This document shows, in pieces, positions 1 to 64,000 of a stretch of DNA of 64,000 nucleotides (within the stretch, counting starts at the first letter, position 1; each line of letters opens with the position of its first letter). The position numbers and the translations under genes are program-made. The DNA lies in NCBI GenBank assembly GCA_026014495.1, contig JAOZIF010000137.1, positions 1-64,000 on the forward strand. Direction: 5' to 3'. Source of the stretch: Candidatus Bathyarchaeum sp. (GTDB taxonomy: Archaea; Thermoproteota; Bathyarchaeia; Bathyarchaeales; Bathyarchaeaceae). Under the pieces are notes generated by a model. The model was not told the origin of the DNA and ran no database searches. It saw nothing but the letters and a program-made list of their open reading frames with translations.

Positions 1-963
1 ATTGTTGTATCTGTAATTGTCAGGCACAAATTCCTTGACCCCCCCTGAATTGTGAACAACTGGAATACACCCCATTGCCATTGCTTCAGCTATTGATATA
101 CCAAAATGCTCGTTTACAGTTGGATGAAAATAGATTTTAGCGCTTTCAAGAATTTGTTTTATTTGTTGTTTGGAGACATTTGTTAGGACATCTACTTTGT
201 GAGGCACATCAAGAAAAGCAATACTGTCACGGATTGATTGTAGGACGCATTGATCGTGCACTACACCAATTATAACAAATTTGATGTGGTCTTCCGTGAG
301 TTTGGCAATATAGGGTATTATTTCTAATCCTTTACCAAAACCAAATCGAGAAACGGTAACAACAAGATTTTTTCGTAAAGTCCCAACAGAATTTTTATTA
401 AAAAGCGTGGATTGAATGGGAGGATACAAAACATGTATGTCTGCTTTTGAAAATTGTTGTATGCTATTAGCTGTGAAGTGGCTGTTTGCAATTATGAGTT
501 TCCCGTTAGGGTCATGATTTAGTATATTTTTTTCCATGAAAACATAGGGTAAACCAGCGACTAAAGAGGGGTGACAACTTTTGAGGTATGGAAATCTAGG
601 AGCATAAAGATATTGATTCACAAACGGAAAATGGACATAGTAGATATCAGTCCAAGGAAGAAAACAGTTTGAATATGTATCAAACAGAATGTCACATTTT
701 TTCTTGAAAGCAATTGACCGAAAGACGTTGTGATACACGTCTAAAGGCGTTCTAGGCGAAATTAATGAGGGCTTGACAATTGTTTTGACAGATGAATGTA
801 TAGGTTCTCCGAGCATTTTTTCGGTTTCTTGTTGGTCAACTTTTTTGTTAGTAAACAAGATTACTTTGTAGCCATTTTGGGCTAACGTATTAACAACAAC
901 TAATGCTACTAGTTCTGCGCCACCGTTCAGATACAAAGCGGGATGAAAAACGCCAACCTTCAA
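1..963 (-). CDS. Glycosyltransferase family 4 (ALG11-like), 3' end runs off the window
   Basis: Not in the ORF track; translated by hand from TTG at 963: LKVGVFHPALYLNGGAELVALVVVNTLAQNGYKV...EHFGISIAEAMAMGCIPVVHNSGGVKEFVPDNYRYNN. GT4 E-x7-E motif is present and the frame stays open to base 1. Confidence 0.9.
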   Translation of the reverse strand, partial: MKVGVFHPALYLNGGAELVALVVVNTLAQNGYKVILFTNKKVDQQETEKMLGEPIHSSVKTIVKPSLISPRTPLDVYHNVFRSIAFKKKCDILFDTYSNCFLPWTDIYYVHFPFVNQYLYAPRFPYLKSCHPSLVAGLPYVFMEKNILNHDPNGKLIIANSHFTANSIQQFSKADIHVLYPPIQSTLFNKNSVGTLRKNLVVTVSRFGFGKGLEIIPYIAKLTEDHIKFVIIGVVHDQCVLQSIRDSIAFLDVPHKVDVLTNVSKQQIKQILESAKIYFHPTVNEHFGISIAEAMAMGCIPVVHNSGGVKEFVPDNYRYNN

Positions 964-1064
964 ACTTTTCGCCTTTTACATAATGTACACACAAATGAAG
1001 TGTGGTAAACTTTTAACATAAATACATAAACTATGTTTCCAATAAAAACTGTTTTTCCAACAGC

Positions 1065-2438
1065 TTATGAGACGGGCAAAGATTTTTTGCCAGTTTTATA
1101 TTGTTTACGAGGAACACCTATCACCTTTGACACAAAATTTTCGTCCTTGAGTTGAACATTTTTTAGCAATTCTTTTTCTTTGTCAGAAAAATCCGGTTCG
1201 CAGACGTTAACGGATTGAGTTAACCTAGTTCCCATTTCGAGGTGACTGTCTATTATTTTGTCCAATTCTTCAACTATTTCGGGGTAATCATATGCGACAT
1301 TCAGTTTTTCTGTTGAATCTACTTGAAGATTATACAGCTCATATGTGTCCGATTTGTCGTGTCTAATGTATTTCCAGTTTTGTGTTCTACAGGAGTAATC
1401 TTGACCTATTTCTTCACTGATGACATAGTTATTTTTGTTTTTCACACCGTCAACAAGGGGAAGCAGACTTAATCCACAAAAGGTCTCAGGTTTTTCAAGT
1501 CCCAAAAGATGAATTATTGTTGGGGCAACATCTAGTAGGCTAATTTGTTGGGGAATTATTGTATCATGTTTTATGGTTGGACCACAAATGAGCAGGGGTA
1601 CATGAAGTACTTCGTCGTATAACCTTCCATGACCCCATTCACCATGTTCCATAAACTGATCACCATGATCCGAAACAAACACAAAAAACGTATTGTCTGG
1701 AGTGATGCCGAGTTTCATTAGCTTATTTAACAGGTCTCCAATTTGAGCATCCAGATATTTTAGTTCTGCATCATAGAGATCGATTACAGACTCGATTTCT
1801 TTTTGCGTCATTTGATTGGAATTACTGTACATCTTTTGCCCTAATTTTATTGCTTGAACACGACTTGAAATAGAAAGCTTTCTAGGCAGATAAGGAAGAT
1901 GAGCATCCATATAATGTAACCATAAAAAGAAACCATCTCTTTGGTTGCTACACCAAGAAATCGCTTTTTTATTGATTTCGTTTGCTCTGACAAATTTGCG
2001 GCCTAGCAAATAACGCAATTTAGTACATGCTTTGTCGACGCGAGTATCACCAAAATGAATGACCTCATCAAAAACATCAAAACCTCTATTGTATCCAAAA
2101 ATTGAACAAAGGTCATCTTTAAAATTTTTAAAAGCAGCCGTGGAGAAGCCCTCATTTTTTAGCACCTCAGCAACCGACAACCATTTCCTAGAGAGCTTAA
2201 TCCAAAATGCATTGTAAATGTCACTGGATATATTCATGGACGCATAAGTGGACGTCATTATTGTAGGAAAAGAAGTTGCAGAACCGCCGCCATTTGAAAA
2301 TGCTTGTGAGAATAAAACCCCCTTTTTGGCCAAGGCATCTATGTTTGGGGTCGTTGGTTTACTGTAGCCTAGACACCCTAAATGACTTGCTCTCAGAGAA
2401 TCAACGGTTATCAAAATTACGTTTTGGCGCCTATTCAT
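1065..2438 (-). CDS. Sulfatase-like protein (alkaline phosphatase superfamily)
   Basis: NVILITVDSLRASHLGCLGY, WLHYMDAHLPY, VSDHGDQFMEHGEWGH, ELYNLQVDSTEKLN motifs. ATG at 2438 preferred over the ORF-track TTG at 2483. Confidence 0.85.
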   Translation of the reverse strand: MNRRQNVILITVDSLRASHLGCLGYSKPTTPNIDALAKKGVLFSQAFSNGGGSATSFPTIMTSTYASMNISSDIYNAFWIKLSRKWLSVAEVLKNEGFSTAAFKNFKDDLCSIFGYNRGFDVFDEVIHFGDTRVDKACTKLRYLLGRKFVRANEINKKAISWCSNQRDGFFLWLHYMDAHLPYLPRKLSISSRVQAIKLGQKMYSNSNQMTQKEIESVIDLYDAELKYLDAQIGDLLNKLMKLGITPDNTFFVFVSDHGDQFMEHGEWGHGRLYDEVLHVPLLICGPTIKHDTIIPQQISLLDVAPTIIHLLGLEKPETFCGLSLLPLVDGVKNKNNYVISEEIGQDYSCRTQNWKYIRHDKSDTYELYNLQVDSTEKLNVAYDYPEIVEELDKIIDSHLEMGTRLTQSVNVCEPDFSDKEKELLKNVQLKDENFVSKVIGVPRKQYKTGKKSLPVS

Positions 2439-2525
2439 TGGGAGTCCCTGTCCTACAAACACACCTTTTTTGAAAGCATTCAATGTTTCGATAACTAAAA
2501 AACAATAATCTGAGTAAACAAGATT

Positions 2526-3056
2526 CTATGCAGCTGCAACAATATGAATGACAATACTGAAACTATTCACATTGCTGTTGATTAAATAGTAAACTAATGA
2601 ACTGTCTGCAGAAGTAGATAAAAACAAAGTTACTTGAATTACCTGTCCAGGGTCGAGTTGAATTTCATTATAGTCCCAAGATAAAGTCATATACTCTGAG
2701 AGTTCTAACGGTTCAAAATTTGATATTAGCAGGTCAAGAGTTGTTTTGACGTTACTGAAACTTTTTATGTACAAGATAAAGCTATTTGATGAGCCAGGAC
2801 ATATTGTGCCCCAATTAATTGCTTCTGTTTTATTTTCACACTCTGGATCCCAGTAAGCTTCGACACCAACGGTTGTTATTGTTCCAAGACTTGAAATTGA
2901 CAAATTTGAGAGATTGTTTAACAATGCAGAAAATGCACTAGTTAGAAGAATTGATAATATAGTAACAGTTAGTATCATCAATATTGTTTTCTTTGAAGAC
3001 CGCAAAAAAGCGATAAAAGAATGTAATATTTGTCTCATGTTTCCCATCAGTAACAT
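2526..3056 (-). CDS. Secreted or membrane-anchored hypothetical protein, beta-rich (Ig/TasA-like?)
   Basis: N-terminal hydrophobic segment ending AFSA, then SISSLGTI and INWGTICPGSSNSFILYIKS; co-oriented with the cluster. Confidence 0.7.
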   Translation of the reverse strand: MLLMGNMRQILHSFIAFLRSSKKTILMILTVTILSILLTSAFSALLNNLSNLSISSLGTITTVGVEAYWDPECENKTEAINWGTICPGSSNSFILYIKSFSNVKTTLDLLISNFEPLELSEYMTLSWDYNEIQLDPGQVIQVTLFLSTSADSSLVYYLINSNVNSFSIVIHIVAAA

Positions 3057-3172
3057 GTTTAATTGACTGAACTAACATGTCAAGAGTATGCTAAGCTGTT
3101 ATACTTACTCTTTTCTTTGTTTTTATGTTTAATGCAAAATGAAAAACTTCAAGATTTACCATTATTAGTTGT

Positions 3173-4159
3173 TCACTCAAAATCTTGCATTATCTTACGG
3201 TACCATTTTCCGTGATTGTCTTTCACAATAAAACATTTTGACTTATCAAATGTGCTTTTTATTGTCTGTTCCATAGACGATATAAGGTCACCCAAGTACA
3301 CCTTATTGTTTGTGTGAGTTAAGTAGCCACACAACTGAATGTTCTTTGACCACAGCCACCACCAATAAAAAAGGTTAAGCGATAAATACTGATTAAGTAC
3401 ATATTCGCTTTTAGTTTCTTCAATTGCATCCCCGTTTTGTTCAAGCCAATAAATCCTTTCTATTTTGGCACAGTTTTTTATATTTACGTCGCAAGGTAAT
3501 CTATCAGTGTCAACAAATGATTCAGAAATGAAACAAAAAAATGGAAACCGTCGCAGGTTATTGCGTAGATAAAAGATGAACTGCTCTTTGGTACTTAAAG
3601 ATATGTTAAATGTCTCTAAATGTTTTGGGCGCATCTTAAAAGCAATAGGGTATGAATATGCAACATTGGCATTACTCAGAATGATTTCGTCATTTCCAAG
3701 ATAGTTAAAATCGTGTTGTGTTAAAAGATGAAGTGATGTTAGTGTTTTACCCACACCTGATGGACCAATTATAAGAACACCTTTTCCATCTTTTTCGAGA
3801 CAATCACCATAAACCAATGCGTGGTTCTTCATGAGAAGCTTCCAAGAAACAACAGTGTTAATCATATTGTTTATTGTTTTTTTTCGCACAAAACCTCGTG
3901 GACCAGAATATGCTATCTTAGTTTTGCCAAAGATGTCTGAGATTTGAGACGTGAATCTCAACAAACTCGAACCACTTTCAAAGCAGTAAACGTTGTCACT
4001 GGCTCCAAAAAAGTTTGGATTAAAACGACCAGCATTTACAGTTAAATCAACGTTTTCGATATTGTCTACTTTAAAAACTTTTGGCAGACCAAAATCGATG
4101 TTACTTTCAATCTTTACCAGATTATGAATGTTATATTTAAGCATTGTTTCACCAAACAA
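3173..4159 (-). CDS. HPr kinase-related P-loop kinase
   Basis: LVYGDCLEKDGKGVLIIGPSGVGKTLTS (Walker A in HprK context) followed by YLGNDEIIL. Confidence 0.7.
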   Translation of the reverse strand: MFGETMLKYNIHNLVKIESNIDFGLPKVFKVDNIENVDLTVNAGRFNPNFFGASDNVYCFESGSSLLRFTSQISDIFGKTKIAYSGPRGFVRKKTINNMINTVVSWKLLMKNHALVYGDCLEKDGKGVLIIGPSGVGKTLTSLHLLTQHDFNYLGNDEIILSNANVAYSYPIAFKMRPKHLETFNISLSTKEQFIFYLRNNLRRFPFFCFISESFVDTDRLPCDVNIKNCAKIERIYWLEQNGDAIEETKSEYVLNQYLSLNLFYWWWLWSKNIQLCGYLTHTNNKVYLGDLISSMEQTIKSTFDKSKCFIVKDNHGKWYRKIMQDFE

Positions 4160-4473
4160 ACATTTTGATTACAGACACACCGGAGTTAATCACACAGGAA
4201 CAACAAATCGGCTCAAAACCCAAAAGGCAACGATTCCGAACAATCATATCAATAGGACAACAAACGCCAACCAGACAAAAGAGTCATACAAAAACATTAC
4301 AAAAATACAACACAAATGAACACGAAGGCATTGGCTCCTAGCTCAACACATTGTTCCGAACACAGCGTATATAATATATCAAGACATAATATTTATTAGA
4401 TGTTATGTCTTAATAACCATGTGATTACATTAGTCAAACAGGAACTATCCCCACAGCACACAATCACCGATGG

Positions 4474-5670
4474 ATGCAATCGACAATGAAAATGAAAAAC
4501 AGTGCAATAATGGTATTCCTTGCAATAGCTTATGTACTGTTCACTTTACATCCTGTAATGTCTGCACTTACAAGTAGTACAACTATATCTTCAATTGGCT
4601 CGATAGCAGTAGCCCAAATAGAACCATTACACATAGAGGGCAATCAAATTCTTACTGAAAACGGCACCGTAGTAAAGTTACGAGGTGTCAACTACACATA
4701 TTTTATTGACAGCCCTTATGGCAGCTGGATGCTCCCAGACAGTCAAATCGCGTGGTTAACTTGGGATACAGATGCAATAGCACAAAATCTTGATGCCATA
4801 AAAAGTTGGGGATGTAATTGTATCCGCGTAATTGGCACCATTGAATTATGGGTTGAAAACACAGGCAATTACAGGAGCAACTTGAAATACTTTTTCGTTC
4901 AAGCGGCCGCACGAGGAATCTACGTTGATTTCTGCTTTTATTTAAACAACGCCACAGGGAGTTTTCCTTATGGAATGTTTCCATGGGAAGATGTAGGTAA
5001 CGGGTATATAAACACACCACAGGACCTTGTGGACGTATGGAGTAGTGTTGCAAGCGAGTTGAAAGATTACCAAAATGTGCTATTTGAGTTCTGGAATGAA
5101 CCTATTGGTGATGTAGCAATTTGGATGGATTTTTCGCAACAATGTATTAACGCAGTACGTTCTACGGGTGCTGAAAACTTAATAATAATACAGTATAGCG
5201 ACGCAGTTGGAGTGGACTTTTACGATTACCCGAAAGTTCCATCAAACACCGTAAGTATGAGTTGGGTTTACGAATACCAATTGTCTGATCCGCTAGGCAA
5301 TCTTGTTTACAGCACACACTTATACAGAACATCATTTAGAAATTCTTTCGAAGGATATACTCGTCCATACTTATACTCTGATGTGTTTTGGGCTTTAAAC
5401 GCAACTGAGGTAATATCTGTCGCAAGCGAGTATCCAGTTTGGATTGGTGAAATTGGTTGCAGTTTATGGGAAAGCGAATTGGATGAAGAATATGAATGGT
5501 ATGACAATACATTGACTGTTTTAGATCAGTACAACATTGGTTACTGTGCATGGGCTTGGGCTCCTTGGCGATCTCCTGGTACTCAATGGGGACTTGTGGA
5601 CGTAACACAAACTAATTACACGCCAAATCAAGCAGGTCAATTATTCCAACAACATTTAAGTAATCAATGA
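4474..5670 (+). CDS. Secreted glycoside hydrolase family 5 (cellulase superfamily)
   Basis: Signal peptide; LHIEGNQILTENGTVVKLRGVN; acid/base EFWNEP; YSTHLY; nucleophile VWIGEIG; WAWAPW. Confidence 0.9.
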   Translation: MQSTMKMKNSAIMVFLAIAYVLFTLHPVMSALTSSTTISSIGSIAVAQIEPLHIEGNQILTENGTVVKLRGVNYTYFIDSPYGSWMLPDSQIAWLTWDTDAIAQNLDAIKSWGCNCIRVIGTIELWVENTGNYRSNLKYFFVQAAARGIYVDFCFYLNNATGSFPYGMFPWEDVGNGYINTPQDLVDVWSSVASELKDYQNVLFEFWNEPIGDVAIWMDFSQQCINAVRSTGAENLIIIQYSDAVGVDFYDYPKVPSNTVSMSWVYEYQLSDPLGNLVYSTHLYRTSFRNSFEGYTRPYLYSDVFWALNATEVISVASEYPVWIGEIGCSLWESELDEEYEWYDNTLTVLDQYNIGYCAWAWAPWRSPGTQWGLVDVTQTNYTPNQAGQLFQQHLSNQ

Positions 5671-5805
5671 ATAAAAAGTGTGTTTAACGGCGTATTCATT
5701 ATAACTTGATAGTAAAACAAAAAAATTAATTTCAGTTTCAGTATTCGGTTGGGTACTTAGTAAATAAGTTCAAAAGGACAGACTATACCTAATGAGTTTC
5801 TGACA

Positions 5806-7938
5806 TTAAGGATTATTTCTATACATCTCACTGTACCCGTTGTCATATACTTTACTCAGATCAGTCAAATTGAAAAACACAAATTGTGTAAGATTGGAGC
5901 TACCACCCCATGAGTAGATTGTCTGCGTTTCTGTGTTTAATGCGCCCAAATAGATTATGGCGTTGGGATTCAATAATGTAGTGTTTCTTAAAGAAGTAAC
6001 GTAGCCATTGTAAATCAGTCCATAGCTCCATAAGACACCGTGGCTGACATCATCATCTGCGCATATTAAGAATTTTTCCTGATCGACATAACGCGAAAGC
6101 CACTCCGCTCCGGCGATGCTACCTGAATCAACATATCCATATTCATCGTAAAGCTGTGAAACACTCAACCTATTTTTACTAAGAGATATTGAATAACTGC
6201 CGCTTGCAGTCACTTCATACATAAATCCAGTTTGGAACATAAAATAAGGTATCACAATCATTAGAACTAGCATTAAAGTGATTAACTGTTTCTTTCGTTT
6301 ATAAACCAATTTTGCGAGAAACACTGCACCGAGAACAAACAATGGAGCCAAAAAGAATAAGGTAACATGATAGAATCGAGTGATGTTCATTGTACTGGAT
6401 AATCCAGGCACCACTACCAAAGCACCCAAGAAGAGAATGGCTATGAAAATGAATCTAAAAGAATCTCCTCTAAATGGATTTTTCAATTTTCTAGTTAATA
6501 AACCAATAAAGCCTAGAATAATCAAAAATTCGGTTGCATACGCGAACATCCTACTGATAGTGTTCCAAATAGTTGGAGAAACACTCAAACCGAGACCCAT
6601 TAAAACTGTTTCGTCTCTAGCCCCAAGATCAAATAAATCGCTTGCTCGTGCTAAAACATATTCACCAAAAGATGAAATACTATCAAGGACAGCTGAATTT
6701 GACGTAAAAACATACCAAGAGAACACTATCACTGCAAAAAGGGTAATCTCAAGCAATGTTAAACTTTTATTCACACGCTTGGTGAAATAAGAAATAATGA
6801 AAGCACCACAGATAAACCCTAAAAAGATCAATGAGAGCCCATAATGGGAGGTAACTAACCCGATACTGAAGATTGTGAATAATACTGTTTTAGAGAATTG
6901 TTTCAATTTTTTGGTGGAAACAACCCACAACAGTAAAGCAAAAAAAAGTTCGGCGACAATTTGCCTATTTAGACCAAGCATTTCTGTATGGAATGTAATT
7001 TCTGCTACAAACAAAAAGGTAGCAATCAAAGCATATTTTCTTCCGATAAACTGTTGCCAAACTTGGAACATACACAAAGCAACAAATGCAAAAATAATTG
7101 GATAAATAGTTTTAAACAGAAGCGTAGCATCAAGGTTTAATATATTAGCATAGAATGTCGGAAGAATTGTTATACTAAGCATTGAATCAAATCTGCCAAC
7201 CAAAATATCTCCATAAGGATTTGCTTCCCAATATTGATTATTAAATGCTGTCTTAAAAACAAAGAACTCAAGATGACTATCGGATCCATAGCTGATTAAA
7301 TTTGAGGAGATAAAAGTTGAGCTAACAAGAAGAGAAAGTGCAATCACAAACACCAGAATAGCATAATATTTTGACGAAATAGGTTCTTTTGTTACCACGG
7401 CAATAATCAAAATTAAAGGAATTAAGACCAACATAAAGAGTAACAGCAAATTGTTACCATAAACATTCATATAAAAAGTGCCGATAGCACTTAAAACTAT
7501 CAGAACAAACGGGATTACCATCAAAAAATCGCGTTTGGAAAGTTCAAAGGAAACAAAACTCACATTATCTTTTTTTAAGTATATTAAGATGGACCCGAAC
7601 AGCGTGAAACCAATTAGGCAAACAAACAAAGGCACAAACTGAAGGGGTTGAGAAATCCCAAACAGAGGAAATAACTCATTTATTAACAAACCAGAAAGTG
7701 ATAGAAAAGCGATACTCAATCCGACAGAAACGAGAAGCAATTCTAACTTAGTCAAATGCAACATGCCTAACAATTGGACGACTATCAAACCCGGAATTAT
7801 TGTAAGGAAAACAAATCCCATCACTTGTCGTGCTACAGGAATGTCAAAACATACTGACACACAAAACATTAACACTGAAAACAGCATCAAACTGAAAAAT
7901 AACTTAGGTTTTTTTTGTAATTCTGAATTATATTCCAA
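5806..7938 (-). CDS. DUF2206-family multi-pass membrane protein (putative GT-C type transferase or polymerase)
   Basis: 710 aa, many TM segments; GFVFLTIIPG, SIGLSIA-like and YGSDSHLEF motifs, VTSHYG, TRFYH; typical of archaeal glycosylation loci. Confidence 0.75.
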   Translation of the reverse strand: MEYNSELQKKPKLFFSLMLFSVLMFCVSVCFDIPVARQVMGFVFLTIIPGLIVVQLLGMLHLTKLELLLVSVGLSIAFLSLSGLLINELFPLFGISQPLQFVPLFVCLIGFTLFGSILIYLKKDNVSFVSFELSKRDFLMVIPFVLIVLSAIGTFYMNVYGNNLLLLFMLVLIPLILIIAVVTKEPISSKYYAILVFVIALSLLVSSTFISSNLISYGSDSHLEFFVFKTAFNNQYWEANPYGDILVGRFDSMLSITILPTFYANILNLDATLLFKTIYPIIFAFVALCMFQVWQQFIGRKYALIATFLFVAEITFHTEMLGLNRQIVAELFFALLLWVVSTKKLKQFSKTVLFTIFSIGLVTSHYGLSLIFLGFICGAFIISYFTKRVNKSLTLLEITLFAVIVFSWYVFTSNSAVLDSISSFGEYVLARASDLFDLGARDETVLMGLGLSVSPTIWNTISRMFAYATEFLIILGFIGLLTRKLKNPFRGDSFRFIFIAILFLGALVVVPGLSSTMNITRFYHVTLFFLAPLFVLGAVFLAKLVYKRKKQLITLMLVLMIVIPYFMFQTGFMYEVTASGSYSISLSKNRLSVSQLYDEYGYVDSGSIAGAEWLSRYVDQEKFLICADDDVSHGVLWSYGLIYNGYVTSLRNTTLLNPNAIIYLGALNTETQTIYSWGGSSNLTQFVFFNLTDLSKVYDNGYSEMYRNNP

Positions 7939-8230
7939 ATTTTAATCCTCCAACAGATTGTAATTAACTAAACAAACGGTAGTTTTTAATGTCAACATAG
8001 AAAAACGATGGCATAAAAACAGCTTAATCGTTCAATGCACAAATTGCAAAACAGCTAATTGTTTTAATTATTAATAAAACATTGAAGTTGTAAGTCCCAA
8101 CTTTCTGTCAAGTTTTGGTATATTAAGAAAAACTTTGATCAGATGGTTCGGTGCTGACAGATAAAATTTATCTCGCTTTGACTTGTTGACTGTATGAAGT
8201 ACACTACTTGATTTGTAAGAGTTCAGAAAA

Positions 8231-9280
8231 TTATTCGTTGATATTACTTTTGAACAGTTTTCTGATGAACTTTGACGCATCCCAATAGAATAAAGGATAC
8301 TTGCAGCTATAAGGAGGAGATGGCCCAAACTCTAAACGTCTTTTTAGGGTATGACTTAAATTCAAAATGTTCCACCAATAAGCCTTCAGAAGCGTTTTTT
8401 TCCAGTGAGCATCAACAACTAATATCAAGATTAAATCAAGCAAGAAAGTTGAAAGCATTCGTGCAAACGCAAAATGGATAATTGCAAACCTAATCCTTGA
8501 ACGCTCGCCAGAATATTCCCGTTGCTTTGTGATTAATGCGTTATTGATAGTGCTAGTCGTCTTATGCCAGAGCTTAGCTTTAGGAACATAAACTACACGA
8601 TAACCAGTTTTTCTGGCTTTATAGCAAAGGTCTGTATCTTCGTAGAATATTACGTAATCTGCATCAAAAAGACCAATCTTTTGCAGGACATCTCTACGGA
8701 TAACTGCTGCTCCACCAATCCAATCCATATCTTCAGACGTTTCGTATTGTCCAATATCTTTTTCATATCGAGCTGGAGTACTTGGACGACCGTCTATACA
8801 GAGATTACCACCTAACCCATCAATAATATTTGATGTTCCATAGACATACCGTTTACATCCTGCAACGCCAATTGTATTATCCTTTTCCATCTCTTCGATT
8901 ATTGCACGAAGCCACATGGAATGATATTTCATGTCGTTGCTCAACAATGCAATATAATCACCTTTAGAAAATTTCATGCCTTTGTTGTATCCAGTAGCTA
9001 TAATGTTTTCATCATTATGAATAATCTTAAATCCTTTCAGATTTTTGTTAGGTTTTAACCCTTCAAAGAATTGTTGAGCGACAACATCACTCCCATCAAT
9101 AGACCCGTTGTCTACAAAAATCACTTCAAAGTTGGGATAATCTGTTGCCATTATAGATTCCAAACAATCTTTGAACAAAGCCCCTAAATAACGAAGCCCA
9201 TTATAGTTCAGCAAGACTATGGAAACCAAGGGATATTGACCCTGATTACACTTGAAGTGAAGTGATTCATTTTTAGTCAT
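8231..9280 (-). CDS. Glycosyltransferase family 2
   Basis: VSIVLLNYNG, FVDNGSIDGS, ALLSND, GLFDADYVIFYEDTDLCYKARKTGYRVVYVP. Confidence 0.92.
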   Translation of the reverse strand: MTKNESLHFKCNQGQYPLVSIVLLNYNGLRYLGALFKDCLESIMATDYPNFEVIFVDNGSIDGSDVVAQQFFEGLKPNKNLKGFKIIHNDENIIATGYNKGMKFSKGDYIALLSNDMKYHSMWLRAIIEEMEKDNTIGVAGCKRYVYGTSNIIDGLGGNLCIDGRPSTPARYEKDIGQYETSEDMDWIGGAAVIRRDVLQKIGLFDADYVIFYEDTDLCYKARKTGYRVVYVPKAKLWHKTTSTINNALITKQREYSGERSRIRFAIIHFAFARMLSTFLLDLILILVVDAHWKKTLLKAYWWNILNLSHTLKRRLEFGPSPPYSCKYPLFYWDASKFIRKLFKSNINE

Positions 9281-9374
9281 TTTTCCAACACCCCAAAAGG
9301 GTTAGTTTAACAATGAATGTGTCACAGTTTCTCAAAAAATTGTCACATAAGTTGTATTCATTCTAAAGAACAAC

Positions 9375-10058
9375 CTACGGACGCTTTGCAAGATGCATTA
9401 TCCATGATGGAGGCCATAGTGGCGTCTTGATTTTGTGGTAAACAGGCATTATTTCAATTACAGAAAAAAAAGGAGTTACTATTTGGAGAAACTTTTTTTT
9501 GGACAGCTTAAAGTTGGTGTAATAGTGACCAAAGGTTCGATTGTTTATTTTTTCTTTGATAGAATCAGGTAATAAAAATATAAGTGGGAATTTCGTGTGA
9601 ACTTCAATGAAATATTCGGGGTTTGGTATCTGAACTATTAAAGAACCTTTTGTCTTAATTACTCTTTGGAATTCGTTTAGCGCTAATTCAGGAGTTCGAA
9701 GATGTTCAAGGACAGATATTGCAAGAATCGTGTCAACTGCGCTCTCTTTGATAGGCAGGTTTTGAGCATCACAAACCAGTCTATTTATGCCATCAATTTT
9801 TGGGATATAACCCAGCATTTCCCTGCTAAAATCAATAGAAAGAGTTTGTGCACCATTTTTGGCGCATTCGACACTAAACTGTCCCACGTTACAGCCTACA
9901 TCTAAAACTATGGAATTCTTCTTTACGTGTTTGATGATGTATTGAGAGTACTTTAAATTTCTCTCATCTACGGCACCAGTTTTTTTTGCTATATTCTCTA
10001 AAGAATTAAAGACAATATTACCTAGTTTGAATGTATCACTTTTTGTGTTATCGCTCAT
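9375..10058 (-). CDS. Class I SAM-dependent methyltransferase
   Basis: VLDVGCNVG motif I, CDAQNLPIKESAVDTI, VLEHL...EFQRVIKTKG. Confidence 0.9.
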   Translation of the reverse strand: MSDNTKSDTFKLGNIVFNSLENIAKKTGAVDERNLKYSQYIIKHVKKNSIVLDVGCNVGQFSVECAKNGAQTLSIDFSREMLGYIPKIDGINRLVCDAQNLPIKESAVDTILAISVLEHLRTPELALNEFQRVIKTKGSLIVQIPNPEYFIEVHTKFPLIFLLPDSIKEKINNRTFGHYYTNFKLSKKKFLQIVTPFFSVIEIMPVYHKIKTPLWPPSWIMHLAKRP

Positions 10059-10158
10059 TATTGTTCACCGTATTTCTCAAAAAATCAACGCGGTATACTC
10101 GTTTCTTAGTTAACTTTGTTCTGATGGCAACAATGCTTCAAGGGTTTTGTTTTTAATT

Positions 10159-11085
10159 TCAATTATTTCGTAGTTGGCTGGAAATAAATCCAAACATCCA
10201 AGCAGTCATCTTGAAGCAATAGTGAATGGGCAACAAAAACACATTCTTTTTATTTACTAATCTATAGCCAGTCAAAGAATAAAGAAAACCAGTTATAAAA
10301 CCTGCAGGAGGAGACATTCGACTAACAGATAGCGCTTCTTTTGTCTCGGCTTGAAGTGTTTGACAACCTTGCCCGTACCAATAATACTTTTTCCACAAGT
10401 CACTGAACGATGACATTCCATTGTGCAACTCATAAAAAATGGCGTCATTTAATCTTATTTTCCAGCCAGCATACTTAATTTTGAAGACAACATTCACATC
10501 TTCGCCCGCGCCGGTAAAGCGCTCATCAAAGCCACCTACGTGGTTTAAGGCTACAACACGAAAAGTTGTGCCACCAGTACCAGGTAATTTTTCAGTCTTC
10601 CAAATGAAACTTCTTGGTTTTCCAAAGTTAGCATGATTAACAATATGGGGTACAAGTTCAAGATTTAAAACAAGATTCTTTGAAACAAGACCAAAAACAC
10701 CTGCAGTTATTGCAACATCAGGGTTTTGTTCTAAGAATTCGACTTGCTTACGTATGTAACTTGTAGTCAGAATTTCATCCGAGTCAACCCATGTTATGTA
10801 ATCGCCGTCTGCGTTATTAAGAATTAAATTTCTTGCTGAACCCAAACCCTGCCACTTAGTTTTGAAAACCTTGGTTTGAATGTCCATCTTTGTGACGTAA
10901 TTAGCCACAATTTGCGGTGTGTGATCTTCGCTACCATCGTCAACAAAAATTACTTGCATTTTTTCATGAGAAAAGTCTTGATTAATTATGCTATTAATTG
11001 CTTTTGGTAAAGTATTTTCACAGTTACGTAAGCACATACCTACTGTAACCACTGGCTTCATAGTGGATTCCACTTTTGATTTCAA
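10159..11085 (-). CDS. Glycosyltransferase family 2
   Basis: FVDDGSEDHT, GLGSARN, WVDSDE, GGFDERFTGAGED; overlaps the upstream acyltransferase by 4 nt. Confidence 0.92.
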   Translation of the reverse strand: MKSKVESTMKPVVTVGMCLRNCENTLPKAINSIINQDFSHEKMQVIFVDDGSEDHTPQIVANYVTKMDIQTKVFKTKWQGLGSARNLILNNADGDYITWVDSDEILTTSYIRKQVEFLEQNPDVAITAGVFGLVSKNLVLNLELVPHIVNHANFGKPRSFIWKTEKLPGTGGTTFRVVALNHVGGFDERFTGAGEDVNVVFKIKYAGWKIRLNDAIFYELHNGMSSFSDLWKKYYWYGQGCQTLQAETKEALSVSRMSPPAGFITGFLYSLTGYRLVNKKNVFLLPIHYCFKMTAWMFGFISSQLRNN

Positions 11086-11507
11086 CAGCTTGGTGGTTTA
11101 AAGAATTTAATTGGCTTTGCAGGAACACCAACTGCAAGACAGTTATCGGGTATATCCTTGTTTACCACTGCACCAGCACCAATAACTGCATTTTCACCTA
11201 TAGTAACGCCAGGAAGTATAGTGACATTTATTGAGATTCGTGCACCTTTCTTGATTACAACTGGACATATTCCACCCTCATCTGCTTTGTATCCTCTTAA
11301 CACATTTGAGTGTGAAAGGATGTAATCAAACCCAGCAATTATAACATCATCACCAATTGTAATGTCCGAAAAGTGGACATCAAGAAAAACATGACTACCA
11401 AAAACATATGGATTACCAATTTTTATGCCTGCTTTCCTATACATAGCTATTCTTAATTTTTCTGAAGGAGAATACATTCCCAAAAAGCGCAGTAACGATT
11501 TAAACAT
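11082..11507 (-). CDS. Hexapeptide-repeat (left-handed beta-helix) acyltransferase
   Basis: VTILPGVTIGENAVIGAGAVVNKDIPDNCLAVGVPAKPIK. Confidence 0.92.
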   Translation of the reverse strand: MFKSLLRFLGMYSPSEKLRIAMYRKAGIKIGNPYVFGSHVFLDVHFSDITIGDDVIIAGFDYILSHSNVLRGYKADEGGICPVVIKKGARISINVTILPGVTIGENAVIGAGAVVNKDIPDNCLAVGVPAKPIKFFKPPSC

Positions 11508-11590
11508 ACAAGTTCCTCACAGTTTATTATATGAATCTAAAAACAATATTTATTCTTACTTCCAAAAAGTCGACTAAAAAAGTTCATAAC

Positions 11591-12502
11591 TCAGTTTGAT
11601 TTTTTATGCCCATAACCAGTTAAGTGACCCTTCAAGAAACCTGCCATCCAAGCAACCCTTTTGAAAGTGTAATGGAAGGGCAATAGAAAAGAAAACTTCT
11701 TGTGAGTTATTTTAAAGCCACTCTTACAACGAATTAAACCAGCGACAAAACCAGCCATAGGTGTCATTTTCAAAAGCGATATTGAATGGGCGTCTTTATG
11801 AAAGACAAAGTGACCTCCGTAGCCATACCACATGTATTGTGTCCAAAGGGAAAGAAGTGAATTTCGTGTGAATTCGACAAAAACTTCATCTGTTGACTCC
11901 AGTTTCCAACCAGTTTTGACTAATCGGGATACTAGTTCGGTATCTTCTGCTGCACCCTTTATGTTAACATCGAAACCTCCACTGTTTCTTACAGCATCAA
12001 CTCTATGGATGGCGCCTTCGGTTCCAGGTAAATAGCCATATGTTGACGATTCTTTTTCTCCGCAACTAGAGTCGACGACATAAACCAGATTTTCCAAGTC
12101 AGCAACAACGCCGTGACCCAGACATAAACCATATTTTCCTGCTGCAACGGCTACACGGGGGTTTTTTTCCATGAATTCAACTTGTCCTCTGGTGTATGTG
12201 TTGGATAGAACCATGTCTCCGTCTACCCATATTATGTATTTACTTTGGGCTTTGTCAACAACAATCTGCCGTGCAGCGCCTAAACCAGTAATATTGCGGT
12301 ATATTCGGTAAGTGATGTCTATATCGGAAAGGTAGTCTTTCACGATTGATAATGTCTGGTCGTTACTGAAGCCTTCAACGACAATTAGTTCAATTAAATG
12401 ATGAGGAAAGTCTTGACTGATTATGCTTTGCATTGTCTTTGCAATGGTCTCGTCTACATTCTTTATGCATAGACCAAGTGTGACAATTGGTGAGTTTGTC
12501 AA
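11591..12502 (-). CDS. Glycosyltransferase family 2 (paralog of 10159-11085)
   Basis: VVEGFSNDQT, GLGAARQ, WVDGDM, GGFDVNIKGAAED. Confidence 0.92.
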   Translation of the reverse strand: MTNSPIVTLGLCIKNVDETIAKTMQSIISQDFPHHLIELIVVEGFSNDQTLSIVKDYLSDIDITYRIYRNITGLGAARQIVVDKAQSKYIIWVDGDMVLSNTYTRGQVEFMEKNPRVAVAAGKYGLCLGHGVVADLENLVYVVDSSCGEKESSTYGYLPGTEGAIHRVDAVRNSGGFDVNIKGAAEDTELVSRLVKTGWKLESTDEVFVEFTRNSLLSLWTQYMWYGYGGHFVFHKDAHSISLLKMTPMAGFVAGLIRCKSGFKITHKKFSFLLPFHYTFKRVAWMAGFLKGHLTGYGHKKSN

Positions 12503-12566
12503 AGTTTTCAGTCGTCTCCTACGAATAAAAAATCAGACGGTGAGTTATGTTAAGCGTCTCACTCAT

Positions 12567-13787
12567 TCAGATTAAACCCTTTTCTTTGAGCATGTCTTCA
12601 GTTATGAGTGACCGAGCCTCTTGACTGGTTTTCCACAGTTTAAATCCACTACTTGTGACAAATGTTGTTAAAGCAGCCAATAGAATACAGTTGTTTTGTA
12701 TTACTTCGATTAACATTGTTCTAGTTTTTCTAATCAGCAATGCTGGACAAAGCATCACCAAAAACGCCGCCAACAATACAGGATATTGCATAAACACAAA
12801 AACGGAAATAACACCTAGAACGACAAACAGAACAGGATTAAAAAGGTGCAAGAAAAGCTCGGGCACAGCTATTTTCTTAGGAAGCTTCAGTTTTCGGTTA
12901 ACCAGTAACTTAAGAGACTTGATCCATAGACGCTGTAATTGGTTTGCACGTCTAATCTTCAAAGTTATCTTGCTTTTCCAGTCTGTTGGAAAAATAGTGT
13001 AGAAGCCCACTTCAGGAATTAGTAGGCTTCTGCTGTTTCTTTGCACAACATCAAAGGCTGTGCCAGAATCGTCTGTTTCATGATTGAATTCCTGAAGGAA
13101 TTTGCGTTTATAGGCTGCGAATCCGCCTTGAAAAAAGATTGTTGAATGTACTTTTGATTCGCCAATTCGAATTGATTGGACAGTGTTATCAAAAAATTGT
13201 TCTCCTACGGTAACCCATGAGCTTTGAGAGTTAAACAATAGCTCTCTTGCAGTTATTGCACCCACAGTTGGGTCTGATAGGTATGGCAAAGCTTTTATCA
13301 ATATATCTGAGTGCAAAAAGCAATCTGCATCGGATACTACTATAACATCACCTGTTGCATGTTTTAGGGCAAAATTTAGAGCTCTTGTTTTTCCTTCCCG
13401 TTCAGTTCTGCTTAATACTTTTATGTCCAAACAATCATTATTGCTTACAAATTCGTTTATTTCATCTATCGTTTTATCGGTTGAAGCGTCATTTACGAGT
13501 ATGGTCTCAAATTTCTTGCTAGGGTAATTAACTTTGCACAGGTTCTCCAACTTGAATCGAATGGTTTTTTCTTCATTACACACAGGCACTATGATACTTA
13601 TAGACGGATCATAGCTTTCAGTCAGCTTCAGATTCCAAGGTTTTGATGATTGACGTCTCATATACAGGTAATATATGCCTGAAAAACCTGAGAAAACGAA
13701 GAGTAGCAAAGCCCAAGCTACAAGCATCAAAATCATAAAAAAAATCACTCTTTTAGAACTCTTCTGAACAAAGAATAATCCATTCAA
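12567..13787 (-). CDS. Membrane-bound GT2 (CesA/PgaC/IcaA-like)
   Basis: N-terminal TM, SIIVPVCNEE, VNDASTD, GKTRALN, SDAD, ETDDSG, RRANQLQRLW, C-terminal TMs. Confidence 0.85.
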   Translation of the reverse strand: MNGLFFVQKSSKRVIFFMILMLVAWALLLFVFSGFSGIYYLYMRRQSSKPWNLKLTESYDPSISIIVPVCNEEKTIRFKLENLCKVNYPSKKFETILVNDASTDKTIDEINEFVSNNDCLDIKVLSRTEREGKTRALNFALKHATGDVIVVSDADCFLHSDILIKALPYLSDPTVGAITARELLFNSQSSWVTVGEQFFDNTVQSIRIGESKVHSTIFFQGGFAAYKRKFLQEFNHETDDSGTAFDVVQRNSRSLLIPEVGFYTIFPTDWKSKITLKIRRANQLQRLWIKSLKLLVNRKLKLPKKIAVPELFLHLFNPVLFVVLGVISVFVFMQYPVLLAAFLVMLCPALLIRKTRTMLIEVIQNNCILLAALTTFVTSSGFKLWKTSQEARSLITEDMLKEKGLI

Positions 13788-13796
13788 AAAATGGAC

Positions 13797-14708
13797 TCAG
13801 ATATTTTTGTTCAAGCGCTCATCGAACAGCTTGAATGTTTCACGTGCGTGGCTCTCTTTTGACACTCCTGCGACTACGCCTTTCAAATTGCTAAGATTTG
13901 CTAAGTAGGCTACAGCTTCAGGTGGTTTGAAGTAACCTGCTGCTAGCACACTTATAGCTAATACTATTGGGCTAGAAATATTAGACAAGGTGTTCTCAAA
14001 TTCGGTCCTTGATGGGTTCATTTGGAAACCTGCCTTGTTGAAAGGTGTTGCAATCAAAGTTTGGTCCAGATTAATATTCCATTCATTGAATTTTCTTACG
14101 AAAAGTGGAAGATTGCGAGTGTTAAATCCTGGAGTTATGCCTTTTTTAGAAAGAAATGAGGTGAAAGATTTGAATAACCAATCAAAGTTTAAAGCTAAAC
14201 CCATGTCTGTCAATACTTCATGGAGTAAAACTGATGACAGGTTTGCTTTTTTGCCAGCTGCCGCTTTTATTTTGTTAATTTCGTATGAAACATACGTTTT
14301 CAAGAGACTTTCAGGTTTCATCCTAAAAGCTCCGTTTAAGCCTCCAAAAATTGCCTGAACATCACCTGACAGTGCCATCTGTTTCACAACGTTCTTGGCT
14401 AAGCCAGGAGTTCCAGTCTGAGTTGCAATTCTAACGTATTCAAAGACGTAAGGGACTATTGCATGAAGCTCTAGTTTATCAATTTTCTCTCGTTCTCGTA
14501 AGGTTTTTAGAATTGTTAAGGTTAGGTCGCTCACAGAAAACATGAAACCTGTTGCACCGTTCTCAACAGCAGTTAGGATCAAGTCTGCCTTATCTGCTGC
14601 GGAAACATCGCCGTCGGCTCTACTTCGAGCCTGTTCTTGAGAGAGATGGCTGATTCCATGAAATGGATTGTCTCCTACTAGGAGCATGGTTCGCACTTTT
14701 TTATTCAT
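13797..14708 (-). CDS. Conserved hypothetical protein, probable TIM-barrel
   Basis: LLVGDNPFHGISH start, PFNKAGFQMNP; start overlaps the stop of the upstream oxidoreductase at 14708. Confidence 0.7.
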   Translation of the reverse strand: MNKKVRTMLLVGDNPFHGISHLSQEQARSRADGDVSAADKADLILTAVENGATGFMFSVSDLTLTILKTLREREKIDKLELHAIVPYVFEYVRIATQTGTPGLAKNVVKQMALSGDVQAIFGGLNGAFRMKPESLLKTYVSYEINKIKAAAGKKANLSSVLLHEVLTDMGLALNFDWLFKSFTSFLSKKGITPGFNTRNLPLFVRKFNEWNINLDQTLIATPFNKAGFQMNPSRTEFENTLSNISSPIVLAISVLAAGYFKPPEAVAYLANLSNLKGVVAGVSKESHARETFKLFDERLNKNI

Positions 14709-15718
14709 TATTGTTCACTTCTTGTTTTTACTTGTTCAATTATGTAGTCAACTTTCGAGGATGTCTCAAAGTTTGGTTCACAATGCTTGTTTTCTAACAA
14801 CGAATTAACGAAATGTTGGTTTTCTCTGAAGTATTCTGCATCACCTATCGAAAAATACACATTGTCATTAAGGTCATGTCTGTACCACTTCTGTTGGGTA
14901 CCATCACTTGAGGTCAAGAGTAATCTGTCGTCGTTTACATCTATTGTTCCATCAGAGCATTTGATGAACAAACCAAATTCTGGCATTCGATAATTTGGCA
15001 TTTGTTGGGAAACATTGATCTGTCCGGATAACCCTGCAGAATTAGTAACTGTGAAAGAAACTGATAGTTCAGAACCAGTTTCATTTCTTGTGCTGGACAA
15101 AACATTTTGAACATCGAAATCGCCAAGTATCCAGAGTGATAAGTCTATTATGTGACAACCGATGTCTCTGAGCGCGCCACCACGTGATGCAGAAGACATT
15201 GACTCCTTTGTTAGTCCAAGAAAATCTGAAGAATATGCATAAGCCTTGAAAGATTTTATTTTGCCCAGATTTCCTTGTTGTAATAATTCTTTAGCTTTCC
15301 CAAAAACAACAGAAAACCGTTTCATGTAACCAACCATGGTGATGCTGTCTGAGTTCTTGGCAAGTTCACACATTTCTTTAGCTTGCTCATAGTTGGTGGC
15401 AAGTGCCTTTTCCACGAACAAGTGACGAGCTATTTCTTTTTCATACAAAGTCTTTACTATTGATGAATGTGAAGAGATAGGAGTCGTCACGTAAGCTACG
15501 TCAAGGTCTAACCCTGCGAGTTTATCAATGTCATTAACAACAAGAACTCCTGTTGGTGAAAAGATTTTTTTATAAAGCCTATTCAGCAATTTGCTTTTGT
15601 CACATAATGCTACTAGTTCGACGTTAGAGAAAACATTCAAAAGGCTTGAATGCAACAGGCCCATTTTTCCTAACCCGATAACAGCAACTCTAAGTTTTTG
15701 TTTTTTCAAAGTATACAC
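14708..15718 (-). CDS. Gfo/Idh/MocA family oxidoreductase
   Basis: VAVIGLGKMG Rossmann motif, HLFVEKALA, VGYMKRF, GGALRDIGCHIID. Confidence 0.93.
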   Translation of the reverse strand: MYTLKKQKLRVAVIGLGKMGLLHSSLLNVFSNVELVALCDKSKLLNRLYKKIFSPTGVLVVNDIDKLAGLDLDVAYVTTPISSHSSIVKTLYEKEIARHLFVEKALATNYEQAKEMCELAKNSDSITMVGYMKRFSVVFGKAKELLQQGNLGKIKSFKAYAYSSDFLGLTKESMSSASRGGALRDIGCHIIDLSLWILGDFDVQNVLSSTRNETGSELSVSFTVTNSAGLSGQINVSQQMPNYRMPEFGLFIKCSDGTIDVNDDRLLLTSSDGTQQKWYRHDLNDNVYFSIGDAEYFRENQHFVNSLLENKHCEPNFETSSKVDYIIEQVKTRSEQ

Positions 15719-15837
15719 AACCTAATTTAAGTCTGTTTTTGACTAACCATTTGTTTTGAAATATCAAATCAAAACTGTTAAGCGAATAGCATCAGCTGTA
15801 AACATTAATAAATAAAGCAAAATAGAGGAGAACGTAA

Positions 15838-16584
15838 TTAAATGTTCATTGCGCCTCTGAAAAGAGTTTTCAAGATGCTAAATCCATCTCTAAAAGTGTT
15901 AAGATTAGAAATACCATAACGTCTTGCGCGCTCAATACTTGGAATTTCATGAACAGTTAGTCCGAGCAATTTCGATTTTATACAAATCTCTGTTTCAATT
16001 TCGAAATTCTCACTCTCTAGAACAGGATTAAGACAGCGTAATGCGTCTTTTTTGAACGCCATATAGCCATAGCATAAATCGGAATAGTTAGTAAGAAACA
16101 TGAAGTTTGAAATCCCTGTTAGAATCCTGTTGCCAACACGCCTTAATGGAGTTAAATCTTCAGAGCCACCGCAAGGCAAAAACCTCGAACCCTTTACAAC
16201 ATCTGCGCCCAGCTCTACAGCTTCAGCGAATCGAAATATCTCTTTTGGGTCCATTGACCCGTCAGCATCCAACATTACAGTAATGTCACTGGTACGCATA
16301 CTTTCTTGGAAAGCTTCACGCAATGCACCACCTTTACCTGATCCGTTCTGAAGAATGACTTTGGCTCCGAGCGTCTTAGCAATTTCAACAGTCTTGTCTT
16401 TTGAATGCCCATCTACAACTAAGATGTCGGCACAGCCTATTTGTTTTAAACTATTGATTATATCGTATATGTTTTTTTCTTCATTTAGCGTAGGAATAAT
16501 GACTGTTACTCGATTATTCCCAAACTGTGAATCATTCATCCGCATACTCACCATCATTCTTCTGAACAAAACAGTTATTTTCAT
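15838..16584 (-). CDS. GT2, polyprenol-phosphate glycosyltransferase-like
   Basis: VIIPTLNEE, VVDGHSKDKT, GKGGALR, MLDADGSMDP, VKGSRF, FEIETE, RRYGISNL. Confidence 0.9.
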   Translation of the reverse strand: MKITVLFRRMMVSMRMNDSQFGNNRVTVIIPTLNEEKNIYDIINSLKQIGCADILVVDGHSKDKTVEIAKTLGAKVILQNGSGKGGALREAFQESMRTSDITVMLDADGSMDPKEIFRFAEAVELGADVVKGSRFLPCGGSEDLTPLRRVGNRILTGISNFMFLTNYSDLCYGYMAFKKDALRCLNPVLESENFEIETEICIKSKLLGLTVHEIPSIERARRYGISNLNTFRDGFSILKTLFRGAMNI

Positions 16585-16715
16585 GCAATGTATGTTTTAA
16601 TTTCATGCAAAGTATATTATTTAAATATGGATGGATTCTGTTTATAGAACAAAAATTTATCTTTTTCATACATTAAACGGTGTATTTTGTATCTGACACA
16701 CAGATTTTAACTGTA

Positions 16716-17402
16716 TTAGCTTTTGTCAATGTAAAATCTTTCAGTATTCTTAAAGTATCTATCAACATTTTCCACAACAGGCTTTTTGGAATTGTTCAAA
16801 ACCACTGACAACTCACTAGTAAACTGCTTAACAGCTTTCTTTTTAAGAGAAAGATACTCCGAAATATCGACGTCAGCAATGCAATCTTTGTACACGTCAA
16901 TCAATCGTTCAATGCGGGGTCCAAAATTCAAAAATCTATGCATCACAGAATATTGATACCTAATAGACGTTAACTTCAGATTTTGAAGGCATCTCCTAAT
17001 AATTCGATTCGCAGCGCGATGGTCAGGATGAGAATCACGCATAAACGGAAAATAGACCTCAACTGGAGAGTGTTTTTTGAGTATTTCAGTTATTTTTTGT
17101 TCAGCAACAGTTTCATGTTCTTTAAGCATTCTATCTTCAAAATCGAGAAACACTAAGTTTTCAACAGGTACACCTAATACAGTTGTAGCATCAATTACTT
17201 CTTTCTTTCTGATTTTGACTATCGCATCGGGAGTTATATCCGAGTTTAGATCTAAACAGTTAGAAAATGCATGCCTCCCATCGGTTAATAAAACGATGTA
17301 GACTTGATAGTTTTCACTAAGTTTTTTAGCGATTGTTCCACCACAACCCAAAGTCTCGTCATCTGGATGCGGAGAAAACACTACTATTGGTTTATCCATC
17401 AA
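16716..17402 (-). CDS. PIG-L/LmbE family N-acetylhexosamine deacetylase
   Basis: FSPHPDDETLGCGGTI, IRKKEVIDATTVLGV, DSHPDHRA zinc motifs. Confidence 0.93.
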   Translation of the reverse strand: MMDKPIVVFSPHPDDETLGCGGTIAKKLSENYQVYIVLLTDGRHAFSNCLDLNSDITPDAIVKIRKKEVIDATTVLGVPVENLVFLDFEDRMLKEHETVAEQKITEILKKHSPVEVYFPFMRDSHPDHRAANRIIRRCLQNLKLTSIRYQYSVMHRFLNFGPRIERLIDVYKDCIADVDISEYLSLKKKAVKQFTSELSVVLNNSKKPVVENVDRYFKNTERFYIDKS

Positions 17403-17466
17403 ACAACACTCTCATTTACGCATTAGGTAACCAAAGAAAAATAACAATTATTCATAAACACAAATT

Positions 17467-18588
17467 TTAATTTGATAAAATGTCTTTTTTCAAAGAAAAA
17501 CTAAGTTTCTTTGCCAAATTATCAACAGTGCTACTACAGGTAATCCAGTTGTAAAACTTACTATGCAAACTATTGCGCACTAACCTAACTTCAAAATTCT
17601 TTCTGTAGGTGTGCGTCCATCTTTTTTTGTACGCTTCAGCACCTCTCATAAGATCATATTCCTTAATTCCATTTTCTATACAGCGCTTCAAAATGAGCAT
17701 TATTGTGAGACTCCCAGCAGAATAAACAGAATACTCAGGAAGAAAACCCGAGAGATAATAATACGTCTTTTCAGCATAATCAAAGGAATAGTGACCTGCA
17801 ATGGGTTCATCGTTAGCCATTAAGAAATAAAGACTCAACCAGTTTTTATCATTAAAACGTTCAGCGACATCTACATGAAAATCACGAAAAGCTCCATCAT
17901 GAAAAGCCCCTGACAATCCTTCCGAGTTCCATTTTTTTTGATGTATCTCCATGAAAACATTTATAGCTTCATTAACTGAGAGTCCAACCTCGTCAAACTT
18001 TTTAAAATCTATTTTATGATTTTGCTTAATTCGTCGTAGTTTTTTGTTCAGGTCCTGTCGCATGTTGCAGCTCAACCCTTTCATAAAACTTTCAAACGAA
18101 TCAGGCAAAGTAATATACGGACACACATTGTAAACTCTTTCTTGAACATCTAAATTGAACGGAACATTGGAAAAGAGGTTGCCAGAATAATTTTTGCTTT
18201 CAGGAATTTCCTTAAGCTCAATCCAATCCCAGTCTGCAACGACATTCACCAAATAATCCATTATAATATTTAGACACTTTTCTTTTTGTTCAGCAATAAT
18301 AAAATTGTTATAATCAGAATGGCGGGTTCCCACAAATTCTACTTTTTTAACTGAACCCAAACCAGGCATCTTATACTTCGATAACATTAGTGGAGCAATA
18401 GCACAAACCTTGTCTTCATCTTCAACAGTTAAAAGCAAAAGGCGCCTGTTAGACCCGAAATGCTTCCACCAAGTAGACAACCAGGCCCAAGTCAAGAAAA
18501 CGTTGTTACCAAAAAGGTTGCTTTCAAGAACAGTGTCCCATGTTTCCTTAACACCATCAAAGTTATCCACTTCGTTTAGTTTCAACAT
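17467..18588 (-). CDS. GNAT acyltransferase, CelD/BcsL (Acetyltransf_6, Fem-like) family
   Basis: VFLTWAWLSTWWKHF, GTRHSDYNNFI, YLSGFLPEYSVYSAG, YDLMRGAEAYKKRW. Confidence 0.9.
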   Translation of the reverse strand: MLKLNEVDNFDGVKETWDTVLESNLFGNNVFLTWAWLSTWWKHFGSNRRLLLLTVEDEDKVCAIAPLMLSKYKMPGLGSVKKVEFVGTRHSDYNNFIIAEQKEKCLNIIMDYLVNVVADWDWIELKEIPESKNYSGNLFSNVPFNLDVQERVYNVCPYITLPDSFESFMKGLSCNMRQDLNKKLRRIKQNHKIDFKKFDEVGLSVNEAINVFMEIHQKKWNSEGLSGAFHDGAFRDFHVDVAERFNDKNWLSLYFLMANDEPIAGHYSFDYAEKTYYYLSGFLPEYSVYSAGSLTIMLILKRCIENGIKEYDLMRGAEAYKKRWTHTYRKNFEVRLVRNSLHSKFYNWITCSSTVDNLAKKLSFSLKKDILSN

Positions 18589-18625
18589 TAATATCCCTCA
18601 CGCTTAAGTCAGCTAACAGGAGACA

Positions 18626-19507
18626 TCATTTTTCTCTGAAAATACGCAGATAAGCAGAAGCAGCCATTGCACGGAGATCGTCTTTCAAAACTTTCTTAGG
18701 AAAAGCCTGTTTGAAGTAAGAAAAATCTCCAACAGGAGAAAAAGTTGAGTCCCAAACACCATCACGGGAAGCCACAGTAATTTGTTTCACTGAACGAGTT
18801 GAAATACCCATAAGTTTTGAGGCAGCAATATCTGCTACAAGAGGGTTGTCACAAGACATCACCAAGTTCAATTGTTTAGCGTATTTTCCATGTGCAACTA
18901 GACCATCGACTACAACCAAATCAGTTTTGATTTGCTTGTTTATGAAAACTATTGCTTCGTCCAATACTTTGTGATACTTGAACTTTTGTGGATAAGCGTT
19001 ACATCCATAAAAATTCTTTAGTGCACACGTAATTTTCACACCGTGCATATACTTTAGTTTAGGAACGTTTACCACAAGATCGGCTTCATAAAATAGTTCA
19101 GGTATATGGAACGTGAATAGTGAACGACCGATTCTAGCGTCGATGATACGGCATTTCTTTTCGGTTAAATTGACTAAGTTTACGTCTTTTTCTTTAGCCA
19201 TCTTGTCATATTCAAGCATCTTGAAGGCATGTTTGCATTTCATGGCGGAGGCGTCTGATTCTACGACGAAAATTTCAGAAGTTCGGGCAAAATTTTCTCT
19301 AAAAACGTCAATCAGAGCAGCAACGAATAATGGATCAGTGACTTCTCCAGTTGAAGGGTGATAATAGTAACACATATTTGGTTTTATTACGATTTTATCA
19401 GCGTTCCTGTTAAAGTTGAATCCAATTAAATCTAGAGATTCTTTGATTGCAGCTTTCAATGTATCTGGATTACAGTTCTCAGTACGAACAAAACTTACAG
19501 TGCTCAA
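18626..19507 (-). CDS. DUF362 domain protein
   Basis: IVIKPNM, VVESD, VNVPKLK, TCALKNFYG, VVVDG, DNPLVADIAASKLMG. Confidence 0.85.
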   Translation of the reverse strand: MSTVSFVRTENCNPDTLKAAIKESLDLIGFNFNRNADKIVIKPNMCYYYHPSTGEVTDPLFVAALIDVFRENFARTSEIFVVESDASAMKCKHAFKMLEYDKMAKEKDVNLVNLTEKKCRIIDARIGRSLFTFHIPELFYEADLVVNVPKLKYMHGVKITCALKNFYGCNAYPQKFKYHKVLDEAIVFINKQIKTDLVVVDGLVAHGKYAKQLNLVMSCDNPLVADIAASKLMGISTRSVKQITVASRDGVWDSTFSPVGDFSYFKQAFPKKVLKDDLRAMAASAYLRIFREK

Positions 19508-19522
19508 GTCTTTTCCTCCTTT

Positions 19523-20524
19523 TTAGGTGTGCAGTCCTGAATTCTTCATCGCGTTTTTGTATGCAGAATCAATTACTTTCAAGCCATACAAGCCAGCATC
19601 TCCTGAAGGCTGAGGCTGCTCATCTTTCTGTAAACTGCTAACAAAATGTTCTAGTTCCAAGTAGTTAGAATCCTTTTTATTTAACCCAAATTTGCGTGCA
19701 ATACCGTTCCAGAAGATTTTTGAAGTGCTCTGAGGAGAAATTTGAACCAGCATATTTTGGGCAGTCCCACAAACTTGAACCGATTGCAAAAAGTCTGTTG
19801 AGAACCATCCTACTTTAGCAGTTGCTACAGGACCGTCCTTAAACTTTAGCACACAAGTCGCAGCATCCTCCAACTCGAGGTTAAACATGTGTTCTAAAAA
19901 ACATTCTACATGAACGACTTCACCGAAATACCAGCTTAACAAGTCAATCAGATGTGAACCAAGGTCTAGTAAAACACCGCCTCCAGATAGTTCTTTGTCA
20001 AGCCACCATGACGGAACTTTAACAGGACCAACATGGTCACTTCTTGGAGAGAATGGACCACCACTGACATTGGTGACCTCCGCCAATTTAATGCTGCCAA
20101 ACAAACCATCTTTTATTCCATCATATAGGTTTGAAAGAATGGGGTTAAATCTCATATCATATCCCATCATCAGTTTAACACCGTTCTTTCTGACAGCTGA
20201 CAGAATTTCCTTCCCTTCATCAACAGTTCTAGCTAGCGGTTTCTCCAGAAGAATGGCTTTTCCAGCTTCTGCCGCTTTCTCTGCACCATCACGATGAAGA
20301 AAGTTGGGCAAACTAACGACAACTGCGTCAACAGCGTCATTTTTCAAAAGGTCATCATAGTTAGCGTAAACGTCTTTGATACCCATTCCTTTTGCATACC
20401 TTCGGGCTTTTTGAGATAAATCTGCCACGGCCACGGTTTTTGCGCCCTCTAGCCGTAGAGAATTACGAAGACTTACTTTGCCTTGTTCTCCAAGCCCAAT
20501 TAATCCTAAATTTACCTGTTTCAT
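19523..20524 (-). CDS. Gfo/Idh/MocA family oxidoreductase
   Basis: GLIGLGEQG, LPNFLH, ILLEKPLA, GYDMRFNP, SGGGVLLDLGSHLID. Confidence 0.93.
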   Translation of the reverse strand: MKQVNLGLIGLGEQGKVSLRNSLRLEGAKTVAVADLSQKARRYAKGMGIKDVYANYDDLLKNDAVDAVVVSLPNFLHRDGAEKAAEAGKAILLEKPLARTVDEGKEILSAVRKNGVKLMMGYDMRFNPILSNLYDGIKDGLFGSIKLAEVTNVSGGPFSPRSDHVGPVKVPSWWLDKELSGGGVLLDLGSHLIDLLSWYFGEVVHVECFLEHMFNLELEDAATCVLKFKDGPVATAKVGWFSTDFLQSVQVCGTAQNMLVQISPQSTSKIFWNGIARKFGLNKKDSNYLELEHFVSSLQKDEQPQPSGDAGLYGLKVIDSAYKNAMKNSGLHT

Positions 20525-20549
20525 AATCTATCTCTCATTTTATAAAAAA

Positions 20550-21590
20550 TTACAGAAATACTGCAAGGAATTTTTCGCATAATGATAACACAAATTTGTT
20601 AAATTTTGGCATATAGACTTTGTTATAAAGATACACTTTGTTAAGTTGTCCTTTCCATTCTCTTTTCCATCTCCATAAACCCCAGCCTTCAGAGTTTTCA
20701 TTGGGCAGCGGTTCACGGACGTGCCCCATATGATACCAAGAGAATCCATTGTTGCAAGCCCATTTCATTGTTTCCCAGTGTAGCAGATCGTTGGGTCTTA
20801 CGTGCCAACTTTCTTCCCGAGAACCTGTACCTAATGCATAAGCAGTCTTGCCATGAAGTACGACAAAAACTCCAGCAACAGGTTGACCCTCAAAAACAGT
20901 TAAGAATATTTTTAGATTGTTACGTTTTCCAAAGATTTTGCTGAGAGATTGAAAATATATAAAAGGGTATGTTTTGAAGCCAACTCTTTTAGCTGAAATC
21001 GCGTGTAACTCAAAAAAGGAAGCGAGGGCATCATAGTTGTTACATTGAACTACTTTGGCACCTTGTTTTTGTGCTTTTTTGATGTTTCTTCTTTTGTTAT
21101 GTGTAATTGTTTTCCAAAGTTCGGTTTCAGATTTCCGAAGGTCTACTTTGTAAACGTTGAATACTGTGTTAACTGTATAACCCATATTTTCTAAAGTCTG
21201 ATTTGTTTCTGGCGCATAGATGTTAGCTTCAGAGACCCTGTTCTGGATTGCATGTTTTTCTAATAGCCCCATTAACTTTTCCAGAACTTCTTTCCTGTTG
21301 TCTGTCCCTACAACTGGTCCGTAACCATAAACGCCGCCAACTTCTGTGCGGTCACCAAACCCGAACCGCTTGTTGTATCGAGCTTGAATTAAACCTGCAA
21401 GATTATCATCGTTTATTGCTAAAAACCTTAGAATTTTCGCGTGGGGATTAGATTCCTTTATGGCTTCGCCGTATTCAAATGACTGTTGAAGATTACCTAA
21501 AGTGTAGTCCTGCAAGAACTTTTCCCACATGCCAGATGTAGGGTGGTCGATAATTGTATATTTGTCCATAATACTAGTCTCTTGCAACAT
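20550..21590 (-). CDS. FemABX-family (lipid II:glycine glycyltransferase-like) aminoacyl transferase
   Basis: GNLQQSFEYG, GYGPV, DLRKSETELWKTITHNKRRNIKKAQKQG, PNDLLHWETMKWACNNGFSWYHMG, GLWRWKREWKG (Fem C-terminal FK-x-x-F/W-G equivalent). Confidence 0.85.
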   Translation of the reverse strand: MLQETSIMDKYTIIDHPTSGMWEKFLQDYTLGNLQQSFEYGEAIKESNPHAKILRFLAINDDNLAGLIQARYNKRFGFGDRTEVGGVYGYGPVVGTDNRKEVLEKLMGLLEKHAIQNRVSEANIYAPETNQTLENMGYTVNTVFNVYKVDLRKSETELWKTITHNKRRNIKKAQKQGAKVVQCNNYDALASFFELHAISAKRVGFKTYPFIYFQSLSKIFGKRNNLKIFLTVFEGQPVAGVFVVLHGKTAYALGTGSREESWHVRPNDLLHWETMKWACNNGFSWYHMGHVREPLPNENSEGWGLWRWKREWKGQLNKVYLYNKVYMPKFNKFVLSLCEKFLAVFL

Positions 21591-21609
21591 AACGTAAAGC
21601 TGTTTTGAA

Positions 21610-22848
21610 TCAAAAACTTACACCTGGACGACTCCAAGGATAGACTTTTTTCTTTATGATTTTTGCCAATGCGACTGGAAACAAAGCCGAATTGAACAAA
21701 AATGGAAGTGGATCATCTAATTCAAACAAATCATAAAAGAGTCCGGGTTCATAAAACTTGAGCCAGCTAGCTAATACTTTCAGGTTGTTCTGGTTTTTAA
21801 AGATGTGATTTGTAAAGCCGTTTTTAAGCATGCTAAAGAGGTATAGTAGGTCTTGATCAAAGTATCTGCCTTTAACGCCCACCTTATAGTTGAAGACTCC
21901 CTTAACGTCACCGTCCATAGCAATTTGGTAAAGTAAATACGGAAAGTCCACTCCAGCTTTGACTGCAACAGATAGTGATCCCCAGAAACGAGGGTTAATC
22001 TCCAGTAGTTTTGGAATATTATCTCGGGAGTCAACTCTAAACTCAAGTTCTGCAATTCCGTGCCAATCTAACGCCTTAAGCAAAGTTTCACTGTATTTTC
22101 TTAGATTATTAGTAAGCGGAACAGTTTCGCGATAACAGCTGTTGCCACCTTCAGGAGGCCATGCTCGAGTTACTTTGATACAACAAAATGCTCGAGGTTT
22201 ACCGTTGTTGTATACAGTCGCCACTGAAAAGTTCGTTCCCGGAACATATTCTTGAATTAAAGGATACGGAAAATATTGATGAATACTGTTATAAGTTGCG
22301 ATAAGCTCTGCAGGTGAATTGACAAGACCCCCTCTTCTGTGATAAGCACGACCATTTCCCCAAACCATAGACCATCGCGGTTTGACGATACACGGATAGG
22401 TTATTTCTTGCGAGATTTTGTTCAGTTTAGCGGTTGAATTATCTACAAAAAATGTTTGTGGAATGGGTACGCTGTGTTCAGTGGCTAATTTCATTGTTGA
22501 TCGTTTGTCAAAGCACTTGAGAATTGAATCATGACGGGCAATAGGAAGGTTCACATAAGGACTTATTCGATCTCTGTTTTTGGAGATTGGTAAAAGAGAC
22601 CATTCAAAGATGGGAAAAAGAAGATCAAACTTTGTTTTTTTAACGATTTTTTCTACTGCACAAGCATATTCTTTTTCAAAACTCGTAGATGGAACCAGCA
22701 CTTGTCTTTTGCAATATTTTGAAAACCGAGAAACAGATAAAGAATAACTCGACATAATAGCTGTGTCTACTTTTCGTTTTCCTAGAGATCTTAAGATGGG
22801 AAGGACAACCGGATTATGTCCCTCGGCAATTAAAACACCATTACCCAA
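21610..22848 (-). CDS. ATP-grasp carboxylate-amine ligase
   Basis: ILRSLGKR, CFDKRSTMKLA, YPCIVKPR, PLIQEYVPG, LDWHGIAELEFRVD, LLEINPRFWGSL, AGVDFP. Confidence 0.92.
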   Translation of the reverse strand: MGNGVLIAEGHNPVVLPILRSLGKRKVDTAIMSSYSLSVSRFSKYCKRQVLVPSTSFEKEYACAVEKIVKKTKFDLLFPIFEWSLLPISKNRDRISPYVNLPIARHDSILKCFDKRSTMKLATEHSVPIPQTFFVDNSTAKLNKISQEITYPCIVKPRWSMVWGNGRAYHRRGGLVNSPAELIATYNSIHQYFPYPLIQEYVPGTNFSVATVYNNGKPRAFCCIKVTRAWPPEGGNSCYRETVPLTNNLRKYSETLLKALDWHGIAELEFRVDSRDNIPKLLEINPRFWGSLSVAVKAGVDFPYLLYQIAMDGDVKGVFNYKVGVKGRYFDQDLLYLFSMLKNGFTNHIFKNQNNLKVLASWLKFYEPGLFYDLFELDDPLPFLFNSALFPVALAKIIKKKVYPWSRPGVSF

Positions 22849-22892
22849 GGCATAACTACAACCATTTACGAGCTATTTCAGGAAAGTCTCTT

Positions 22893-24263
22893 TCAAATTG
22901 TTTTATCTTTATAAAGGACATCTTCAGGAGTTTCTCGTTCTCGAATCAGTTTGACATTACCGTTTGAATCTAAATTAACTGCACCAGGACGGGGATGAAG
23001 AAATTGTGTGGATCGCGAAATTGTGTATGCACCGCAATCAGAAATTGAAAGTATGTCGCCTTCAGAAACTTTTGGAAGAAAAGTTTTGAGATTAATGAAA
23101 TCTTCAACATATAGTAGAGGACCAACTACATTAATTTCCTCTTCTGGTTGTTTGGATGCTTTGTTTGCAACACTAATTTTTCGCTGCTCTATTGCACCAA
23201 AACGAGGAAGCAGATTTGTTCCAGCATCAACCATTACCCATTTGTAGCCGCCAGCATTTTTGACATGATCAATACGTGTAAGTAAGATTCCAGACGCTGA
23301 AGTGATAAATCTCCCTGGTTCAACAATAATTGTTGGTTCAGGTAAATCTTCTAGACCTTGCTTGATTTCGTTTACAATAGACTTGGCAACAGATTCTATG
23401 TTTGTAATGTTACGGTTTTCAGCTAATTTTGATTTGAGACCGATTTTTCGTCTCAGAAAGTCTTTGATTAAATCATTGTTTCCAATAAAACGAGCCCCAC
23501 CGGGATTGAATCCACCGCCTATGTTGAGGTATTTAAGTTCAACTCCAAAGTTTCTGTAGAGTTCGCGCATCATAGGTAGAAGTACTTTTGTTGATACCCT
23601 ATAGGGATGAGCCATTATTGCTTCAATTTTCAAGTTTTTGAGTTTTGTTGCCTGTTGAACGGCTGAATATGCTTCTTTTATAGAAAAACCGAATCTACTT
23701 CCAAGATTGCAATAAGCAGCGGTAACAAGCTTGTTTAAAGAGAGATACTTGAATATACCGGGTTCTTTGAAGGGATTTATTCTGAAACCGATAGCCTGTT
23801 TAACGCCCAACTCTCCTGCTACAGCATTCACTCTGTTGAGTTCAGTAAGAGATTCGACATTTATGAGTCGGATTTGCTTGCTGATAGCTGTCTTTAGTGT
23901 TTCTTTGGATTTCATGGGACCATCAAAGATTATGTTCTCGCCACCAAAGCCAGCCCGTAAAGCCACATGTATATCAAGTTCGGAAGCAACTTCGGCGTAT
24001 GCTCCGTTCTCTTTAAGGGTTTGGCAAATAGCCAAATTGTTATTGGTTTTGATTGAATAACAAACCATTACTTTGGGATATAAAGCAGAAAATGCACTGG
24101 AGATACGATTAAAGTTCTCTATAAGCTTAACTTCGTCAAAGACAAAAAGTGGTGTATCATATTTTTCGCATAGTTCAACCAAGTTTACTCCGTGTAGAGT
24201 CAAATGACCCTTTTTGTCGATTCCAAAGCTATTTTCGTGAATCAAGTTTTTATTAATCTCCAA
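22893..24263 (-). CDS. PLP-dependent group IV decarboxylase, diaminopimelate decarboxylase (LysA)-like with a divergent active site
   Basis: YDTPLFVFDE, CYSIKTN (PLP Lys), EVASELD, INVES, SRFG, LNIGGG, EPGR, DCGAY, HPRPGAV; GPLLYVED in place of GPLCES. Confidence 0.85.
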   Translation of the reverse strand: MEINKNLIHENSFGIDKKGHLTLHGVNLVELCEKYDTPLFVFDEVKLIENFNRISSAFSALYPKVMVCYSIKTNNNLAICQTLKENGAYAEVASELDIHVALRAGFGGENIIFDGPMKSKETLKTAISKQIRLINVESLTELNRVNAVAGELGVKQAIGFRINPFKEPGIFKYLSLNKLVTAAYCNLGSRFGFSIKEAYSAVQQATKLKNLKIEAIMAHPYRVSTKVLLPMMRELYRNFGVELKYLNIGGGFNPGGARFIGNNDLIKDFLRRKIGLKSKLAENRNITNIESVAKSIVNEIKQGLEDLPEPTIIVEPGRFITSASGILLTRIDHVKNAGGYKWVMVDAGTNLLPRFGAIEQRKISVANKASKQPEEEINVVGPLLYVEDFINLKTFLPKVSEGDILSISDCGAYTISRSTQFLHPRPGAVNLDSNGNVKLIRERETPEDVLYKDKTI

Positions 24264-24305
24264 TAGTAATACAGATACGCTGATTTAAACAGCACATTCT
24301 CATGC

Positions 24306-25442
24306 TTACACAAGTATTTCAGGCATGGCTTTCAAAAATCGATCGTTCATATTGGGAAGGCCTATGGTAACGCGTAGACAGTGACCGATAACGGGTAATT
24401 CGCCAAGATTCTTTATTATTATGCCTTTATCTAAAAGTTCACGGTAAACTTCCTCGGTGTTTTTGTTAGTTTTAAATGTAACAAAGTTTGCTTTTGAATC
24501 CAAAACTTTTATTCCGTTAATAACACGCAATTTACTAAGAAGTCTCTCACGCTCAGTGTTAACTAAATTTGTCCATCTTTGCACAACTTCAATGTTATCC
24601 AACAGCCTTTGGACGTACCTAGCAGTAAGTGTGCTAACAGTATAAGGAAGTGTCTCTGAAAGGACTGAAGCAAAATCCTTGTGCGCAGTAGCGTACCCAA
24701 ATCGTAGTCCCGCCAAACCAAACGCTTTGGAAAATGTCCGCACTACAACTATATTCTTTTTATTAATAGCCAATGGACAAACAGAATACGTTCCAAACTC
24801 CACGTAAGCTTCATCCACTAAGACAACCGCAGAAGATGCATTAGCCAAAGCTTCAATTGCAGCCCAATCAAACTGATTTCCAGTAGGATTATTCGGTGAA
24901 CAAACAAAGATTAACTTGGTCTTATTCGTCACCTTCTTAAGAACATCATCAACATCAATAGACAAATCGTCTCTAAGGGGCACTGAAACCAGCTTAGCTC
25001 CACTTAACTCCACCCTCTTTTTATACATGAAGAAACTGGGCGAAATTGAGATGGCTTCATCACCTTTTTCCAAGAAAAGCTGGATAATAAAATCAATTAG
25101 TTGTTCGCTACCACTGCACGCCACAACACATTCAGAAGGCACACCTACATATTTTCCTAAGGCAGTTTTAAGCTCAACCATTGCGTTTGAATCATAAAAT
25201 CTCAAATCAACATTTTTAATAACCTCTAGAAAAACGCCTTTAAGAAAACTAGAGTCAACAAAGAAGTTTTCGTTAGCATCTAACTTTAGAATCTGAGAAG
25301 AACAAATGCCAAGCTTTGAGGCAAGCTGGGTAACACCAGTAGAAGAATTAACATAACCGAGAAGTGATCCATCAAAGGATTGCAAAAGTTCAAGCTTTTT
25401 TTCTAACCAATTCAAATTCGGTTTCACTTCCATAATTTTCAA
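24306..25442 (-). CDS. Class I/II PLP aminotransferase, histidinol-phosphate aminotransferase (HisC/CobD)-like
   Basis: KLDANEN, SGSEQLI, CSPNNPTG, VDEAY, RTFSKAFGLAGLRFGY, SKANF, CLRVTIG. Confidence 0.88.
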   Translation of the reverse strand: MKIMEVKPNLNWLEKKLELLQSFDGSLLGYVNSSTGVTQLASKLGICSSQILKLDANENFFVDSSFLKGVFLEVIKNVDLRFYDSNAMVELKTALGKYVGVPSECVVACSGSEQLIDFIIQLFLEKGDEAISISPSFFMYKKRVELSGAKLVSVPLRDDLSIDVDDVLKKVTNKTKLIFVCSPNNPTGNQFDWAAIEALANASSAVVLVDEAYVEFGTYSVCPLAINKKNIVVVRTFSKAFGLAGLRFGYATAHKDFASVLSETLPYTVSTLTARYVQRLLDNIEVVQRWTNLVNTERERLLSKLRVINGIKVLDSKANFVTFKTNKNTEEVYRELLDKGIIIKNLGELPVIGHCLRVTIGLPNMNDRFLKAMPEILV

Positions 25443-25466
25443 TCTCAGTTATAATCAGTTATTATT

Positions 25467-25540
25467 TGGAGCCAGGGGTTGGAGTTTCACCAACGTGAGC
25501 GGCTCTGCAAACCGCCGCCTGATTACTCAGCCACCCTGGC
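25467..25540 (-). tRNA. tRNA-Cys(GCA), non-canonical D- and T-loops, CCA encoded
   Basis: Minus strand folds by hand as GCCAGGG TG GCTG AGTAATC AGGC G GCGGT TTGCAGA GCCGC TCAC GTTGG TGAAACT CCAAC CCCTGGC T CCA (74 nt). Seven-bp acceptor stem, GCA anticodon, G37, U73. Confidence 0.9.
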
Positions 25541-25582
25541 TTCGTTTGCTTCCATAGTTGGTCACAGGAGTAAAATCGCTAT

Positions 25583-26194
25583 TCAGATAACAGCAGATCC
25601 AATGGTCATATTGAGCTTTAGGTCTACGTATCTTTCGTGATATTGAAAGTTACCAAGTTCGTTATTGTAAATCCAAAGTTCGAAGAATACATTTCCGATA
25701 AATCCGTTTATTTGCGAGTTCCATGTTGTAGACCCAGTAATATCTAACAGGACACCATTTAACGTCATACTGTTAAAGGTGACTTGTGAAAGATTTTCAT
25801 TATAGCTGTAGTCAAACGAAAAAACAATGGGTAACTCCCATGTTTCGTTGTTAACAAGAGAAAATGTGATATCATACAAAGAGGGCAAACTGCTTGAGCT
25901 CTCAGTTAAACTGTCAGCAGCCGATTGAGTTATATTACGGAATTTGACTTTAATCATGTAATCGCTATCAGTCCCTAATAAATTTCCAACACCTAAAAAC
26001 ACGTTATAGTCCTCGTTAAGTGTAATATTAAACGGATAGGTTTCACCATTATGTTCTGGACCCAGAAGCCAAAGTTCAGTGAAGAACTCTGTTTGGGGAA
26101 GAACTAAAAACCGTTGTAACACAGGCGAAAGAACAAATAGTGACAAAACGAATATAACAACTAAAATAACTGTTGTGTAATTTTTATAACGCAT
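25583..26194 (-). CDS. DUF1616 domain membrane-anchored protein
   Basis: N-terminal TM then FFTELWLLGPEHNGETYP, VFLGVGNLLG, YMIKVKFRN, FELWIY; RBS GGAGGT upstream. Confidence 0.8.
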   Translation of the reverse strand: MRYKNYTTVILVVIFVLSLFVLSPVLQRFLVLPQTEFFTELWLLGPEHNGETYPFNITLNEDYNVFLGVGNLLGTDSDYMIKVKFRNITQSAADSLTESSSSLPSLYDITFSLVNNETWELPIVFSFDYSYNENLSQVTFNSMTLNGVLLDITGSTTWNSQINGFIGNVFFELWIYNNELGNFQYHERYVDLKLNMTIGSAVI

Positions 26195-26402
26195 TTTAAG
26201 ACCTCCAAATCACTCATGTAATTTTTTCAAAAGAATTAGTTTCACCAGCAACAAAAACAAAAGATACAAGAGTTGCGCATCATATTAACAATAAGGCATT
26301 GCATCAATTCTAAAGCGTGTTCCTTTCAAAGTTCCCTGAAACAAGAATCTGAAACAAACAAGAGGTTCAACAAGAAAAATTAGTCTACTTATTCTTGTGC
26401 AA

Positions 26403-26789
26403 TTATGCTGTTTCTTTTGAGTGTTTGTGGTTAGAGTTATTTGACAAATCTATGTTAGGACACATCGCATCTAACATCAGCCTTTGGTCTTCAACATGGT
26501 TCAACTGATTGTACACACTCTCACGCGATTTGTCATATTCACTAAATGTAGCCAAAAACATTTGTCCTTTTTTCGTGAGCATATAACGATTTCTCTTTCC
26601 ACAAACGATCAACTCCGCTTCTGTCAAATCATTTAGGTACTGAACCAAGAGCTTATAGCTCAAATACGCTTGATACATTATTTGAGTTCTCTTAGCACCC
26701 TTGTTAGCACTAATTACAGAAAGAATGTTTGCTAATATTACTAGTCGACTTCTGTGTTTACCCATTTTATTCACACAAAAAACAAACAA
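26403..26789 (-). CDS. Winged-helix transcription regulator (archaeal HTH_45-like)
   Basis: MGKHRSRLVILANIL...GAKRTQIMYQAYLSYKLLVQYL...YMLTKKG; probable start at MGKH (26765). Confidence 0.85.
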   Translation of the reverse strand: MFVFCVNKMGKHRSRLVILANILSVISANKGAKRTQIMYQAYLSYKLLVQYLNDLTEAELIVCGKRNRYMLTKKGQMFLATFSEYDKSRESVYNQLNHVEDQRLMLDAMCPNIDLSNNSNHKHSKETA

Positions 26790-27175
26790 ATTCTTACAGG
26801 TTCTAAGAACGACAGATAAGGTGGAGAAAGACAGGCACTTATTTCAATCGATGATGATTCTACAAGAGTTTACTACAAATAACCACATTACAACGTATTT
26901 TTGTTTAAAAGCTATAGGTTACAAATCAACTGCAGATGTAAAAAAAACTATTTTATAGATAATTGGTTCAAGAAAGATAAATTTCACTCATAAATCCCTC
27001 CTGATTGGAGCGGATGAGAATCACATCACGGAATCAATCTAACTTTGTCATGTATAATTGTGGTTAATTATATAAACTATGAAGAAAGGATTTTCTAGAT
27101 AAAACATATAGAAGATAAATCTAGAAAATTTTAATATATCTTCTATTAAAAAACACAATCATCCCAGAACAAACA

Positions 27176-28528
27176 TCAATTCGAATCAAAAGCATTTAAA
27201 ACAACTTGCCCAATTCCAGATTTTGTAACTATCTTACCTTCATTCATAACCAGTTGACCATTTACAAATGTCTTGATTGGTCTACCTTTAGCGTGTAGTC
27301 CATCAAAGGGAGAATATTTTGCTTTAGAGAAGAAAGATGCCGAATCAATCTTATATTCTCGCTTTAAATCCACCACCACAAGGTCAGCCCAGTTTTGCTC
27401 AGCTAAACAGCCTCTATTAGGCAGATTAAATATCCTTGCAGGTTCTTCTGACGTAACTTTCACAAGCTCAGCAAGAGACAAGCGACCTTTGTTAACTTGA
27501 GTTAAAAGAAGTGGGAGTGTTGTTTCAAGTCCAGGTACACCTGGTTTTGCTTCCCATACAGAGTTAGTTTGTTTTTCGTCAAGGGTGTGAGGGGCATGGT
27601 CTGAAGCTATTATGTCGACAAGACCAGTTTTCAGAGCATTCCACAATGCAGAGGTGTGATTTTGTGTTCGTATTGGAGGGTCGGTAAGAGCAAAAAATCC
27701 AGAGTTTTTGTAATGTTTAGAGGATAAAAGGAGATTGTGTGGAGTGACCTCGCAGGTCACTGGTAAACACGCTTTCTTGGCCAGTAGAACAGCATTCAGA
27801 CCCAATTCTGAGCTTATGTGACAAAAGTGAACATGAACACCAGATTTCTTTGCGAGTTGAATAACACGTTTTATTGACTTGGCCTCAGCTTCAGGAGAAT
27901 GGGCAGCCACATAAGCTTCTGTATTATTTTGTCCAAGTGTTTGCAGTTGTTTTTTCTGGTTCTCAATAAGCATCCAATCTTCGGCGTGTACCGCAACAGG
28001 AACTCCACTCTTTGCGGCTTCACGAAATGCCACAAGAAGCGACACATCATCGTCAATTTCGATACCTCCAATTTTATTTAATAAGTATACTTTGAAGCCT
28101 ATTGCCCCTACTTTGATTATTTCAGGCATTTCTTCGAGTTTATTGGGAAAAGCTGAGTTGAAAGCGACGTTAATTAGTGATTGATTTTCGGCTAGTTTGA
28201 TTCGTTCTTTAAGGGAAAGAGAGTCCATCGTAACAGGTTTGTTGTTAGGCATGTCAATGACCAATGTTACGCCTCCAGCGGCTGCAGCAGAGGTTCCTGT
28301 AATAAAGGTCTCCTTGTAGGCTAACTGTTGGTCTCGTAGATGGACATGGGAGTCAATAAGTCCAGGAAGGGTGATGTTCCCTTTTAAATCCATTTTTCTT
28401 GAGGCCGAAGGAAGATTTGTTTTTTTGGCTATTTTGACGATTTTTCCGTTATCGATAGCGATTCCTGCGTCAACAATGTTTCCGTGGATGCATATTTTGG
28501 TGTTGTAAAGGATTGTGTCGACAGGCAA
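27176..28528 (-). CDS. pyrC: Dihydroorotase (amidohydrolase superfamily)
   Basis: PGLIDSHVHLRD, AAAGGVTLVIDMPN, VHAED, HFCHIS, EVTPHNL, IASDHAPH, GVPGLETTLP, SKAKYSPFDG. Allantoinase cannot be excluded. Confidence 0.8.
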   Translation of the reverse strand: MPVDTILYNTKICIHGNIVDAGIAIDNGKIVKIAKKTNLPSASRKMDLKGNITLPGLIDSHVHLRDQQLAYKETFITGTSAAAAGGVTLVIDMPNNKPVTMDSLSLKERIKLAENQSLINVAFNSAFPNKLEEMPEIIKVGAIGFKVYLLNKIGGIEIDDDVSLLVAFREAAKSGVPVAVHAEDWMLIENQKKQLQTLGQNNTEAYVAAHSPEAEAKSIKRVIQLAKKSGVHVHFCHISSELGLNAVLLAKKACLPVTCEVTPHNLLLSSKHYKNSGFFALTDPPIRTQNHTSALWNALKTGLVDIIASDHAPHTLDEKQTNSVWEAKPGVPGLETTLPLLLTQVNKGRLSLAELVKVTSEEPARIFNLPNRGCLAEQNWADLVVVDLKREYKIDSASFFSKAKYSPFDGLHAKGRPIKTFVNGQLVMNEGKIVTKSGIGQVVLNAFDSN

Positions 28529-28743
28529 GAATACACCTTCAAAGAAATAAGCACATGATAGCTCTTATAAGTTCATCATATTTTATGAAAGCGAATGAAA
28601 AATCTGTTATTTGTTATCTAGAACGAAAATAACTGACATCAACAATGGAGAATTTATTACTTTTTGGTCGCGAGTTAGTAATCTATTGAAGTGAATTGGT
28701 TATTATTACGGAGCACCGAGTGATACAGTCAAGGTCATGACAA

Positions 28744-29316
28744 TTAGAGGTCCATCTGGCAGTCTTCACATAGGTATGTTCCTTCGATTTCATCTAAGTT
28801 TTCAGACCAACTTCCACATCGTTCACAGTAGCCTGCTAAAGGATTAGATTCTGAAGTTTCTTCACCAACATCGGGTTCTCGTTCTATCCGGGCTTTCTCT
28901 TGCATGTTTTCAAGAAGATCAGGGGTTATAGCCAAAATGTCCTTGCTGGATATTATTCCAACAAGGTTACCTTTGTATATGACTCCCATTCTTCGTATGT
29001 CAAGTTTGTTCATCCGTCTTGCTGTTTCGGTTAGCATTTCATCGGGATCTACGGTAATTAGAGGTGTCGACATGACTTCTTTAGCGGTTAGTTTATTTGG
29101 TTTGATGTTTTTGGCTAAAACACGTTTTACAAGATCGCTTTCAGTTATTATGCCTAGAGCTTTTCCATCTTTGCTAGTTACAATGATGCATCCCAATCGG
29201 TCGCTACTCATGAGTTGAGCTGTTTTATCAATGGAGGTGTTCTCGGGGGTGGTTACTGCGGGACTGGACATTACATCTTTCACCAGCATTCTGGGTCTTA
29301 ATCCTATTTCTGCCAT
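28744..29316 (-). CDS. CBS-pair protein with C-terminal zinc ribbon
   Basis: VKDVMSSP...GIITESDL, KEVMSTPLITV...GIISSKDI, then CERCG...CEDC. Confidence 0.9.
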   Translation of the reverse strand: MAEIGLRPRMLVKDVMSSPAVTTPENTSIDKTAQLMSSDRLGCIIVTSKDGKALGIITESDLVKRVLAKNIKPNKLTAKEVMSTPLITVDPDEMLTETARRMNKLDIRRMGVIYKGNLVGIISSKDILAITPDLLENMQEKARIEREPDVGEETSESNPLAGYCERCGSWSENLDEIEGTYLCEDCQMDL

Positions 29317-29548
29317 GATAACCTACCAACCTCAATATGACAATGATTTAGAAGGACTATTAAATTCTTGCTGAAGTTAATGAGTGAATTCCTTCGCAGA
29401 ATTCCTCTTATTCAGCATTTTTAAAGTTTGTCATTTGTTCCAAGAAGGCAGGATAATTCGCGTATAACAATGTCTGTGTTACATTATTTTCAAGTAAAAA
29501 GGTAGCTAAACATGAAGAAAATTAGGAAGTAATTACAAAGATGCCACA

Positions 29549-30289
29549 TTAATTGCGTTTGTCAGCAAGTTGTTCCCATGAAACCTTTAAGATGTATTTT
29601 GAAAAGGCTGTTATTTCGGTTAAAGTCAGCTTTGATTTTCCTTTCTTTCTATTTTCGAATATGATTGGCATTTCACCTATTTTTGAGTGCTGAAGCTTTG
29701 CTTGCCGGAGTGTTTCAATTTGGATTTCGTATGTTTCACTGTGTAGCTGTGGAAGTGCTTTTATAATGTAGCCTTTGGAGTAGCATCTAAAACCGCTTGT
29801 ATAATCATTTAATGGAAGGTTGATTAGAATACCAGTTAATTTGTTAGCTATTTTGCTTATGAGTATTCGAGTGAGACTCCATCCTTTAGTTTTTCCCTCT
29901 TGACAGTACCTGCTTCCGATGACAAGGTCACATCCATTTTCGGCGATGTTGAGCAATCTTGAAATGTCTTGAGGGTTGTGTGAGAAGTCTGCATCCATTG
30001 TGATTATGTATGAGGGGGGTTTTGGTAGAGCTAAAAGAAAACGGAATCCATCTGTGATTGCTGTTCCTAAACCCATTTTGTGGGATCTATTTAGTATCAG
30101 AATGTTTTGGTTTTTTTCTTTTAGCTTCTTGACAATATTTTTTGTGTTATCTGGGCTTGAATCGTCTATTACTAGTAGAGTGGAGTTTAGGTTTAGATTT
30201 TCGATTGCTTGGATGAGGTCAGCGATGTTTTCAGCTTCACAATATGTTGGAAGAATTATTGCAACATGATGCCCTTCTTGTGGGTTCAC
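29549..30289 (-). CDS. Polyprenol (dolichol) monophosphomannose synthase, GT2
   Basis: ILPTYCEAENI, IDDSSPDNT, GLGTAITDGF, MDADFSHNP, IGSRY, DYTSGFR, PIIFENRKKGKSK. Confidence 0.88.
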   Translation of the reverse strand: MNPQEGHHVAIILPTYCEAENIADLIQAIENLNLNSTLLVIDDSSPDNTKNIVKKLKEKNQNILILNRSHKMGLGTAITDGFRFLLALPKPPSYIITMDADFSHNPQDISRLLNIAENGCDLVIGSRYCQEGKTKGWSLTRILISKIANKLTGILINLPLNDYTSGFRCYSKGYIIKALPQLHSETYEIQIETLRQAKLQHSKIGEMPIIFENRKKGKSKLTLTEITAFSKYILKVSWEQLADKRN

Positions 30290-30447
30290 ATTTTTGTTCT
30301 CCTAAATTTTAAGTTGCTTGGGGTATAATGTGAAGAAAATGGCTTAGCACAAATCTGATCGTAAAGTGTCAAAAAGTTTTGTTGTTCTTTAGTTCGCATA
30401 GTATTCTAAACTCTTTTTTGTATATTGCAAGCATGTATTCATGAAAA

Positions 30448-30705
30448 TCACCATTTTTGGCGTGCTTTATCAGCTTCAGCAATTATTGTTTTTATAATTT
30501 CTTCAAGTGCCCTTTTTTCTGATTCGGGTATAGCGTACCATTCTTTGAATTTTGTTTTTAGTTCTGGATGTTCGTTTGTTAATTTTTCAACTTCGTTACA
30601 TATCCACTCAGCTTGTTTCAGGGTTGTTGGAATCAAGTTATTAACAAGGGCCTTGAACTCTTCCATATTGATGCTTTCAGTCTTCTTTTCCCGTTTCAGT
30701 TCCAA
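30448..30705 (-). CDS. Small hypothetical helical protein
   Basis: 85-aa ORF with GGTGAAAAGGG RBS-like sequence upstream; divergent from the RHH gene. Confidence 0.55.
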   Translation of the reverse strand: MELKREKKTESINMEEFKALVNNLIPTTLKQAEWICNEVEKLTNEHPELKTKFKEWYAIPESEKRALEEIIKTIIAEADKARQKW

Positions 30706-30827
30706 CCCTTTTCACCATGTTATGCGTTACATGTTTTCATTAATAACCTTTACCGTATATAGACGGTAAATGGACATCAAAATGATTAAAGGTTGGTTTA
30801 TTCTTTTCGTTAAATAGTGACGGTATA

Positions 30828-31049
30828 TTGCCAGTAAAAGGATATGATTCTGTAAACTTGCCTTCAGGACTATACATCAAGGTGAAGTCCTTGGTCAAAG
30901 CTAGGTCCGACTTGGGTTATAGGAGCGTAACCGAGTTTGTGGCAGAAGCCGTTAGGAAAAGAACAGAAGAGATCGAAAAAGCGAACACTCTAAAGTCGCA
31001 ACTCGAAGAGAAGTTCTCAAGTTTCGAAGCGAACAAAGAGGAAACGTGA
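30828..31049 (+). CDS. Ribbon-helix-helix (CopG/Arc-like) protein
   Basis: YDSVNLPSGLYIKVKSLV...GYRSVTEFVAEAVRK pattern. Confidence 0.85.
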   Translation: MPVKGYDSVNLPSGLYIKVKSLVKARSDLGYRSVTEFVAEAVRKRTEEIEKANTLKSQLEEKFSSFEANKEET

Positions 31050-31193
31050 AGATAGAACGTATTTTTTCGCATCCGTATTTTTTATTTTTGTTTGAAAACT
31101 AGCCTGTTTTAGGTTTAAGTATATATTTACTGTGTGTTTTTTGTTTACGTTTTTCTTCTTCCAAATTATTAACGTCTATATGCCGTCGTTATA

Positions 31194-31210
31194 CCGTAAA
31201 CTTTTTAAAC
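31194..31210 (+). promoter_or_regulatory. Putative BRE-TATA promoter of the S-layer gene
   Basis: CCGTAAA followed by CTTTTTAAAC, about 25 nt upstream of the first ATG (31233). Confidence 0.4.
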
Positions 31211-31232
31211 AAAAATCACTCCTATCAAAACG

Positions 31233-34200
31233 ATGAAACAAAAAGGAAATGAGAAAATGAATCATAAAAAACTAATGACAATATTGACAACAACCGCAAT
31301 TATCACAACTCTTCTTGGAACAATGCTTCTTACTCAAATTTCAATGGCAGCAACCACCTACACTTCAGATTACGTTACAACCGACGGCGTAATGTACGAC
31401 GACTCTTACGTGCTATTCCCGTTTGAAATGAATAACCTAACAATAGGTTTCTCCAAATACGGCGAAATGATCGACTATAACACAAAGATTGGATTATCAT
31501 ACGATGGATACGACGCTTTCGGTCCTGACGCAGGAGTAGTAGAGTCACAATGGGTTGAAGGGTGGATACTCAACATCACATACGTTGAAGGCGGAAACTA
31601 CAAGAACATCTGGGCAATGGCAACATACAGCGACTATTATGCAGGCGGAATAGGCGGGGATTGGAATGAAGACGTGACTGTCGGCTCGCTTTCTCTAGAT
31701 GTTAGAGGAGGCAGGAAGACTAGTGGCGGTGCTGTAACAGATCCCATCACCATGTTGTATGATGGACCAAGAGAATTCATTGCCTTACTGAAAACCACAA
31801 TATATGAAGATAGCACACATACAACACCATTGGTTAGCCTAACTTTCACCATAGTATTCAACAAAGTTGAGAAACAGGTAGTCATTTACAAAGATGTCAA
31901 ACGCATTGATGAAGGAAAGAACATTGGTGACATGCAAATCGAGTTCGGCGACCGCGGTGAATGGGACCTTGGCTCAAGTGCCAGTGGCGCTGCACCAAAA
32001 TCTTATGCGCACTTCTTTACGAATCAAACAACCATTTACGATGGCGAGTATCAACTGTGGTATGAAAATGCTACAGCAGGAGGCACATATGACTCAACAT
32101 ACACTGTTTGTCAGATAATATCTGATGATCAGAACTATGTTGGTTGGGCTGCTTTCTGGCCGACGCCCATAGTAAATTGGGTTGGTGCAACTCAGTTAGG
32201 AGCAAATAGAGCCACGATACTTACGACAACCAGCACAAAAACCGAAACACATGTATTAACTGAAACAACATCAGAGCTTACAATTACTGGAGAACCTAGT
32301 GTGTATCCACAAAATACGACCACGGGAGACGTATTGTGGAAAGAAGATCCAATGGTCTTTGTTAATGACGCATATAAGATCATTGATGGAACTGACCCAG
32401 AATCAAGTGTGACGTATAACAATGCCACAAATACGATAACATTCCCATCAGGGTATGAACCAGGGGCTGGAGCTGTTGTTACAATTGTTTACAAGCATGA
32501 GAACATTAAGGAAGACATGAACAGTGAACCTAATTCACCTTTTGTGATTGGCGAGTGGGCATTCAGAATGACTCAAGCAGGCGAGTCGTTCCGTGGAGTC
32601 ACTATCTACGGAATCACTGACCTGAACGATGGAGACGACGAAGATATAGGCGGCGGACACACAAACGTAATAGACTCGGAAATTCAGTATTATCTTGATG
32701 AAACATTTGACCCATATGATCTTCAGGATGCAGTTCACAAGGACACAAGACGGTGGGTATACATAGACGAATCATTGTCTAGTTCACAGAGTGTTTTCGT
32801 ACTAGAAAATGCACCAATGGAATTTAGTCCACTTCCAGATTGGGATGCATACTCCGATTTCTCTGAAAGGGTACTGGTTGATGGAGTTCTACAAGTTCCA
32901 ACACGGGCAGGAGGCACTGACTACACATTGTCAGTGAATACTGCAACGGGAGTAGGAACTATAACATTCGCTAGCGCAGTTGCTGCGGGATCACATGTGA
33001 AGATTCTGTACTCAACTTTACCTGAGTGGTCTGATTCTGACAGCATAACCTTTGATGATATAACTGACACGACAAATACTATTGATGTGGGGACAACTCT
33101 AACTAACAATGTTGCTGATGCTGAGTATGTTCCAGTGGATCCGTTAGGGGTGAACATGAGCTTCAACTTTGACTTGGACGTAGAAGTGGAGATTACTGGA
33201 ACGGCTAACTTCACTGAAACAATCGTGGTAGATTGGTACGACTGGATCGAAGACTTCAAAGTACTCTCTGACCCTAACGAAATAGATGACGATGTAGACC
33301 ACTACACAGCTACTTTAGAAAATGTGACTGCAGTAGGCGCAGACATTACAGTGACAGTAACTGCTAGAGAGTTCGGCTGGAACATTACAGCTGATAACGA
33401 AGCAACAGTCATCGATGGATTAGGTGCGACTCTGTCGTTATCAATTGAAGCAGTAGTTTCTAACGGCACAACAGATTGGTTTAACGTGACAATTACTCCC
33501 ACAATAGACTATGCTTACGGTGCGCACCAAGAGGGACAATATGAGTGGATAGCAGTTGGAACAGACGCAGCAACAATAGACTCTATCGGAGCAGCATACA
33601 TGACACAAGCATTTGATTCACTAAAACAAATACACGTTCAAATGACAGGTTTAGACATAAGAGACATGGAAGGACCAAACGCACCATACGTAATGGCAGG
33701 AGCAACAACAAGCACAAAGACGGACTACTACTATGATTACCCCAACGACAACAGAACAGCATTAGCTGACGACTGGTGCACAACTGTACCCGTAGCCAGC
33801 AGCAACATGCTCTTCTCAGGAGGACCACTAGCAAACTTAGGATCAGAATACTTTAACGACTTTACAAACGCATTCTATACACTAGAACAGTACGTAACTA
33901 ACGATACCGGACACTCAAACAGCATTCTGTCATTACCATGTTGGGATAAAAACACATACTCAACAAACGCTACACATGGATACGCAGTAGTATCGGTCTA
34001 CAAAGACATCAACGGAACAATAGGCTTCCTAATCTGGGGTATAAATGCACAAGATACATACTATGCAACTAAGTGGTTCTGGAGTTATCCAGCAGGAATG
34101 CTCTCAGAAGAAGATACCGTAGTTTATTCGGGCATACACTATCTCCAAGCAATGAATGAGGGCATCACAGACATAGTACTCAGAATATACTACCCACCAG

Positions 34201-34304
34201 ACGATCCAATACATCCAACAGTTGATGTAATTGAACTGCTAGGTACAATCAGCGAAAAACCACAACACGACTGCCCAGCACCATCATTAAGTGCTCTACC
34301 ATAG
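31233..34304 (+). CDS. Probable S-layer (major cell-surface) glycoprotein
   Basis: 1,023 aa, signal peptide, acidic and Thr-rich, at least 15 N-x-S/T sequons counted by eye, own promoter and terminator, flanked by glycosylation genes. True start may be ATG 31257. Confidence 0.7.
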   Translation: MKQKGNEKMNHKKLMTILTTTAIITTLLGTMLLTQISMAATTYTSDYVTTDGVMYDDSYVLFPFEMNNLTIGFSKYGEMIDYNTKIGLSYDGYDAFGPDAGVVESQWVEGWILNITYVEGGNYKNIWAMATYSDYYAGGIGGDWNEDVTVGSLSLDVRGGRKTSGGAVTDPITMLYDGPREFIALLKTTIYEDSTHTTPLVSLTFTIVFNKVEKQVVIYKDVKRIDEGKNIGDMQIEFGDRGEWDLGSSASGAAPKSYAHFFTNQTTIYDGEYQLWYENATAGGTYDSTYTVCQIISDDQNYVGWAAFWPTPIVNWVGATQLGANRATILTTTSTKTETHVLTETTSELTITGEPSVYPQNTTTGDVLWKEDPMVFVNDAYKIIDGTDPESSVTYNNATNTITFPSGYEPGAGAVVTIVYKHENIKEDMNSEPNSPFVIGEWAFRMTQAGESFRGVTIYGITDLNDGDDEDIGGGHTNVIDSEIQYYLDETFDPYDLQDAVHKDTRRWVYIDESLSSSQSVFVLENAPMEFSPLPDWDAYSDFSERVLVDGVLQVPTRAGGTDYTLSVNTATGVGTITFASAVAAGSHVKILYSTLPEWSDSDSITFDDITDTTNTIDVGTTLTNNVADAEYVPVDPLGVNMSFNFDLDVEVEITGTANFTETIVVDWYDWIEDFKVLSDPNEIDDDVDHYTATLENVTAVGADITVTVTAREFGWNITADNEATVIDGLGATLSLSIEAVVSNGTTDWFNVTITPTIDYAYGAHQEGQYEWIAVGTDAATIDSIGAAYMTQAFDSLKQIHVQMTGLDIRDMEGPNAPYVMAGATTSTKTDYYYDYPNDNRTALADDWCTTVPVASSNMLFSGGPLANLGSEYFNDFTNAFYTLEQYVTNDTGHSNSILSLPCWDKNTYSTNATHGYAVVSVYKDINGTIGFLIWGINAQDTYYATKWFWSYPAGMLSEEDTVVYSGIHYLQAMNEGITDIVLRIYYPPDDPIHPTVDVIELLGTISEKPQHDCPAPSLSALP

Positions 34305-34339
34305 TTGGCGACTAAATCGCCAAAACCCTCTCTTTTTTT
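34305..34339 (+). terminator. Hairpin plus pyrimidine/T tract after the S-layer gene
   Basis: TTGGCGA-CTAAA-TCGCCAA stem-loop followed by CCCTCTCTTTTTTT. Confidence 0.75.
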
Positions 34340-34354
34340 ATATTAAAATCAAGT

Positions 34355-35515
34355 TTAGCCAAACTTTTCATGAAAAACGCGATTTACAATATCCACAATT
34401 CTTTTCTCAAAAACTGAAGAATCAAAAATCTTTGCCCGCTTACAAGCACTAATTGAAATTTGTTGTCTCAAAGCAGTATTACCCAAAAGCAGGGCAATCA
34501 ACTGAGCTGCCTCTTTGCTGTTTTTGTAAGAAAAACCGAAAACGCCCTGCTTCTGATCAATTACGTCAACCCATGGACCACCGTCTTTTGGAACAACTGG
34601 AACACAACCAGCAGCCATCGATTCAACAACAGCCATACCAAACGCTTCCATGTGTGAAGTGTGCAAAAACACTTTTGCAGACAAAAGTACATCAATCAAT
34701 GCCTGAGAAGACTGATTAACGCGTAAAATCACACGATTTCCAAGGTCAAACGTTTTAATCGTCTTTTTTAGTGATGCAATCTCCTCGTTTGATGCCTGAT
34801 CTGCAAGTCCAAAAATTACAAAATTTCCGAAAGTAACAAGTTTTGCTATTTTTGGGATAAGCAACAAGTTTTTTCCAGATCTAAGTCGGGAAACAGTAAC
34901 AACAATATTGCCGCGGTCCAGATTGTTTGTGTCACAACAAAATTGTTTTAGGTTGACGGGAGGAAAAACAACAAGAGATTCTTTTCCAAGTTTATGTTTC
35001 ACAACGCGCTGTGTAAACTTGGAATTTGTTAACAAAACATTACCTTTGAAAAACTTGTTCACTAATCTCAAACACAAGCCATATCCATGGGCAATAACTT
35101 GCCATAAAGTACCACTAGAAAAGCCACAATCAGGATACAAGTGCATAATCCTGACAGGTAAGGCATTAATGTAAGACACATCTGCTACTGAATCTACCAA
35201 ATCGCCATAAGTATTAACAACAATGTTGTGTTTACTTTTGATTTTGTAATAGATTAGTTCAGATAGGAAAAAAATCGAGGCAAAAAATGCTTGTGAAAAC
35301 TTACTACGTAGAGGCATATACTCAAAAAGATAGACTTCTTCAGAAGGACGATACAGTGCACCAAACCGTTCCTCCAAAAAAAGCCAATTAGTTTTTTCAA
35401 CAGTAGCAAGCTTAACTATGTAACCACTATCCATTAAAGCTTTGACGGTTGCTAAACAAACTTTCTCTGCTCCGCCGCCTCTATTAAGCGAAGGGTGAAC
35501 AATCACTACATTCAT
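34355..35515 (-). CDS. Glycosyltransferase family 4 (ALG11-like)
   Basis: VHPSLNRGGGAEKV, TNSKFT, VVFPPV, EAFGMAVVESMAAGCVPVV. Confidence 0.92.
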   Translation of the reverse strand: MNVVIVHPSLNRGGGAEKVCLATVKALMDSGYIVKLATVEKTNWLFLEERFGALYRPSEEVYLFEYMPLRSKFSQAFFASIFFLSELIYYKIKSKHNIVVNTYGDLVDSVADVSYINALPVRIMHLYPDCGFSSGTLWQVIAHGYGLCLRLVNKFFKGNVLLTNSKFTQRVVKHKLGKESLVVFPPVNLKQFCCDTNNLDRGNIVVTVSRLRSGKNLLLIPKIAKLVTFGNFVIFGLADQASNEEIASLKKTIKTFDLGNRVILRVNQSSQALIDVLLSAKVFLHTSHMEAFGMAVVESMAAGCVPVVPKDGGPWVDVIDQKQGVFGFSYKNSKEAAQLIALLLGNTALRQQISISACKRAKIFDSSVFEKRIVDIVNRVFHEKFG

Positions 35516-37734
35516 TTCATACCATCAACTTGTATTGGCTTAAGCTTTCGACATATCAAAGATGCCACAATAACACCTAACGCCACCGCTGAAATCAAAA
35601 AAATCACATACGAAAGAGATGGAGTGAAGTCACGTTCTATGAAAACCTGATAAAAAAGTTCCTCTTCAGGTTCTGCATAAAAGTTTATGTCACAGGTTTC
35701 ATCGCTGGTTATGCTCAGTTCATCCAATTTTACTGTTGCATAGGCGTCATCATCTAAAGACACAATAAGCGCCACAAGGGATATTTTGTCGTTATCTAAG
35801 TTTGAGCAACCATACAGGTCAATGCTATCTGACTGCAAAACGAAGTTTTCAGTGGCAACAAAGGTGTACAGCCACTCGTCTGTATTATCGAACACATCAA
35901 GCAAAACATTGGAGACTTCTCCTTCGGCTACAGTGTAATTGAGGTTTAACCTAAAATTATCATCCACAAAAACACTGCAAGGATAAGCCAACCTAAACAT
36001 GCTGCCTTGACCATCCGCGCCGTTATCGCGAAGATTAAACACAAACGAAGTCCCGTCAAGGGTTATGGTGCTGTTAAGGTCTCCATATAAGCCATCTGTA
36101 ATCTTGAATGGAATTTTTGGGTGTTGCATCTTGAATGTCAAAGCGTGTGATTCGGAGTCCGCCACGAAAAACAGGTAAGTTTCGTTAAAAGAACCTCCTA
36201 AATTGAATTGATTTCTGACACCACTTTCAAGCTGCACAGATGAATTGTCTAACTTTGCATCAAGACCAGTATTAGTAACTAGTCTAACTATAACTTGGTC
36301 GCCCGTCTTTAACCCATTTACAGTTATGCCTTGCCACTCAGACTGCGAAACTTTAAGGTAACCATCAAAAGACCTGAAGCTTTCAGAATCATCTAAGTAA
36401 TTACAAAGTTCAATGGAACTCATCAAAGCCAAAATAACTATCGCAGATAGCGCCAAAACCAGCAGTTTATCCTTAAACAGATTCAAGTAGCTAAAACAGC
36501 GTTTAAACAAACCAGTTACTTGTTTAAAGCTACAGCGAGACTTTAACGAAGTGACAATTAACGCCGCAAACACGATTGTTCTCAGTATTACAGCAAATAT
36601 GAGCAGGGGTAAGTGTGCGTCTCTAAGAAATTCTGGTCCAAAAATCTGGGAGTACCAAGAGAGCATCTGAATTATGTGGCTTATTTCCAAGGGAATCAGA
36701 AAAATCAATGGGCAGTTAATTGTTGCTAATAGCAGATACAAGGGGGTAGAAACGGAAAACTGTGTGCTGTATCCTTGAAAAAAAAACATATATGAAATGT
36801 AAAGCAGACCAGATAAAGAAACATACATATTTTTTACGTTTTTGTATGTTAACGAAAGAAGGGCAACTATGCCTATCTGACACAAAGTCAGCAGGTTAGG
36901 CAGTGAACTCAAGTTCCACGAGTATATTGCATGATCGTAAGAGTTTGCGGGATAAATGCTCAACAGGTTAAAATGATAAAAGAACTTGTCAAAGTAGGGG
37001 TGGAGTAGACCACCGTGGCTGTGGTAACTTTCAAAAAGTGCCCATATTGTCTCCCAAGGTCCCCGCGAACCATGATGAATAAATGTTGACACGTATGTGA
37101 AAGGATTCACAACCATAAAGGGCAAGCTTACAAAAACTAGTGTAATCACCATGGTGCCGACAACTTTCACTTTATCTCGATTGTCTGTGAACGCAAATAG
37201 TGCAGGTATAATCAGCAAAGCGGGAAATCCTTTACTTAGTGTGGCTATGCCTAGCAGTAGTCCACAAAGGGTAGCCTTCTTTTGTTGCATCATGTATATT
37301 CCGAGCACCGCCGGAAGCAGTGCTACAATATCGTTTGAGTAGGCGTTAGCTATCACTACAGATGGGAGAACAGCGTAGTATAGTGCAATTTTTAGTCCTT
37401 TTTTTTCTCCAACAACCGTTTTTGACGTTTGATATAGCACAAACAGTGTTGCAACCAATAGTGCTGCGTTTACGGCTCTAAAAGCATATGAGAATGCTGC
37501 AGGGTTGTTTTGAAATGCACAATAAAGGGGCATGTATATCAAAAAGCCAATGGGGGGATAGCCCTCTCTGACGTCAACGTATGGTGTGGCTCCATGACTG
37601 TCTAAATAGGAGTAAAAGCTGTACCATTCGCTATCCGTTAATCCTATTGGAAGTGCATAAGATATTCCAAGGGCGATTGCGTAAACTAAAATGAGAACAT
37701 ATAAGCGCCGCTTATTGGACAGGTTCAGGTTCAA
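35512..37734 (-). CDS. GT-C fold membrane glycosyltransferase (GT87/DUF2029-like) with large extracellular C-terminal domain and anchor
   Basis: PYVDVREGYPPIGFLIY, AYSNDIVALLP, TLSKGFPALL, many TMs, then a soluble beta-rich region and a final TM. Confidence 0.7.
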   Translation of the reverse strand: MNLNLSNKRRLYVLILVYAIALGISYALPIGLTDSEWYSFYSYLDSHGATPYVDVREGYPPIGFLIYMPLYCAFQNNPAAFSYAFRAVNAALLVATLFVLYQTSKTVVGEKKGLKIALYYAVLPSVVIANAYSNDIVALLPAVLGIYMMQQKKATLCGLLLGIATLSKGFPALLIIPALFAFTDNRDKVKVVGTMVITLVFVSLPFMVVNPFTYVSTFIHHGSRGPWETIWALFESYHSHGGLLHPYFDKFFYHFNLLSIYPANSYDHAIYSWNLSSLPNLLTLCQIGIVALLSLTYKNVKNMYVSLSGLLYISYMFFFQGYSTQFSVSTPLYLLLATINCPLIFLIPLEISHIIQMLSWYSQIFGPEFLRDAHLPLLIFAVILRTIVFAALIVTSLKSRCSFKQVTGLFKRCFSYLNLFKDKLLVLALSAIVILALMSSIELCNYLDDSESFRSFDGYLKVSQSEWQGITVNGLKTGDQVIVRLVTNTGLDAKLDNSSVQLESGVRNQFNLGGSFNETYLFFVADSESHALTFKMQHPKIPFKITDGLYGDLNSTITLDGTSFVFNLRDNGADGQGSMFRLAYPCSVFVDDNFRLNLNYTVAEGEVSNVLLDVFDNTDEWLYTFVATENFVLQSDSIDLYGCSNLDNDKISLVALIVSLDDDAYATVKLDELSITSDETCDINFYAEPEEELFYQVFIERDFTPSLSYVIFLISAVALGVIVASLICRKLKPIQVDGMK

Positions 37735-37746
37735 TGTTTTGTTGCC

Positions 37747-39267
37747 TCAACGAATTTTGTGCTCGGTTGTGCGTTCCATGATTATGCCGCTATCAAGGTC
37801 TGACGAATACGAGATTGCAAGTAGCCTCACCACAATTGTGTCATCAATTATGTCGGAAGGAATCGTGGTGTTCAGGCTACCGTTAACGGTTAGCTCGCCC
37901 CCAGAGTCATAAAAAACACAGCTACTATCCCAGTACCAACCGTATGGTATCCACTCGGAGTCCCAAACTGCCTGCAGGTATATCATAAAGAGGTCGTGAG
38001 CAAGCTGCTTATCACTGAGCCAAGAGTCTTGGTCCCCCATTGCTAGCCAGCCACCTTCGTCAACTTGGATAAAAGCAGGTAAGGTTAGGTTCAAGTTAAC
38101 GTGGTCAACATAGAGCGTGTAGTCTGCGTAAGCGTAGTAGTGTAAACTGTTGTTTTCTAGGGCGTTTTTGTCAAAACCAAAGGCTGATTCTTGGTAGGAC
38201 AATCCTAGTGTTCCTGATATTTTCACTGGACTGTAGTCTCCGAGCACGAAGCTTCCGTTTATGATGCTTGGCTCGCCAGAGGCACCTGTAAGGAACAGAT
38301 GTACATCAAACATTTCGTTAGAGTCTTTGGCGTGTACAAAGGTGCCGTCGCTGTAGAGTATGCGTTTGTAGGGCTGCATGGACCCCACAGTTACGAGAAT
38401 TAAACCGTTATCGGTCATCCAATCGTATAGACGAGATTTGCCATATGTTGAGTCGTCTTTTATGTATCCGTCTCCATCAGGATCCACAAGGGGTGCGGGT
38501 ATGGCGTCTTCTATTCTATTTCCTTGATAAGTTTCTAAGGGATTTATGAGAATTAAAATACAACTGGGCATTTGGTTTGCTAGGTTCTCGAGTGCACCGT
38601 AATCCAGTTTCTCTAGGTATATGTCATAGACTCCAAAGTAACTAATTATAGCGTCGGCTCTACTCAGGCTTTCTTCGGGCATATAACGCGGGTCATAAAA
38701 TATGTACGCAGGTCTGCTTTGATTTTCAAATGAGCTGTAAGTGAACAGGAGCACATGCAATGAATCTGTTCCGTTGCTGTATGTTTGGTAGCTTGCGTTG
38801 ACAGTTAAGGTGCTGGAGGTCAGGGCGGTATCCACATTTTTTGTTTCCAGTTGGAGGTCTGATGATATTTCTGGTGCTTTTGTTACAATTTCTACAGATT
38901 GGTAGTCTGTTGTCACAAGTTTTATTGTATAATACGTACCCATTTTCCAAGGGTAATCCAGCATACACATGACAGTTTCCCCATTTCTAATGATAGTCTT
39001 GTCGGCGGTCCATCCTGTTATGGCAGTGTCGTTCAGGAAAAACTGCTTAAGCTCTATACGGTCTTGGTTCACTTTCACATAGACTTCTATGATACGTGTA
39101 TCCTCGCCTAACTTGAAGACTGCATTATCAAGGTAAAAAGAGGGCGTGATGGGACTGTTTACAGCGTAAATTATGATGCCTGCAGTAAAAAGTAGCACAA
39201 CAATCAGTATTATCGCCACATTTATGGATGTAAAATAAGTTAACCCACGTTTTAACGAGTTTTTCAT
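37747..39267 (-). CDS. Surface protein with possible class III (prepilin) signal peptide
   Basis: MKNSLKRG-LTYFTSINVAIILIVVLLFTAGIII; later YPWKMGTYYTIKLVTTD; start overlaps the upstream stop (ATGA). Confidence 0.65.
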   Translation of the reverse strand: MKNSLKRGLTYFTSINVAIILIVVLLFTAGIIIYAVNSPITPSFYLDNAVFKLGEDTRIIEVYVKVNQDRIELKQFFLNDTAITGWTADKTIIRNGETVMCMLDYPWKMGTYYTIKLVTTDYQSVEIVTKAPEISSDLQLETKNVDTALTSSTLTVNASYQTYSNGTDSLHVLLFTYSSFENQSRPAYIFYDPRYMPEESLSRADAIISYFGVYDIYLEKLDYGALENLANQMPSCILILINPLETYQGNRIEDAIPAPLVDPDGDGYIKDDSTYGKSRLYDWMTDNGLILVTVGSMQPYKRILYSDGTFVHAKDSNEMFDVHLFLTGASGEPSIINGSFVLGDYSPVKISGTLGLSYQESAFGFDKNALENNSLHYYAYADYTLYVDHVNLNLTLPAFIQVDEGGWLAMGDQDSWLSDKQLAHDLFMIYLQAVWDSEWIPYGWYWDSSCVFYDSGGELTVNGSLNTTIPSDIIDDTIVVRLLAISYSSDLDSGIIMERTTEHKIR

Positions 39268-40205
39268 GAGTTATTTACCTCTTTTGGCGTTCTATATTGT
39301 TGTATTTTATCGAGATAGGGCAAAGCGAAGCTATTCGTTTTGGTAGCATAAAAGTCTATGTTGCATGGCAAAAAATTTCCAATTAATATGTTTGGAATAT
39401 AGGACAACCCTACATAATACAACGCAACAAACAAGTTGTACAACTTATGTTTCCACGTCTTGTCGAACTCTACAGTGATTTCTGAAAATCCGCTAGTCTC
39501 AAAGAACCTCTTCCACTGCGTCAAACTGTATATCTTCTCTTCGATCTCTAAAGATTTCGCTCTTTTTCCAGCGAATCCAATCTGAGATGTAAGAATTGTT
39601 TTGAAGGGAATCCCAGCAGCGACTTCTCCTAATGCGTAGCATTTACCTCCTTTCTTAAGAACTCTATACATTTCACAAACGCCTCGCTGAGGGTCTGGAA
39701 AATGATGAATAGTAGCGTTGCTGAGAACAACGTCAAAATACTCATCAGAGAAGGGCAAACTTTTGACATCACATGCAATAGTGTAGTCAACAGTTGATTC
39801 CAGTATCGACGATATTTTTTGACCTTTTTCTAATGCGTATGGAGAGACATCAGAGGCTACAACTAAGCTATTTTGATGTTTTTTCTTGATTAATGCACTA
39901 ACCCAACAGGTACCTGCTCCAACCTCGAGTACTTTCCCATTGAAATTTACTTTTGGCAGGATTCTTTCATAGAAATACATGATTCGATCTTTCTTGTGTA
40001 ACAGAGCCATCCATGCAGGTTTCTTGATACCTTCATAAGGTAGGGTCTTCCATGCGATGTCTTCATAGTTTTTTTCAAGTTTTTTTGGCAACATTTCGAT
40101 GACACTGGTGTCCCAATTGAAGACTCTATTGCAACCAGTGCAAACCAGTTTCTTAGCGTTAAGTCTCACTTCGTTTTTGCAGTCTGGACATATGAAATTG
40201 TTCAT
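39264..40205 (-). CDS. Class I SAM methyltransferase with N-terminal zinc ribbon (Trm112-like)
   Basis: MNNFICPDC...CTGC; VLEVGAGTCW; CDVKSLPFSDEYFDVV; HHFPDP. Start moved to ATG 40205, which has a GGTGA RBS. Confidence 0.88.
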   Translation of the reverse strand: MNNFICPDCKNEVRLNAKKLVCTGCNRVFNWDTSVIEMLPKKLEKNYEDIAWKTLPYEGIKKPAWMALLHKKDRIMYFYERILPKVNFNGKVLEVGAGTCWVSALIKKKHQNSLVVASDVSPYALEKGQKISSILESTVDYTIACDVKSLPFSDEYFDVVLSNATIHHFPDPQRGVCEMYRVLKKGGKCYALGEVAAGIPFKTILTSQIGFAGKRAKSLEIEEKIYSLTQWKRFFETSGFSEITVEFDKTWKHKLYNLFVALYYVGLSYIPNILIGNFLPCNIDFYATKTNSFALPYLDKIQQYRTPKEVNNS

Positions 40206-40307
40206 CAGGTCACCTTTTTGTGTCTGTTTTGTTGCACTCTCGAAACAGTCATGTTTGTGGTTTTGATTTGCACGTAATTTTGTCATTTACCATCATCTCC
40301 TCGGATT

Positions 40308-42308
40308 CTATTTCGGAATTACCTCCACGTAATCTAGAAAAAGAGTTAAATCACTTCCAGCATCGTATCCTCTAAATTCAACTTCAGAAGTTCTTTTGGT
40401 TACACTGAAATCTATAGAAAATGTGTGCCACGTAAGCGCCTTACTGAAGTCGTTACAGTAAATGTCGCTTGAACTTATTTCAGAAAGCAGGGAGCGTGAA
40501 TAAACATCGATTTTAAGTGCTATCCCTTCGTTTATGTGATCTATTTTTAGTCTAAAGTTTGCTGTGTAGTTACCAGGTGTCAGAGTTATATACGGTCCAA
40601 ACCAGATATTTCGGTCAGGTTGCGGCGAATCGTTAATCACTATTACTTTGTAACTATCAGAAGAAGAATCATCTACAACAATAGACTCTCCTAATGACAA
40701 CTCCTTATATGAGAATTTTATTGCAACATTTTGTGGGCTATTGATGTATCCTCGTTTGTATAGTTCGAATCCTGGTCCATTAACAAATAGCCCGTAGCTA
40801 TCCGTATCTTTTATGATCTCAGTGTATAGTATGTCGCTTTCCGTTTTGTCCCAATAGTATGTGAATAAGATGTAATCGTATTTTATGTTCTTCAAATATT
40901 CTAGATGTCCCTCGAAAAGCCTAGGGGACGGAGAATCTACTGGAGGAATCACGTATGCATTAAGGTTAGTTGATATGTGAGGAAATATGGTTGGTGTCGT
41001 GAGTACAAATGCATCATTGGGTATCATTTGCAGGATTTGCGTAACTTCACAATTCAAACTGGAAGGAACGGAAGTACCGTAATCTTTAAAGTAAACAAAA
41101 TCTCCTGGCGCATGAATGACGGATAAGGGGGAAACAAATAAAGATATAATTAAACCGATCAAAAACAGCAACAATGGAATTCTAAAAAGGAATTTTTTTG
41201 CCACCTGAACATTGACAAATCTAACTAATTTCTGTACACCATCTATGGTTGCAATAACTATGAAAGGCAAAGTAAATGCTAGATATTGAAAACCCAATTG
41301 GTAGTAAGGTGGCCAATTGCTCAGACCTGAAAGAATGAACCATAAAAGTGCGGGCAGAATCGCAATCGGAGAGAGACAGGCGAGCATTCCACTAGGTGCA
41401 AACGACAGTAAGATGTACAATATTTTGCTTGGAAAATCAAATCGAATTGCATTTAATACTAACTCTGGATTTGTCAGTGCTTTTATGGGTATTTCCACAA
41501 GGCTATTAATCTCAAGCAGTTCATAATTGCTAAGGGACTCATACTCCTCGGGAGGATTTGGATTAAGAGCATATTTTACGTTGGATGAAAAGATCATCCA
41601 AATGATAACAAGAGCAATAATGATGAAAGGCAAAAAGGATAACAGTGTTCTCTTGGATGAGGCTAGGTTTTTGATATCTGCTCTGAGTTCCCATGCACAA
41701 TAAAATGCATATACAGCAATAAAATAAGACGCTTGCTCTAGAGTCATCAAGGTCAATACTATAAAAAACAAGAAGAGCCATGGCTTTTTCTTTTTTAGAT
41801 AATAAGTTGCTGAGAGAATAAACAGGGGAAAAAAAACCTGAGGCGTGAAATCGCACCAATTAAGCCCTTGTAGTAAAGGATTCAACAGGTAAGAAGCAGA
41901 TAGAAATAAAGCAGCCACACAACTGTTAAGGCAATGTTTCGCAATATAATAAACGGGAATGCTACCTAAAGCCAAGATTATAGATTGAATTACCCATATT
42001 GTCTCAACCTGCGGTACCATAGCAAAAAACGGAACAATTATGAACAAAATTGGACTGAAGTGCAGACCAAAGTAACTCCCTGTTGGCGAAAAATATAATT
42101 CAACATTATTTGCAAATGATTCGCCACTTGTTCCGCTTGCTATGGATTGAACAAGTGTACCTAGGTCCCAAGCATACGTCCTAAATGAGTAATGTCTCAT
42201 TATAGTGTAGTATGAAAAAATGGCGACGTACACAAGTATCATGAGCAACAGGATGCATTGGGCTACTTCGAGTTTCCATATTTTCTTTTTAAGCACTTCT
42301 TGGTTCAT
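40308..42308 (-). CDS. DUF2079-family membrane protein (GT-C-like)
   Basis: YSFRTYAWDLG, YFGLHFSPIL, LNPLLQGLNWCDF, YQLGFQY, C-terminal WFGPYITLTPGNYTANFRLK domain. Confidence 0.8.
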   Translation of the reverse strand: MNQEVLKKKIWKLEVAQCILLLMILVYVAIFSYYTIMRHYSFRTYAWDLGTLVQSIASGTSGESFANNVELYFSPTGSYFGLHFSPILFIIVPFFAMVPQVETIWVIQSIILALGSIPVYYIAKHCLNSCVAALFLSASYLLNPLLQGLNWCDFTPQVFFPLFILSATYYLKKKKPWLFLFFIVLTLMTLEQASYFIAVYAFYCAWELRADIKNLASSKRTLLSFLPFIIIALVIIWMIFSSNVKYALNPNPPEEYESLSNYELLEINSLVEIPIKALTNPELVLNAIRFDFPSKILYILLSFAPSGMLACLSPIAILPALLWFILSGLSNWPPYYQLGFQYLAFTLPFIVIATIDGVQKLVRFVNVQVAKKFLFRIPLLLFLIGLIISLFVSPLSVIHAPGDFVYFKDYGTSVPSSLNCEVTQILQMIPNDAFVLTTPTIFPHISTNLNAYVIPPVDSPSPRLFEGHLEYLKNIKYDYILFTYYWDKTESDILYTEIIKDTDSYGLFVNGPGFELYKRGYINSPQNVAIKFSYKELSLGESIVVDDSSSDSYKVIVINDSPQPDRNIWFGPYITLTPGNYTANFRLKIDHINEGIALKIDVYSRSLLSEISSSDIYCNDFSKALTWHTFSIDFSVTKRTSEVEFRGYDAGSDLTLFLDYVEVIPK

Positions 42309-42335
42309 GTTTCGTTGTGCTCCGTTAAGAGTGAA

Positions 42336-43379
42336 CTAGTAAGTTATTGGCGTGTAATCTCCTGAAATTGCCTCAGAGTAGATTTTAGTGTAATTCTCGG
42401 CTACTCGTTGCCAGCTGTATTCTTTCACGACCTCTTTGCCTTTTGTCACATACTGTTCTCTAACCGCCCTGTCCCCCAGAGTCAAAAGTGCATCTCGTAG
42501 TTCATTAGGGTCGTTTGGTTTGACAAGCAGACCAAACTCTTTGACAACATCACGTAATCCTGGAAGGTCTGATGCAACAACAGCGCATCCTGCTGAAGCT
42601 GCTTCCAAGGTTACAAGACCAAATGCTTCGTTTAGGCTAACGCTTGGAAGAACCAAAACGTCGCTACTAAGATACATTTGCCGCAACTGGTCATCCGAGA
42701 CATTACCATAAAAATTGATGTTTCTAAGTCCAAGTTTTTGGGCATATTTTTCGTATCTGCTTTTGTATGGACCATCACCAACTATATTCAACTCAGCGTC
42801 TAGCTTGTTCATAGCCTGCAAAAAGACATCAAGTCCCTTGTAGGGTCGCATCTGTCCAACAAAAAGCAGTTTGTAGCCGTTATGTGTTGCTCTGTTGCCT
42901 GAAAATTTTTCGACATCTACGCCCCATGGCACCACATATTTTCGGGGGCACCCTTGAACTAGGTTATAGTATGATTCGGAGCTGACCACAACAGCGTCTG
43001 CAAGTCTAAGCAGAACGTTATTGAAAACGCTATTGTATAGTGTAAATAATGGCTTGAAGTAGCAGTTGACCATGCAGTGAAGGACATAAACAACTCGGTT
43101 TCCATACAGTTTAGAGTCCAGCAGCAACCGATCCGAGAATGTTGGGGTGTGTCCATGAATGTTTATGACGTCATAGTTGCCATTTCTTATGTAGCGGTGT
43201 ATGTTGTCTGTACCAGTAACGAGTTTAATGTCGCCAACTAGTTTTATGTTGCAGTCTCTGGCGCATAGCACATGCACTTCATGGCCCATATTTGTGAGTT
43301 CCTCTGTAAGTTTGCTTATGACCCTAGAAAATCCGCTGATAACTGGTGGTTTTTCACTAATTAGATGTAGCAGTTTCAA
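42336..43379 (-). CDS. Glycosyltransferase family 4
   Basis: PWGVD, LFVGQMRPYKGLDV, EAFGLVTLEAASAGCAVVASDLPG. Confidence 0.93.
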   Translation of the reverse strand: MKLLHLISEKPPVISGFSRVISKLTEELTNMGHEVHVLCARDCNIKLVGDIKLVTGTDNIHRYIRNGNYDVINIHGHTPTFSDRLLLDSKLYGNRVVYVLHCMVNCYFKPLFTLYNSVFNNVLLRLADAVVVSSESYYNLVQGCPRKYVVPWGVDVEKFSGNRATHNGYKLLFVGQMRPYKGLDVFLQAMNKLDAELNIVGDGPYKSRYEKYAQKLGLRNINFYGNVSDDQLRQMYLSSDVLVLPSVSLNEAFGLVTLEAASAGCAVVASDLPGLRDVVKEFGLLVKPNDPNELRDALLTLGDRAVREQYVTKGKEVVKEYSWQRVAENYTKIYSEAISGDYTPITY

Positions 43380-44536
43380 GATTTTGTCACTCCTGTTTGG
43401 TTAGTATCTGTTGGATGTAACGCAAGGGAACGATTACATAGAACGTCCAGTATTTTCTGCCATTTTTCAACATAGAATTTCGTGTCAAACTTTGAAGCTT
43501 CATTCACACACGCGCTTCGCATATGCTGCGGATATGTTTCTTTCCACAAGTCTACAGCTATTTGTACAAGCTCATCGTCGGTTTGTGCAAGCCAACCTGT
43601 GCCTTTGTCAATTACGTACTCCATAGGTCCCTGCAGATTGTATGTGAGCACGGGTGTTCCACAGGCCATGCTTTCTAGTGGCACATAACCAAAGGGTTCA
43701 TGAGTGAACGGAAAAATTGTGAAAACAGCATTTGAGTATGCGTCCACGAGTTCTTCAGTAGAGATGTGTCCCAAAAAGTCGATGTTATGATGCCTTGTTA
43801 TGCCCCTATGTAAATTTGGCAGCTTTGAGCCAAACGCCTTGACTTTGATGCCTTTGTCTGCTATCTTTTTTACGGTCGAAAATTTGGTTTCTTTTCCAAA
43901 ATAGGTTAAAATATAATCCGATGTTGGCTTTGATGTTGATGGAGTAAATATTTGGCAGTCAATTGGCGGACAAATAACATTAGAAACTCTTAGTCCAAGT
44001 TTTGAATACATTGAAGCACAAAACTTTGAGTTTGCGATAGTTAATAATGAACTCTTGTTCATACGATTAATAAGTCGTTTATCTGCATAGTCTATGGCGG
44101 GTCTTAAGAAGTTGTAGGCAACCCTGAATCCTGCTGAAAGCTCGGCCTCTAAGTCTTTTAAGGCAATGTATGGAGGCCCCTGAAGATACCATGCTGACGC
44201 AGGTACAGAAATCACCTGTGAAAAATTGATGGTTATCGAAGAATTGTTGTCGATGCTTCGTGAGTTCAGCTTCAAAAAGGCTTCTCGCGCCCAAGTCTCA
44301 AACCACAACAGGGATAATCCAAGGTTTTTGGAGAATAGTTTGGCGCGTAAGTTTATGGGCATGATGCTGTTTTGGTTGAGGTAGTCTTCAACGGTGTCGG
44401 ACATCAGTGGTGAAATCATGGAGACTGTGCAGCCTCTTCTGGTTAGTTCTGTGGCTAGGCACATTGTTGGGCGGATTGAGCCCTCAAAGTCCATCATTAC
44501 GTCGCAGACTAGAATGATATCCAATTTAGGTGTCAC
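43376..44536 (-). CDS. Glycosyltransferase family 4
   Basis: IANSKF, CPPID, HEPFGYVPLESMACGTPV, EYVIDKGTGWL. Confidence 0.9.
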   Translation of the reverse strand: MTPKLDIILVCDVMMDFEGSIRPTMCLATELTRRGCTVSMISPLMSDTVEDYLNQNSIMPINLRAKLFSKNLGLSLLWFETWAREAFLKLNSRSIDNNSSITINFSQVISVPASAWYLQGPPYIALKDLEAELSAGFRVAYNFLRPAIDYADKRLINRMNKSSLLTIANSKFCASMYSKLGLRVSNVICPPIDCQIFTPSTSKPTSDYILTYFGKETKFSTVKKIADKGIKVKAFGSKLPNLHRGITRHHNIDFLGHISTEELVDAYSNAVFTIFPFTHEPFGYVPLESMACGTPVLTYNLQGPMEYVIDKGTGWLAQTDDELVQIAVDLWKETYPQHMRSACVNEASKFDTKFYVEKWQKILDVLCNRSLALHPTDTNQTGVTKS

Positions 44537-44665
44537 TTGAATTCATTATAAGCTGATTTATTTTATAAATATACCGTCCATATACCGTAAATTCCATACT
44601 GATAAAAGAGAAAAAACCGATTTTCAAGCACAAAACACACCAAAAAACAAGCTCTGAACAAAAGA

Positions 44666-44772
44666 TGGCGGGCCCGCGGGGATTTGAACCCCGGGTCTCC
44701 GGCTTCGGAGGCTTACGCACCGCTCCACGAGAGGACGGTTCGGCGCCTTAATCCAGGCTGGGCTACGGGCCC
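44666..44772 (-). tRNA. tRNA-Arg(CCG) with a 28-nt intron at non-canonical position 29/30 (44713-44740), CCA encoded
   Basis: GGGCCCG acceptor stem, D-loop GG, T-loop TTCAAAT. Removing AACCGTCCTCTCGTGGAGCGGTGCGTAA restores CCGGC-CTCCGAA-GCCGG. The exon-intron junction forms a bulge-helix-bulge (GCGC pairs with GCGT). Confidence 0.92.
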
Positions 44773-44863
44773 ACTTTTTATTCATCAAGCCCTTTTGTAT
44801 AACTTAAAGTTTTGTTGTGTCACTACTTTTTGGAAAAACGGGTTATGTAAACCAACAGTGAGG

Positions 44864-45364
44864 TTAGGTTTCAATCATGTCTTCTTTTATCCACCATGCT
44901 TTTCTTTTTTTAGCCCTTACTCCAGGATAGTATTCGATGATGGATTTTCCTAGTTGTTTTTTGGATGCTTTCTCAATTTTTCTAAGCCTATTGAGAACAA
45001 GCCAGCGGTTGGTTTCCAGAAATTCTGCGAGCTCGGTGGTTGTGGCGCCTCTGTGGTCTATGAGGCGGTTTATTAGTTTGGTGTCTGTGTCGTCGATACA
45101 AAAGATGTGGGGGTTTATTTTTCCTGTTTCGTGTGTGAGGATTTCTAGTTGGGCTAGTGTGTCTTTTATTTTGTTAACATCTTTTGTTAGTTTGTTTAGA
45201 CTTTGTTCTAGTTGAAAGATTTTGTCTGGTCGTGGAGTTTTTTCGAGTTTTTCTAGTATGGCCTCTCTGATGAATGTGCTTCGTTCGCCTTCGGGGATTC
45301 GTAGTGCAAGTTCTTTGTATAGTTGGTCGGGTAGTTTTGCGGAAACAACTGTGTAGTTGGTCAT
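44864..45364 (-). CDS. RHH + coiled-coil + winged-helix DNA-binding protein
   Basis: YTVVSAKLPDQLY...ERSTFIREAILEKL (RHH); DTKLINRLIDHRGATTTELAE...LNRLRKI (HTH). Confidence 0.75.
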   Translation of the reverse strand: MTNYTVVSAKLPDQLYKELALRIPEGERSTFIREAILEKLEKTPRPDKIFQLEQSLNKLTKDVNKIKDTLAQLEILTHETGKINPHIFCIDDTDTKLINRLIDHRGATTTELAEFLETNRWLVLNRLRKIEKASKKQLGKSIIEYYPGVRAKKRKAWWIKEDMIET

Positions 45365-45599
45365 AAAAGATTCCCATCCGAACAGTAAGTTAGGCAGATT
45401 AAGGCTAAAAGCGTTTAACCTACAAAATGGCTACTGCATCTCAAATGATGCTTTGTTTTTCTGAAAAAAGGTTGATTTCAACAATGAACCTCTATTAGTC
45501 TCCTAATATGGCGCTCTTTTTTTGGATACGATTTTTTCCTATACTAATTTAAGTTACACTTGACCCAGTGACGAGAGAACAACCTTTAGGTAATTTACA

Positions 45600-46550
45600 A
45601 TGAATGATATTCCACCCACAGAGAAATCTGATTTCATCTCTAGATGCCTAGAACTCGGAATACTCTTAGAGGTTAGTGGCTACCCAAAACCTGGAAACGT
45701 TCACAGAACCGCAGACTTCAAGTCAACCACCTTTGAGCACTATCTTGCATCAGCAGTTGCAATAGCGCCATCATTTAGATGTGCTGCCAAACAAGGAATC
45801 AGGGTTTCAAACGGAGAAATAGCTGCTGTAGATGTGGGCATTGGGAGTATAATCAAAGATGCTGTTAGCCGCATGCTAGGAAGCCAAAATGGCGGCAATA
45901 CGCTGTTGGGTGCGATAATTATTCTTGCGCCCATAGCGGTTGCGGCGGGAATGGTTCGTAACAGTTTTTCTTTGCCGAAGCTCAGAAAAAACATCAAAGT
46001 AGTTGTTGAGTCGACAACTCCACAAGATGCCTTGGAACTTTATGATGCTATAGCTCTTGTTAATCCTGGGGGCTTAAACAAGTCTAAGGAACTGGATGTA
46101 ACAGACCCTGCCTCAAAGAAGAAGATTATAGATGAAGGTGTAACCCTTTTGGATACCTTCAAGATTGCCAGCACATACGATTCCATAGCCTCTGAATGGG
46201 TAAACAATTACCCAATCACTTTCGATTTGGGCTATCCATATTTTATTAAACAACTTAAAGAAACTGGAGACATTAACACAGCTACTGTTCATGTTTTCAT
46301 GAAGATTCTCTCAGAAGTTCCTGACACATTTATCTCCAGAAAGGTCGGTCAATCTAAATCGGAAAGCATCTCAGCCGAAGCTAAAGAGGTCTTAAATGCA
46401 GGCGGCTTAACCACGCCTTTGGGCAGAAACCTTCTCATGAAACTTGATAGCCAACTCAGAGACCCAGACAATAACCTAAGCCCCGGAACAACAGCGGACA
46501 TAACAGAGGCAGTACTAGCCCTCAATAATCTAAACGGTTACAAACCTTAA
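45600..46550 (+). CDS. citG: CitG-family triphosphoribosyl-dephospho-CoA synthase-like protein
   Basis: LEVSGYPKPGNVHR, GGNTLLGAIIILAP, LSPGTTADI. Confidence 0.85.
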   Translation: MNDIPPTEKSDFISRCLELGILLEVSGYPKPGNVHRTADFKSTTFEHYLASAVAIAPSFRCAAKQGIRVSNGEIAAVDVGIGSIIKDAVSRMLGSQNGGNTLLGAIIILAPIAVAAGMVRNSFSLPKLRKNIKVVVESTTPQDALELYDAIALVNPGGLNKSKELDVTDPASKKKIIDEGVTLLDTFKIASTYDSIASEWVNNYPITFDLGYPYFIKQLKETGDINTATVHVFMKILSEVPDTFISRKVGQSKSESISAEAKEVLNAGGLTTPLGRNLLMKLDSQLRDPDNNLSPGTTADITEAVLALNNLNGYKP

Positions 46551-47623
46551 ACTAGAGCATTTCTTCTTTTTGTTGCCTCAACCAATCCGATTGTGCCGCT
46601 CATCATCACGTCACCTGCTGGAGTTGCAAAATGAACTGGAAGATTTGTTTGTGCCAAAATCTTTCTGTTAGGTCCAGTAACAACAATCTTTTCGAGTCTA
46701 CAGTAACCTGGAGGCTTTTTCAGATAGAACATGCCGTGCCCATTATCATCAAAAACTTGTTTATCGCTGAGTTTTCCATCCGCAAAATCAATTAAAGTTC
46801 TCTCCATCTTCTGCGGATTCAAAAGACGCGTATGATGCTCTAACACTGCAGTAACCTCTCCATCTGCAACTATCGCAGCCATGGTGTGCCCGTTACCTGC
46901 ATTAACTACAAGAATAGGATCAGCATTCTTTACTGCTGGGTCCATCAAGCATCCAAGTATTGCATCTGGAGACGTATCCATGACCACTACTTGGACATCT
47001 TGTAGCTGTCGTTTTGAGGCTTGAACTGCTGACTTCATCCGTGGATAGTATTCTGGGATTTCGTTTTCCAAGTAAGCAAATGTTTCAGGTCTTGGATTTT
47101 TTTCCAGCCGCTCTCTTATTTTGTTGATGCGAAATTGTCTATTGCTCATTTCTTTAGGAAAAACACCGTGGTCCTGAACAGCGATGGCAACATAATCTAT
47201 GTCCGAAAAAGGTTCATCAAAATGCTTCAATAGTTCGTGCAGTTTTTTGATGTTTACTTCTTCTAGAAATATTGTTTCGCCTTCAAAATTTGTTGGTTCA
47301 CAATCTTGGACAATTTCAATTCCTGTTTCCTTAACTTGATCTAAACTGTTTCTTACGGTATATGCAGCATTTTCTGTCATGAAGACTCTGAGTCCTGCTG
47401 CAACATGTTTTTTTAGGGCATGCGAAAGCGGTCCTCCGCCAATCGTGTCTCCTTTAACAAAAAGGTCATTGTATTGACTGGTTGCAGTTCTTACTTGTGA
47501 TGCAAAAATTTGGCATGGAGATGGCAAAACCATCTTTATACAGTTCTCGACATTCGCCTTTTCATCATCATAAAGTAGGATGTCTTCTGTTCCAGCTCCT
47601 ATGTCTAGTGCTAAAATCTTCAT
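46547..47623 (-). CDS. DUF1786 family protein (ASKHA fold)
   Basis: ILALDIGAGTEDIL, AVQDHG, SNRQFR, VMDT, VNAGNGHT, VLEHHT, DDNGHG, PAGDVMMSGTIGL. Confidence 0.8.
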   Translation of the reverse strand: MKILALDIGAGTEDILLYDDEKANVENCIKMVLPSPCQIFASQVRTATSQYNDLFVKGDTIGGGPLSHALKKHVAAGLRVFMTENAAYTVRNSLDQVKETGIEIVQDCEPTNFEGETIFLEEVNIKKLHELLKHFDEPFSDIDYVAIAVQDHGVFPKEMSNRQFRINKIRERLEKNPRPETFAYLENEIPEYYPRMKSAVQASKRQLQDVQVVVMDTSPDAILGCLMDPAVKNADPILVVNAGNGHTMAAIVADGEVTAVLEHHTRLLNPQKMERTLIDFADGKLSDKQVFDDNGHGMFYLKKPPGYCRLEKIVVTGPNRKILAQTNLPVHFATPAGDVMMSGTIGLVEATKRRNALV

Positions 47624-47760
47624 GCTTTGTTTCCTTCGTCAAGTTTGTTGAGCTAAAAATGTAACATGAATCTCATCTACTTTTCGATTAAACCTGCTGA
47701 CTTTAGGCGCAATTTAAATCTAAGAATTCTACTATTTAGAACAAATAGGAAGAACCTGAC

Positions 47761-48480
47761 ATGTTTAACCGAGTCATAGTTGCTGTTGTTGGAAGCAGTA
47801 ATTCCGGAAAAACCACGGCGGTAGAAGCCCTGATTCAGGGATTAACCAAAAACGGGTATACTGTAGCATCCGCAAAACGCATTCCTGAACCAGACTTCAC
47901 CATAGATACAAAAGGAAAAGACACATGGAGACACGCCAATGCTGGAGCAAGCACTATCCTAAGCGTAGCACCCAATGAATTAACTACCATCAAAAAAGTT
48001 GTCACCAAAAAATATACTCTAGAACAGCTTATCGCGCAGTTCCCAGATGAACTAGACGTTATCATTATCGAAGGCTTCAAAGATTTAGTTGGACCTGACA
48101 TGACCATACCCAAAGTAGTGGCAATCAAAACAGCCTCCGAAGCGTCAGAGGCTCTTAACCGCTACAAAAACATCATGGCTTTCATTACCCACAGTTCAGA
48201 CCAAAAAATTGAAGCAGAATTTCCGATCATAAATGCTATGAAAGAACCAGAAAAACTTGTTGAGTTGGTAACCAAAAACATTGCAGTTCTGATAGAACGA
48301 AAACGACAGCGCAACGAAAAAATTACAATACAGGTAGACGAAAAAATCTTGCCTTTAGGCGAGTTTGTTCAAGACATTGTAAGAAACTCTGTTCTGGGTA
48401 TGGTTGGAAGTTTAAAAGGCACAAAAATAGAAGGGGAAGAGAAGGTTTCGATTGTCATCAAAAAAATGACAAACGATTAG
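47761..48480 (+). CDS. mobB: Molybdopterin-guanine dinucleotide biosynthesis protein B
   Basis: GSSNSGKTT, FTIDTKGKDTWRHANAGA, DVIIIEGFK. Confidence 0.9.
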   Translation: MFNRVIVAVVGSSNSGKTTAVEALIQGLTKNGYTVASAKRIPEPDFTIDTKGKDTWRHANAGASTILSVAPNELTTIKKVVTKKYTLEQLIAQFPDELDVIIIEGFKDLVGPDMTIPKVVAIKTASEASEALNRYKNIMAFITHSSDQKIEAEFPIINAMKEPEKLVELVTKNIAVLIERKRQRNEKITIQVDEKILPLGEFVQDIVRNSVLGMVGSLKGTKIEGEEKVSIVIKKMTND

Positions 48481-48625
48481 CAAACTCAAGTGGCACTTTG
48501 GGATTCAGAGAGAAAGCACTGTTATAGGGAGAAAGGAGTTTTTCTGTAATGCCAGAGGAATTGACATCTCTCTGAGCCTTTCCAAGACCACTTATCATGA
48601 GCTCACTTAACCTCCCAGTTTCATT

Positions 48626-49828
48626 CTAGAGCGCTTTGAAGGCTTCAGACCATTCGTTATATGTCGAGATAACCCGTGGAGACACGCTGGGCTTTCTATC
48701 CGCTAAGATTCCTTTGAAGTCCGCAATAGACAAAGGTCTAGGTTTAGCATCTTTATCACTAGCTTTACCTGAATCAAACAGTTCTCCAATAACTCGTAGA
48801 TGTGCAGATTGACAAATGTCACGTATGTCACTTCCAGAAAAACCAGCAGCTAACCTAGCAAACTCATCAAGGTCCATATCTGTCGACAGATTCAGGTGCT
48901 CAGTGTAAAGCTTTAGCAGGTGCAATCGAGCATCATAATCGGGCAAAGGAACCATTATCCGCTTTTGGAACCTACGTATAAACGGCCAGTCCAGAACCCA
49001 AGGCTTGTTAGTTGCTCCAATAACATACGCGTGGATGTTCTTACCCTTGTCCATGACTCCATCCATCTCTTTTAGGAACTGGTTACGAACTCGAGTTTCT
49101 CCACCCACCTCATTAGAATGCATACCAATCAGCGAATCCAACTCGTCAATGAACAGTATAGCAGGACGCCCATTACTCGCAGTATTTCGTGCCTGATTAA
49201 ACAGTTTAGCCACATTCTTTTCCGCTTCACCTAACCACTTCGACATAATCGAAGCAGCATCAACAGAAACAAATGCCGCATCAATCTCTGTTGCAACAGC
49301 AGCCGCCATCAACGTCTTTCCACAGCCCGGAGGACCAAACAAAAGTATTCCCCGTGGCCAACCCAAAGGAAACAGGTCAGGTCTCTCAACGGGATAAACA
49401 ATCGCTTCTTTGATGGCTTTTTTAGCAGTTTCTAGTCCAACAACTTGGTTCCACTTTACGTTGGGTTTCTCTTGGAGTACCAACTCGTCATAGCTTGCTT
49501 TTTCGTCAGTAGTTCCTGTTTCTGGCTGCTTATCTGCCATCTCAACAGTCCTTTCCGGCTGCGAATGACCATTACCATTAAACGGCTGAACTGGACCGCC
49601 TCCCTGCAAAGCCTTTATCCGTTCTTGATATGCTTGTGCACGCTGGATATACACTGAATTTAAGCCATAATTCGGGTATAATCTGACAAGTTTCAGCAGA
49701 GTTGAGATACCTTTTTGGTACATTGTAATGGCCATCCCCTTTGACCCTTGTTTGTCAAGGCGGACGGCCTCCAAAGCGTATTTCGTTGCCGCTTGTTCAA
49801 GTTCTTGAGACGCACTCATATGAATCAC
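48626..49828 (-). CDS. cdvC: Vps4/CdvC AAA+ ATPase with N-terminal MIT domain
   Basis: ATKYALEAVRLDKQG...YQERIKAL (MIT); GPPGCGKT; FIDELD; GATNKPWVLD; RRFQKRI; GFSGSDI. Confidence 0.95.
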   Translation of the reverse strand: MIHMSASQELEQAATKYALEAVRLDKQGSKGMAITMYQKGISTLLKLVRLYPNYGLNSVYIQRAQAYQERIKALQGGGPVQPFNGNGHSQPERTVEMADKQPETGTTDEKASYDELVLQEKPNVKWNQVVGLETAKKAIKEAIVYPVERPDLFPLGWPRGILLFGPPGCGKTLMAAAVATEIDAAFVSVDAASIMSKWLGEAEKNVAKLFNQARNTASNGRPAILFIDELDSLIGMHSNEVGGETRVRNQFLKEMDGVMDKGKNIHAYVIGATNKPWVLDWPFIRRFQKRIMVPLPDYDARLHLLKLYTEHLNLSTDMDLDEFARLAAGFSGSDIRDICQSAHLRVIGELFDSGKASDKDAKPRPLSIADFKGILADRKPSVSPRVISTYNEWSEAFKAL

Positions 49829-50700
49829 GACGCAATCTTGATCTTTCCTTTTACGCCCAGACTTTCTAATGCCTTTTCAATCTCCCCACATGCAACTTGT
49901 AACTCAGTAGCGCATTGATCAATATCAAGGTCACCTGAACGCCGTTTTGCATAGTCTAAGACTGACTGCTCTAAGTCTTCATTGATTGTCAAAGCTACAC
50001 GCTTCATTTCTGTTTCTTTAAATGATACAACTTTTTGGGAGATTCTAGGCTCAGAAATTTCTGAACAGGTCGCAGTGAGAGCAACCATCTGTCTCTTCTG
50101 TACTACTCTTTGTTGAGGTTGACGCTGAGGCGTTTGTATTACTGGAGAAGTTGGAGGTTCAGGAAGTTTTTCTGTTATTTGTTCTTCCAAAAACTCAGCG
50201 ACTTCTGCGAGAACTTCTTCACCGCCTTCTGTTTTAACGTCCAACGGCACCTCAAGTTTTGAGGAGTCGATTTTGGACATGGTCATAACCTCGAATATGC
50301 TTTCGTTTACCCTTTCCATTTCAACGGCCATCTGAGGCATAAATGAACTGAGGCTTTTTGTTACCGATTGAAGATTAGTAATAACTGGTTTCAAATCTGA
50401 AAACGCTGAATTGAATTCTTTGAGTGTTTCTAGTCGCAGGATAGTTCGTTCTACTAGTATCTGAGTATGATAGATAACTTTGGTTAGTTTTCTGACTTCA
50501 GCAAGTTCAGTAGCAAATATTGCTGCGCGTTCCTTGTTTTTTGCTTGTAATGCTGTTGCACAAGTTGTGAAAAGAATTTTGTCTCTTCGGGTAAGTTTGA
50601 CAATAACTTGGCCTAATTTATATTGTTGAGCCTTAAGTTTGGGTACTGCCTCAACAACTACCTTCTCAAATTGAGGAGAAGCACGGAAAGGGTTTTTGAT
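49825..50700 (-). CDS. cdvB: ESCRT-III CdvB with C-terminal winged helix; inferred ATC start at 50700
   Basis: Frame is open from 50718 with no ATG/GTG/TTG before 50394. The upstream part encodes KLKAQQYKL...RRDKILF...AAIFATELAEVRK...LVERTILRLETL (Snf7 core). MIM2-like KLPEPP and a C-terminal wH are present; ATGA overlap with cdvC. Confidence 0.85.
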   Translation of the reverse strand: MKNPFRASPQFEKVVVEAVPKLKAQQYKLGQVIVKLTRRDKILFTTCATALQAKNKERAAIFATELAEVRKLTKVIYHTQILVERTILRLETLKEFNSAFSDLKPVITNLQSVTKSLSSFMPQMAVEMERVNESIFEVMTMSKIDSSKLEVPLDVKTEGGEEVLAEVAEFLEEQITEKLPEPPTSPVIQTPQRQPQQRVVQKRQMVALTATCSEISEPRISQKVVSFKETEMKRVALTINEDLEQSVLDYAKRRSGDLDIDQCATELQVACGEIEKALESLGVKGKIKIAS

Positions 50701-50728
50701 GGATTGTCCCTCACAGACCTAAAAAAGG

Positions 50729-51475
50729 TTAGGAAGTTTGTTTGTTAGGGTTCCGCACATGGATAATTACTGGGGGTTCAGGAAGGTTTGCAGAAACAGG
50801 TGTAGTTACCTGTGGAGTTTCAGTTTCTTCGGGTGCTTTTGTTTGTGGGACTACAGGTGCTGGCGTAGTTTTCTCTCCAAGTAGCAAATTAGATAATTTG
50901 CTCTTCAAAACTTCTAAGTCGCTTTTCTCTGCGTTGACTCCTTTTAAGCCCCACTGGATTATTTTCAAAGCTTTATCGTATGTTTCACCGTTTAATCTGC
51001 CAATTTCGCGTTCAATCTCCAAGTTTATCAAAGCTGAATGCAGTTCATGAATCTGTTTGTTGCAACGGTCAACTTCACTGTCTATTTCACTCACAAGTCC
51101 TTTGGCGTTATCTTTTAGTTGATTTAGTGCGCCTTCAAAAGTTAGGTGTAAGTCATCATACATTTCTGGCGGAATCTTCTTCTTTTCCACAAGCTCATTT
51201 AGAGCCCTGTCTTTTCTCCAGATTAATGGAATTTCTTGACATAGAGAGTTAGCTTTCAGTTTGAGCGTCGGCGAGATAACTAGGTTTCCGTTATCCATTT
51301 TGATTTGATCACTGGTGTAACTAAGGAACTCTCCGTCACCATGTTCGACAAAGATTCCATCTATCCGACCTGTGGGTGTTACCTTGAATGATGCCACTCG
51401 ACCGATTTGTCTTCCATACTCATCCTTTATTTGATTGCCAACAAAAAGAAAGGGGTTGGAAATGGGTTTTGACAC
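50729..51475 (-). CDS. cdvA: Cell division protein CdvA
   Basis: PRC-barrel-like start VGNQIKDEYGRQIG, long coiled coil, LEIEREIG, C-terminal LPEPPVIIHV ESCRT-III-binding peptide; GGAGGTGA RBS. Confidence 0.9.
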   Translation of the reverse strand: MSKPISNPFLFVGNQIKDEYGRQIGRVASFKVTPTGRIDGIFVEHGDGEFLSYTSDQIKMDNGNLVISPTLKLKANSLCQEIPLIWRKDRALNELVEKKKIPPEMYDDLHLTFEGALNQLKDNAKGLVSEIDSEVDRCNKQIHELHSALINLEIEREIGRLNGETYDKALKIIQWGLKGVNAEKSDLEVLKSKLSNLLLGEKTTPAPVVPQTKAPEETETPQVTTPVSANLPEPPVIIHVRNPNKQTS

Positions 51476-51521
51476 AGTGTCACCTCCTTATTCTACGTGA
51501 ACAGCTATGTTTACTGCAGAG

Positions 51522-52175
51522 CTATGTTTCGCTCTGCAGGGATTCGCCAAATGATGGCATTCCCGTAGGTAAGTCGGGGAACTTCTCTTTGACTTTCTGC
51601 TCTGCAACTGTGGCTGCTTCGTTTAGTATTTTCTGTGCGTCGTCTCCTGCGGTCTGGAAATCAATGTTCATGCCTGAGTTGTAGCCTGCATCCATGATGA
51701 TTCCACTGAGTAAGTTTCCGATGCTTCCAATCTCGCGTTCTGCCTCTGGGAATACTGTACCCATTCCTGCTTTGACATTGCGTAGCACATTAACTGCTGG
51801 CGCCAAGGTACTGACTACATCGCCGAGTTCTGAAACTGTGCTTAGTCTGAGAACAATCTGTTCTAGAGCTAGCCTGGAGTGCATGATCATGCGTTCCATT
51901 TTTCGTATTTCGGCTAGTTCATTGGCGAAGACGTTTGCGCGTGCCATGTCATGTTTTGTGTAAGCGTTAACGATTTTCTGGAAGATTGCCTTGTCGCGGT
52001 CTGTGAATCGGTCTGCGGCTTTGTCTAGTTTCTGTATCTGCATTTCCATTCTTTTTACTGCGAAATCTAGTCTTGGTTTTAATGGACCCGGTGGGCGAAC
52101 GGCGTCCTTAATTTTGTTGCTGAGAGGTGTGTCATCGACTCCTTCTCCCCATTTTTTTGCAAATTTTTCTGACAT
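51522..52175 (-). CDS. ESCRT-III paralog (CdvB1/B2-like, Snf7 family)
   Basis: MSEKFAKKW (ATG 52175, GTGAGG RBS), RARANVFANELAEIRK-like core (ARANVFANELAEIRK), ALEQIVLRLSTV, C-terminal FPDLP (MIM2). Confidence 0.92.
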   Translation of the reverse strand: MSEKFAKKWGEGVDDTPLSNKIKDAVRPPGPLKPRLDFAVKRMEMQIQKLDKAADRFTDRDKAIFQKIVNAYTKHDMARANVFANELAEIRKMERMIMHSRLALEQIVLRLSTVSELGDVVSTLAPAVNVLRNVKAGMGTVFPEAEREIGSIGNLLSGIIMDAGYNSGMNIDFQTAGDDAQKILNEAATVAEQKVKEKFPDLPTGMPSFGESLQSET

Positions 52176-52401
52176 TCTAAATTCCTCACGCAAGCATGTG
52201 GGTTTAAAGCGTATTATTACGTTGTTAATATGCAACGAACATTTACATATATATCAGACACAATGTGCCTGTTCTAGCGCCGTTTTGAGCTTTAAAGCTA
52301 AGATTGAAAGAGAGATGGGGCGCATATACGAAAATAGACAGTTTTATGTAAGTTACACTCAAAAGCGCGAAGATTTAACTGTTAAAAGCAAGGTGAATTG
52401 A

Positions 52402-52620
52402 ATGAGTGACAGACTAAAAATACTGGGAGTGTTTGCTCTGTTGGGCTTCGTAGGCGGAATCGTAGCAAACGTCGGTTTTCACACGGTGTGGCCTTGGCTG
52501 GTAGCTAACTTTCCGTTAATCTTCTCTGCAGAGTGGGTTATCTCAGGAATGGCAGGCGCTCTGATAACTACATTCTTTGTAGTAATCTGGGTCTACCTAA
52601 GCAAACCCTCCGCCGAGTAA
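52402..52620 (+). CDS. Small two-TM membrane protein
   Basis: AGGTGA RBS, two hydrophobic segments, followed by a terminator-like tract. Confidence 0.7.
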   Translation: MSDRLKILGVFALLGFVGGIVANVGFHTVWPWLVANFPLIFSAEWVISGMAGALITTFFVVIWVYLSKPSAE

Positions 52621-52621
52621 A

Positions 52622-52650
52622 GGGAAACCTTCCAACCCCCCTTTTTATTT
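52622..52650 (+). terminator. Putative terminator
   Basis: GGAA-ACC-TTCC mini-hairpin then CCCCCCTTTTTATTT. Confidence 0.45.
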
Positions 52651-52759
52651 GCGGTTCCCCCGCGTCTTTATAGCGGTAAGCAACTTTATGTTTTAATCCA
52701 AAGCAGAAACTGAAAACCTTTTAAGAGCGTACTTTTCTTTCAAGCTTATTCTTTTTTGG

Positions 52760-54766
52760 TTGTTGGATGGTAGTATGCGATTCGAGTTAGTGGCACCTTA
52801 CAAGATGTCTCCTGGTCAGCAAGAAGCAGTAGCGAAGCTTGTTAACAACTTTGAAGCAAACGACAAGCAAACTCTTCTTGGAATTACTGGAAGTGGTAAA
52901 ACGTTTGTTATGGCGAACGTGATTAACAAGCTTCAGAAGCCCACGCTCATTCTTGCGCATAACAAAACTTTGGCGGCTCAACTATATGCTGAATTAAAAG
53001 AACTTTTTCCAAACAATCGGGTGGAATATTTTATTTCGTTTTATTCATATTACCAGCCTGAATCCTATTTGCCGACAACCGACATGTACATCGAAAAAGA
53101 CTCGGACATTAACGAACAGATAGAAAAAATGCGGATGCATGCAGTCTCTAGCATTGTCAGCAGAGAAGACACAATAATTGTGGCTAGCATAAGCTGCATT
53201 TATGGTTTAGGAAATCCTGAAGACTTCGTTGGCATGGCAGCAGATTTGAGTGTTAACAAACAAATGAAACGCCAAGAACTGCTGCAGGCACTAGTGAATA
53301 TGCGGTATGAACGCAACGATAAGGTGCTTGAGGCGGGCAGATTTAGAGTTCGAGGAAATGTTGTGGACGTTATTCCTTCGTATGAAGAAGATATTTTGAG
53401 AATTGAGTTTGAAGGCGACAAAATCAAGAGTATAAAAGAAGTTGAAGCAATAACTGGAGACCTCAAAGTTAGTATTGACAAAATTACTTTGTATCCTGCA
53501 AGACAGTATGTTGTTCCTGAAGAGAAACAAAAAAGGGCACTAGAGCGAATAAAATGTGAATTGGCTGAAGAGTTGCCTAATCTTCCTGCTCTTGAAGCTC
53601 AACGGCTCAGAAAACGTGTAAGCTATGACATTGAAATGATTAAAGAGATGGGTTACTGTAAAGGAATTGAAAACTACAGCCGCCATTTTGACGGTCGCAG
53701 CGCTGGGGAGCCTCCTTTTGTTTTGGTTGACTATTTTCCTAAAGATTTTCTGTTGATAATTGATGAGAGCCATCAAACGATTCCTCAGGCGCGGGCTATG
53801 TTTAATGGTGATTATTCCCGAAAAAAGAACCTTGTTGATTATGGGTTTCGACTTTCATGCGCTTTTGATAATCGTCCTTTAAAGTTTGAGGAATTCGAGA
53901 AAAAGATGGGAAAAACGCTGTTTGTTTCTGCAACTCCAGCAGAATATGAACTGCAAATCAGCGGTGAACCTGTACAGCTAATAACACGTCCTACTGGTCT
54001 TCTTGACCCTGAAGTTGAAATTCATCCAATTGAGGGTCAGATGAAGCATTTGATGGGCGAAGCAAAAAAGACCATTGAAAGAGGCGACAGAGCGCTTGTT
54101 ACTACCCTCACAAAGAGAATGGCAGAAGATTTAACCGACTATCTGGTGAAAGAGGGCTTTCGCGTCAGATATATGCACTCTGAAATTGACAGCCTAGACC
54201 GAATAGAGTTGATCAGGCAACTGCGGGCGGGAGAATTTGACATTCTTGTAGGAATAAACTTGTTACGTGAAGGCTTGGATGTGCCTGAAGTTTCAACAAT
54301 TTTCATCTTGGATGCAGACAAAGAAGGTTTTCTGCGCGATGAGCGGAGCCTTATTCAGACTATTGGAAGAGCAGCCCGAAACGTGAACGGGAAAGTATTT
54401 TTGTATGCTGACGAAAAAACGCAGTCAATCAACAGGGCAGTTGAGGTAACCCAGTACAGGAGAATATTTCAGAAAAGCTACAACAAAAAACACAACATTA
54501 CTCCAAGAACTATAGTGAAAAGTGTAGCTGAAAGCGAGAGAACAATAAAAGGAACTAAGCATCTGCCGAAATCTGAGATTCAAACACAGCTTATTGAGCT
54601 TGATGCGAAGATGCGAGCAGCCGCAGCTAGGCTAGACTTTGAGAAAGCAATCATGTTTAGAGACCGTATTCAAGAATTAGAAAAGTCTTTAGATTGGGTG
54701 TTGGGCAAAGAAGAGAGAAAGAGCAGCAAAAAAAGAAAGCAAAAATCTGTGACTTTAAAACGATAG
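52760..54766 (+). CDS. uvrB: Excinuclease ABC subunit B
   Basis: [64 protein letters not shown]-terminal UVR. Likely start ATG 52775. Confidence 0.97.
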
Positions 54767-54789
54767 TTAAGAACAGGTAAGAGAAAATT

Positions 54790-57642
54790 ATGAGAGATAG
54801 TATTTTTGTTAAGGGTGCACGCGAGCACAATCTGAAAAACGTTGATGTAGAGTTACCTAGAAACAAGTTTATTGTAATCACTGGACTGTCAGGTTCAGGA
54901 AAATCGACTCTGGCATTTGATACAATATACGCTGAGGGACAAAGAAGATATGTAGAAAGCCTGTCAGCGTATGCGCGCCAGTTTTTGGGTTTAATGGATA
55001 AACCTGATGTTGACTCCATTGAAGGGCTCTCTCCAGCCATTTCTATTGAACAAAAGACAACAAGCAAAAACCCCCGTTCAACAGTTGGAACTGTAACAGA
55101 AATTTACGATTATTTGCGTTTACTCTTTGCGCGTATAGGTGTGCATCACTGTCCTAAATGTGACAGCTTGATTCATCCGCAGAGCCCAGAAAACATTACA
55201 AGCCTGATAATTAATGAGCAAAGCAAAACTTTGACTTTTCTTGCACCAATTATCAGAGGAATTAAAGGAATACATGAAAAAGTTTTGGAAGACCTGAAAA
55301 AAGATGGCTACACAAAGATTCGGGTTGACCAGCAAATCTATGATTCTGAGCAAATCAACGAAATAAAACTTGAGCGATACGGAAAACATTGGATTGAAGC
55401 AGTAATCGACACTGTTCAGATAGATAATGAAGAGCGTTCACGAATTGCAGAAGCAGTTGAGCAAGCATTAGAAGTTGGCAAAGGCACAATGATTCTCATC
55501 GATCAGAAACTGGACACCACACAAAGAAGAGAGGTGGAACGTTTTGAGGATGAAACAATCTACAGCACCTTTGGCGCTTGCCCAAACCACCCCGAAATAG
55601 TGTTTGAAAGCTTAGAACCCAGAATGTTCTCATTTAACTCTCCATACGGCGCCTGTAAACAATGCCACGGATTAGGAAACACGCTAGAAATATCCACAGA
55701 TTTAGTGATTCCCAACAAAAACAAATCAATCATAGACGGCGCGCTCGCAGTTTACGGAAAAATGGACCTAAGCTGGAGAGTACAACAGCTTGCCGCTGTT
55801 GGCAAAAAATACGGTTTTGACGTATTTACTCCCATAAACCAATTCACCACAAAGCAGCTAGATGTGCTCTTGTATGGAACAAAAGAGCCAATAAACGGAA
55901 GCTGGTCAAACGGCGCAAGCATGTGGATGAAAAACGGCTGGGAAGGAGTCATTCCACAGACAATGAGGTTGTATCATCAAACAGAAAGCGAAGGCAGAAA
56001 AGAGGCAATTATGCGGTTCATGAAATCGTCTCCCTGCACTGCCTGTAAAGGAAAACGCTTGCGCCCAGTAGTCCTTGGAGTGCGAATACTTGACAAAAGC
56101 ATAAGCGACGTCACCGAACTGTCAATCGAGCAAGCCGTTGAGTTCTTTGCTAATCTTGATTCTAAATTAAACGAAAAAGAACTTGTAATCGCAAAACAGG
56201 TGCTCAAAGAAATCAATGAGCGCTTAGGCTTTCTCAAAAACGTTGGGTTAGGCTACCTCACATTGGCTAGAGCTGCCAGAACCCTCTCTGGAGGAGAAGC
56301 CCAACGCATCCGTTTAGCCACCCAGATTGGAAGCAATCTTATGGGTGTTTTGTACATCTTGGATGAACCCAGCATCGGATTGCATCACAGAGACAACAAG
56401 AAACTAATCAGCACCCTTCATAAACTGCGAGACTTAGGCAACACCTTAATTGTAGTAGAACATGACGAAGAAACCATTCTAAACGCAGACTACGTCGTAG
56501 ATATGGGTCCAGGCGCTGGAGTTCATGGTGGACAAATTGTTTGTCAGGGCGCAGTTCCAGATATTATGGCATGCAAAAACAGCCTCACAGGCAGGTATCT
56601 TTCAGGCAAACTAACGATTGAACAACCTAAACAAAGACGAAAACCCGCAGGTTACATGGAAATAGAGGGAGCCCACGAGAACAACCTAAAGCAGGTTACA
56701 GTAAAGTTGCCGCTTGGAGTTTTGTGTGGAATAACAGGAGTTTCAGGCTCAGGAAAAAGTACACTCATGAATTTGACGGTTATGCCCATTTTGAGACAAA
56801 AGTTTGGGGAGCACATTGACAAAATTGGAAAACATGATTCGCTTTCTGTTCCATCGGATGTCCAAAACGTTATTGTAATCAATCAAGAGCCTATCGGAAA
56901 AACTCCCCGAAGTAACCCTGCTACTTACACCAAACTTTTTGATGAAATACGCAAACTATTCGCACAAACAAAAGACGCAAAAATGCGTGGCTACAAGCCT
57001 GGAAGATTTTCATTTAACGTTAAAGGCGGAAGATGCGAAACCTGTGGAGGCTACGGAGTTATCAGAATTGAAATGAACTTTCTGCCAGATGTTTACGTGA
57101 AATGCAGTGACTGCAAAGGAAAACGCTACAACAAAGAAACCCTAAGCATTCGCTACAAAGGAAAAAACATAGCCGAAGTTCTAGACATGGAAGTGGAAGA
57201 AGCCGCAGAATTCTTCAAAAATATTCCAGCGATTTCGCGAAAACTTCAGACACTACTGGATGTGGGGCTTGGATACATCAAACTGGGGCAAAGCTCAACA
57301 ACGCTTTCGGGCGGAGAAAGTCAACGCATCAAAATCACTCGTGAGTTAAGCAAAAACAAGTCTGGTCACGTGGTTTACATGCTGGATGAGCCCACAACGG
57401 GTCTTCATTTTGATGACACAAAACGGTTGATACAGGTTCTGAACAGCTTGGTGGATAAAGGAAACACGGTTTACGTAATAGAGCACAATCTTGATGTTAT
57501 AAAAAGCTGTGATTACCTTATTGATTTAGGTCCTGAAGGCGGAGAAGCAGGAGGAGAACTAATTGCCCAAGGAACCCCAGAAGAAGTCGCCAAAAACGCC
57601 GGGTCATACACGGGCAAGTTCCTAAAAGAATGCTCCAAATAG
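54790..57642 (+). CDS. uvrA: Excinuclease ABC subunit A
   Basis: [61 protein letters not shown], zinc fingers. Confidence 0.98.
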
Positions 57643-57666
57643 AAACTAGAATGGGTTGTTGAAATT

Positions 57667-59274
57667 GTGATTTCAATCTCTGAGCCGTCCAACTTCAACA
57701 GTTCAGAAATTCCCACTGAACCTGGAGTATACCTGTTCAAAGACACTAAAAACGAAATTATCTACATCGGAAAAGCAAAAAACCTCAGAGCAAGGATTCG
57801 AAGCTATTTTTCAAACTCAGAGCACACTCAAAAAACACTGCAGCTTGTTCCTAAAATCAGAACAATTGAATGGATTATAGTAGGCAACGAACTTGAAGCC
57901 CTGCTGCTAGAAAACAAACTTGTTAAAAAACACAAACCAAAATACAACGTGAACCTCAAAGACGCAAAAACATTTGCATATATTGCAATTTCTAAAGAAG
58001 CATACCCAAGAATCTTCACCACAAGAAAGCCTTCCTCTAGACTGGACATATTTGGTCCTTACACTGAAGGATACTTACGGCGAGAGCTTCAGCGATTAGT
58101 AATTAAAATTTTCAAAATACGGGTTTGCAAAAAATTTCCAAAACGAGCCTGCCTAAATTTTCACATTGGATTGTGCAATGCACCATGCACAGACAATGTA
58201 ACCCAACAGCAATACAATGAACAGGTTGAGCGAGCACGTTCTTTTCTTTTGGGTAACTATGAACAGCTAATTGAGCAACTTAATTTGCAGATGCAAGAAA
58301 CTTCGCAGCAGTTGGAGTATGAACGGGCTCTTGAGTTACGTAACCAGATGGCGTCTATCAAGCTTCTTACTCAACACCAAGTTGTTGATGCATATAGAAG
58401 ATATGATCAAGATGTTATTGCATTTAGGCGGCTTGGAGATAAGATGTTAGTTGTTCAGATGGGAGTGCGAAAGGGTGTGCTTTTGGGAAAAAAGGAGTAC
58501 ACCCTAGATTTTGAGCCACAAATTGAACAGGAGTTTTTGAAGGAATTCTATAACACAAACCCGATACCCCACGAAATACTGCTCAACATGACTGCATGGA
58601 CTGACCAAAAAGAAAAAGCTGCGCTGGAAGACTACTTTTCGACACTGAGAACTGCTCCTGTACATTTTAGTGTTCCAAAAGAGGGCGATGAACTCCAGTT
58701 GATAAAATTGGCAGAAAAGAACATCGAAGCAAACTTGGATGAAGACAGCGCATTAGTAGACCTGCAGACAGCCCTGAATCTGCCAGCGCTTCCCCGAATA
58801 ATAGAATGCTTTGATGTTTCTAACTTAGGAAAAGAACACGTGGTTTCTGGAATGGTCAGGTTCACAGATGGTAATCCAGACAAAAATAACTACCGCAGAT
58901 ACAAAATAAAAACTGTAACGGGACAAGACGATTTTGCCAGCATGAATGAAGCTGTGACCCGCAGATACAAACGTTTAGTTAATGAAGAGGCTCAGTTGCC
59001 TGATTTGATTGTAGTTGACGGTGGACCCGGACAGGTGAGTGCTACGAAGGCTGCGTTGAAGTCGCTTGGTTTACAGATTCCGTTTATTGGTCTAGCTAAA
59101 AAATATGAAGAAATCTTTTTGCCTGACGAACTAACTTCAAGGCGCTTTAACAAGAACAGCAGGATGATGCTTTTGTTGCGCAGAATCCGCGATTCGGCAC
59201 ACAATTTTTCGGTTAGCTACAGCAGAAAGAGAAGTCAAATGAAAATCAGAGACGAATTCAACGCCAAACAGTAA
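57667..59274 (+). CDS. uvrC: Excinuclease ABC subunit C (no C-terminal HhH domain)
   Basis: PGVYLF...YIGKAKNLRAR (GIY-YIG), EALLLE, IECFDVSN, DDFASM, PDLIVVDGGPGQ, RIRDSAHNF. Confidence 0.95.
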   Translation: MISISEPSNFNSSEIPTEPGVYLFKDTKNEIIYIGKAKNLRARIRSYFSNSEHTQKTLQLVPKIRTIEWIIVGNELEALLLENKLVKKHKPKYNVNLKDAKTFAYIAISKEAYPRIFTTRKPSSRLDIFGPYTEGYLRRELQRLVIKIFKIRVCKKFPKRACLNFHIGLCNAPCTDNVTQQQYNEQVERARSFLLGNYEQLIEQLNLQMQETSQQLEYERALELRNQMASIKLLTQHQVVDAYRRYDQDVIAFRRLGDKMLVVQMGVRKGVLLGKKEYTLDFEPQIEQEFLKEFYNTNPIPHEILLNMTAWTDQKEKAALEDYFSTLRTAPVHFSVPKEGDELQLIKLAEKNIEANLDEDSALVDLQTALNLPALPRIIECFDVSNLGKEHVVSGMVRFTDGNPDKNNYRRYKIKTVTGQDDFASMNEAVTRRYKRLVNEEAQLPDLIVVDGGPGQVSATKAALKSLGLQIPFIGLAKKYEEIFLPDELTSRRFNKNSRMMLLLRRIRDSAHNFSVSYSRKRSQMKIRDEFNAKQ

Positions 59275-59302
59275 CATGATATTTGGTGGAAACTAAGCAG
59301 GT

Positions 59303-59749
59303 TTAGATTCTTTGTTTGCCCAAGACTTTTCGGAATGTGCCATCTTTTGGGCATTTGTAGAGTCCTATGTGTAGTTGTAGTCGTTTACCGTTTTTGTCTG
59401 GTCGCCCAGCCATTTTCCATGTTTTTTTTGGTTCAAACTGTTTTTTGCATTTGGGGCATTTTGCGGTGTGTGTATCCATAATCCTGTAGTACATTCTGTT
59501 TCTGACGACTTTTGTTTTGATGTTTTTTTGTCTGACCATGTTATGAAGGAGTGTGGTAAAGTCTGCTATGGAGAATGTTGACATTTTGGTTATTTCGGGG
59601 GTGCTAAAGTCTGTGTGGTAGTGTATTCCGCCCATTATTTCTTGAGATGTGAATGCGCCTTCTTTGCGTTCCTTGAGAAATGCGAGTATTTCGTCTTCTA
59701 CTTTGCTGTGGAGTTGTCCTCCTTCAAATTCTTTTTTGGTTATGGGCAT
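59303..59749 (-). CDS. Winged-helix domain fused to a Cren7-like chromatin-protein domain
   Basis: N-terminal EILAFLKERKEGAFTSQEI...VVRNRMYY; C-terminal PKKTWKMA...IGLYKCPKDGTFRKVL resembles the Cren7 consensus P.KVW.LA...IGLFK.P..GK.FR..L. Confidence 0.7.
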   Translation of the reverse strand: MPITKKEFEGGQLHSKVEDEILAFLKERKEGAFTSQEIMGGIHYHTDFSTPEITKMSTFSIADFTTLLHNMVRQKNIKTKVVRNRMYYRIMDTHTAKCPKCKKQFEPKKTWKMAGRPDKNGKRLQLHIGLYKCPKDGTFRKVLGKQRI

Positions 59750-59968
59750 AATGTGTCACAGGTTATGTTTTGGGTGTGTGTGCGCTAACGTAAGCGTTTT
59801 GTAACGCTCTTGCGTTTTTGTTTACTGTATGTTAATTGTTTACTTATAAATTAAGTCTTATGGCTTAATAATTGAGATTGTGTGTAAATTACCCAAAAAC
59901 ACCCAACCAAAACCACAAAAGATAAAATAGACGAAACGGCACTATACGAACCTGCGAGAGCGAATAAG

Positions 59969-60163
59969 ATGCCTGAAGAAATCTTTGACGTTGACAAATT
60001 CATACAAATTGCGGACAGAGCAGAATACTGCAACATTAAAAGACTCGAACGAGAAGTCAAACTCAAACTTCGAACCCCCAAAAAATTATACACCCTAAAA
60101 GTAAACCCCACAAAAGCCGAAGAAATAGTCAAAAAACTACGCTGTGAAATACGCGAAATATAG
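59969..60163 (+). CDS. rpl38e: 50S ribosomal protein eL38
   Basis: MPEEIFDVDKFIQIA...VKLKLRTPKKLYTLKV...AEEIVKKL. Confidence 0.9.
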   Translation: MPEEIFDVDKFIQIADRAEYCNIKRLEREVKLKLRTPKKLYTLKVNPTKAEEIVKKLRCEIREI

Positions 60164-60194
60164 CCAGTTTTGAAGAAATTCGCATAGTTTTTTG

Positions 60195-60611
60195 TTACTT
60201 TCTTTTCCTGAAGTACGTTAAGTTATCGTTGTCTTTTCCAACCCACTCGAATCCTGCTTCAAGTAGCTTTGTAATTTCTTGTTTAGTTTCTGCGACTTTT
60301 ACGTCATATTCGTCTCCTTCAAAACTGATCAGTTGCGTGTAAAGTAATGTGCTGTTTATTGACTTGTGGCCAAGCACTTTCTTGACGTATAGAATGTCTT
60401 TGGTTTTATGGTAAGTCATTGTTGCTTTCCAATGTCTAAATGTCGTGAACTTGATTTTTTGTATTCGCGGATTATTGAAGTTTCTAGCTATTCTTCTTCG
60501 TTGATTGCTAAAGTTTGATTTGTAACTTCGTACGACTCCTTGAAGTATTCTGTTGGATTTTTTTGGATTCTGTTTTCGCGTTTTTTCGAAGTTGCGGGAA
60601 ACGGGATTTTT
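60195..60611 (-). pseudogene. 5'-truncated tyrosine recombinase/integrase remnant
   Basis: In-frame PKKSNRI...NPRIQKIKFTTFRHWKATMTYHKTKDILYVKKVLGHKSINSTLLY (R-H, LGH, catalytic Tyr). In-frame TGA at 60612-60614; no N-terminal domain or box I Arg. Confidence 0.8.
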
Positions 60612-61014
60612 TCATATTTTTCGCGCTTCTTTTGTGGAAAGGGCTGTTTTTTGGGGTTGTTTGGGTTGTTTTATCGTGTTGAAGATGAGAAGTGTGAAGA
60701 AACGGGGCAAAACTCCATAGTATATACCATTGAAATACTTTCACGGTAATATAATTGATGAATGAAGAAATAATAATTGAATTGTTGATTTTAGATGGTG
60801 GACATATTCTGAGGTTATGCACCAATTTTTTGCAAGAAGAATTGGGGTTTGCTGAGGCTCATGCACATGTGCATTAGAGGAGAAAAAATGAAAAACCAAC
60901 AAACAGCTACTACAGCTTAGTTATTTTCACTTTTTGTGCCTGAGCCTTTTCAGCCCCCATATTCTTTCAATGCCAGTTGTAGTCCCAAAAAAAGAAGGGA
61001 GGGAAAATTTTGGT

Positions 61015-63612
61015 TTATTTTCGTTTTCTGAGTATGTAGAAGCTGACTATACCTATTGTGCAGGCGACCGCAATTGCTGCTGTGATGGCGGTTTCTGTGG
61101 AGATGTCTGCTTTTTCGGTGGTTTCCATTGTGTTAAGCATTATCTGCTCTGAAGATAATGATGCAGATGGCGCTTCGCTGGTAAAAGATGCAGTCCTGGA
61201 TTCTTCAAAGCAGTAGAGGCCCCAGTCAATGCATCCTACATACAGGTTGCCATTGTAAGGTGTTGGGGTTGACCATATATGGCCGTTAAATTCTCCATAG
61301 TAGGAGATTTTCTCTCCAGTTAACGCATCTAGGACGTAGAGGACCTGTGCTTCTGTGACGACATATATTCTCTGGTAGGCATAGGATAGGCCTGGGGAAA
61401 AAGTCTCCCGTGACAGGTACGTATACCATAACTCGGTTCCGTCAGTGGCGTTGCGGCAGCTTATACCATAATAGTCACAGAAGTATACTCTGCCGTATTT
61501 ATAGAGAATAGCGTCTCGTTGTTGAGCACCACCTAGTTGTTCAGGAGTGCCAGGATTATGTAAACCGTCGTACATCCATATAGTTTCGCCTGTGGTTGCG
61601 TTTAATGCGTAATTAAAGCGGTGCGAGCCTCGCACGAAGACCATGCCTTCTGCCACTGTTGGTGATGCTAACATGTTGTTCCCGACACTATAAAAGTAAG
61701 GAATAGCGACATTCCAGATTTCGTTTCCGGTGTTAGCGTCAAGCTTATATAATGTGCCATTTGGTGACGGAGTGGTTGCGGATATGTAGATTGCATTGTC
61801 AACTATTGTTGGTGTGGCACTGATAGGTCCTCCTGTTTGGAATTGCCATAGGACATCACCGTTGGAGGCGTCAAAGCAATAGAGGTTGCCGTCAAGGCCG
61901 CCCACATATACATTGCACCCAGCAACTATTGGAGAACTTCTTACAAGAGTACTATCGATTAGTATGTCTTCGGGGACGTCGGCTTGCCATATCTTGTTAC
62001 CTGTGGCTGCGTCTAAACAGTAAACGTTTCCGTCATCAGCACCAGTATATAGCCTGCCGTTAACCACAGCGGGTGAGGATTTGACCTGATACGCTGTCTT
62101 GAAGGTCCATAGTTCAGTGCCGGTTGCAGCGTCGATAGCATATATTTTTTTGTCTACACAACCGAAATAGCACACTCCATCTGCAAGGGTTGGCGAGGAT
62201 ACAATTCCAGCTGAACAATTGAACTTCCACTTAAGCGCTAGGTTTGTCGGACCTGACCCCTCAGTGGTGTGCTCTGGATCGCCAAATAACATAGACCAAT
62301 CTTTAACTTCACTGCCGATACACCAAACTTCTGTGCCGCGAAGTGTATATGTATACACTCCAACTTCTGTTGATGACACTGTAGGTACGATGTAGAGATT
62401 TCCGTAGGCAATACATTGGTAGTTCATGTTACCACCGTTTTCTAGGGGCAACGTCCATATGAGCTCGCCTGTGTAAGCATCGTAACAGTTGTATTCAGAG
62501 TAGGCATATTCACCGGTTTGAAAGTCCCGATAAATGTTCTCACCCATACCGGAGTAGATTTTTCCGTCCGCAATTGCCACTGTCCCTGGATATCCAATAC
62601 CAGGTCCTTTAGCTCGCCACACCAACTCGCCCGTAGTCCCATTTATAGCATATAAGTATGTGTCTTGGTTCTTCTCATAGACCATGCCATAAGCGTAAGC
62701 CGCTGATGAAGCCCACTGTCCATACCAAGTGCCTGGGTTGTATGTCCAAAGCAGCTCACCTGTATCAGCATCCCAAGCTCGCATGTTGCCATCGAGTCCG
62801 CCATGAAATACCTTGCCATCGCCATAGGCCATTCCGTATACAAAAGTGGTTACAGTAGCTGGAGTTTCCCAGATGAGAGTTCCAGTTTTTGCATCATAGG
62901 CTCTCAAGTGAAGATCGGCGCATCCAACGAACAACTTTCCATCACCATAGACAGGATACGCAGTGCCACCATCATATTGCCCAGCATGGCTCCATGCCAG
63001 GGTTGGCGGTTGCGAAGGATCAGACATATCCCAACCAAAGTTAGCGTCCACTAACATTTTCAGCTCTGGAATATAACCTCCTCCCCACCACATAAGATAG
63101 GGTGCTGAGAATCCTGGCGGACCAACCCATACGGTTGTTCCATCAGCTATGCGAACACAGGTGCTTCCTATCACCATGTAGTCATCGTCGATCTTGCATA
63201 TGCCAGAACCAAATCCATAAGCTGGGGCCGAACCACCTACCCCATCGGCCCTCCATACGATGTCTCCCGTAGCTGCGTCGAGAGCAATAGTTGCATTCTC
63301 GACTTGGGCGAAGACCATGCCATCAAAGGCAACCAAAGGTCCAACAACAACACCAAGCTCATCTAGGGCTTTCCATTGGATGCTTGGCGAGCTTGGAGCT
63401 GGTCCATTACTAAAATACGAACCGGTAGGTGAGGCACTAGGCGTCGGCCAATCGTATTGCAACAAGTTGCTTGGGATAGTTGTGATTTGAGTAGACTGTG
63501 CTTGAGCCGTCGAAATAAGTGGTGTTTGAAACGCGAATATTGAAACTCCCAGTAAAGCGATGATTAGCACTGCAAATGTGGATGAAAGAATTTTTTTATT
63601 TATTTTTATCAA
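61015..63612 (-). CDS. Secreted PQQ-binding-like beta-propeller repeat surface protein with C-terminal anchor
   Basis: Many A[LI]DA.TG..[LI]W repeats in two propeller blocks; signal peptide after TTG 63612 (GGAG RBS); C-terminal TM plus RKRK. Confidence 0.9.
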   Translation of the reverse strand: MIKINKKILSSTFAVLIIALLGVSIFAFQTPLISTAQAQSTQITTIPSNLLQYDWPTPSASPTGSYFSNGPAPSSPSIQWKALDELGVVVGPLVAFDGMVFAQVENATIALDAATGDIVWRADGVGGSAPAYGFGSGICKIDDDYMVIGSTCVRIADGTTVWVGPPGFSAPYLMWWGGGYIPELKMLVDANFGWDMSDPSQPPTLAWSHAGQYDGGTAYPVYGDGKLFVGCADLHLRAYDAKTGTLIWETPATVTTFVYGMAYGDGKVFHGGLDGNMRAWDADTGELLWTYNPGTWYGQWASSAAYAYGMVYEKNQDTYLYAINGTTGELVWRAKGPGIGYPGTVAIADGKIYSGMGENIYRDFQTGEYAYSEYNCYDAYTGELIWTLPLENGGNMNYQCIAYGNLYIVPTVSSTEVGVYTYTLRGTEVWCIGSEVKDWSMLFGDPEHTTEGSGPTNLALKWKFNCSAGIVSSPTLADGVCYFGCVDKKIYAIDAATGTELWTFKTAYQVKSSPAVVNGRLYTGADDGNVYCLDAATGNKIWQADVPEDILIDSTLVRSSPIVAGCNVYVGGLDGNLYCFDASNGDVLWQFQTGGPISATPTIVDNAIYISATTPSPNGTLYKLDANTGNEIWNVAIPYFYSVGNNMLASPTVAEGMVFVRGSHRFNYALNATTGETIWMYDGLHNPGTPEQLGGAQQRDAILYKYGRVYFCDYYGISCRNATDGTELWYTYLSRETFSPGLSYAYQRIYVVTEAQVLYVLDALTGEKISYYGEFNGHIWSTPTPYNGNLYVGCIDWGLYCFEESRTASFTSEAPSASLSSEQIMLNTMETTEKADISTETAITAAIAVACTIGIVSFYILRKRK

Positions 63613-64000
63613 TTTTTTTTCTCCTTTTTTTGTTTTGTAAGCAAGGTTAAGCCTCTTATGACTAACCGTACTTGAGACGTTTAATCCATCATTACTGAAT
63701 TTAGGTGTTCGTGGAAAGTGAGGCACTTGCCACAGAATTTACAAACTGTTGCGAGAAAATTAGCTTTAGATGATTGTAGACGAAAAAAATTTTAAGTAAA
63801 TTTAACAAAATTAATAAGCACAATAAAGAAGTGACTGAGCATATTAAGGTGTATATGAATGACCCAATTGAAAGAAACCTTAAGACAAAAACTCATTGAA
63901 TTTGGCTTATCATATAACCAAGCTAAAATCTACGTTTCGATAGCATGCTCAGGATGCTCAACCGTTAGGGAGATTTCCGAAACAACAAGGATTCATTCAC

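Follow-up and report, generated by a model that had tools for sequence, protein, structure and literature searches.

Eight open reading frames, all on the minus strand, span positions 16716–25442 of the stretch of DNA analysed (the window, 64,000 nt) with intergenic gaps of just 15–64 nt; a tRNA-Cys gene (anticodon GCA; ARAGORN) lies at 25467–25540 on the same strand, 24 nt upstream of the first of them. Domains of the operon proteins were assigned with Pfam and NCBIfam profiles. The order of transcription is: deviant tRNA-Cys, HisC-family, DAP-decarboxylase-like, ATP-grasp, FemAB, GFO/IDH/MocA, DUF362, Acetyltransf_6, PIG-L. GT2 genes stand on either side of this module. Downstream (11591–16584, minus strand; Pfam) follow a GT2, a GFO2 oxidoreductase, a family-less protein of 303 aa, a membrane GT2 and another GT2, which also flank the module in relatives; upstream (25583–26789, minus strand; Pfam) come the genes of a DUF1616 membrane protein and of an HTH_45 regulator, with which the island usually begins on its left side and which recur in the related loci L013, L017, L032, L033 and L063. 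The surrounding glycan island is large (GT2, GT4, GT-C-like membrane proteins, methyltransferases), and about 10 glycosyltransferases plus GT-C-like membrane proteins surround the module. The same gene order was found again in many related contigs, and the operon layout is therefore not due to chance. The tight, co-oriented packing of eight genes with a tRNA-Cys and their embedding among GT2 genes, as described in an earlier note on this DNA, were borne out; its gene list named six of the eight and omitted the GFO/IDH/MocA oxidoreductase and the DUF362 protein.

The named relatives of the operon proteins belong to Bathyarchaeia, and the assignment of the host as an archaeon is therefore right. 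No Mur-ligase domain was found in the host genome (93% complete), in agreement with the earlier description of an archaeon with no peptidoglycan genes in view. CysRS is encoded by the genome (525 bits) and SepRS was not found in it; the alternative of phosphoserine transfer, which the note had allowed for, therefore fails. A truncated CysRS paralog is present as well; its distribution does not track the operon.

The tRNA gene of the operon (25467–25540, minus strand; Rfam tRNA, 43.6 bits) is a divergent second tRNA-Cys paralog. The host genome (G000) holds two tRNA-Cys(GCA) genes: a canonical one on contig C194 (T-loop TTCAATT, GG present in the D-loop) and the deviant one in the operon, with the D-loop AGTAATCA, lacking GG, and the T-loop TGAAACT (G55, A56), with TGA where TTC is normal. 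It is the only one of the 34 genomic tRNAs without D-loop GG and U55-C56. U73 and CCA are encoded by the gene, all stems and the anticodon loop are retained, and its score lies above the Rfam tRNA gathering score; deviant copies reached 43.6–53.4 bits, slightly lower than the canonical gene (55.1 bits). In the lineage of deviant copies the GCA anticodon and U73 are invariant, CCA is usually encoded, and G55 is found in 17/19 copies; exceptions to the T-loop change are the copies of L033 (canonical TTC) and L013 (TTA). Pairing was observed in 99.4% of stem cells, with compensatory change in 7 pairs; 0/500 shuffles matched. By these sequence comparisons, selection maintains the lineage as a tRNA, with compensatory changes preserving its cloverleaf.

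About 15 related loci have the deviant tRNA on the operon strand and shortly before Fem-type genes; many of the compared loci come from related organisms and are hence not independent. In the window, L013, L017, L031 (two copies), L032, L033 and L052 the tRNA precedes the operon by 19–164 nt on the same strand, and in L041, L042, L045 and L054 it precedes HisC; in most related loci HisC is the gene that comes next after the tRNA, and the gene on the far side varies (DUF1616 or the 303-aa gene). The operon genomes G400, G314, G124 and G262 have a canonical tRNA-Cys elsewhere too. The deviant tRNA occurs in 5 of 401 class genomes, from four families; Fem-type and PIG-L genes adjoin it in 5/5. 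Genome G366 (locus L063) has no HisC, decarboxylase or FemAB gene; two copies of the tRNA stand there ahead of a GT4 with an Acetyltransf_6 gene, and of an ATP-grasp–GFO–DUF362–Acetyltransf_6–PIG-L run. In L044 the Acetyltransf_6 gene directly follows the tRNA. Common to the variant loci are a Fem-type GNAT (all) and PIG-L (all but L044, which stops before the position where PIG-L would be expected); the gene content of these loci suggests that the Fem-type genes are what stays with the tRNA throughout. HisC, the decarboxylase, the ATP-grasp ligase and FemAB are each lacking in one or more of the loci with the tRNA (L063, L044, L017). In G262, of the same genus, the operon is intact and the tRNA is reduced to a 5' remnant; therefore either the private tRNA is not strictly required or the operon is decaying there.

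The FemAB-family protein (20550–21590, minus strand; Pfam FemAB 80 bits, cut-off 24) is predicted to have a double-GNAT fold (AF2 model, pLDDT 93). Foldseek gave FmhB, FemX and Sbb17/Sba18 as best matches of the model (TM 0.68–0.81); the top 11 matches were aminoacyl-tRNA-dependent transferases in 11/11 cases, among them Sbb17/Sba18 in complex with the amino sugar streptothrisamine, and acyl-CoA tandem GNATs reached TM of just 0.45–0.59. The invariant W308-K309 was aligned with the F-K dyad of FmhB. The Acetyltransf_6 protein (17467–18588, minus strand; Pfam Acetyltransf_6 3e-31) is predicted to be a second Fem-type double GNAT: it scored only 15.8 bits with Pfam FemAB and matched the FemAB family in hhalign at 96.5% over 344 columns; the AF2 model (pLDDT 89) gave FemX as best Foldseek match (TM 0.61/0.67), with aminoacyl-tRNA transferases again ranked over acyl-CoA tandem GNATs, and the conserved Y320-K321 was aligned with the Fem dyad. 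A conserved CoA-binding motif [RQ]xxGx[GA] was found in neither protein. According to the models, which agree with the fold expected in the earlier note and add the aromatic-Lys dyad, both are Fem double-GNAT proteins nearest to aminoacyl-tRNA transferases, one of which aminoacylates an amino sugar. The JGI product names of the two are CelD/BcsL acetyltransferases.

The PIG-L/LmbE-family zinc de-N-acetylase (16716–17402, minus strand; Pfam PIG-L 100 bits) looks active from its sequence, since the motifs HPDDE and HPDH are intact; its best NCBIfam matches were BshB1/BshB2, both under cut-off (78 vs 182 bits). The GFO/IDH/MocA NAD(P) sugar oxidoreductase (19523–20524, minus strand; Pfam) gave archaeal UDP-GlcNAc 3-dehydrogenase as best NCBIfam match (145 bits, far under cut-off). 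It is always paired in relatives with the DUF362 protein (18626–19507, minus strand; Pfam DUF362 2e-32), for which the Atlas search returned DUF362 clusters only. The ATP-grasp ligase (21610–22848, minus strand; Pfam ATPgrasp_Ter and ATP-grasp_3; NCBIfam) belongs to the PRK12767 'CPS-like' type; only part of the related loci carry it, and it gave no detectable sequence match among solved structures. The 'two PLP enzymes' of the note are present; more fully described, one is a paralog of HisC and the other derives from LysA, its pocket having been rebuilt. The former (24306–25442, minus strand; Pfam Aminotran_1_2 1e-53) is an operon-specific class I/II PLP aminotransferase, over cut-off for TIGR01141 (299 bits) and one of four such genes in the genome. 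The latter (22893–24263, minus strand) is a fold-type III PLP enzyme derived from DAP decarboxylase (PDB matches: LysA 1e-52, DokD 1e-40, BtrK 1e-34), in which GPLLY replaces GPxCES, MxHPY replaces CHIGSQ and about 40 aa are inserted, as conserved in 9 orthologs. Assignment as LysA was rejected: TIGR01048 is under cut-off (264 vs 298 bits), the substrate pocket is rebuilt, and neither DapA nor DapF was found in the host genome.

From gene content, predicted folds, and the paralogy and linkage of the tRNA we infer every chemical step of the following route. The module is, with somewhat better than even probability, a tailoring operon of the surface-glycan island, in which a private Cys-tRNA would be the donor for cysteinylation of a de-N-acetylated hexosamine. 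In a first step, on the cytoplasmic face, a hexosamine in a precursor linked to a nucleotide or a lipid would lose its N-acetyl group to PIG-L; cysteine from Cys-tRNA would then be placed on the freed amine by one of the Fem-type transferases, FemAB or the Acetyltransf_6 protein, or by both, and the second Fem-type enzyme would add a further residue or act at a second site. The donor would be the operon's own tRNA-Cys; it retains the CysRS identity marks (GCA, U73, CCA), and normal CysRS should therefore charge it. Loss of the universal elbow nucleotides (D-loop GG; U55/C56 to G55/A56) would probably keep it off the ribosome and set its cysteine aside for glycan modification. Variable accessories are the HisC paralog, the LysA-derived PLP enzyme, the ATP-grasp ligase, the SAM methyltransferase of relatives and the GFO–DUF362 pair, which probably make or further alter the appended group; the roles of the HisC paralog and the LysA-derived enzyme are guesses. 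Since a divergent tRNA-Cys heads an operon with two Fem-type enzymes and a de-acetylase, cysteine is probably put on a surface sugar from tRNA; the corresponding proposal of the earlier note, PIG-L de-N-acetylation followed by tRNA-dependent addition of Cys, thereby gains strong comparative support from the linked deviant paralog and the modelled Fem folds with their dyads. If true, a tRNA set apart from protein synthesis feeds cysteine to a cell-surface sugar in an archaeon; comparable use of tRNA has so far been described only for the glycine tRNAs of staphylococcal cell-wall synthesis, and no published description of this tRNA-Cys/Fem operon was found in the literature.

In staphylococci the non-proteogenic tRNAGly NP1–3 have T-loop TTC changed to TGC/TGT and are preferred by FmhB/FemA/FemB (PMC7826273). 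The archaeal system, as predicted from genes and models, resembles them in the presence of extra tRNA paralogs in addition to the proteogenic one, the replaced T-loop TTC (here TGA or TGC) with D/T loop changes, the retained synthetase identity marks, and the pairing with Fem-family double-GNAT transferases, whose acceptor in staphylococci is an amine on a precursor of the cell envelope. It differs in host (archaeon, not Firmicute) and amino acid (cysteine, not glycine). With no peptidoglycan and no Mur ligase here, a de-N-acetylated hexosamine presumably serves as acceptor; unlike in staphylococci, the tRNA gene heads the enzyme operon, so that the tRNA–enzyme pairing is visible in the genome. 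Orf11/Sba18/Sbb17 aminoacylate the amino sugar in streptothrisamine in an aminoacyl-tRNA-dependent way (PMC12945691, citing Maruyama 2016; PDB 9wqw–9wqy). There, too, the amine of an amino sugar is acylated by an enzyme of Fem fold with an amino acid taken from aminoacyl-tRNA, and Sba18/Sbb17 were among the top structural matches (TMt 0.81 with the FemAB model, 0.66–0.68 with the Acetyltransf_6 model); sequence identity to the operon Fem-type proteins is only 10–13%, and the pathway is a bacterial antibiotic pathway using Gly-tRNAGly from the general pool, without a dedicated tRNA.

The patchiness of the island among genomes and its rearrangement scars (duplicated fragments in L031, eroded HisC in L055, a tRNA remnant in L034) would also suit a tRNA that is no substrate but a hitch-hiker or landmark of a mobile, recombining glycan island (integration or recombination site, promoter, or signal for RNase P processing), with acyl-CoA or ordinary aminoacyl-tRNAs for a different amino acid as donors of the Fem-type GNATs. 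One such tRNA adjoins an integrase fragment (L056); other glycan genes come after it in L053 and L057, and no Fem genes follow it on the DNA available of L053, L055 and L057; lone FemAB homologs in other glycan loci (L015, L016, L035, L064, L065) have no tRNA nearby, and the JGI naming fits as well. We consider this unlikely: with the identity among partner proteins down to 38%, an att-site remnant would not have kept a full cloverleaf by compensation along with GCA, U73 and CCA; the tRNA is an extra copy alongside the canonical one, and in every locus it shares strand and close spacing with the operon; among the annotated window ORFs (about the first 47 kb) there is no integrase; and the predicted folds are nearest to aminoacyl-tRNA transferases, with no conserved CoA motif. 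The altered elbow should impede, not aid, RNase P recognition, which counts against a processing signal. That the gene is a plain second translational tRNA-Cys isoacceptor, in the operon by chance, would accord with its Rfam score and intact stems, anticodon loop and CCA; it is very improbable in view of its singular loops among the 34 genomic tRNAs, the conservation of G55 through the lineage, the confinement of the lineage to genomes with the Fem-type module, and the U55-to-G change that also marks staphylococcal tRNAs excluded from translation (PMC7826273).

The same chemistry could yield, in place of a polymer decoration, a soluble thiol of low molecular weight (Cys-GlcN-X) akin to mycothiol and bacillithiol, by the steps glycosyltransferase, PIG-L de-acetylation, Cys from the private tRNA, and N-capping by a methyltransferase or the second GNAT. 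The MshA-D and BshA-C pathways run in the same order, from a glycosyltransferase through a PIG-L/LmbE de-N-acetylase and cysteine on the GlcN amine to N-capping; cysteine is activated there by a CysRS-like ligase (MshC) or by BshC, for which the Fem enzyme and tRNA would stand in here. The BshB1/BshB2 matches of PIG-L are in favour, as are the tRNAs of G366 preceding GT4, Fem-type genes and PIG-L, the SAM methyltransferase that is an operon member in relatives, with methyltransferase–FemAB fusions, and a Helarchaeota-labelled relative encoding a marginal BshC match (26.7 vs 27 bits; 23.6 vs 266) beside FemAB and two PIG-L genes; a dedicated tRNA would be apt for a high-flux product. A thiol is nevertheless quite improbable: every equivalog score for these pathways is under cut-off, that of BshB far so, and the BshC match is marginal, the context is a polysaccharide island with its many glycosyltransferases and GT-C-like proteins, the module is found in few of the 401 class genomes, as would be more usual for variable surface glycans than for a core redox buffer, and a Cys-GlcN product needs less than two Fem-type enzymes and an ATP-grasp ligase. 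Genomic context favours a surface glycan over a mycothiol-like thiol.

For the accessory genes of such a glycan-tailoring operon two further likenesses were noted. In BtrJ/BtrK (butirosin) and Cj1436-1438 (Campylobacter jejuni capsule) an ATP-grasp enzyme and a PLP decarboxylase/aminotransferase build an amine/amide side group on a sugar-based product; a similar role of the ATP-grasp and PLP enzymes here is a guess by analogy, and the operon differs in having no carrier protein. The PEP-CTERM/exosortase A-associated FemAB and PLP decarboxylase (TIGR03019, TIGR03099) belong to bacterial loci with which no tRNA is described; they match window proteins with 66 and 142 bits, well under the curated cut-offs, and likewise place FemAB-family and DAP-decarboxylase-like genes in one exopolysaccharide locus.

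The metagenome-assembled genome (G000; 2.19 Mb, 93% complete) includes the window as contig C174, and the named relatives of the window proteins and of the contigs are Bathyarchaeia. The minus strand at 16716–25442 is filled by eight ORFs separated by gaps of 15–64 nt; the single intron-less tRNA of the window, a tRNA-Cys(GCA) at 25467–25540 (ARAGORN), lies on the same strand, 24 nt ahead of the first ORF. Order of transcription (Pfam, NCBIfam): HisC-family aminotransferase, DAP-decarboxylase-like PLP enzyme, ATP-grasp protein, FemAB protein (20550–21590), GFO/IDH/MocA oxidoreductase (GFO), DUF362 protein, Acetyltransf_6 GNAT (17467–18588) and PIG-L deacetylase; six of the eight had been named in the earlier note, from which the oxidoreductase and the DUF362 gene were missing. 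The surrounding ~44 kb contain genes of GT2, GT4, GT-C-like membrane proteins (DUF2206, DUF2079, GT87/PMT_2-like), methyltransferases, a hexapeptide acyltransferase, a sulfatase and a GH5 enzyme; the operon is set in a surface-glycan island. The ORFs annotated, over approximately 47 kb from the start of the window, include no integrase, and no Mur-ligase domain was found in G000 at its 93% completeness. A plus-strand ORF of 1023 aa (31233–34304) without Pfam match faces the glycan operons. A family-less, cysteine-free protein of 303 aa is encoded at 13797–14708, overlapping by 1 nt the stop of a second GFO gene (14708–15718); the pair is conserved and is often located directly upstream of the tRNA (loci L017, L031, L032, L041, L042, L044, L052). 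This protein was considered as a DUF362 paralog and ruled out, BLASTP similarity being nil.

Two tRNA-Cys(GCA) genes are present in G000. The copy on contig C194 is ordinary: D-loop AATGGTTTA, T-loop TTCAATT, Rfam 55.1 bits; the operon copy (tRNA*) has the D-loop AGTAATCA, from which GG is missing, the T-loop TGAAACT, with G-A in place of the near-universal U55-C56, and 43.6 bits. Both deviations together occur in one of the 34 tRNAs of G000 (ARAGORN), the operon copy alone, in which all four stems are retained along with the anticodon loop (CUGCAGA), U73 and a CCA encoded in the gene. The GCA anticodon, U73 and CCA are identity elements for CysRS; throughout the tRNA* lineage the first two do not vary, and all but a few copies encode CCA. 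Positions 54–56 of 19 copies read TGA (14), TGC (3), TTA (1) and TTC (1); all four canonical copies in the alignment have TTC and the D-loop GG, and a TTC loop is found also in the canonical copies of the related genomes G400 and G314. Compared with the canonical lineage, the acceptor stems are mostly identical and the D-loop, variable loop and T-arm differ. The Rfam tRNA bit score was tried as a discriminator and rejected, since it barely separates the lineages (deviant 43.6–53.4, canonical 55.1). In intron mode ARAGORN made two further calls: on contig C186 a tRNA whose anticodon is TTA ("Stop"), and on C113 a tRNA-Leu(CAG) whose D-loop has 4 nt and whose T-loop reads TTT. They may be calling errors or genes with introns.

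Stem positions are paired to 99.4% across the 16 operon-linked tRNA* copies, and seven pairs are changed on both sides; none of 500 shuffles matched these values, and pairing fell to 30–55% when the partner was slid out of register. Addition of the canonical copies brought the covarying pairs to 12. Judged from these alignments, the deviant lineage is under selection. Many copies have A/T-rich boxes upstream; a clear common promoter motif was not seen on inspection.

Neighbourhoods of FemAB homologs were drawn from metagenome contigs and species-representative genomes, a survey that the earlier note had proposed; the same module recurred around the homologs in related loci and the tRNA lineage was found with it. 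A deviant-lineage tRNA-Cys stands immediately 5' of the first module gene, on the same strand, in loci L013, L017, L031, L032 and L033, likewise in all five genome-contig matches to a T-arm/acceptor pattern (L041–L045) and in two loci that the metagenome scan yielded (L052, L054). The gene 5' of the tRNA is either DUF1616 or the family-less 303-aa gene, depending on the locus; because this upstream neighbour varies, the tRNA belongs with the head of the operon. The most informative variants are L063 (genome G366) and L044: in the former HisC, the decarboxylase and FemAB are all missing and there are two tRNA* copies, one followed by GT4 and Acetyltransf_6 genes, the other by ATP-grasp, GFO, DUF362, Acetyltransf_6 and PIG-L genes; in the latter the Acetyltransf_6 gene comes directly after the tRNA, then radical-SAM genes, GFO and DUF362. 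What stays constant beside the tRNA is thus a Fem-type double GNAT, together with PIG-L where the available sequence suffices. In one evenly drawn sample, the tRNA* pattern was present in 5 of 401 genomes of the class (G000, G400, G124, G314, G366; four families), and a Fem-type/PIG-L module adjoins the tRNA in each of the five. A single-sequence FemAB search of genome contigs gave one distant locus only.

Some loci depart from this arrangement. At L031:13222–17911 (G400) there are two deviant tRNA-Cys, one degenerate with stem mismatches, and fragments of decarboxylase and DUF1616 genes between them, which looks like the scar of a local duplication. In G262, a genome of the same genus, the operon HisC-decarboxylase-Acetyltransf_6-FemAB-PIG-L is intact, and the deviant tRNA-Cys before HisC is reduced to its 5' half (L034:5626–5665). 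At L056:2065–2137 a deviant-lineage tRNA is found near a tRNA-Ser, an aldehyde:ferredoxin oxidoreductase gene and a weak integrase fragment; the 2.7-kb contig holds none of the operon genes.

The FemAB protein passed the Pfam FemAB model (PF02388; 80.1 bits, cut-off 24) and matched FmhB and FemX of the PDB by sequence. Its AF2 model (pLDDT 93.2) shows a pair of GNAT domains arranged as in Fem proteins; the best 11 Foldseek matches were aminoacyl-tRNA-dependent transferases throughout, among them FmhB (6snr, TM 0.79), Weissella FemX (0.74–0.77), FemA, and Sbb17/Sba18 with the amino sugar streptothrisamine bound (0.68/0.81). MprF-type aminoacyl-tRNA enzymes ranked next, and acyl-CoA tandem GNATs reached just 0.45–0.59. 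The dyad W308-K309, invariant in 38 homologs, aligns with AFKK of FmhB; the corresponding aromatic-Lys dyad of FemX Wv is F304-K305, in which K305 is catalytic (PMC12945691). The Acetyltransf_6 protein failed the FemAB model (15.8 bits, cut-off 24; Acetyltransf_6 108.9 bits) and, like the ATP-grasp protein, had no match in the PDB sequence search; hhalign indicated homology to the FemAB family alignment (96.5%, E 8.5e-10, 344 columns). Its model (pLDDT 89.3) gave FemX Wv as the best Foldseek match (TM 0.61/0.67) with the same ranking of enzyme classes, and its dyad Y320-K321 (K321 invariant, Y320 in at least 90% of 38 homologs) aligns to the Fem dyad. The Fem double-GNAT fold, for which structure prediction had been suggested as a check, was thus obtained for both proteins. 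The CoA-binding motif [RQ]xxGx[GA] is conserved in neither GNAT family; from this, the fold ranking and the linked tRNA, both proteins are predicted to use aminoacyl-tRNA and not acyl-CoA. In the BD-12 pathway, the Fem-fold enzyme Orf11 is reported to aminoacylate an amino-sugar amine from aminoacyl-tRNA (PMC12945691).

A full CysRS (525 bits) is encoded in G000 and SepRS is absent, the sole match to the SepRS model being weak and PheRS-like; the donor would therefore be Cys-tRNA rather than Sep-tRNA, and the phosphoserine donor that the earlier note had allowed for a SepRS host was discarded on this comparison of cysS with sepS. A CysRS paralog of 419 aa on contig C3 (1425–2684, locus L008) scored 309 bits with the cysS model, below cut-off, and 151 bits with the MshC model. 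It is without the C-terminal anticodon-binding end, because coverage spans positions 1–396 of the 466-position cysS model. The paralog was rejected both as a synthetase of the operon's own and as an analogue of MshC: orthologs are present in G262 and in the operon-less G383 and missing from the operon-bearing G400, G314 and G124, a distribution that differs from that of the Fem operon and speaks against a tie between the two.

The most economical reading, to which we give somewhat better than an even chance, is that a hexosamine on a glycan precursor in the cytoplasm is de-acetylated by PIG-L and then cysteinylated in a tRNA-dependent reaction. The PIG-L protein (Pfam PIG-L 100.4 bits, cut-off 28.2; motifs H12-P-D-D-E and H125-P-D-H present) would de-N-acetylate the hexosamine; the normal CysRS would charge the private tRNA-Cys*, the altered elbow would bar it from translation, and a Fem-type transferase would move Cys from Cys-tRNA* to the de-acetylated hexosamine. 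The core of the earlier note, de-acetylation followed by transfer of Cys from tRNA, is favoured on the strength of the linked deviant tRNA and the Fem folds, less its phosphoserine option. That a tRNA-Cys of Bathyarchaeia is private, excluded from translation and devoted solely to feeding Fem-type transferases that cysteinylate de-N-acetylated hexosamine is put forward tentatively, as a possibility falling a little short of an even chance.

The same chemistry might give a mycothiol-like soluble thiol: the closest named relatives of the PIG-L protein are BshB1/2; its scores are below the NCBIfam cut-offs for BshB1 (77.9/182.5), BshB2 (67.2/195) and MshB (25.5/224), and the operon is set among glycosyltransferase genes; we consider such a product quite unlikely. 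The tRNA might also be incidental or cis-acting and the donors acyl-CoA or other compounds; in L053, L055 (eroded HisC) and L057 it is followed by other glycan genes, and in other glycan loci, where FemAB homologs occur by themselves, no tRNA was found within 10 kb of them. Set against the recurrent position of the tRNA at the head of Fem-type modules and the Fem-like ranking of both folds, this explanation is judged unlikely. As for tRNA* being an ordinary isoacceptor, it keeps the stems and CysRS identity elements of one; its elbow is altered and a canonical tRNA-Cys is present elsewhere in every operon genome examined (including G000, G400, G314 and G124), and we regard this view as very improbable.

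A private tRNA has a precedent in the staphylococcal non-proteogenic tRNAGly, in which TGC/TGT replaces TTC, the determinants lie in the D and T arms, and binding of EF-Tu is weak; FmhB, FemA and FemB favour these tRNAs, and tRNAs serving the envelope outside translation are said to be known in staphylococci only (PMC7826273). The likeness to tRNA* consists in the loss of U55 (TTC to TGN) and the changes of D-loop and T-arm; new are the domain of life, the amino acid, the class of acceptor and the encoding of the tRNA in the operon. The literature searched gave no account of archaeal Fem-type genes that have a tRNA of their own, and none on FemAB with exopolysaccharide and aminoacyl-tRNA or on Bathyarchaeota with FemX. 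If correct, tRNA* would be the first non-proteogenic tRNA beyond staphylococci and also the first archaeal one, and with its transferase it would form a natural orthogonal pair; the solution "private tRNA plus Fem enzyme" would have arisen independently and the pairing would be legible straight from genomes. It would provide a tRNA-dependent alternative to MshC/BshC, leading to surface glycans that bear thiols or to a low-molecular-weight thiol of a new kind, and would add cysteinyl-hexosamine to archaeal envelope chemistry in an uncultured, globally abundant sediment lineage; the role of CelD/BcsL/FemAB-like genes, which are widespread in polysaccharide loci, would become directly testable.

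Of the accessory enzymes, the LysA-like protein, sole one of its kind in G000, was rejected as housekeeping LysA (263.9 bits, cut-off 297.9; DAP motifs altered; DapA and DapF not found in G000): GPLLY replaces the DAP-specific GPxCES, MxHPY replaces CHIGSQ, the RPxxY region is altered, and an insert of ~40 aa follows GGGF; the insert, GPLLY and MxHPY are kept in nine orthologs. Its solved relatives include BtrK and D-Orn/Lys decarboxylase. The HisC-like protein passed the HisC cut-off (298.8 vs 276.6 bits), as do four genes of G000 in all (best 333 bits, on contig C143); a role in histidine synthesis is doubtful for the operon copy because of its fixed operon place. The ATP-grasp gene is present in some related loci and missing in others; GFO and DUF362 genes are always neighbours, and an Atlas search with the DUF362 protein gave DUF362 clusters only. 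Between HisC and the decarboxylase, relatives carry one or two genes for class-I SAM methyltransferases, and fusions of such a methyltransferase with a FemAB domain (P0045, 556 aa; P0087, 495 aa) suggest that the two act on one substrate. At L014:5197–6906, on a contig labelled Helarchaeota that stops short of the tRNA position, a 569-aa protein with a marginal BshC N-terminal match (26.7 vs 27 bits) adjoins FemAB, two PIG-L, a decarboxylase and two ATP-grasp genes.

What the first reader, a model, noticed from the sequence alone, without database searches (positions are those of the whole stretch)
25467..25540. Elbow-less tRNA-Cys(GCA) heading a FemAB-containing operon: candidate non-translational tRNA
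Seen: all four stems pair, and U8/A14, G15/C48, T54/A58, the GCA anticodon, G37, U73 and CCA are kept. The near-universal D-loop G18G19 is AA and the T-loop TTC is TGA, so the changes fall on the G18-55 and G19-56 elbow contacts. tRNA-Arg in this same window has normal GG and TTC. The gene lies 42 nt after DUF1616 and 24 nt before the HisC-like gene, same strand. Established: staphylococcal non-proteinogenic tRNA-Gly that feed FemXAB also lose the D-loop GG and T-loop TTC and bind EF-Tu weakly; GCA and U73 are Cys-tRNA identity elements. Inference: this tRNA is charged but kept out of translation and supplies an aminoacyl group to the Fem-family enzyme at 20550-21590. I know of no such dedicated tRNA in archaea.
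Basis: partly seen in the sequence, partly recalled or inferred. Interest (0 to 1): 0.92.

Follow-up and report, generated by a model that had tools for sequence, protein, structure and literature searches.

The report
Private cysteine tRNA in glycan operon
A sediment archaeon (Bathyarchaeia) keeps a second cysteine tRNA gene with altered corner nucleotides at the head of a sugar-decoration gene module that encodes two Fem-type enzymes, so it is probably a private cysteine carrier for glycan building, something shown so far only for glycine tRNAs in staphylococcal cell-wall synthesis.

Summary
A 74-nt tRNA-Cys(GCA) lies at 25467-25540 on the minus strand. It is the only one of 32 tRNAs in this genome without the D-loop GG and T-loop U55C56. 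A normal tRNA-Cys sits on another contig.

The same variant lineage occurs in 12 loci from six GTDB families of one order. In 8 of them it lies 12-30 nt upstream of the aminotransferase that opens an aminotransferase / decarboxylase / Fem / Fem-like / PIG-L module. All nine genomes checked also have a canonical tRNA-Cys.

The variants keep GCA, G37, U73, U54 and A58. They keep the cloverleaf through compensatory changes, so they are under selection. Both Fem-type proteins model best onto aminoacyl-tRNA-dependent transferases.

The best reading (about 0.55) is a dedicated Cys-tRNA donor for glycan decoration. It parallels the staphylococcal non-proteogenic tRNA-Gly in T-loop UGN, lost GG and a weak 51-63 pair.

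Caveats:
- "Elbow-less" is overstated, because positions 19 and 56 may co-vary.
- Expression, charging and exclusion from translation are untested.
- One cluster has only a tRNA remnant and one has none.

The scan has noted this before, in this genome and on other DNA.

The parts
25467..25540 (-). Variant tRNA-Cys(GCA). D-loop AGUAAUC (no G18G19), T-loop UGAAACU (G55 A56), T stem GUUGG/CCAAC, U73, encoded CCA.
   Evidence: Lineage alignment A4 and pair counts.
24306..25442 (-). HisC-like class I/II PLP aminotransferase, first gene of the module. In 8 loci it starts 12-30 nt after the tRNA.
   Evidence: Pfam PF00155 1e-53. TIGR01141 298.8 bits. It is one of four HisC-like paralogs in the genome. 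Synteny.
22893..24263 (-). Orn/DAP/Arg-type PLP decarboxylase, LysA-like but below the lysA cut-off. It is the only LysA-like gene in the genome.
21610..22848 (-). ATP-grasp ligase. Present in the G000, G026, L041 and L042 versions of the module and absent in G018, G013, G055 and L044.
20550..21590 (-). Fem-family transferase (tandem GNAT).
   Evidence: PF02388 80.1 bits (cut-off 24) and PF13480. PDB profile hits FmhB 6snr 2.7e-15 and FemX 3e-9. Model pLDDT 70, with best folds FmhB, FemX_Wv, Sba18/Sbb17, FemA and MprF.
19523..20524 (-). Gfo/Idh/MocA sugar oxidoreductase, closest to UDP-GlcNAc 3-dehydrogenase and far below the family cut-off.
18626..19507 (-). DUF362 protein.
17467..18588 (-). 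Second Fem-fold protein (Acetyltransf_6).
   Evidence: PF13480 108.9 bits. Model pLDDT 74, with best folds FemX_Wv, FmhB, FemA and Sba18/Sbb17.
16716..17402 (-). PIG-L/LmbE-type de-N-acetylase. Nearest named families are BshB1/BshB2, below their cut-offs.
5806..16584 (-). Rest of the co-directional glycan cluster: five GT2 genes, a Gfo-like oxidoreductase, an unnamed 303-aa protein, a hexapeptide acyltransferase, a methyltransferase and a DUF2206 membrane protein.
25583..26789 (-). Upstream conserved genes DUF1616 (25583-26194) and a winged-helix HTH_45 protein (26403-26789).
   Evidence: Synteny.

Best explanation
The gene encodes a functional second tRNA-Cys. CysRS probably charges it with cysteine, and it then serves as a private aminoacyl donor for the two Fem-fold transferases of the module it heads.

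Proposed route (inferred): the PIG-L enzyme or the PLP/ATP-grasp enzymes expose or install a free amine on a sugar or sugar-linked side group of a surface glycan precursor. The Fem-type enzymes then transfer Cys from Cys-tRNA onto that amine.

The lineage-specific changes are G18 to A, U55C56 to GA or GC, and the 51-63 pair G-C to U-A. They would mark the tRNA for the transferase and lower its use by aEF1A, the ribosome or modification enzymes. That would separate the glycan pool of Cys-tRNA from the translational pool.

Shown here: the gene, its selection as a folded tRNA with Cys identity elements, its coexistence with a normal tRNA-Cys, its conserved position in Fem-containing modules, and the Fem fold of both enzymes.

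Inferred, not shown: expression, charging, partition from translation, cysteine as the transferred residue, and the acceptor.
For: - Uniqueness: 31 of 32 tRNAs of the genome have GG and U55C56. Only this one lacks them.
- Redundancy: a canonical tRNA-Cys at C194:45664-45739 is the type found in 20 of 24 genomes of the genus. Nine of nine variant-bearing genomes also have a canonical copy.
- Linkage: an intact variant tRNA sits 12-30 nt upstream of the aminotransferase ortholog on the same strand in G000, G018, G026, G045, G055, L042, L044 and L102. The gene before it differs between loci (DUF1616, the unnamed 303-aa gene, or DUF362), so the tRNA moves with the module.
- G112: this locus lacks the PLP genes but has two Acetyltransf_6/Fem-like genes about 10 kb downstream in the same co-directional cluster.
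- Order sample: among 151 genomes, strong Fem orthologs occur only in G000, G013, G018, G026 and G055. Four of these carry the tRNA and the fifth carries its remnant.
- Selection: across 13 variants 98.8% of cells pair, and 9 of 20 pairs show changes on both sides. GCA, G37, U73, G15, U54 and A58 are kept in all 13, and CCA is encoded in 11.
- Single lineage: the variants form one group in the tree (support 88/94). They were found only in this order among 401 genomes of the class.
- Enzymes: both GNAT proteins model best onto aminoacyl-tRNA-dependent transferases.
- Charging route: CysRS is present and there is no SepRS or SepCysS.
- Precedent: staphylococcal non-proteogenic tRNA-Gly have T-loop TGC/TGT, U19 and A51-U63, and FmhB reads their D and T arms (PMC7826273).
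Against: - There are no expression, charging or binding data.
- The link is not obligatory. G013 keeps intact module genes with only a 5' half of the tRNA. L041 has the module without a tRNA in the 1.6 kb available upstream. L103 keeps an intact tRNA after the module was deleted, and L101 has no aminotransferase next to it.
- Fem-like homologs in other contexts (L045, L047-L053, L055) have no tRNA nearby.
- Two or three tRNA-Cys genes per genome are common in this order, and those extra copies have normal elbows. A second copy is therefore not special by itself.
- G124 appears to translate with a sole tRNA-Cys that has C18. G018 and G055 variants keep a normal TTC T-loop.
- Which amino acid the Fem-type enzymes transfer is unknown.
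- The T-stem argument rests on bacterial EF-Tu rules, not on aEF1A.
Confidence: 0.55

Rival explanations
1. It is an ordinary spare translational isodecoder. A duplicated tRNA-Cys was carried along with a mobile glycan cassette and still works in protein synthesis. Its elbow changes are tolerated drift or compensated, with no special link to the Fem enzymes.
For: Extra tRNA-Cys genes are common in the order. G124 has a sole tRNA-Cys with C18. Positions 19 and 56 may co-vary, which would keep an L-shape. All identity elements and the cloverleaf are kept.
Against: All 13 elbow-altered copies lie in these glycan clusters. About 60 distinct tRNA-Cys sequences with normal elbows came from elsewhere, and the 25 of them fetched with up to 1.5 kb of flank on each side (L062-L069, L071-L086) showed no cluster genes. 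The tRNA-aminotransferase junction of 12-30 nt is held across six families while the upstream neighbour varies. U55 and C56 are kept in every other tRNA of the genome.
Confidence: 0.15
2. It is a cis-acting RNA element rather than an amino-acid carrier. The tRNA-shaped transcript could supply a promoter, or an RNase P/RNase Z cleavage site that sets the 5' end of the module's mRNA. It could also couple module expression to cysteine charging.
For: The spacing to the aminotransferase start is fixed and very short. TATA-like TTTAC/TTTAA elements lie upstream of most copies. The tRNA persists at the head of glycan genes in L103 and G112 without the aminotransferase.
Against: A processing signal would not need GCA, G37, U73, G15 and an encoded CCA to be conserved in 11 to 13 of 13 copies. 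G013 and L041 keep the module without it. No precedent was found in the papers searched.
Confidence: 0.12
3. It is a scaffold for amino-acid tailoring on the tRNA. Cys-tRNA made on the private tRNA would be converted by the adjacent PLP enzymes into a non-protein amino acid before Fem-type transfer. This would resemble the way SepCysS or SelA act on charged tRNA, and it would explain why the tRNA must be kept away from the ribosome.
For: The tightest conserved junction is tRNA-aminotransferase, not tRNA-Fem. The decarboxylase is a diverged LysA-type enzyme, a family that acts on a distal carboxyl.
Against: This is pure inference with no homology to SepCysS or SelA shown. G112 has the variant tRNA and Fem-like genes without either PLP enzyme.
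Confidence: 0.07
4. It is a decaying pseudo-tRNA or a relic of an integration site at the edge of a variable genomic island.
For: The content of the glycan cluster varies between relatives. G013 has a truncated copy and L042 a degenerate second copy. Canonical tRNA-Cys genes in this genus do carry att-like 3'-half repeats.
Against: The cloverleaf is kept with compensatory changes across six families. There are no partial copies of this tRNA elsewhere in the genome. The gene sits inside the cluster, not at its edge.
Confidence: 0.05

Closest known systems
Non-proteogenic tRNA-Gly (NP1-NP3) with FmhB/FemA/FemB of Staphylococcus aureus and S. epidermidis (PMC7826273)
   Same: Both are extra isoacceptors alongside the normal ones. 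Both have T-loop U55 replaced (TGC/TGT there, TGA/TGC here), the D-loop G19 lost, and an A/U pair at 51-63 where the translational copies have G-C. Both co-occur with Fem-fold transferases.
   Different: This case is in an archaeon and concerns cysteine, not glycine. The tRNA gene lies inside the biosynthetic operon, directly before its first gene. The likely acceptor is a surface glycan, not peptidoglycan. There is no biochemical evidence here. That paper states such tRNAs had been detected only in those two staphylococci.
[quoted passage not shown]
   Same: These are Fem-fold enzymes that put an amino acid from a charged tRNA onto an amine of a sugar-containing intermediate. Sba18/Sbb17 are among the best fold matches of both proteins here.
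   Different: These are bacterial antibiotic pathways that use the housekeeping tRNA-Gly, and no private tRNA gene is described.
Mycothiol and bacillithiol assembly (glycosyltransferase, PIG-L deacetylase MshB/BshB, cysteine addition by MshC/BshC)
   Same: A PIG-L deacetylase nearest to BshB1/BshB2 sits with glycosyltransferases and a cysteine-specific component.
   Different: MshC and BshC do not use tRNA (own knowledge). The PIG-L score here is far below the BshB cut-offs. The cluster looks like a polymer or surface-glycan locus with many GT2 genes and a DUF2206 membrane protein.
Operon-encoded tRNA-Cys with SepCysSn-SepCysS-SepRS in Bathyarchaeota BA2 (PMC5424206)
   Same: A tRNA-Cys gene is placed in an operon with the enzymes that act on it, in the same class of archaea.
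   Different: That system makes Cys-tRNA for translation. This genome has CysRS and no SepRS or SepCysS, and the neighbours here are glycan enzymes.
XrtA/PEP-CTERM-associated FemAB protein (TIGR03019) and decarboxylase (TIGR03099) of bacterial exopolysaccharide loci
   Same: These are the best NCBIfam neighbours of the Fem protein and one of the neighbours of the decarboxylase, so the same pairing occurs in a polysaccharide locus.
   Different: Scores are far below the family cut-offs (66 against 260 bits, 142 against 478 bits). The function of the bacterial pair is not established.

Membership tests
tRNA (Rfam RF00005) | Score above the gathering threshold with a full-length cloverleaf | tested here: met
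   43.6 bits against 29, model positions 1-71 of 71. ARAGORN calls tRNA-Cys.
tRNA (Rfam RF00005) | Near-universal elbow nucleotides G18 G19 and U55 C56 | tested here: not met
   D-loop AGUAAUC and T-loop UGAAACU. It is the only one of 32 tRNAs in the genome that lacks them.
tRNA-Cys identity (CysRS substrate) | G34 C35 A36 and discriminator U73, with minor elements G15 and A47 (PMC9976931) | tested here: met
   All are present in this gene and in all 13 members of the lineage.
tRNA-Cys identity (CysRS substrate) | Actual aminoacylation by CysRS | not testable with these tools
   CysRS is present in the genome (524.7 bits) and there is no SepRS or SepCysS.
Non-proteogenic (non-translational) tRNA of the staphylococcal type | Exists in addition to a normal isoacceptor in the same genome | tested here: met
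   Canonical tRNA-Cys at C194:45664-45739. Nine of nine variant-bearing genomes have one.
Non-proteogenic (non-translational) tRNA of the staphylococcal type | T-loop lacks U55 and the D-loop lacks GG | tested here: met
   UGA or UGC T-loop in 11 of 13 lineage members. A at position 18 in all 13.
Non-proteogenic (non-translational) tRNA of the staphylococcal type | Weak elongation-factor T-stem pairs (49-65, 50-64, 51-63) | tested here: inconclusive
   The variants have U51-A63 in 10 of 13, against G51-C63 in nearly all canonical copies; one shows G-U. The rule is established for bacterial EF-Tu and has not been shown for aEF1A.
Non-proteogenic (non-translational) tRNA of the staphylococcal type | Poor binding to the elongation factor and ribosome, and preferred use by the Fem transferase | not testable with these tools
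   Needs biochemistry.
Non-proteogenic (non-translational) tRNA of the staphylococcal type | Occurs only in organisms that have the cognate Fem enzymes | tested here: met
   Fem-type genes lie in the same cluster in all seven loci with enough downstream sequence except L103, which is a deletion derivative. G045 and G092 are cut by contig ends.
FemABX family (PF02388), protein 20550-21590 | Pfam score above the cut-off | tested here: met
   80.1 bits against 24.
FemABX family (PF02388), protein 20550-21590 | Tandem-GNAT fold like FemX/FmhB | tested here: met
   Foldseek gives 6snr at E 3.6e-18 (TM 0.73) and FemX_Wv at TM 0.69-0.71. The model's mean pLDDT is only 70.
FemABX family (PF02388), protein 20550-21590 | Aminoacyl-tRNA as the donor, and catalytic residues | not tested
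   Residue-level comparison with FemX was not done, and activity cannot be tested here.
FemABX family, protein 17467-18588 | Family-level sequence score | tested here: not met
   PF02388 scores only 15.8 bits (cut-off 24) and PF13480 108.9 bits. There is no PDB sequence hit. The fold is nevertheless closest to FemX, FmhB and FemA, so it works like a Fem enzyme at the fold level only.

The most novel reading that the evidence does not exclude
The private tRNA-Cys may be more than a donor. The adjacent PLP aminotransferase-like and LysA-like enzymes could remodel the cysteinyl group while it is on the tRNA, and the two Fem-fold enzymes would then transfer the product to the glycan. That would be a new tRNA-dependent route to a non-protein amino acid in archaea.

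More broadly, this locus would be one case of an undescribed, widespread pairing of 'private' tRNAs with Fem-like enzymes that decorate polysaccharides. Earlier notes of this scan report such pairs in bacteria, and I did not test those notes.
Probability: 0.1. Interest if true: 0.92.

Novelty: new variant of a known kind. Interest (0 to 1): 0.78.

Why it matters
Only one case is established in which cells keep special tRNAs out of translation to feed a Fem-type transferase: glycine tRNAs in staphylococci. A second, independent case would differ in several ways. It is in archaea, it concerns cysteine, the tRNA gene is built into the biosynthetic operon, and the product is a glycan rather than peptidoglycan. 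It would show that splitting the aminoacyl-tRNA pool is a general solution.

It would also point to cysteine-bearing, thiol-containing surface glycans in Bathyarchaeia, which are abundant and uncultured sediment archaea. Finally, it offers a natural experiment on which elbow and T-stem nucleotides decide whether the archaeal translation machinery uses a tRNA. All of this can be tested with in-vitro transcripts and recombinant enzymes.

Tried and rejected
- SepRS route: rejected. The idea was that the tRNA carries phosphoserine. No SepRS or SepCysS reaches the family cut-off, and the weak hits fit other enzymes.
- Dedicated CysRS paralog: rejected. A truncated CysRS-like gene exists (C3:1425-2684). 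It is also in G005, which has no variant tRNA, and is missing from G026 and G055, which do.
- Integration-site relic with repeated halves: not supported. There is no partial copy of this tRNA anywhere in the genome.
- Mis-binning of the two tRNA-Cys contigs: not supported. GC content and tetranucleotide profile of C174 and C194 fit the genome. The same pairing recurs in nine independent MAGs.
- Rest of metagenome contig L103: could not be fetched.
- L104 from the pattern scan: a chance match inside coding-like sequence, not a tRNA.
- Atlas look-up of the unnamed 303-aa protein: only 'hypothetical' clusters.
- Papers: searches found no description of an archaeal Fem-linked tRNA. Absence from this library does not prove novelty.

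Full report
**1. What is there**

ARAGORN and Rfam both find a 74-nt tRNA-Cys(GCA) at window 25467-25540 on the minus strand. Read 5' to 3', it has these features:
- a 7-bp acceptor stem, U8, and a D stem with one wobble and one G.A mismatch
- D-loop AGUAAUC
- a 5-bp anticodon stem and loop UUGCAGA
- a 4-nt variable region
- T arm GUUGG-UGAAACU-CCAAC
- discriminator U73 and an encoded CCA

The two elbow dinucleotides are altered: G18G19 reads AA and U55C56 reads GA. U54 and A58 are kept. The canonical tRNA-Cys genes of this group share the imperfect D stem.

The gene lies 42 nt after a DUF1616 gene. It lies 24 nt before the TTG start of a HisC-like aminotransferase gene, or 33 nt before the first ATG.

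I ran ARAGORN over the whole 2.19-Mb, 196-contig assembly and checked every D-loop and T arm. 31 of 32 tRNAs have GG and U55C56, and this gene is the only exception.

**2. A normal tRNA-Cys also exists**

Contig C194 carries a second tRNA-Cys(GCA) at 45664-45739, with D-loop AAUGGUUU and T-loop UUCAAUU. This type is found in 20 of 24 genomes sampled from the genus. One of them is a single-contig genome (G005, 99% identical) that has no variant tRNA.

GC content and tetranucleotide profiles of both contigs fit the genome. The genome has a bona fide CysRS and no SepRS or SepCysS. Cysteine is therefore the expected charge.

**3. The neighbourhood**

Downstream on the same strand, with gaps of 15-64 nt, lie eight genes:
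- the HisC-like aminotransferase
- a LysA-like PLP decarboxylase
- an ATP-grasp ligase
- a Fem-family protein (PF02388, 80 bits)
- a Gfo-type sugar oxidoreductase
- a DUF362 protein
- a second Acetyltransf_6 protein
- a PIG-L deacetylase

Next come five GT2 glycosyltransferases, another oxidoreductase, an unnamed 303-aa protein, a hexapeptide acyltransferase, a methyltransferase and a DUF2206 membrane protein. This is a surface-glycan locus.

The aminotransferase is one of four HisC-like paralogs in the genome. The decarboxylase is the only LysA-like gene. Both therefore look specialised rather than housekeeping.

AlphaFold models of the two GNAT proteins (pLDDT 70 and 74) match aminoacyl-tRNA-dependent transferases best. 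The matches are FmhB (6snr), Weissella FemX, FemA, the streptothricin-type enzymes Sba18/Sbb17, and then MprF synthase domains. A sequence profile of the first protein also hits FmhB and FemX in the PDB.

**4. Comparative genomics**

I collected loci in four ways:
- BLAST and a covariance model built from five variants (R1), run over 151 genomes of the order
- a protein-pattern scan of species genomes
- a DNA-pattern scan of metagenomes
- a pattern scan of 401 genomes of the class

These gave 12 loci with an intact variant tRNA-Cys, in six GTDB families of one order. None was found in the genomes sampled from other orders of the class.

*Loci with the aminotransferase next to the tRNA.* In eight loci (G000, G018, G026, G045, G055, L042, L044, L102) the tRNA ends 12-30 nt before the aminotransferase ortholog on the same strand. 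The gene upstream of it differs (DUF1616, the 303-aa gene, or DUF362). So the tRNA moves with the aminotransferase / decarboxylase / Fem module, not with the flank. Wherever the contig continues, Fem orthologs follow.

*The other four intact loci:*
- G092's contig ends just after the tRNA.
- G112 lacks the PLP genes but has two Acetyltransf_6/Fem-like genes about 10 kb downstream in the same co-directional cluster.
- L103 has the tRNA followed by a 33-codon remnant of the aminotransferase fused to later glycan genes, so the module was deleted there.
- L101 is a short contig without the aminotransferase.

*Modules without an intact tRNA:*
- G013 has the full module preceded only by the 5' half of the tRNA, which also lacks GG.
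- L041 has the module and no tRNA in the 1.6 kb available.

*Counts in the order sample.* Strong Fem orthologs occur in five of 151 genomes. Four carry the variant tRNA and the fifth carries the remnant. These genomes are related, so I give counts and no P value.

*A canonical copy is always present too.* All nine variant-bearing genomes that could be searched also have a canonical tRNA-Cys.

**5. Is it a working tRNA?**

Across the 13 variant sequences (12 intact plus a degenerate second copy in L042):
- 98.8% of stem cells form standard pairs.
- 9 of 20 pairs show changes on both sides. This is far above shuffled or slid controls, with the caveat that the alignment was fitted to the model.
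- GCA, G37, U73, G15, the A before C48, U54 and A58 are invariant.
- CCA is encoded in 11 of the 13.

The review PMC9976931 names the anticodon and U73 as the major cysteine determinants, and G15 and A47 as minor ones. All of these are present.

In a maximum-likelihood tree the variants form one group (support 88/94), apart from the canonical copies of their own genomes. The two members that keep a TTC T-loop (G018, G055) branch first. That grouping partly reflects the very features of interest.

The likely order of events is G18 to A first, then U55C56 to GA or GC. Decay does not explain this pattern.

**6. 'Elbow-less' needs a qualifier**

All 13 have A where G18 should be.
- The nine T-loops with A56 all have an AU dinucleotide in the D-loop.
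- The three intact members with C56 have AG at the matching place.

Position 19 may therefore pair with 56, as U-A or G-C.

Under the model-fitted alignment 8 of 11 agree. With a 1-nt register shift, 12 of 12 intact members agree. In this window's copy the pair reads A.A, or U-A after the shift.

D-loops are short and A/U-rich, and the U-A group is probably a single event. The statistics are therefore weak. Still, a remodelled corner is at least as likely as a missing one.

The T stem also differs. Nearly all canonical copies have G51-C63 (one shows G-U). The variants have U51-A63 in 10 of 13, with G49-C65 and U50-A64 fixed.

**7. Comparison with the known case**

In S. aureus and S. epidermidis, non-proteogenic tRNA-Gly have these features (PMC7826273):
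- TGC or TGT in place of TTC in the T-loop
- a U at position 19
- weak A/U T-stem pairs that lower EF-Tu affinity
- D and T arms that FmhB reads

That paper says such tRNAs had been detected only in those two species.

The archaeal lineage shows the same three kinds of change. It adds three new points: cysteine, archaea, and a gene position inside the operon.

A FemABX-like enzyme that aminoacylates an amino sugar from Gly-tRNA is known (Orf11 of the BD-12 pathway; PMC12945691). A sugar amine is therefore a credible acceptor. The PIG-L deacetylase, nearest to BshB, could provide that amine.

Bathyarchaeota are known to place tRNA-Cys in an operon with SepRS and SepCysS (PMC5424206). That system serves translation, and its enzymes are absent here.

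Four literature searches found no description of this arrangement.

**8. What weakens the reading**

- Nothing shows expression, charging or exclusion from translation.
- The module can exist without the tRNA (G013, L041), and the tRNA can outlast the module (L103).
- Extra tRNA-Cys genes with normal elbows are common in the order.
- G124 seems to rely on a single tRNA-Cys with C18.
- The amino acid used by the Fem-type enzymes is unknown.
- The T-stem rule comes from bacterial EF-Tu.

**9. Verdict**

My estimates:
- private Cys donor for Fem-type glycan decoration: about 0.55
- ordinary spare isodecoder: 0.15
- cis-acting processing or regulatory element: 0.12
- scaffold for on-tRNA tailoring: 0.07
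- relic: 0.05

I file it as a new variant of a known kind.

Earlier notes of this scan describe the same locus in this genome (e1-2408026, e1-2408027, e1-2408028, e1-5719745), a similar one in another Bathyarchaeia genome (e1-5249654), and private tRNAs beside Fem-like genes in bacterial polysaccharide operons. I did not test those other genomes.

Noticed in passing
G000:C3:1425-2684 (locus L097): A 419-aa CysRS-like paralog covers only model positions 1-397 of 466 (309 bits, below the 340 cut-off), so it lacks the C-terminal part. Copies occur in G005, G018 and G112 (those of G005 and G112 have in-frame stops) but not in G026 or G055. It therefore does not track the variant tRNA, and its role is unknown.
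   Followed up: partly
Loci L123-L133, L139, L140 (families f11, f5, f10 and f1 of the order): Many genomes carry a second, distinct tRNA-Cys(GCA) isodecoder lineage. Most have acceptor GCCGGGA, and all have anticodon stem AGCGG or GGCGG and a normal GG/TTC elbow. Multiple tRNA-Cys genes are therefore common in this order.
   Followed up: partly
G124:C4:126909-126983 (locus L081): The only tRNA-Cys found in a 98%-complete genome of the same family has D-loop AGCCGUU (C at position 18, G19 kept) and a normal T-loop. G18 is evidently not indispensable for a translational tRNA-Cys here.
   Followed up: partly
G016:C30, G018:C5:127551-127595, G019:C77:23950-23994, G006:C12:69756-69795: 40-59-nt copies of the 3' part of the canonical tRNA-Cys lie 2-5 kb from the full gene in G018, G019 and G006, and two more lie on a separate contig in G016. 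This is the pattern left by elements integrated into tRNA-Cys.
   Followed up: no
window 13797-14708 (-): A 303-aa protein has no Pfam or NCBIfam family and is always next to a Gfo-like oxidoreductase in these clusters. The Atlas places it with unnamed clusters from both Bacteria and Archaea, with a confident predicted fold (pTM 0.84).
   Followed up: partly
L042:1-6700: There is an internal rearrangement of the module: tRNA, aminotransferase, a decarboxylase fragment, the oxidoreductase, the 303-aa gene, then a second degenerate tRNA-Cys copy (5095-5166, T-loop UGCAAAU, damaged acceptor stem) before the full decarboxylase.
   Followed up: no
window 22893-24263 (-) and 20550-21590 (-): Among NCBIfam neighbours of the decarboxylase and the best one of the Fem protein are the XrtA/PEP-CTERM (exosortase A) associated decarboxylase and FemAB families. 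This hints that the same enzyme pairing exists in bacterial exopolysaccharide loci.
   Followed up: no
window 25541-25582 and the matching upstream regions in L038, L039, L042, L092, L102, L103: A TTTAC or TTTAAC motif recurs 10-38 nt upstream of the variant tRNA genes. It may be the TATA element of the tRNA's own promoter.
   Followed up: no
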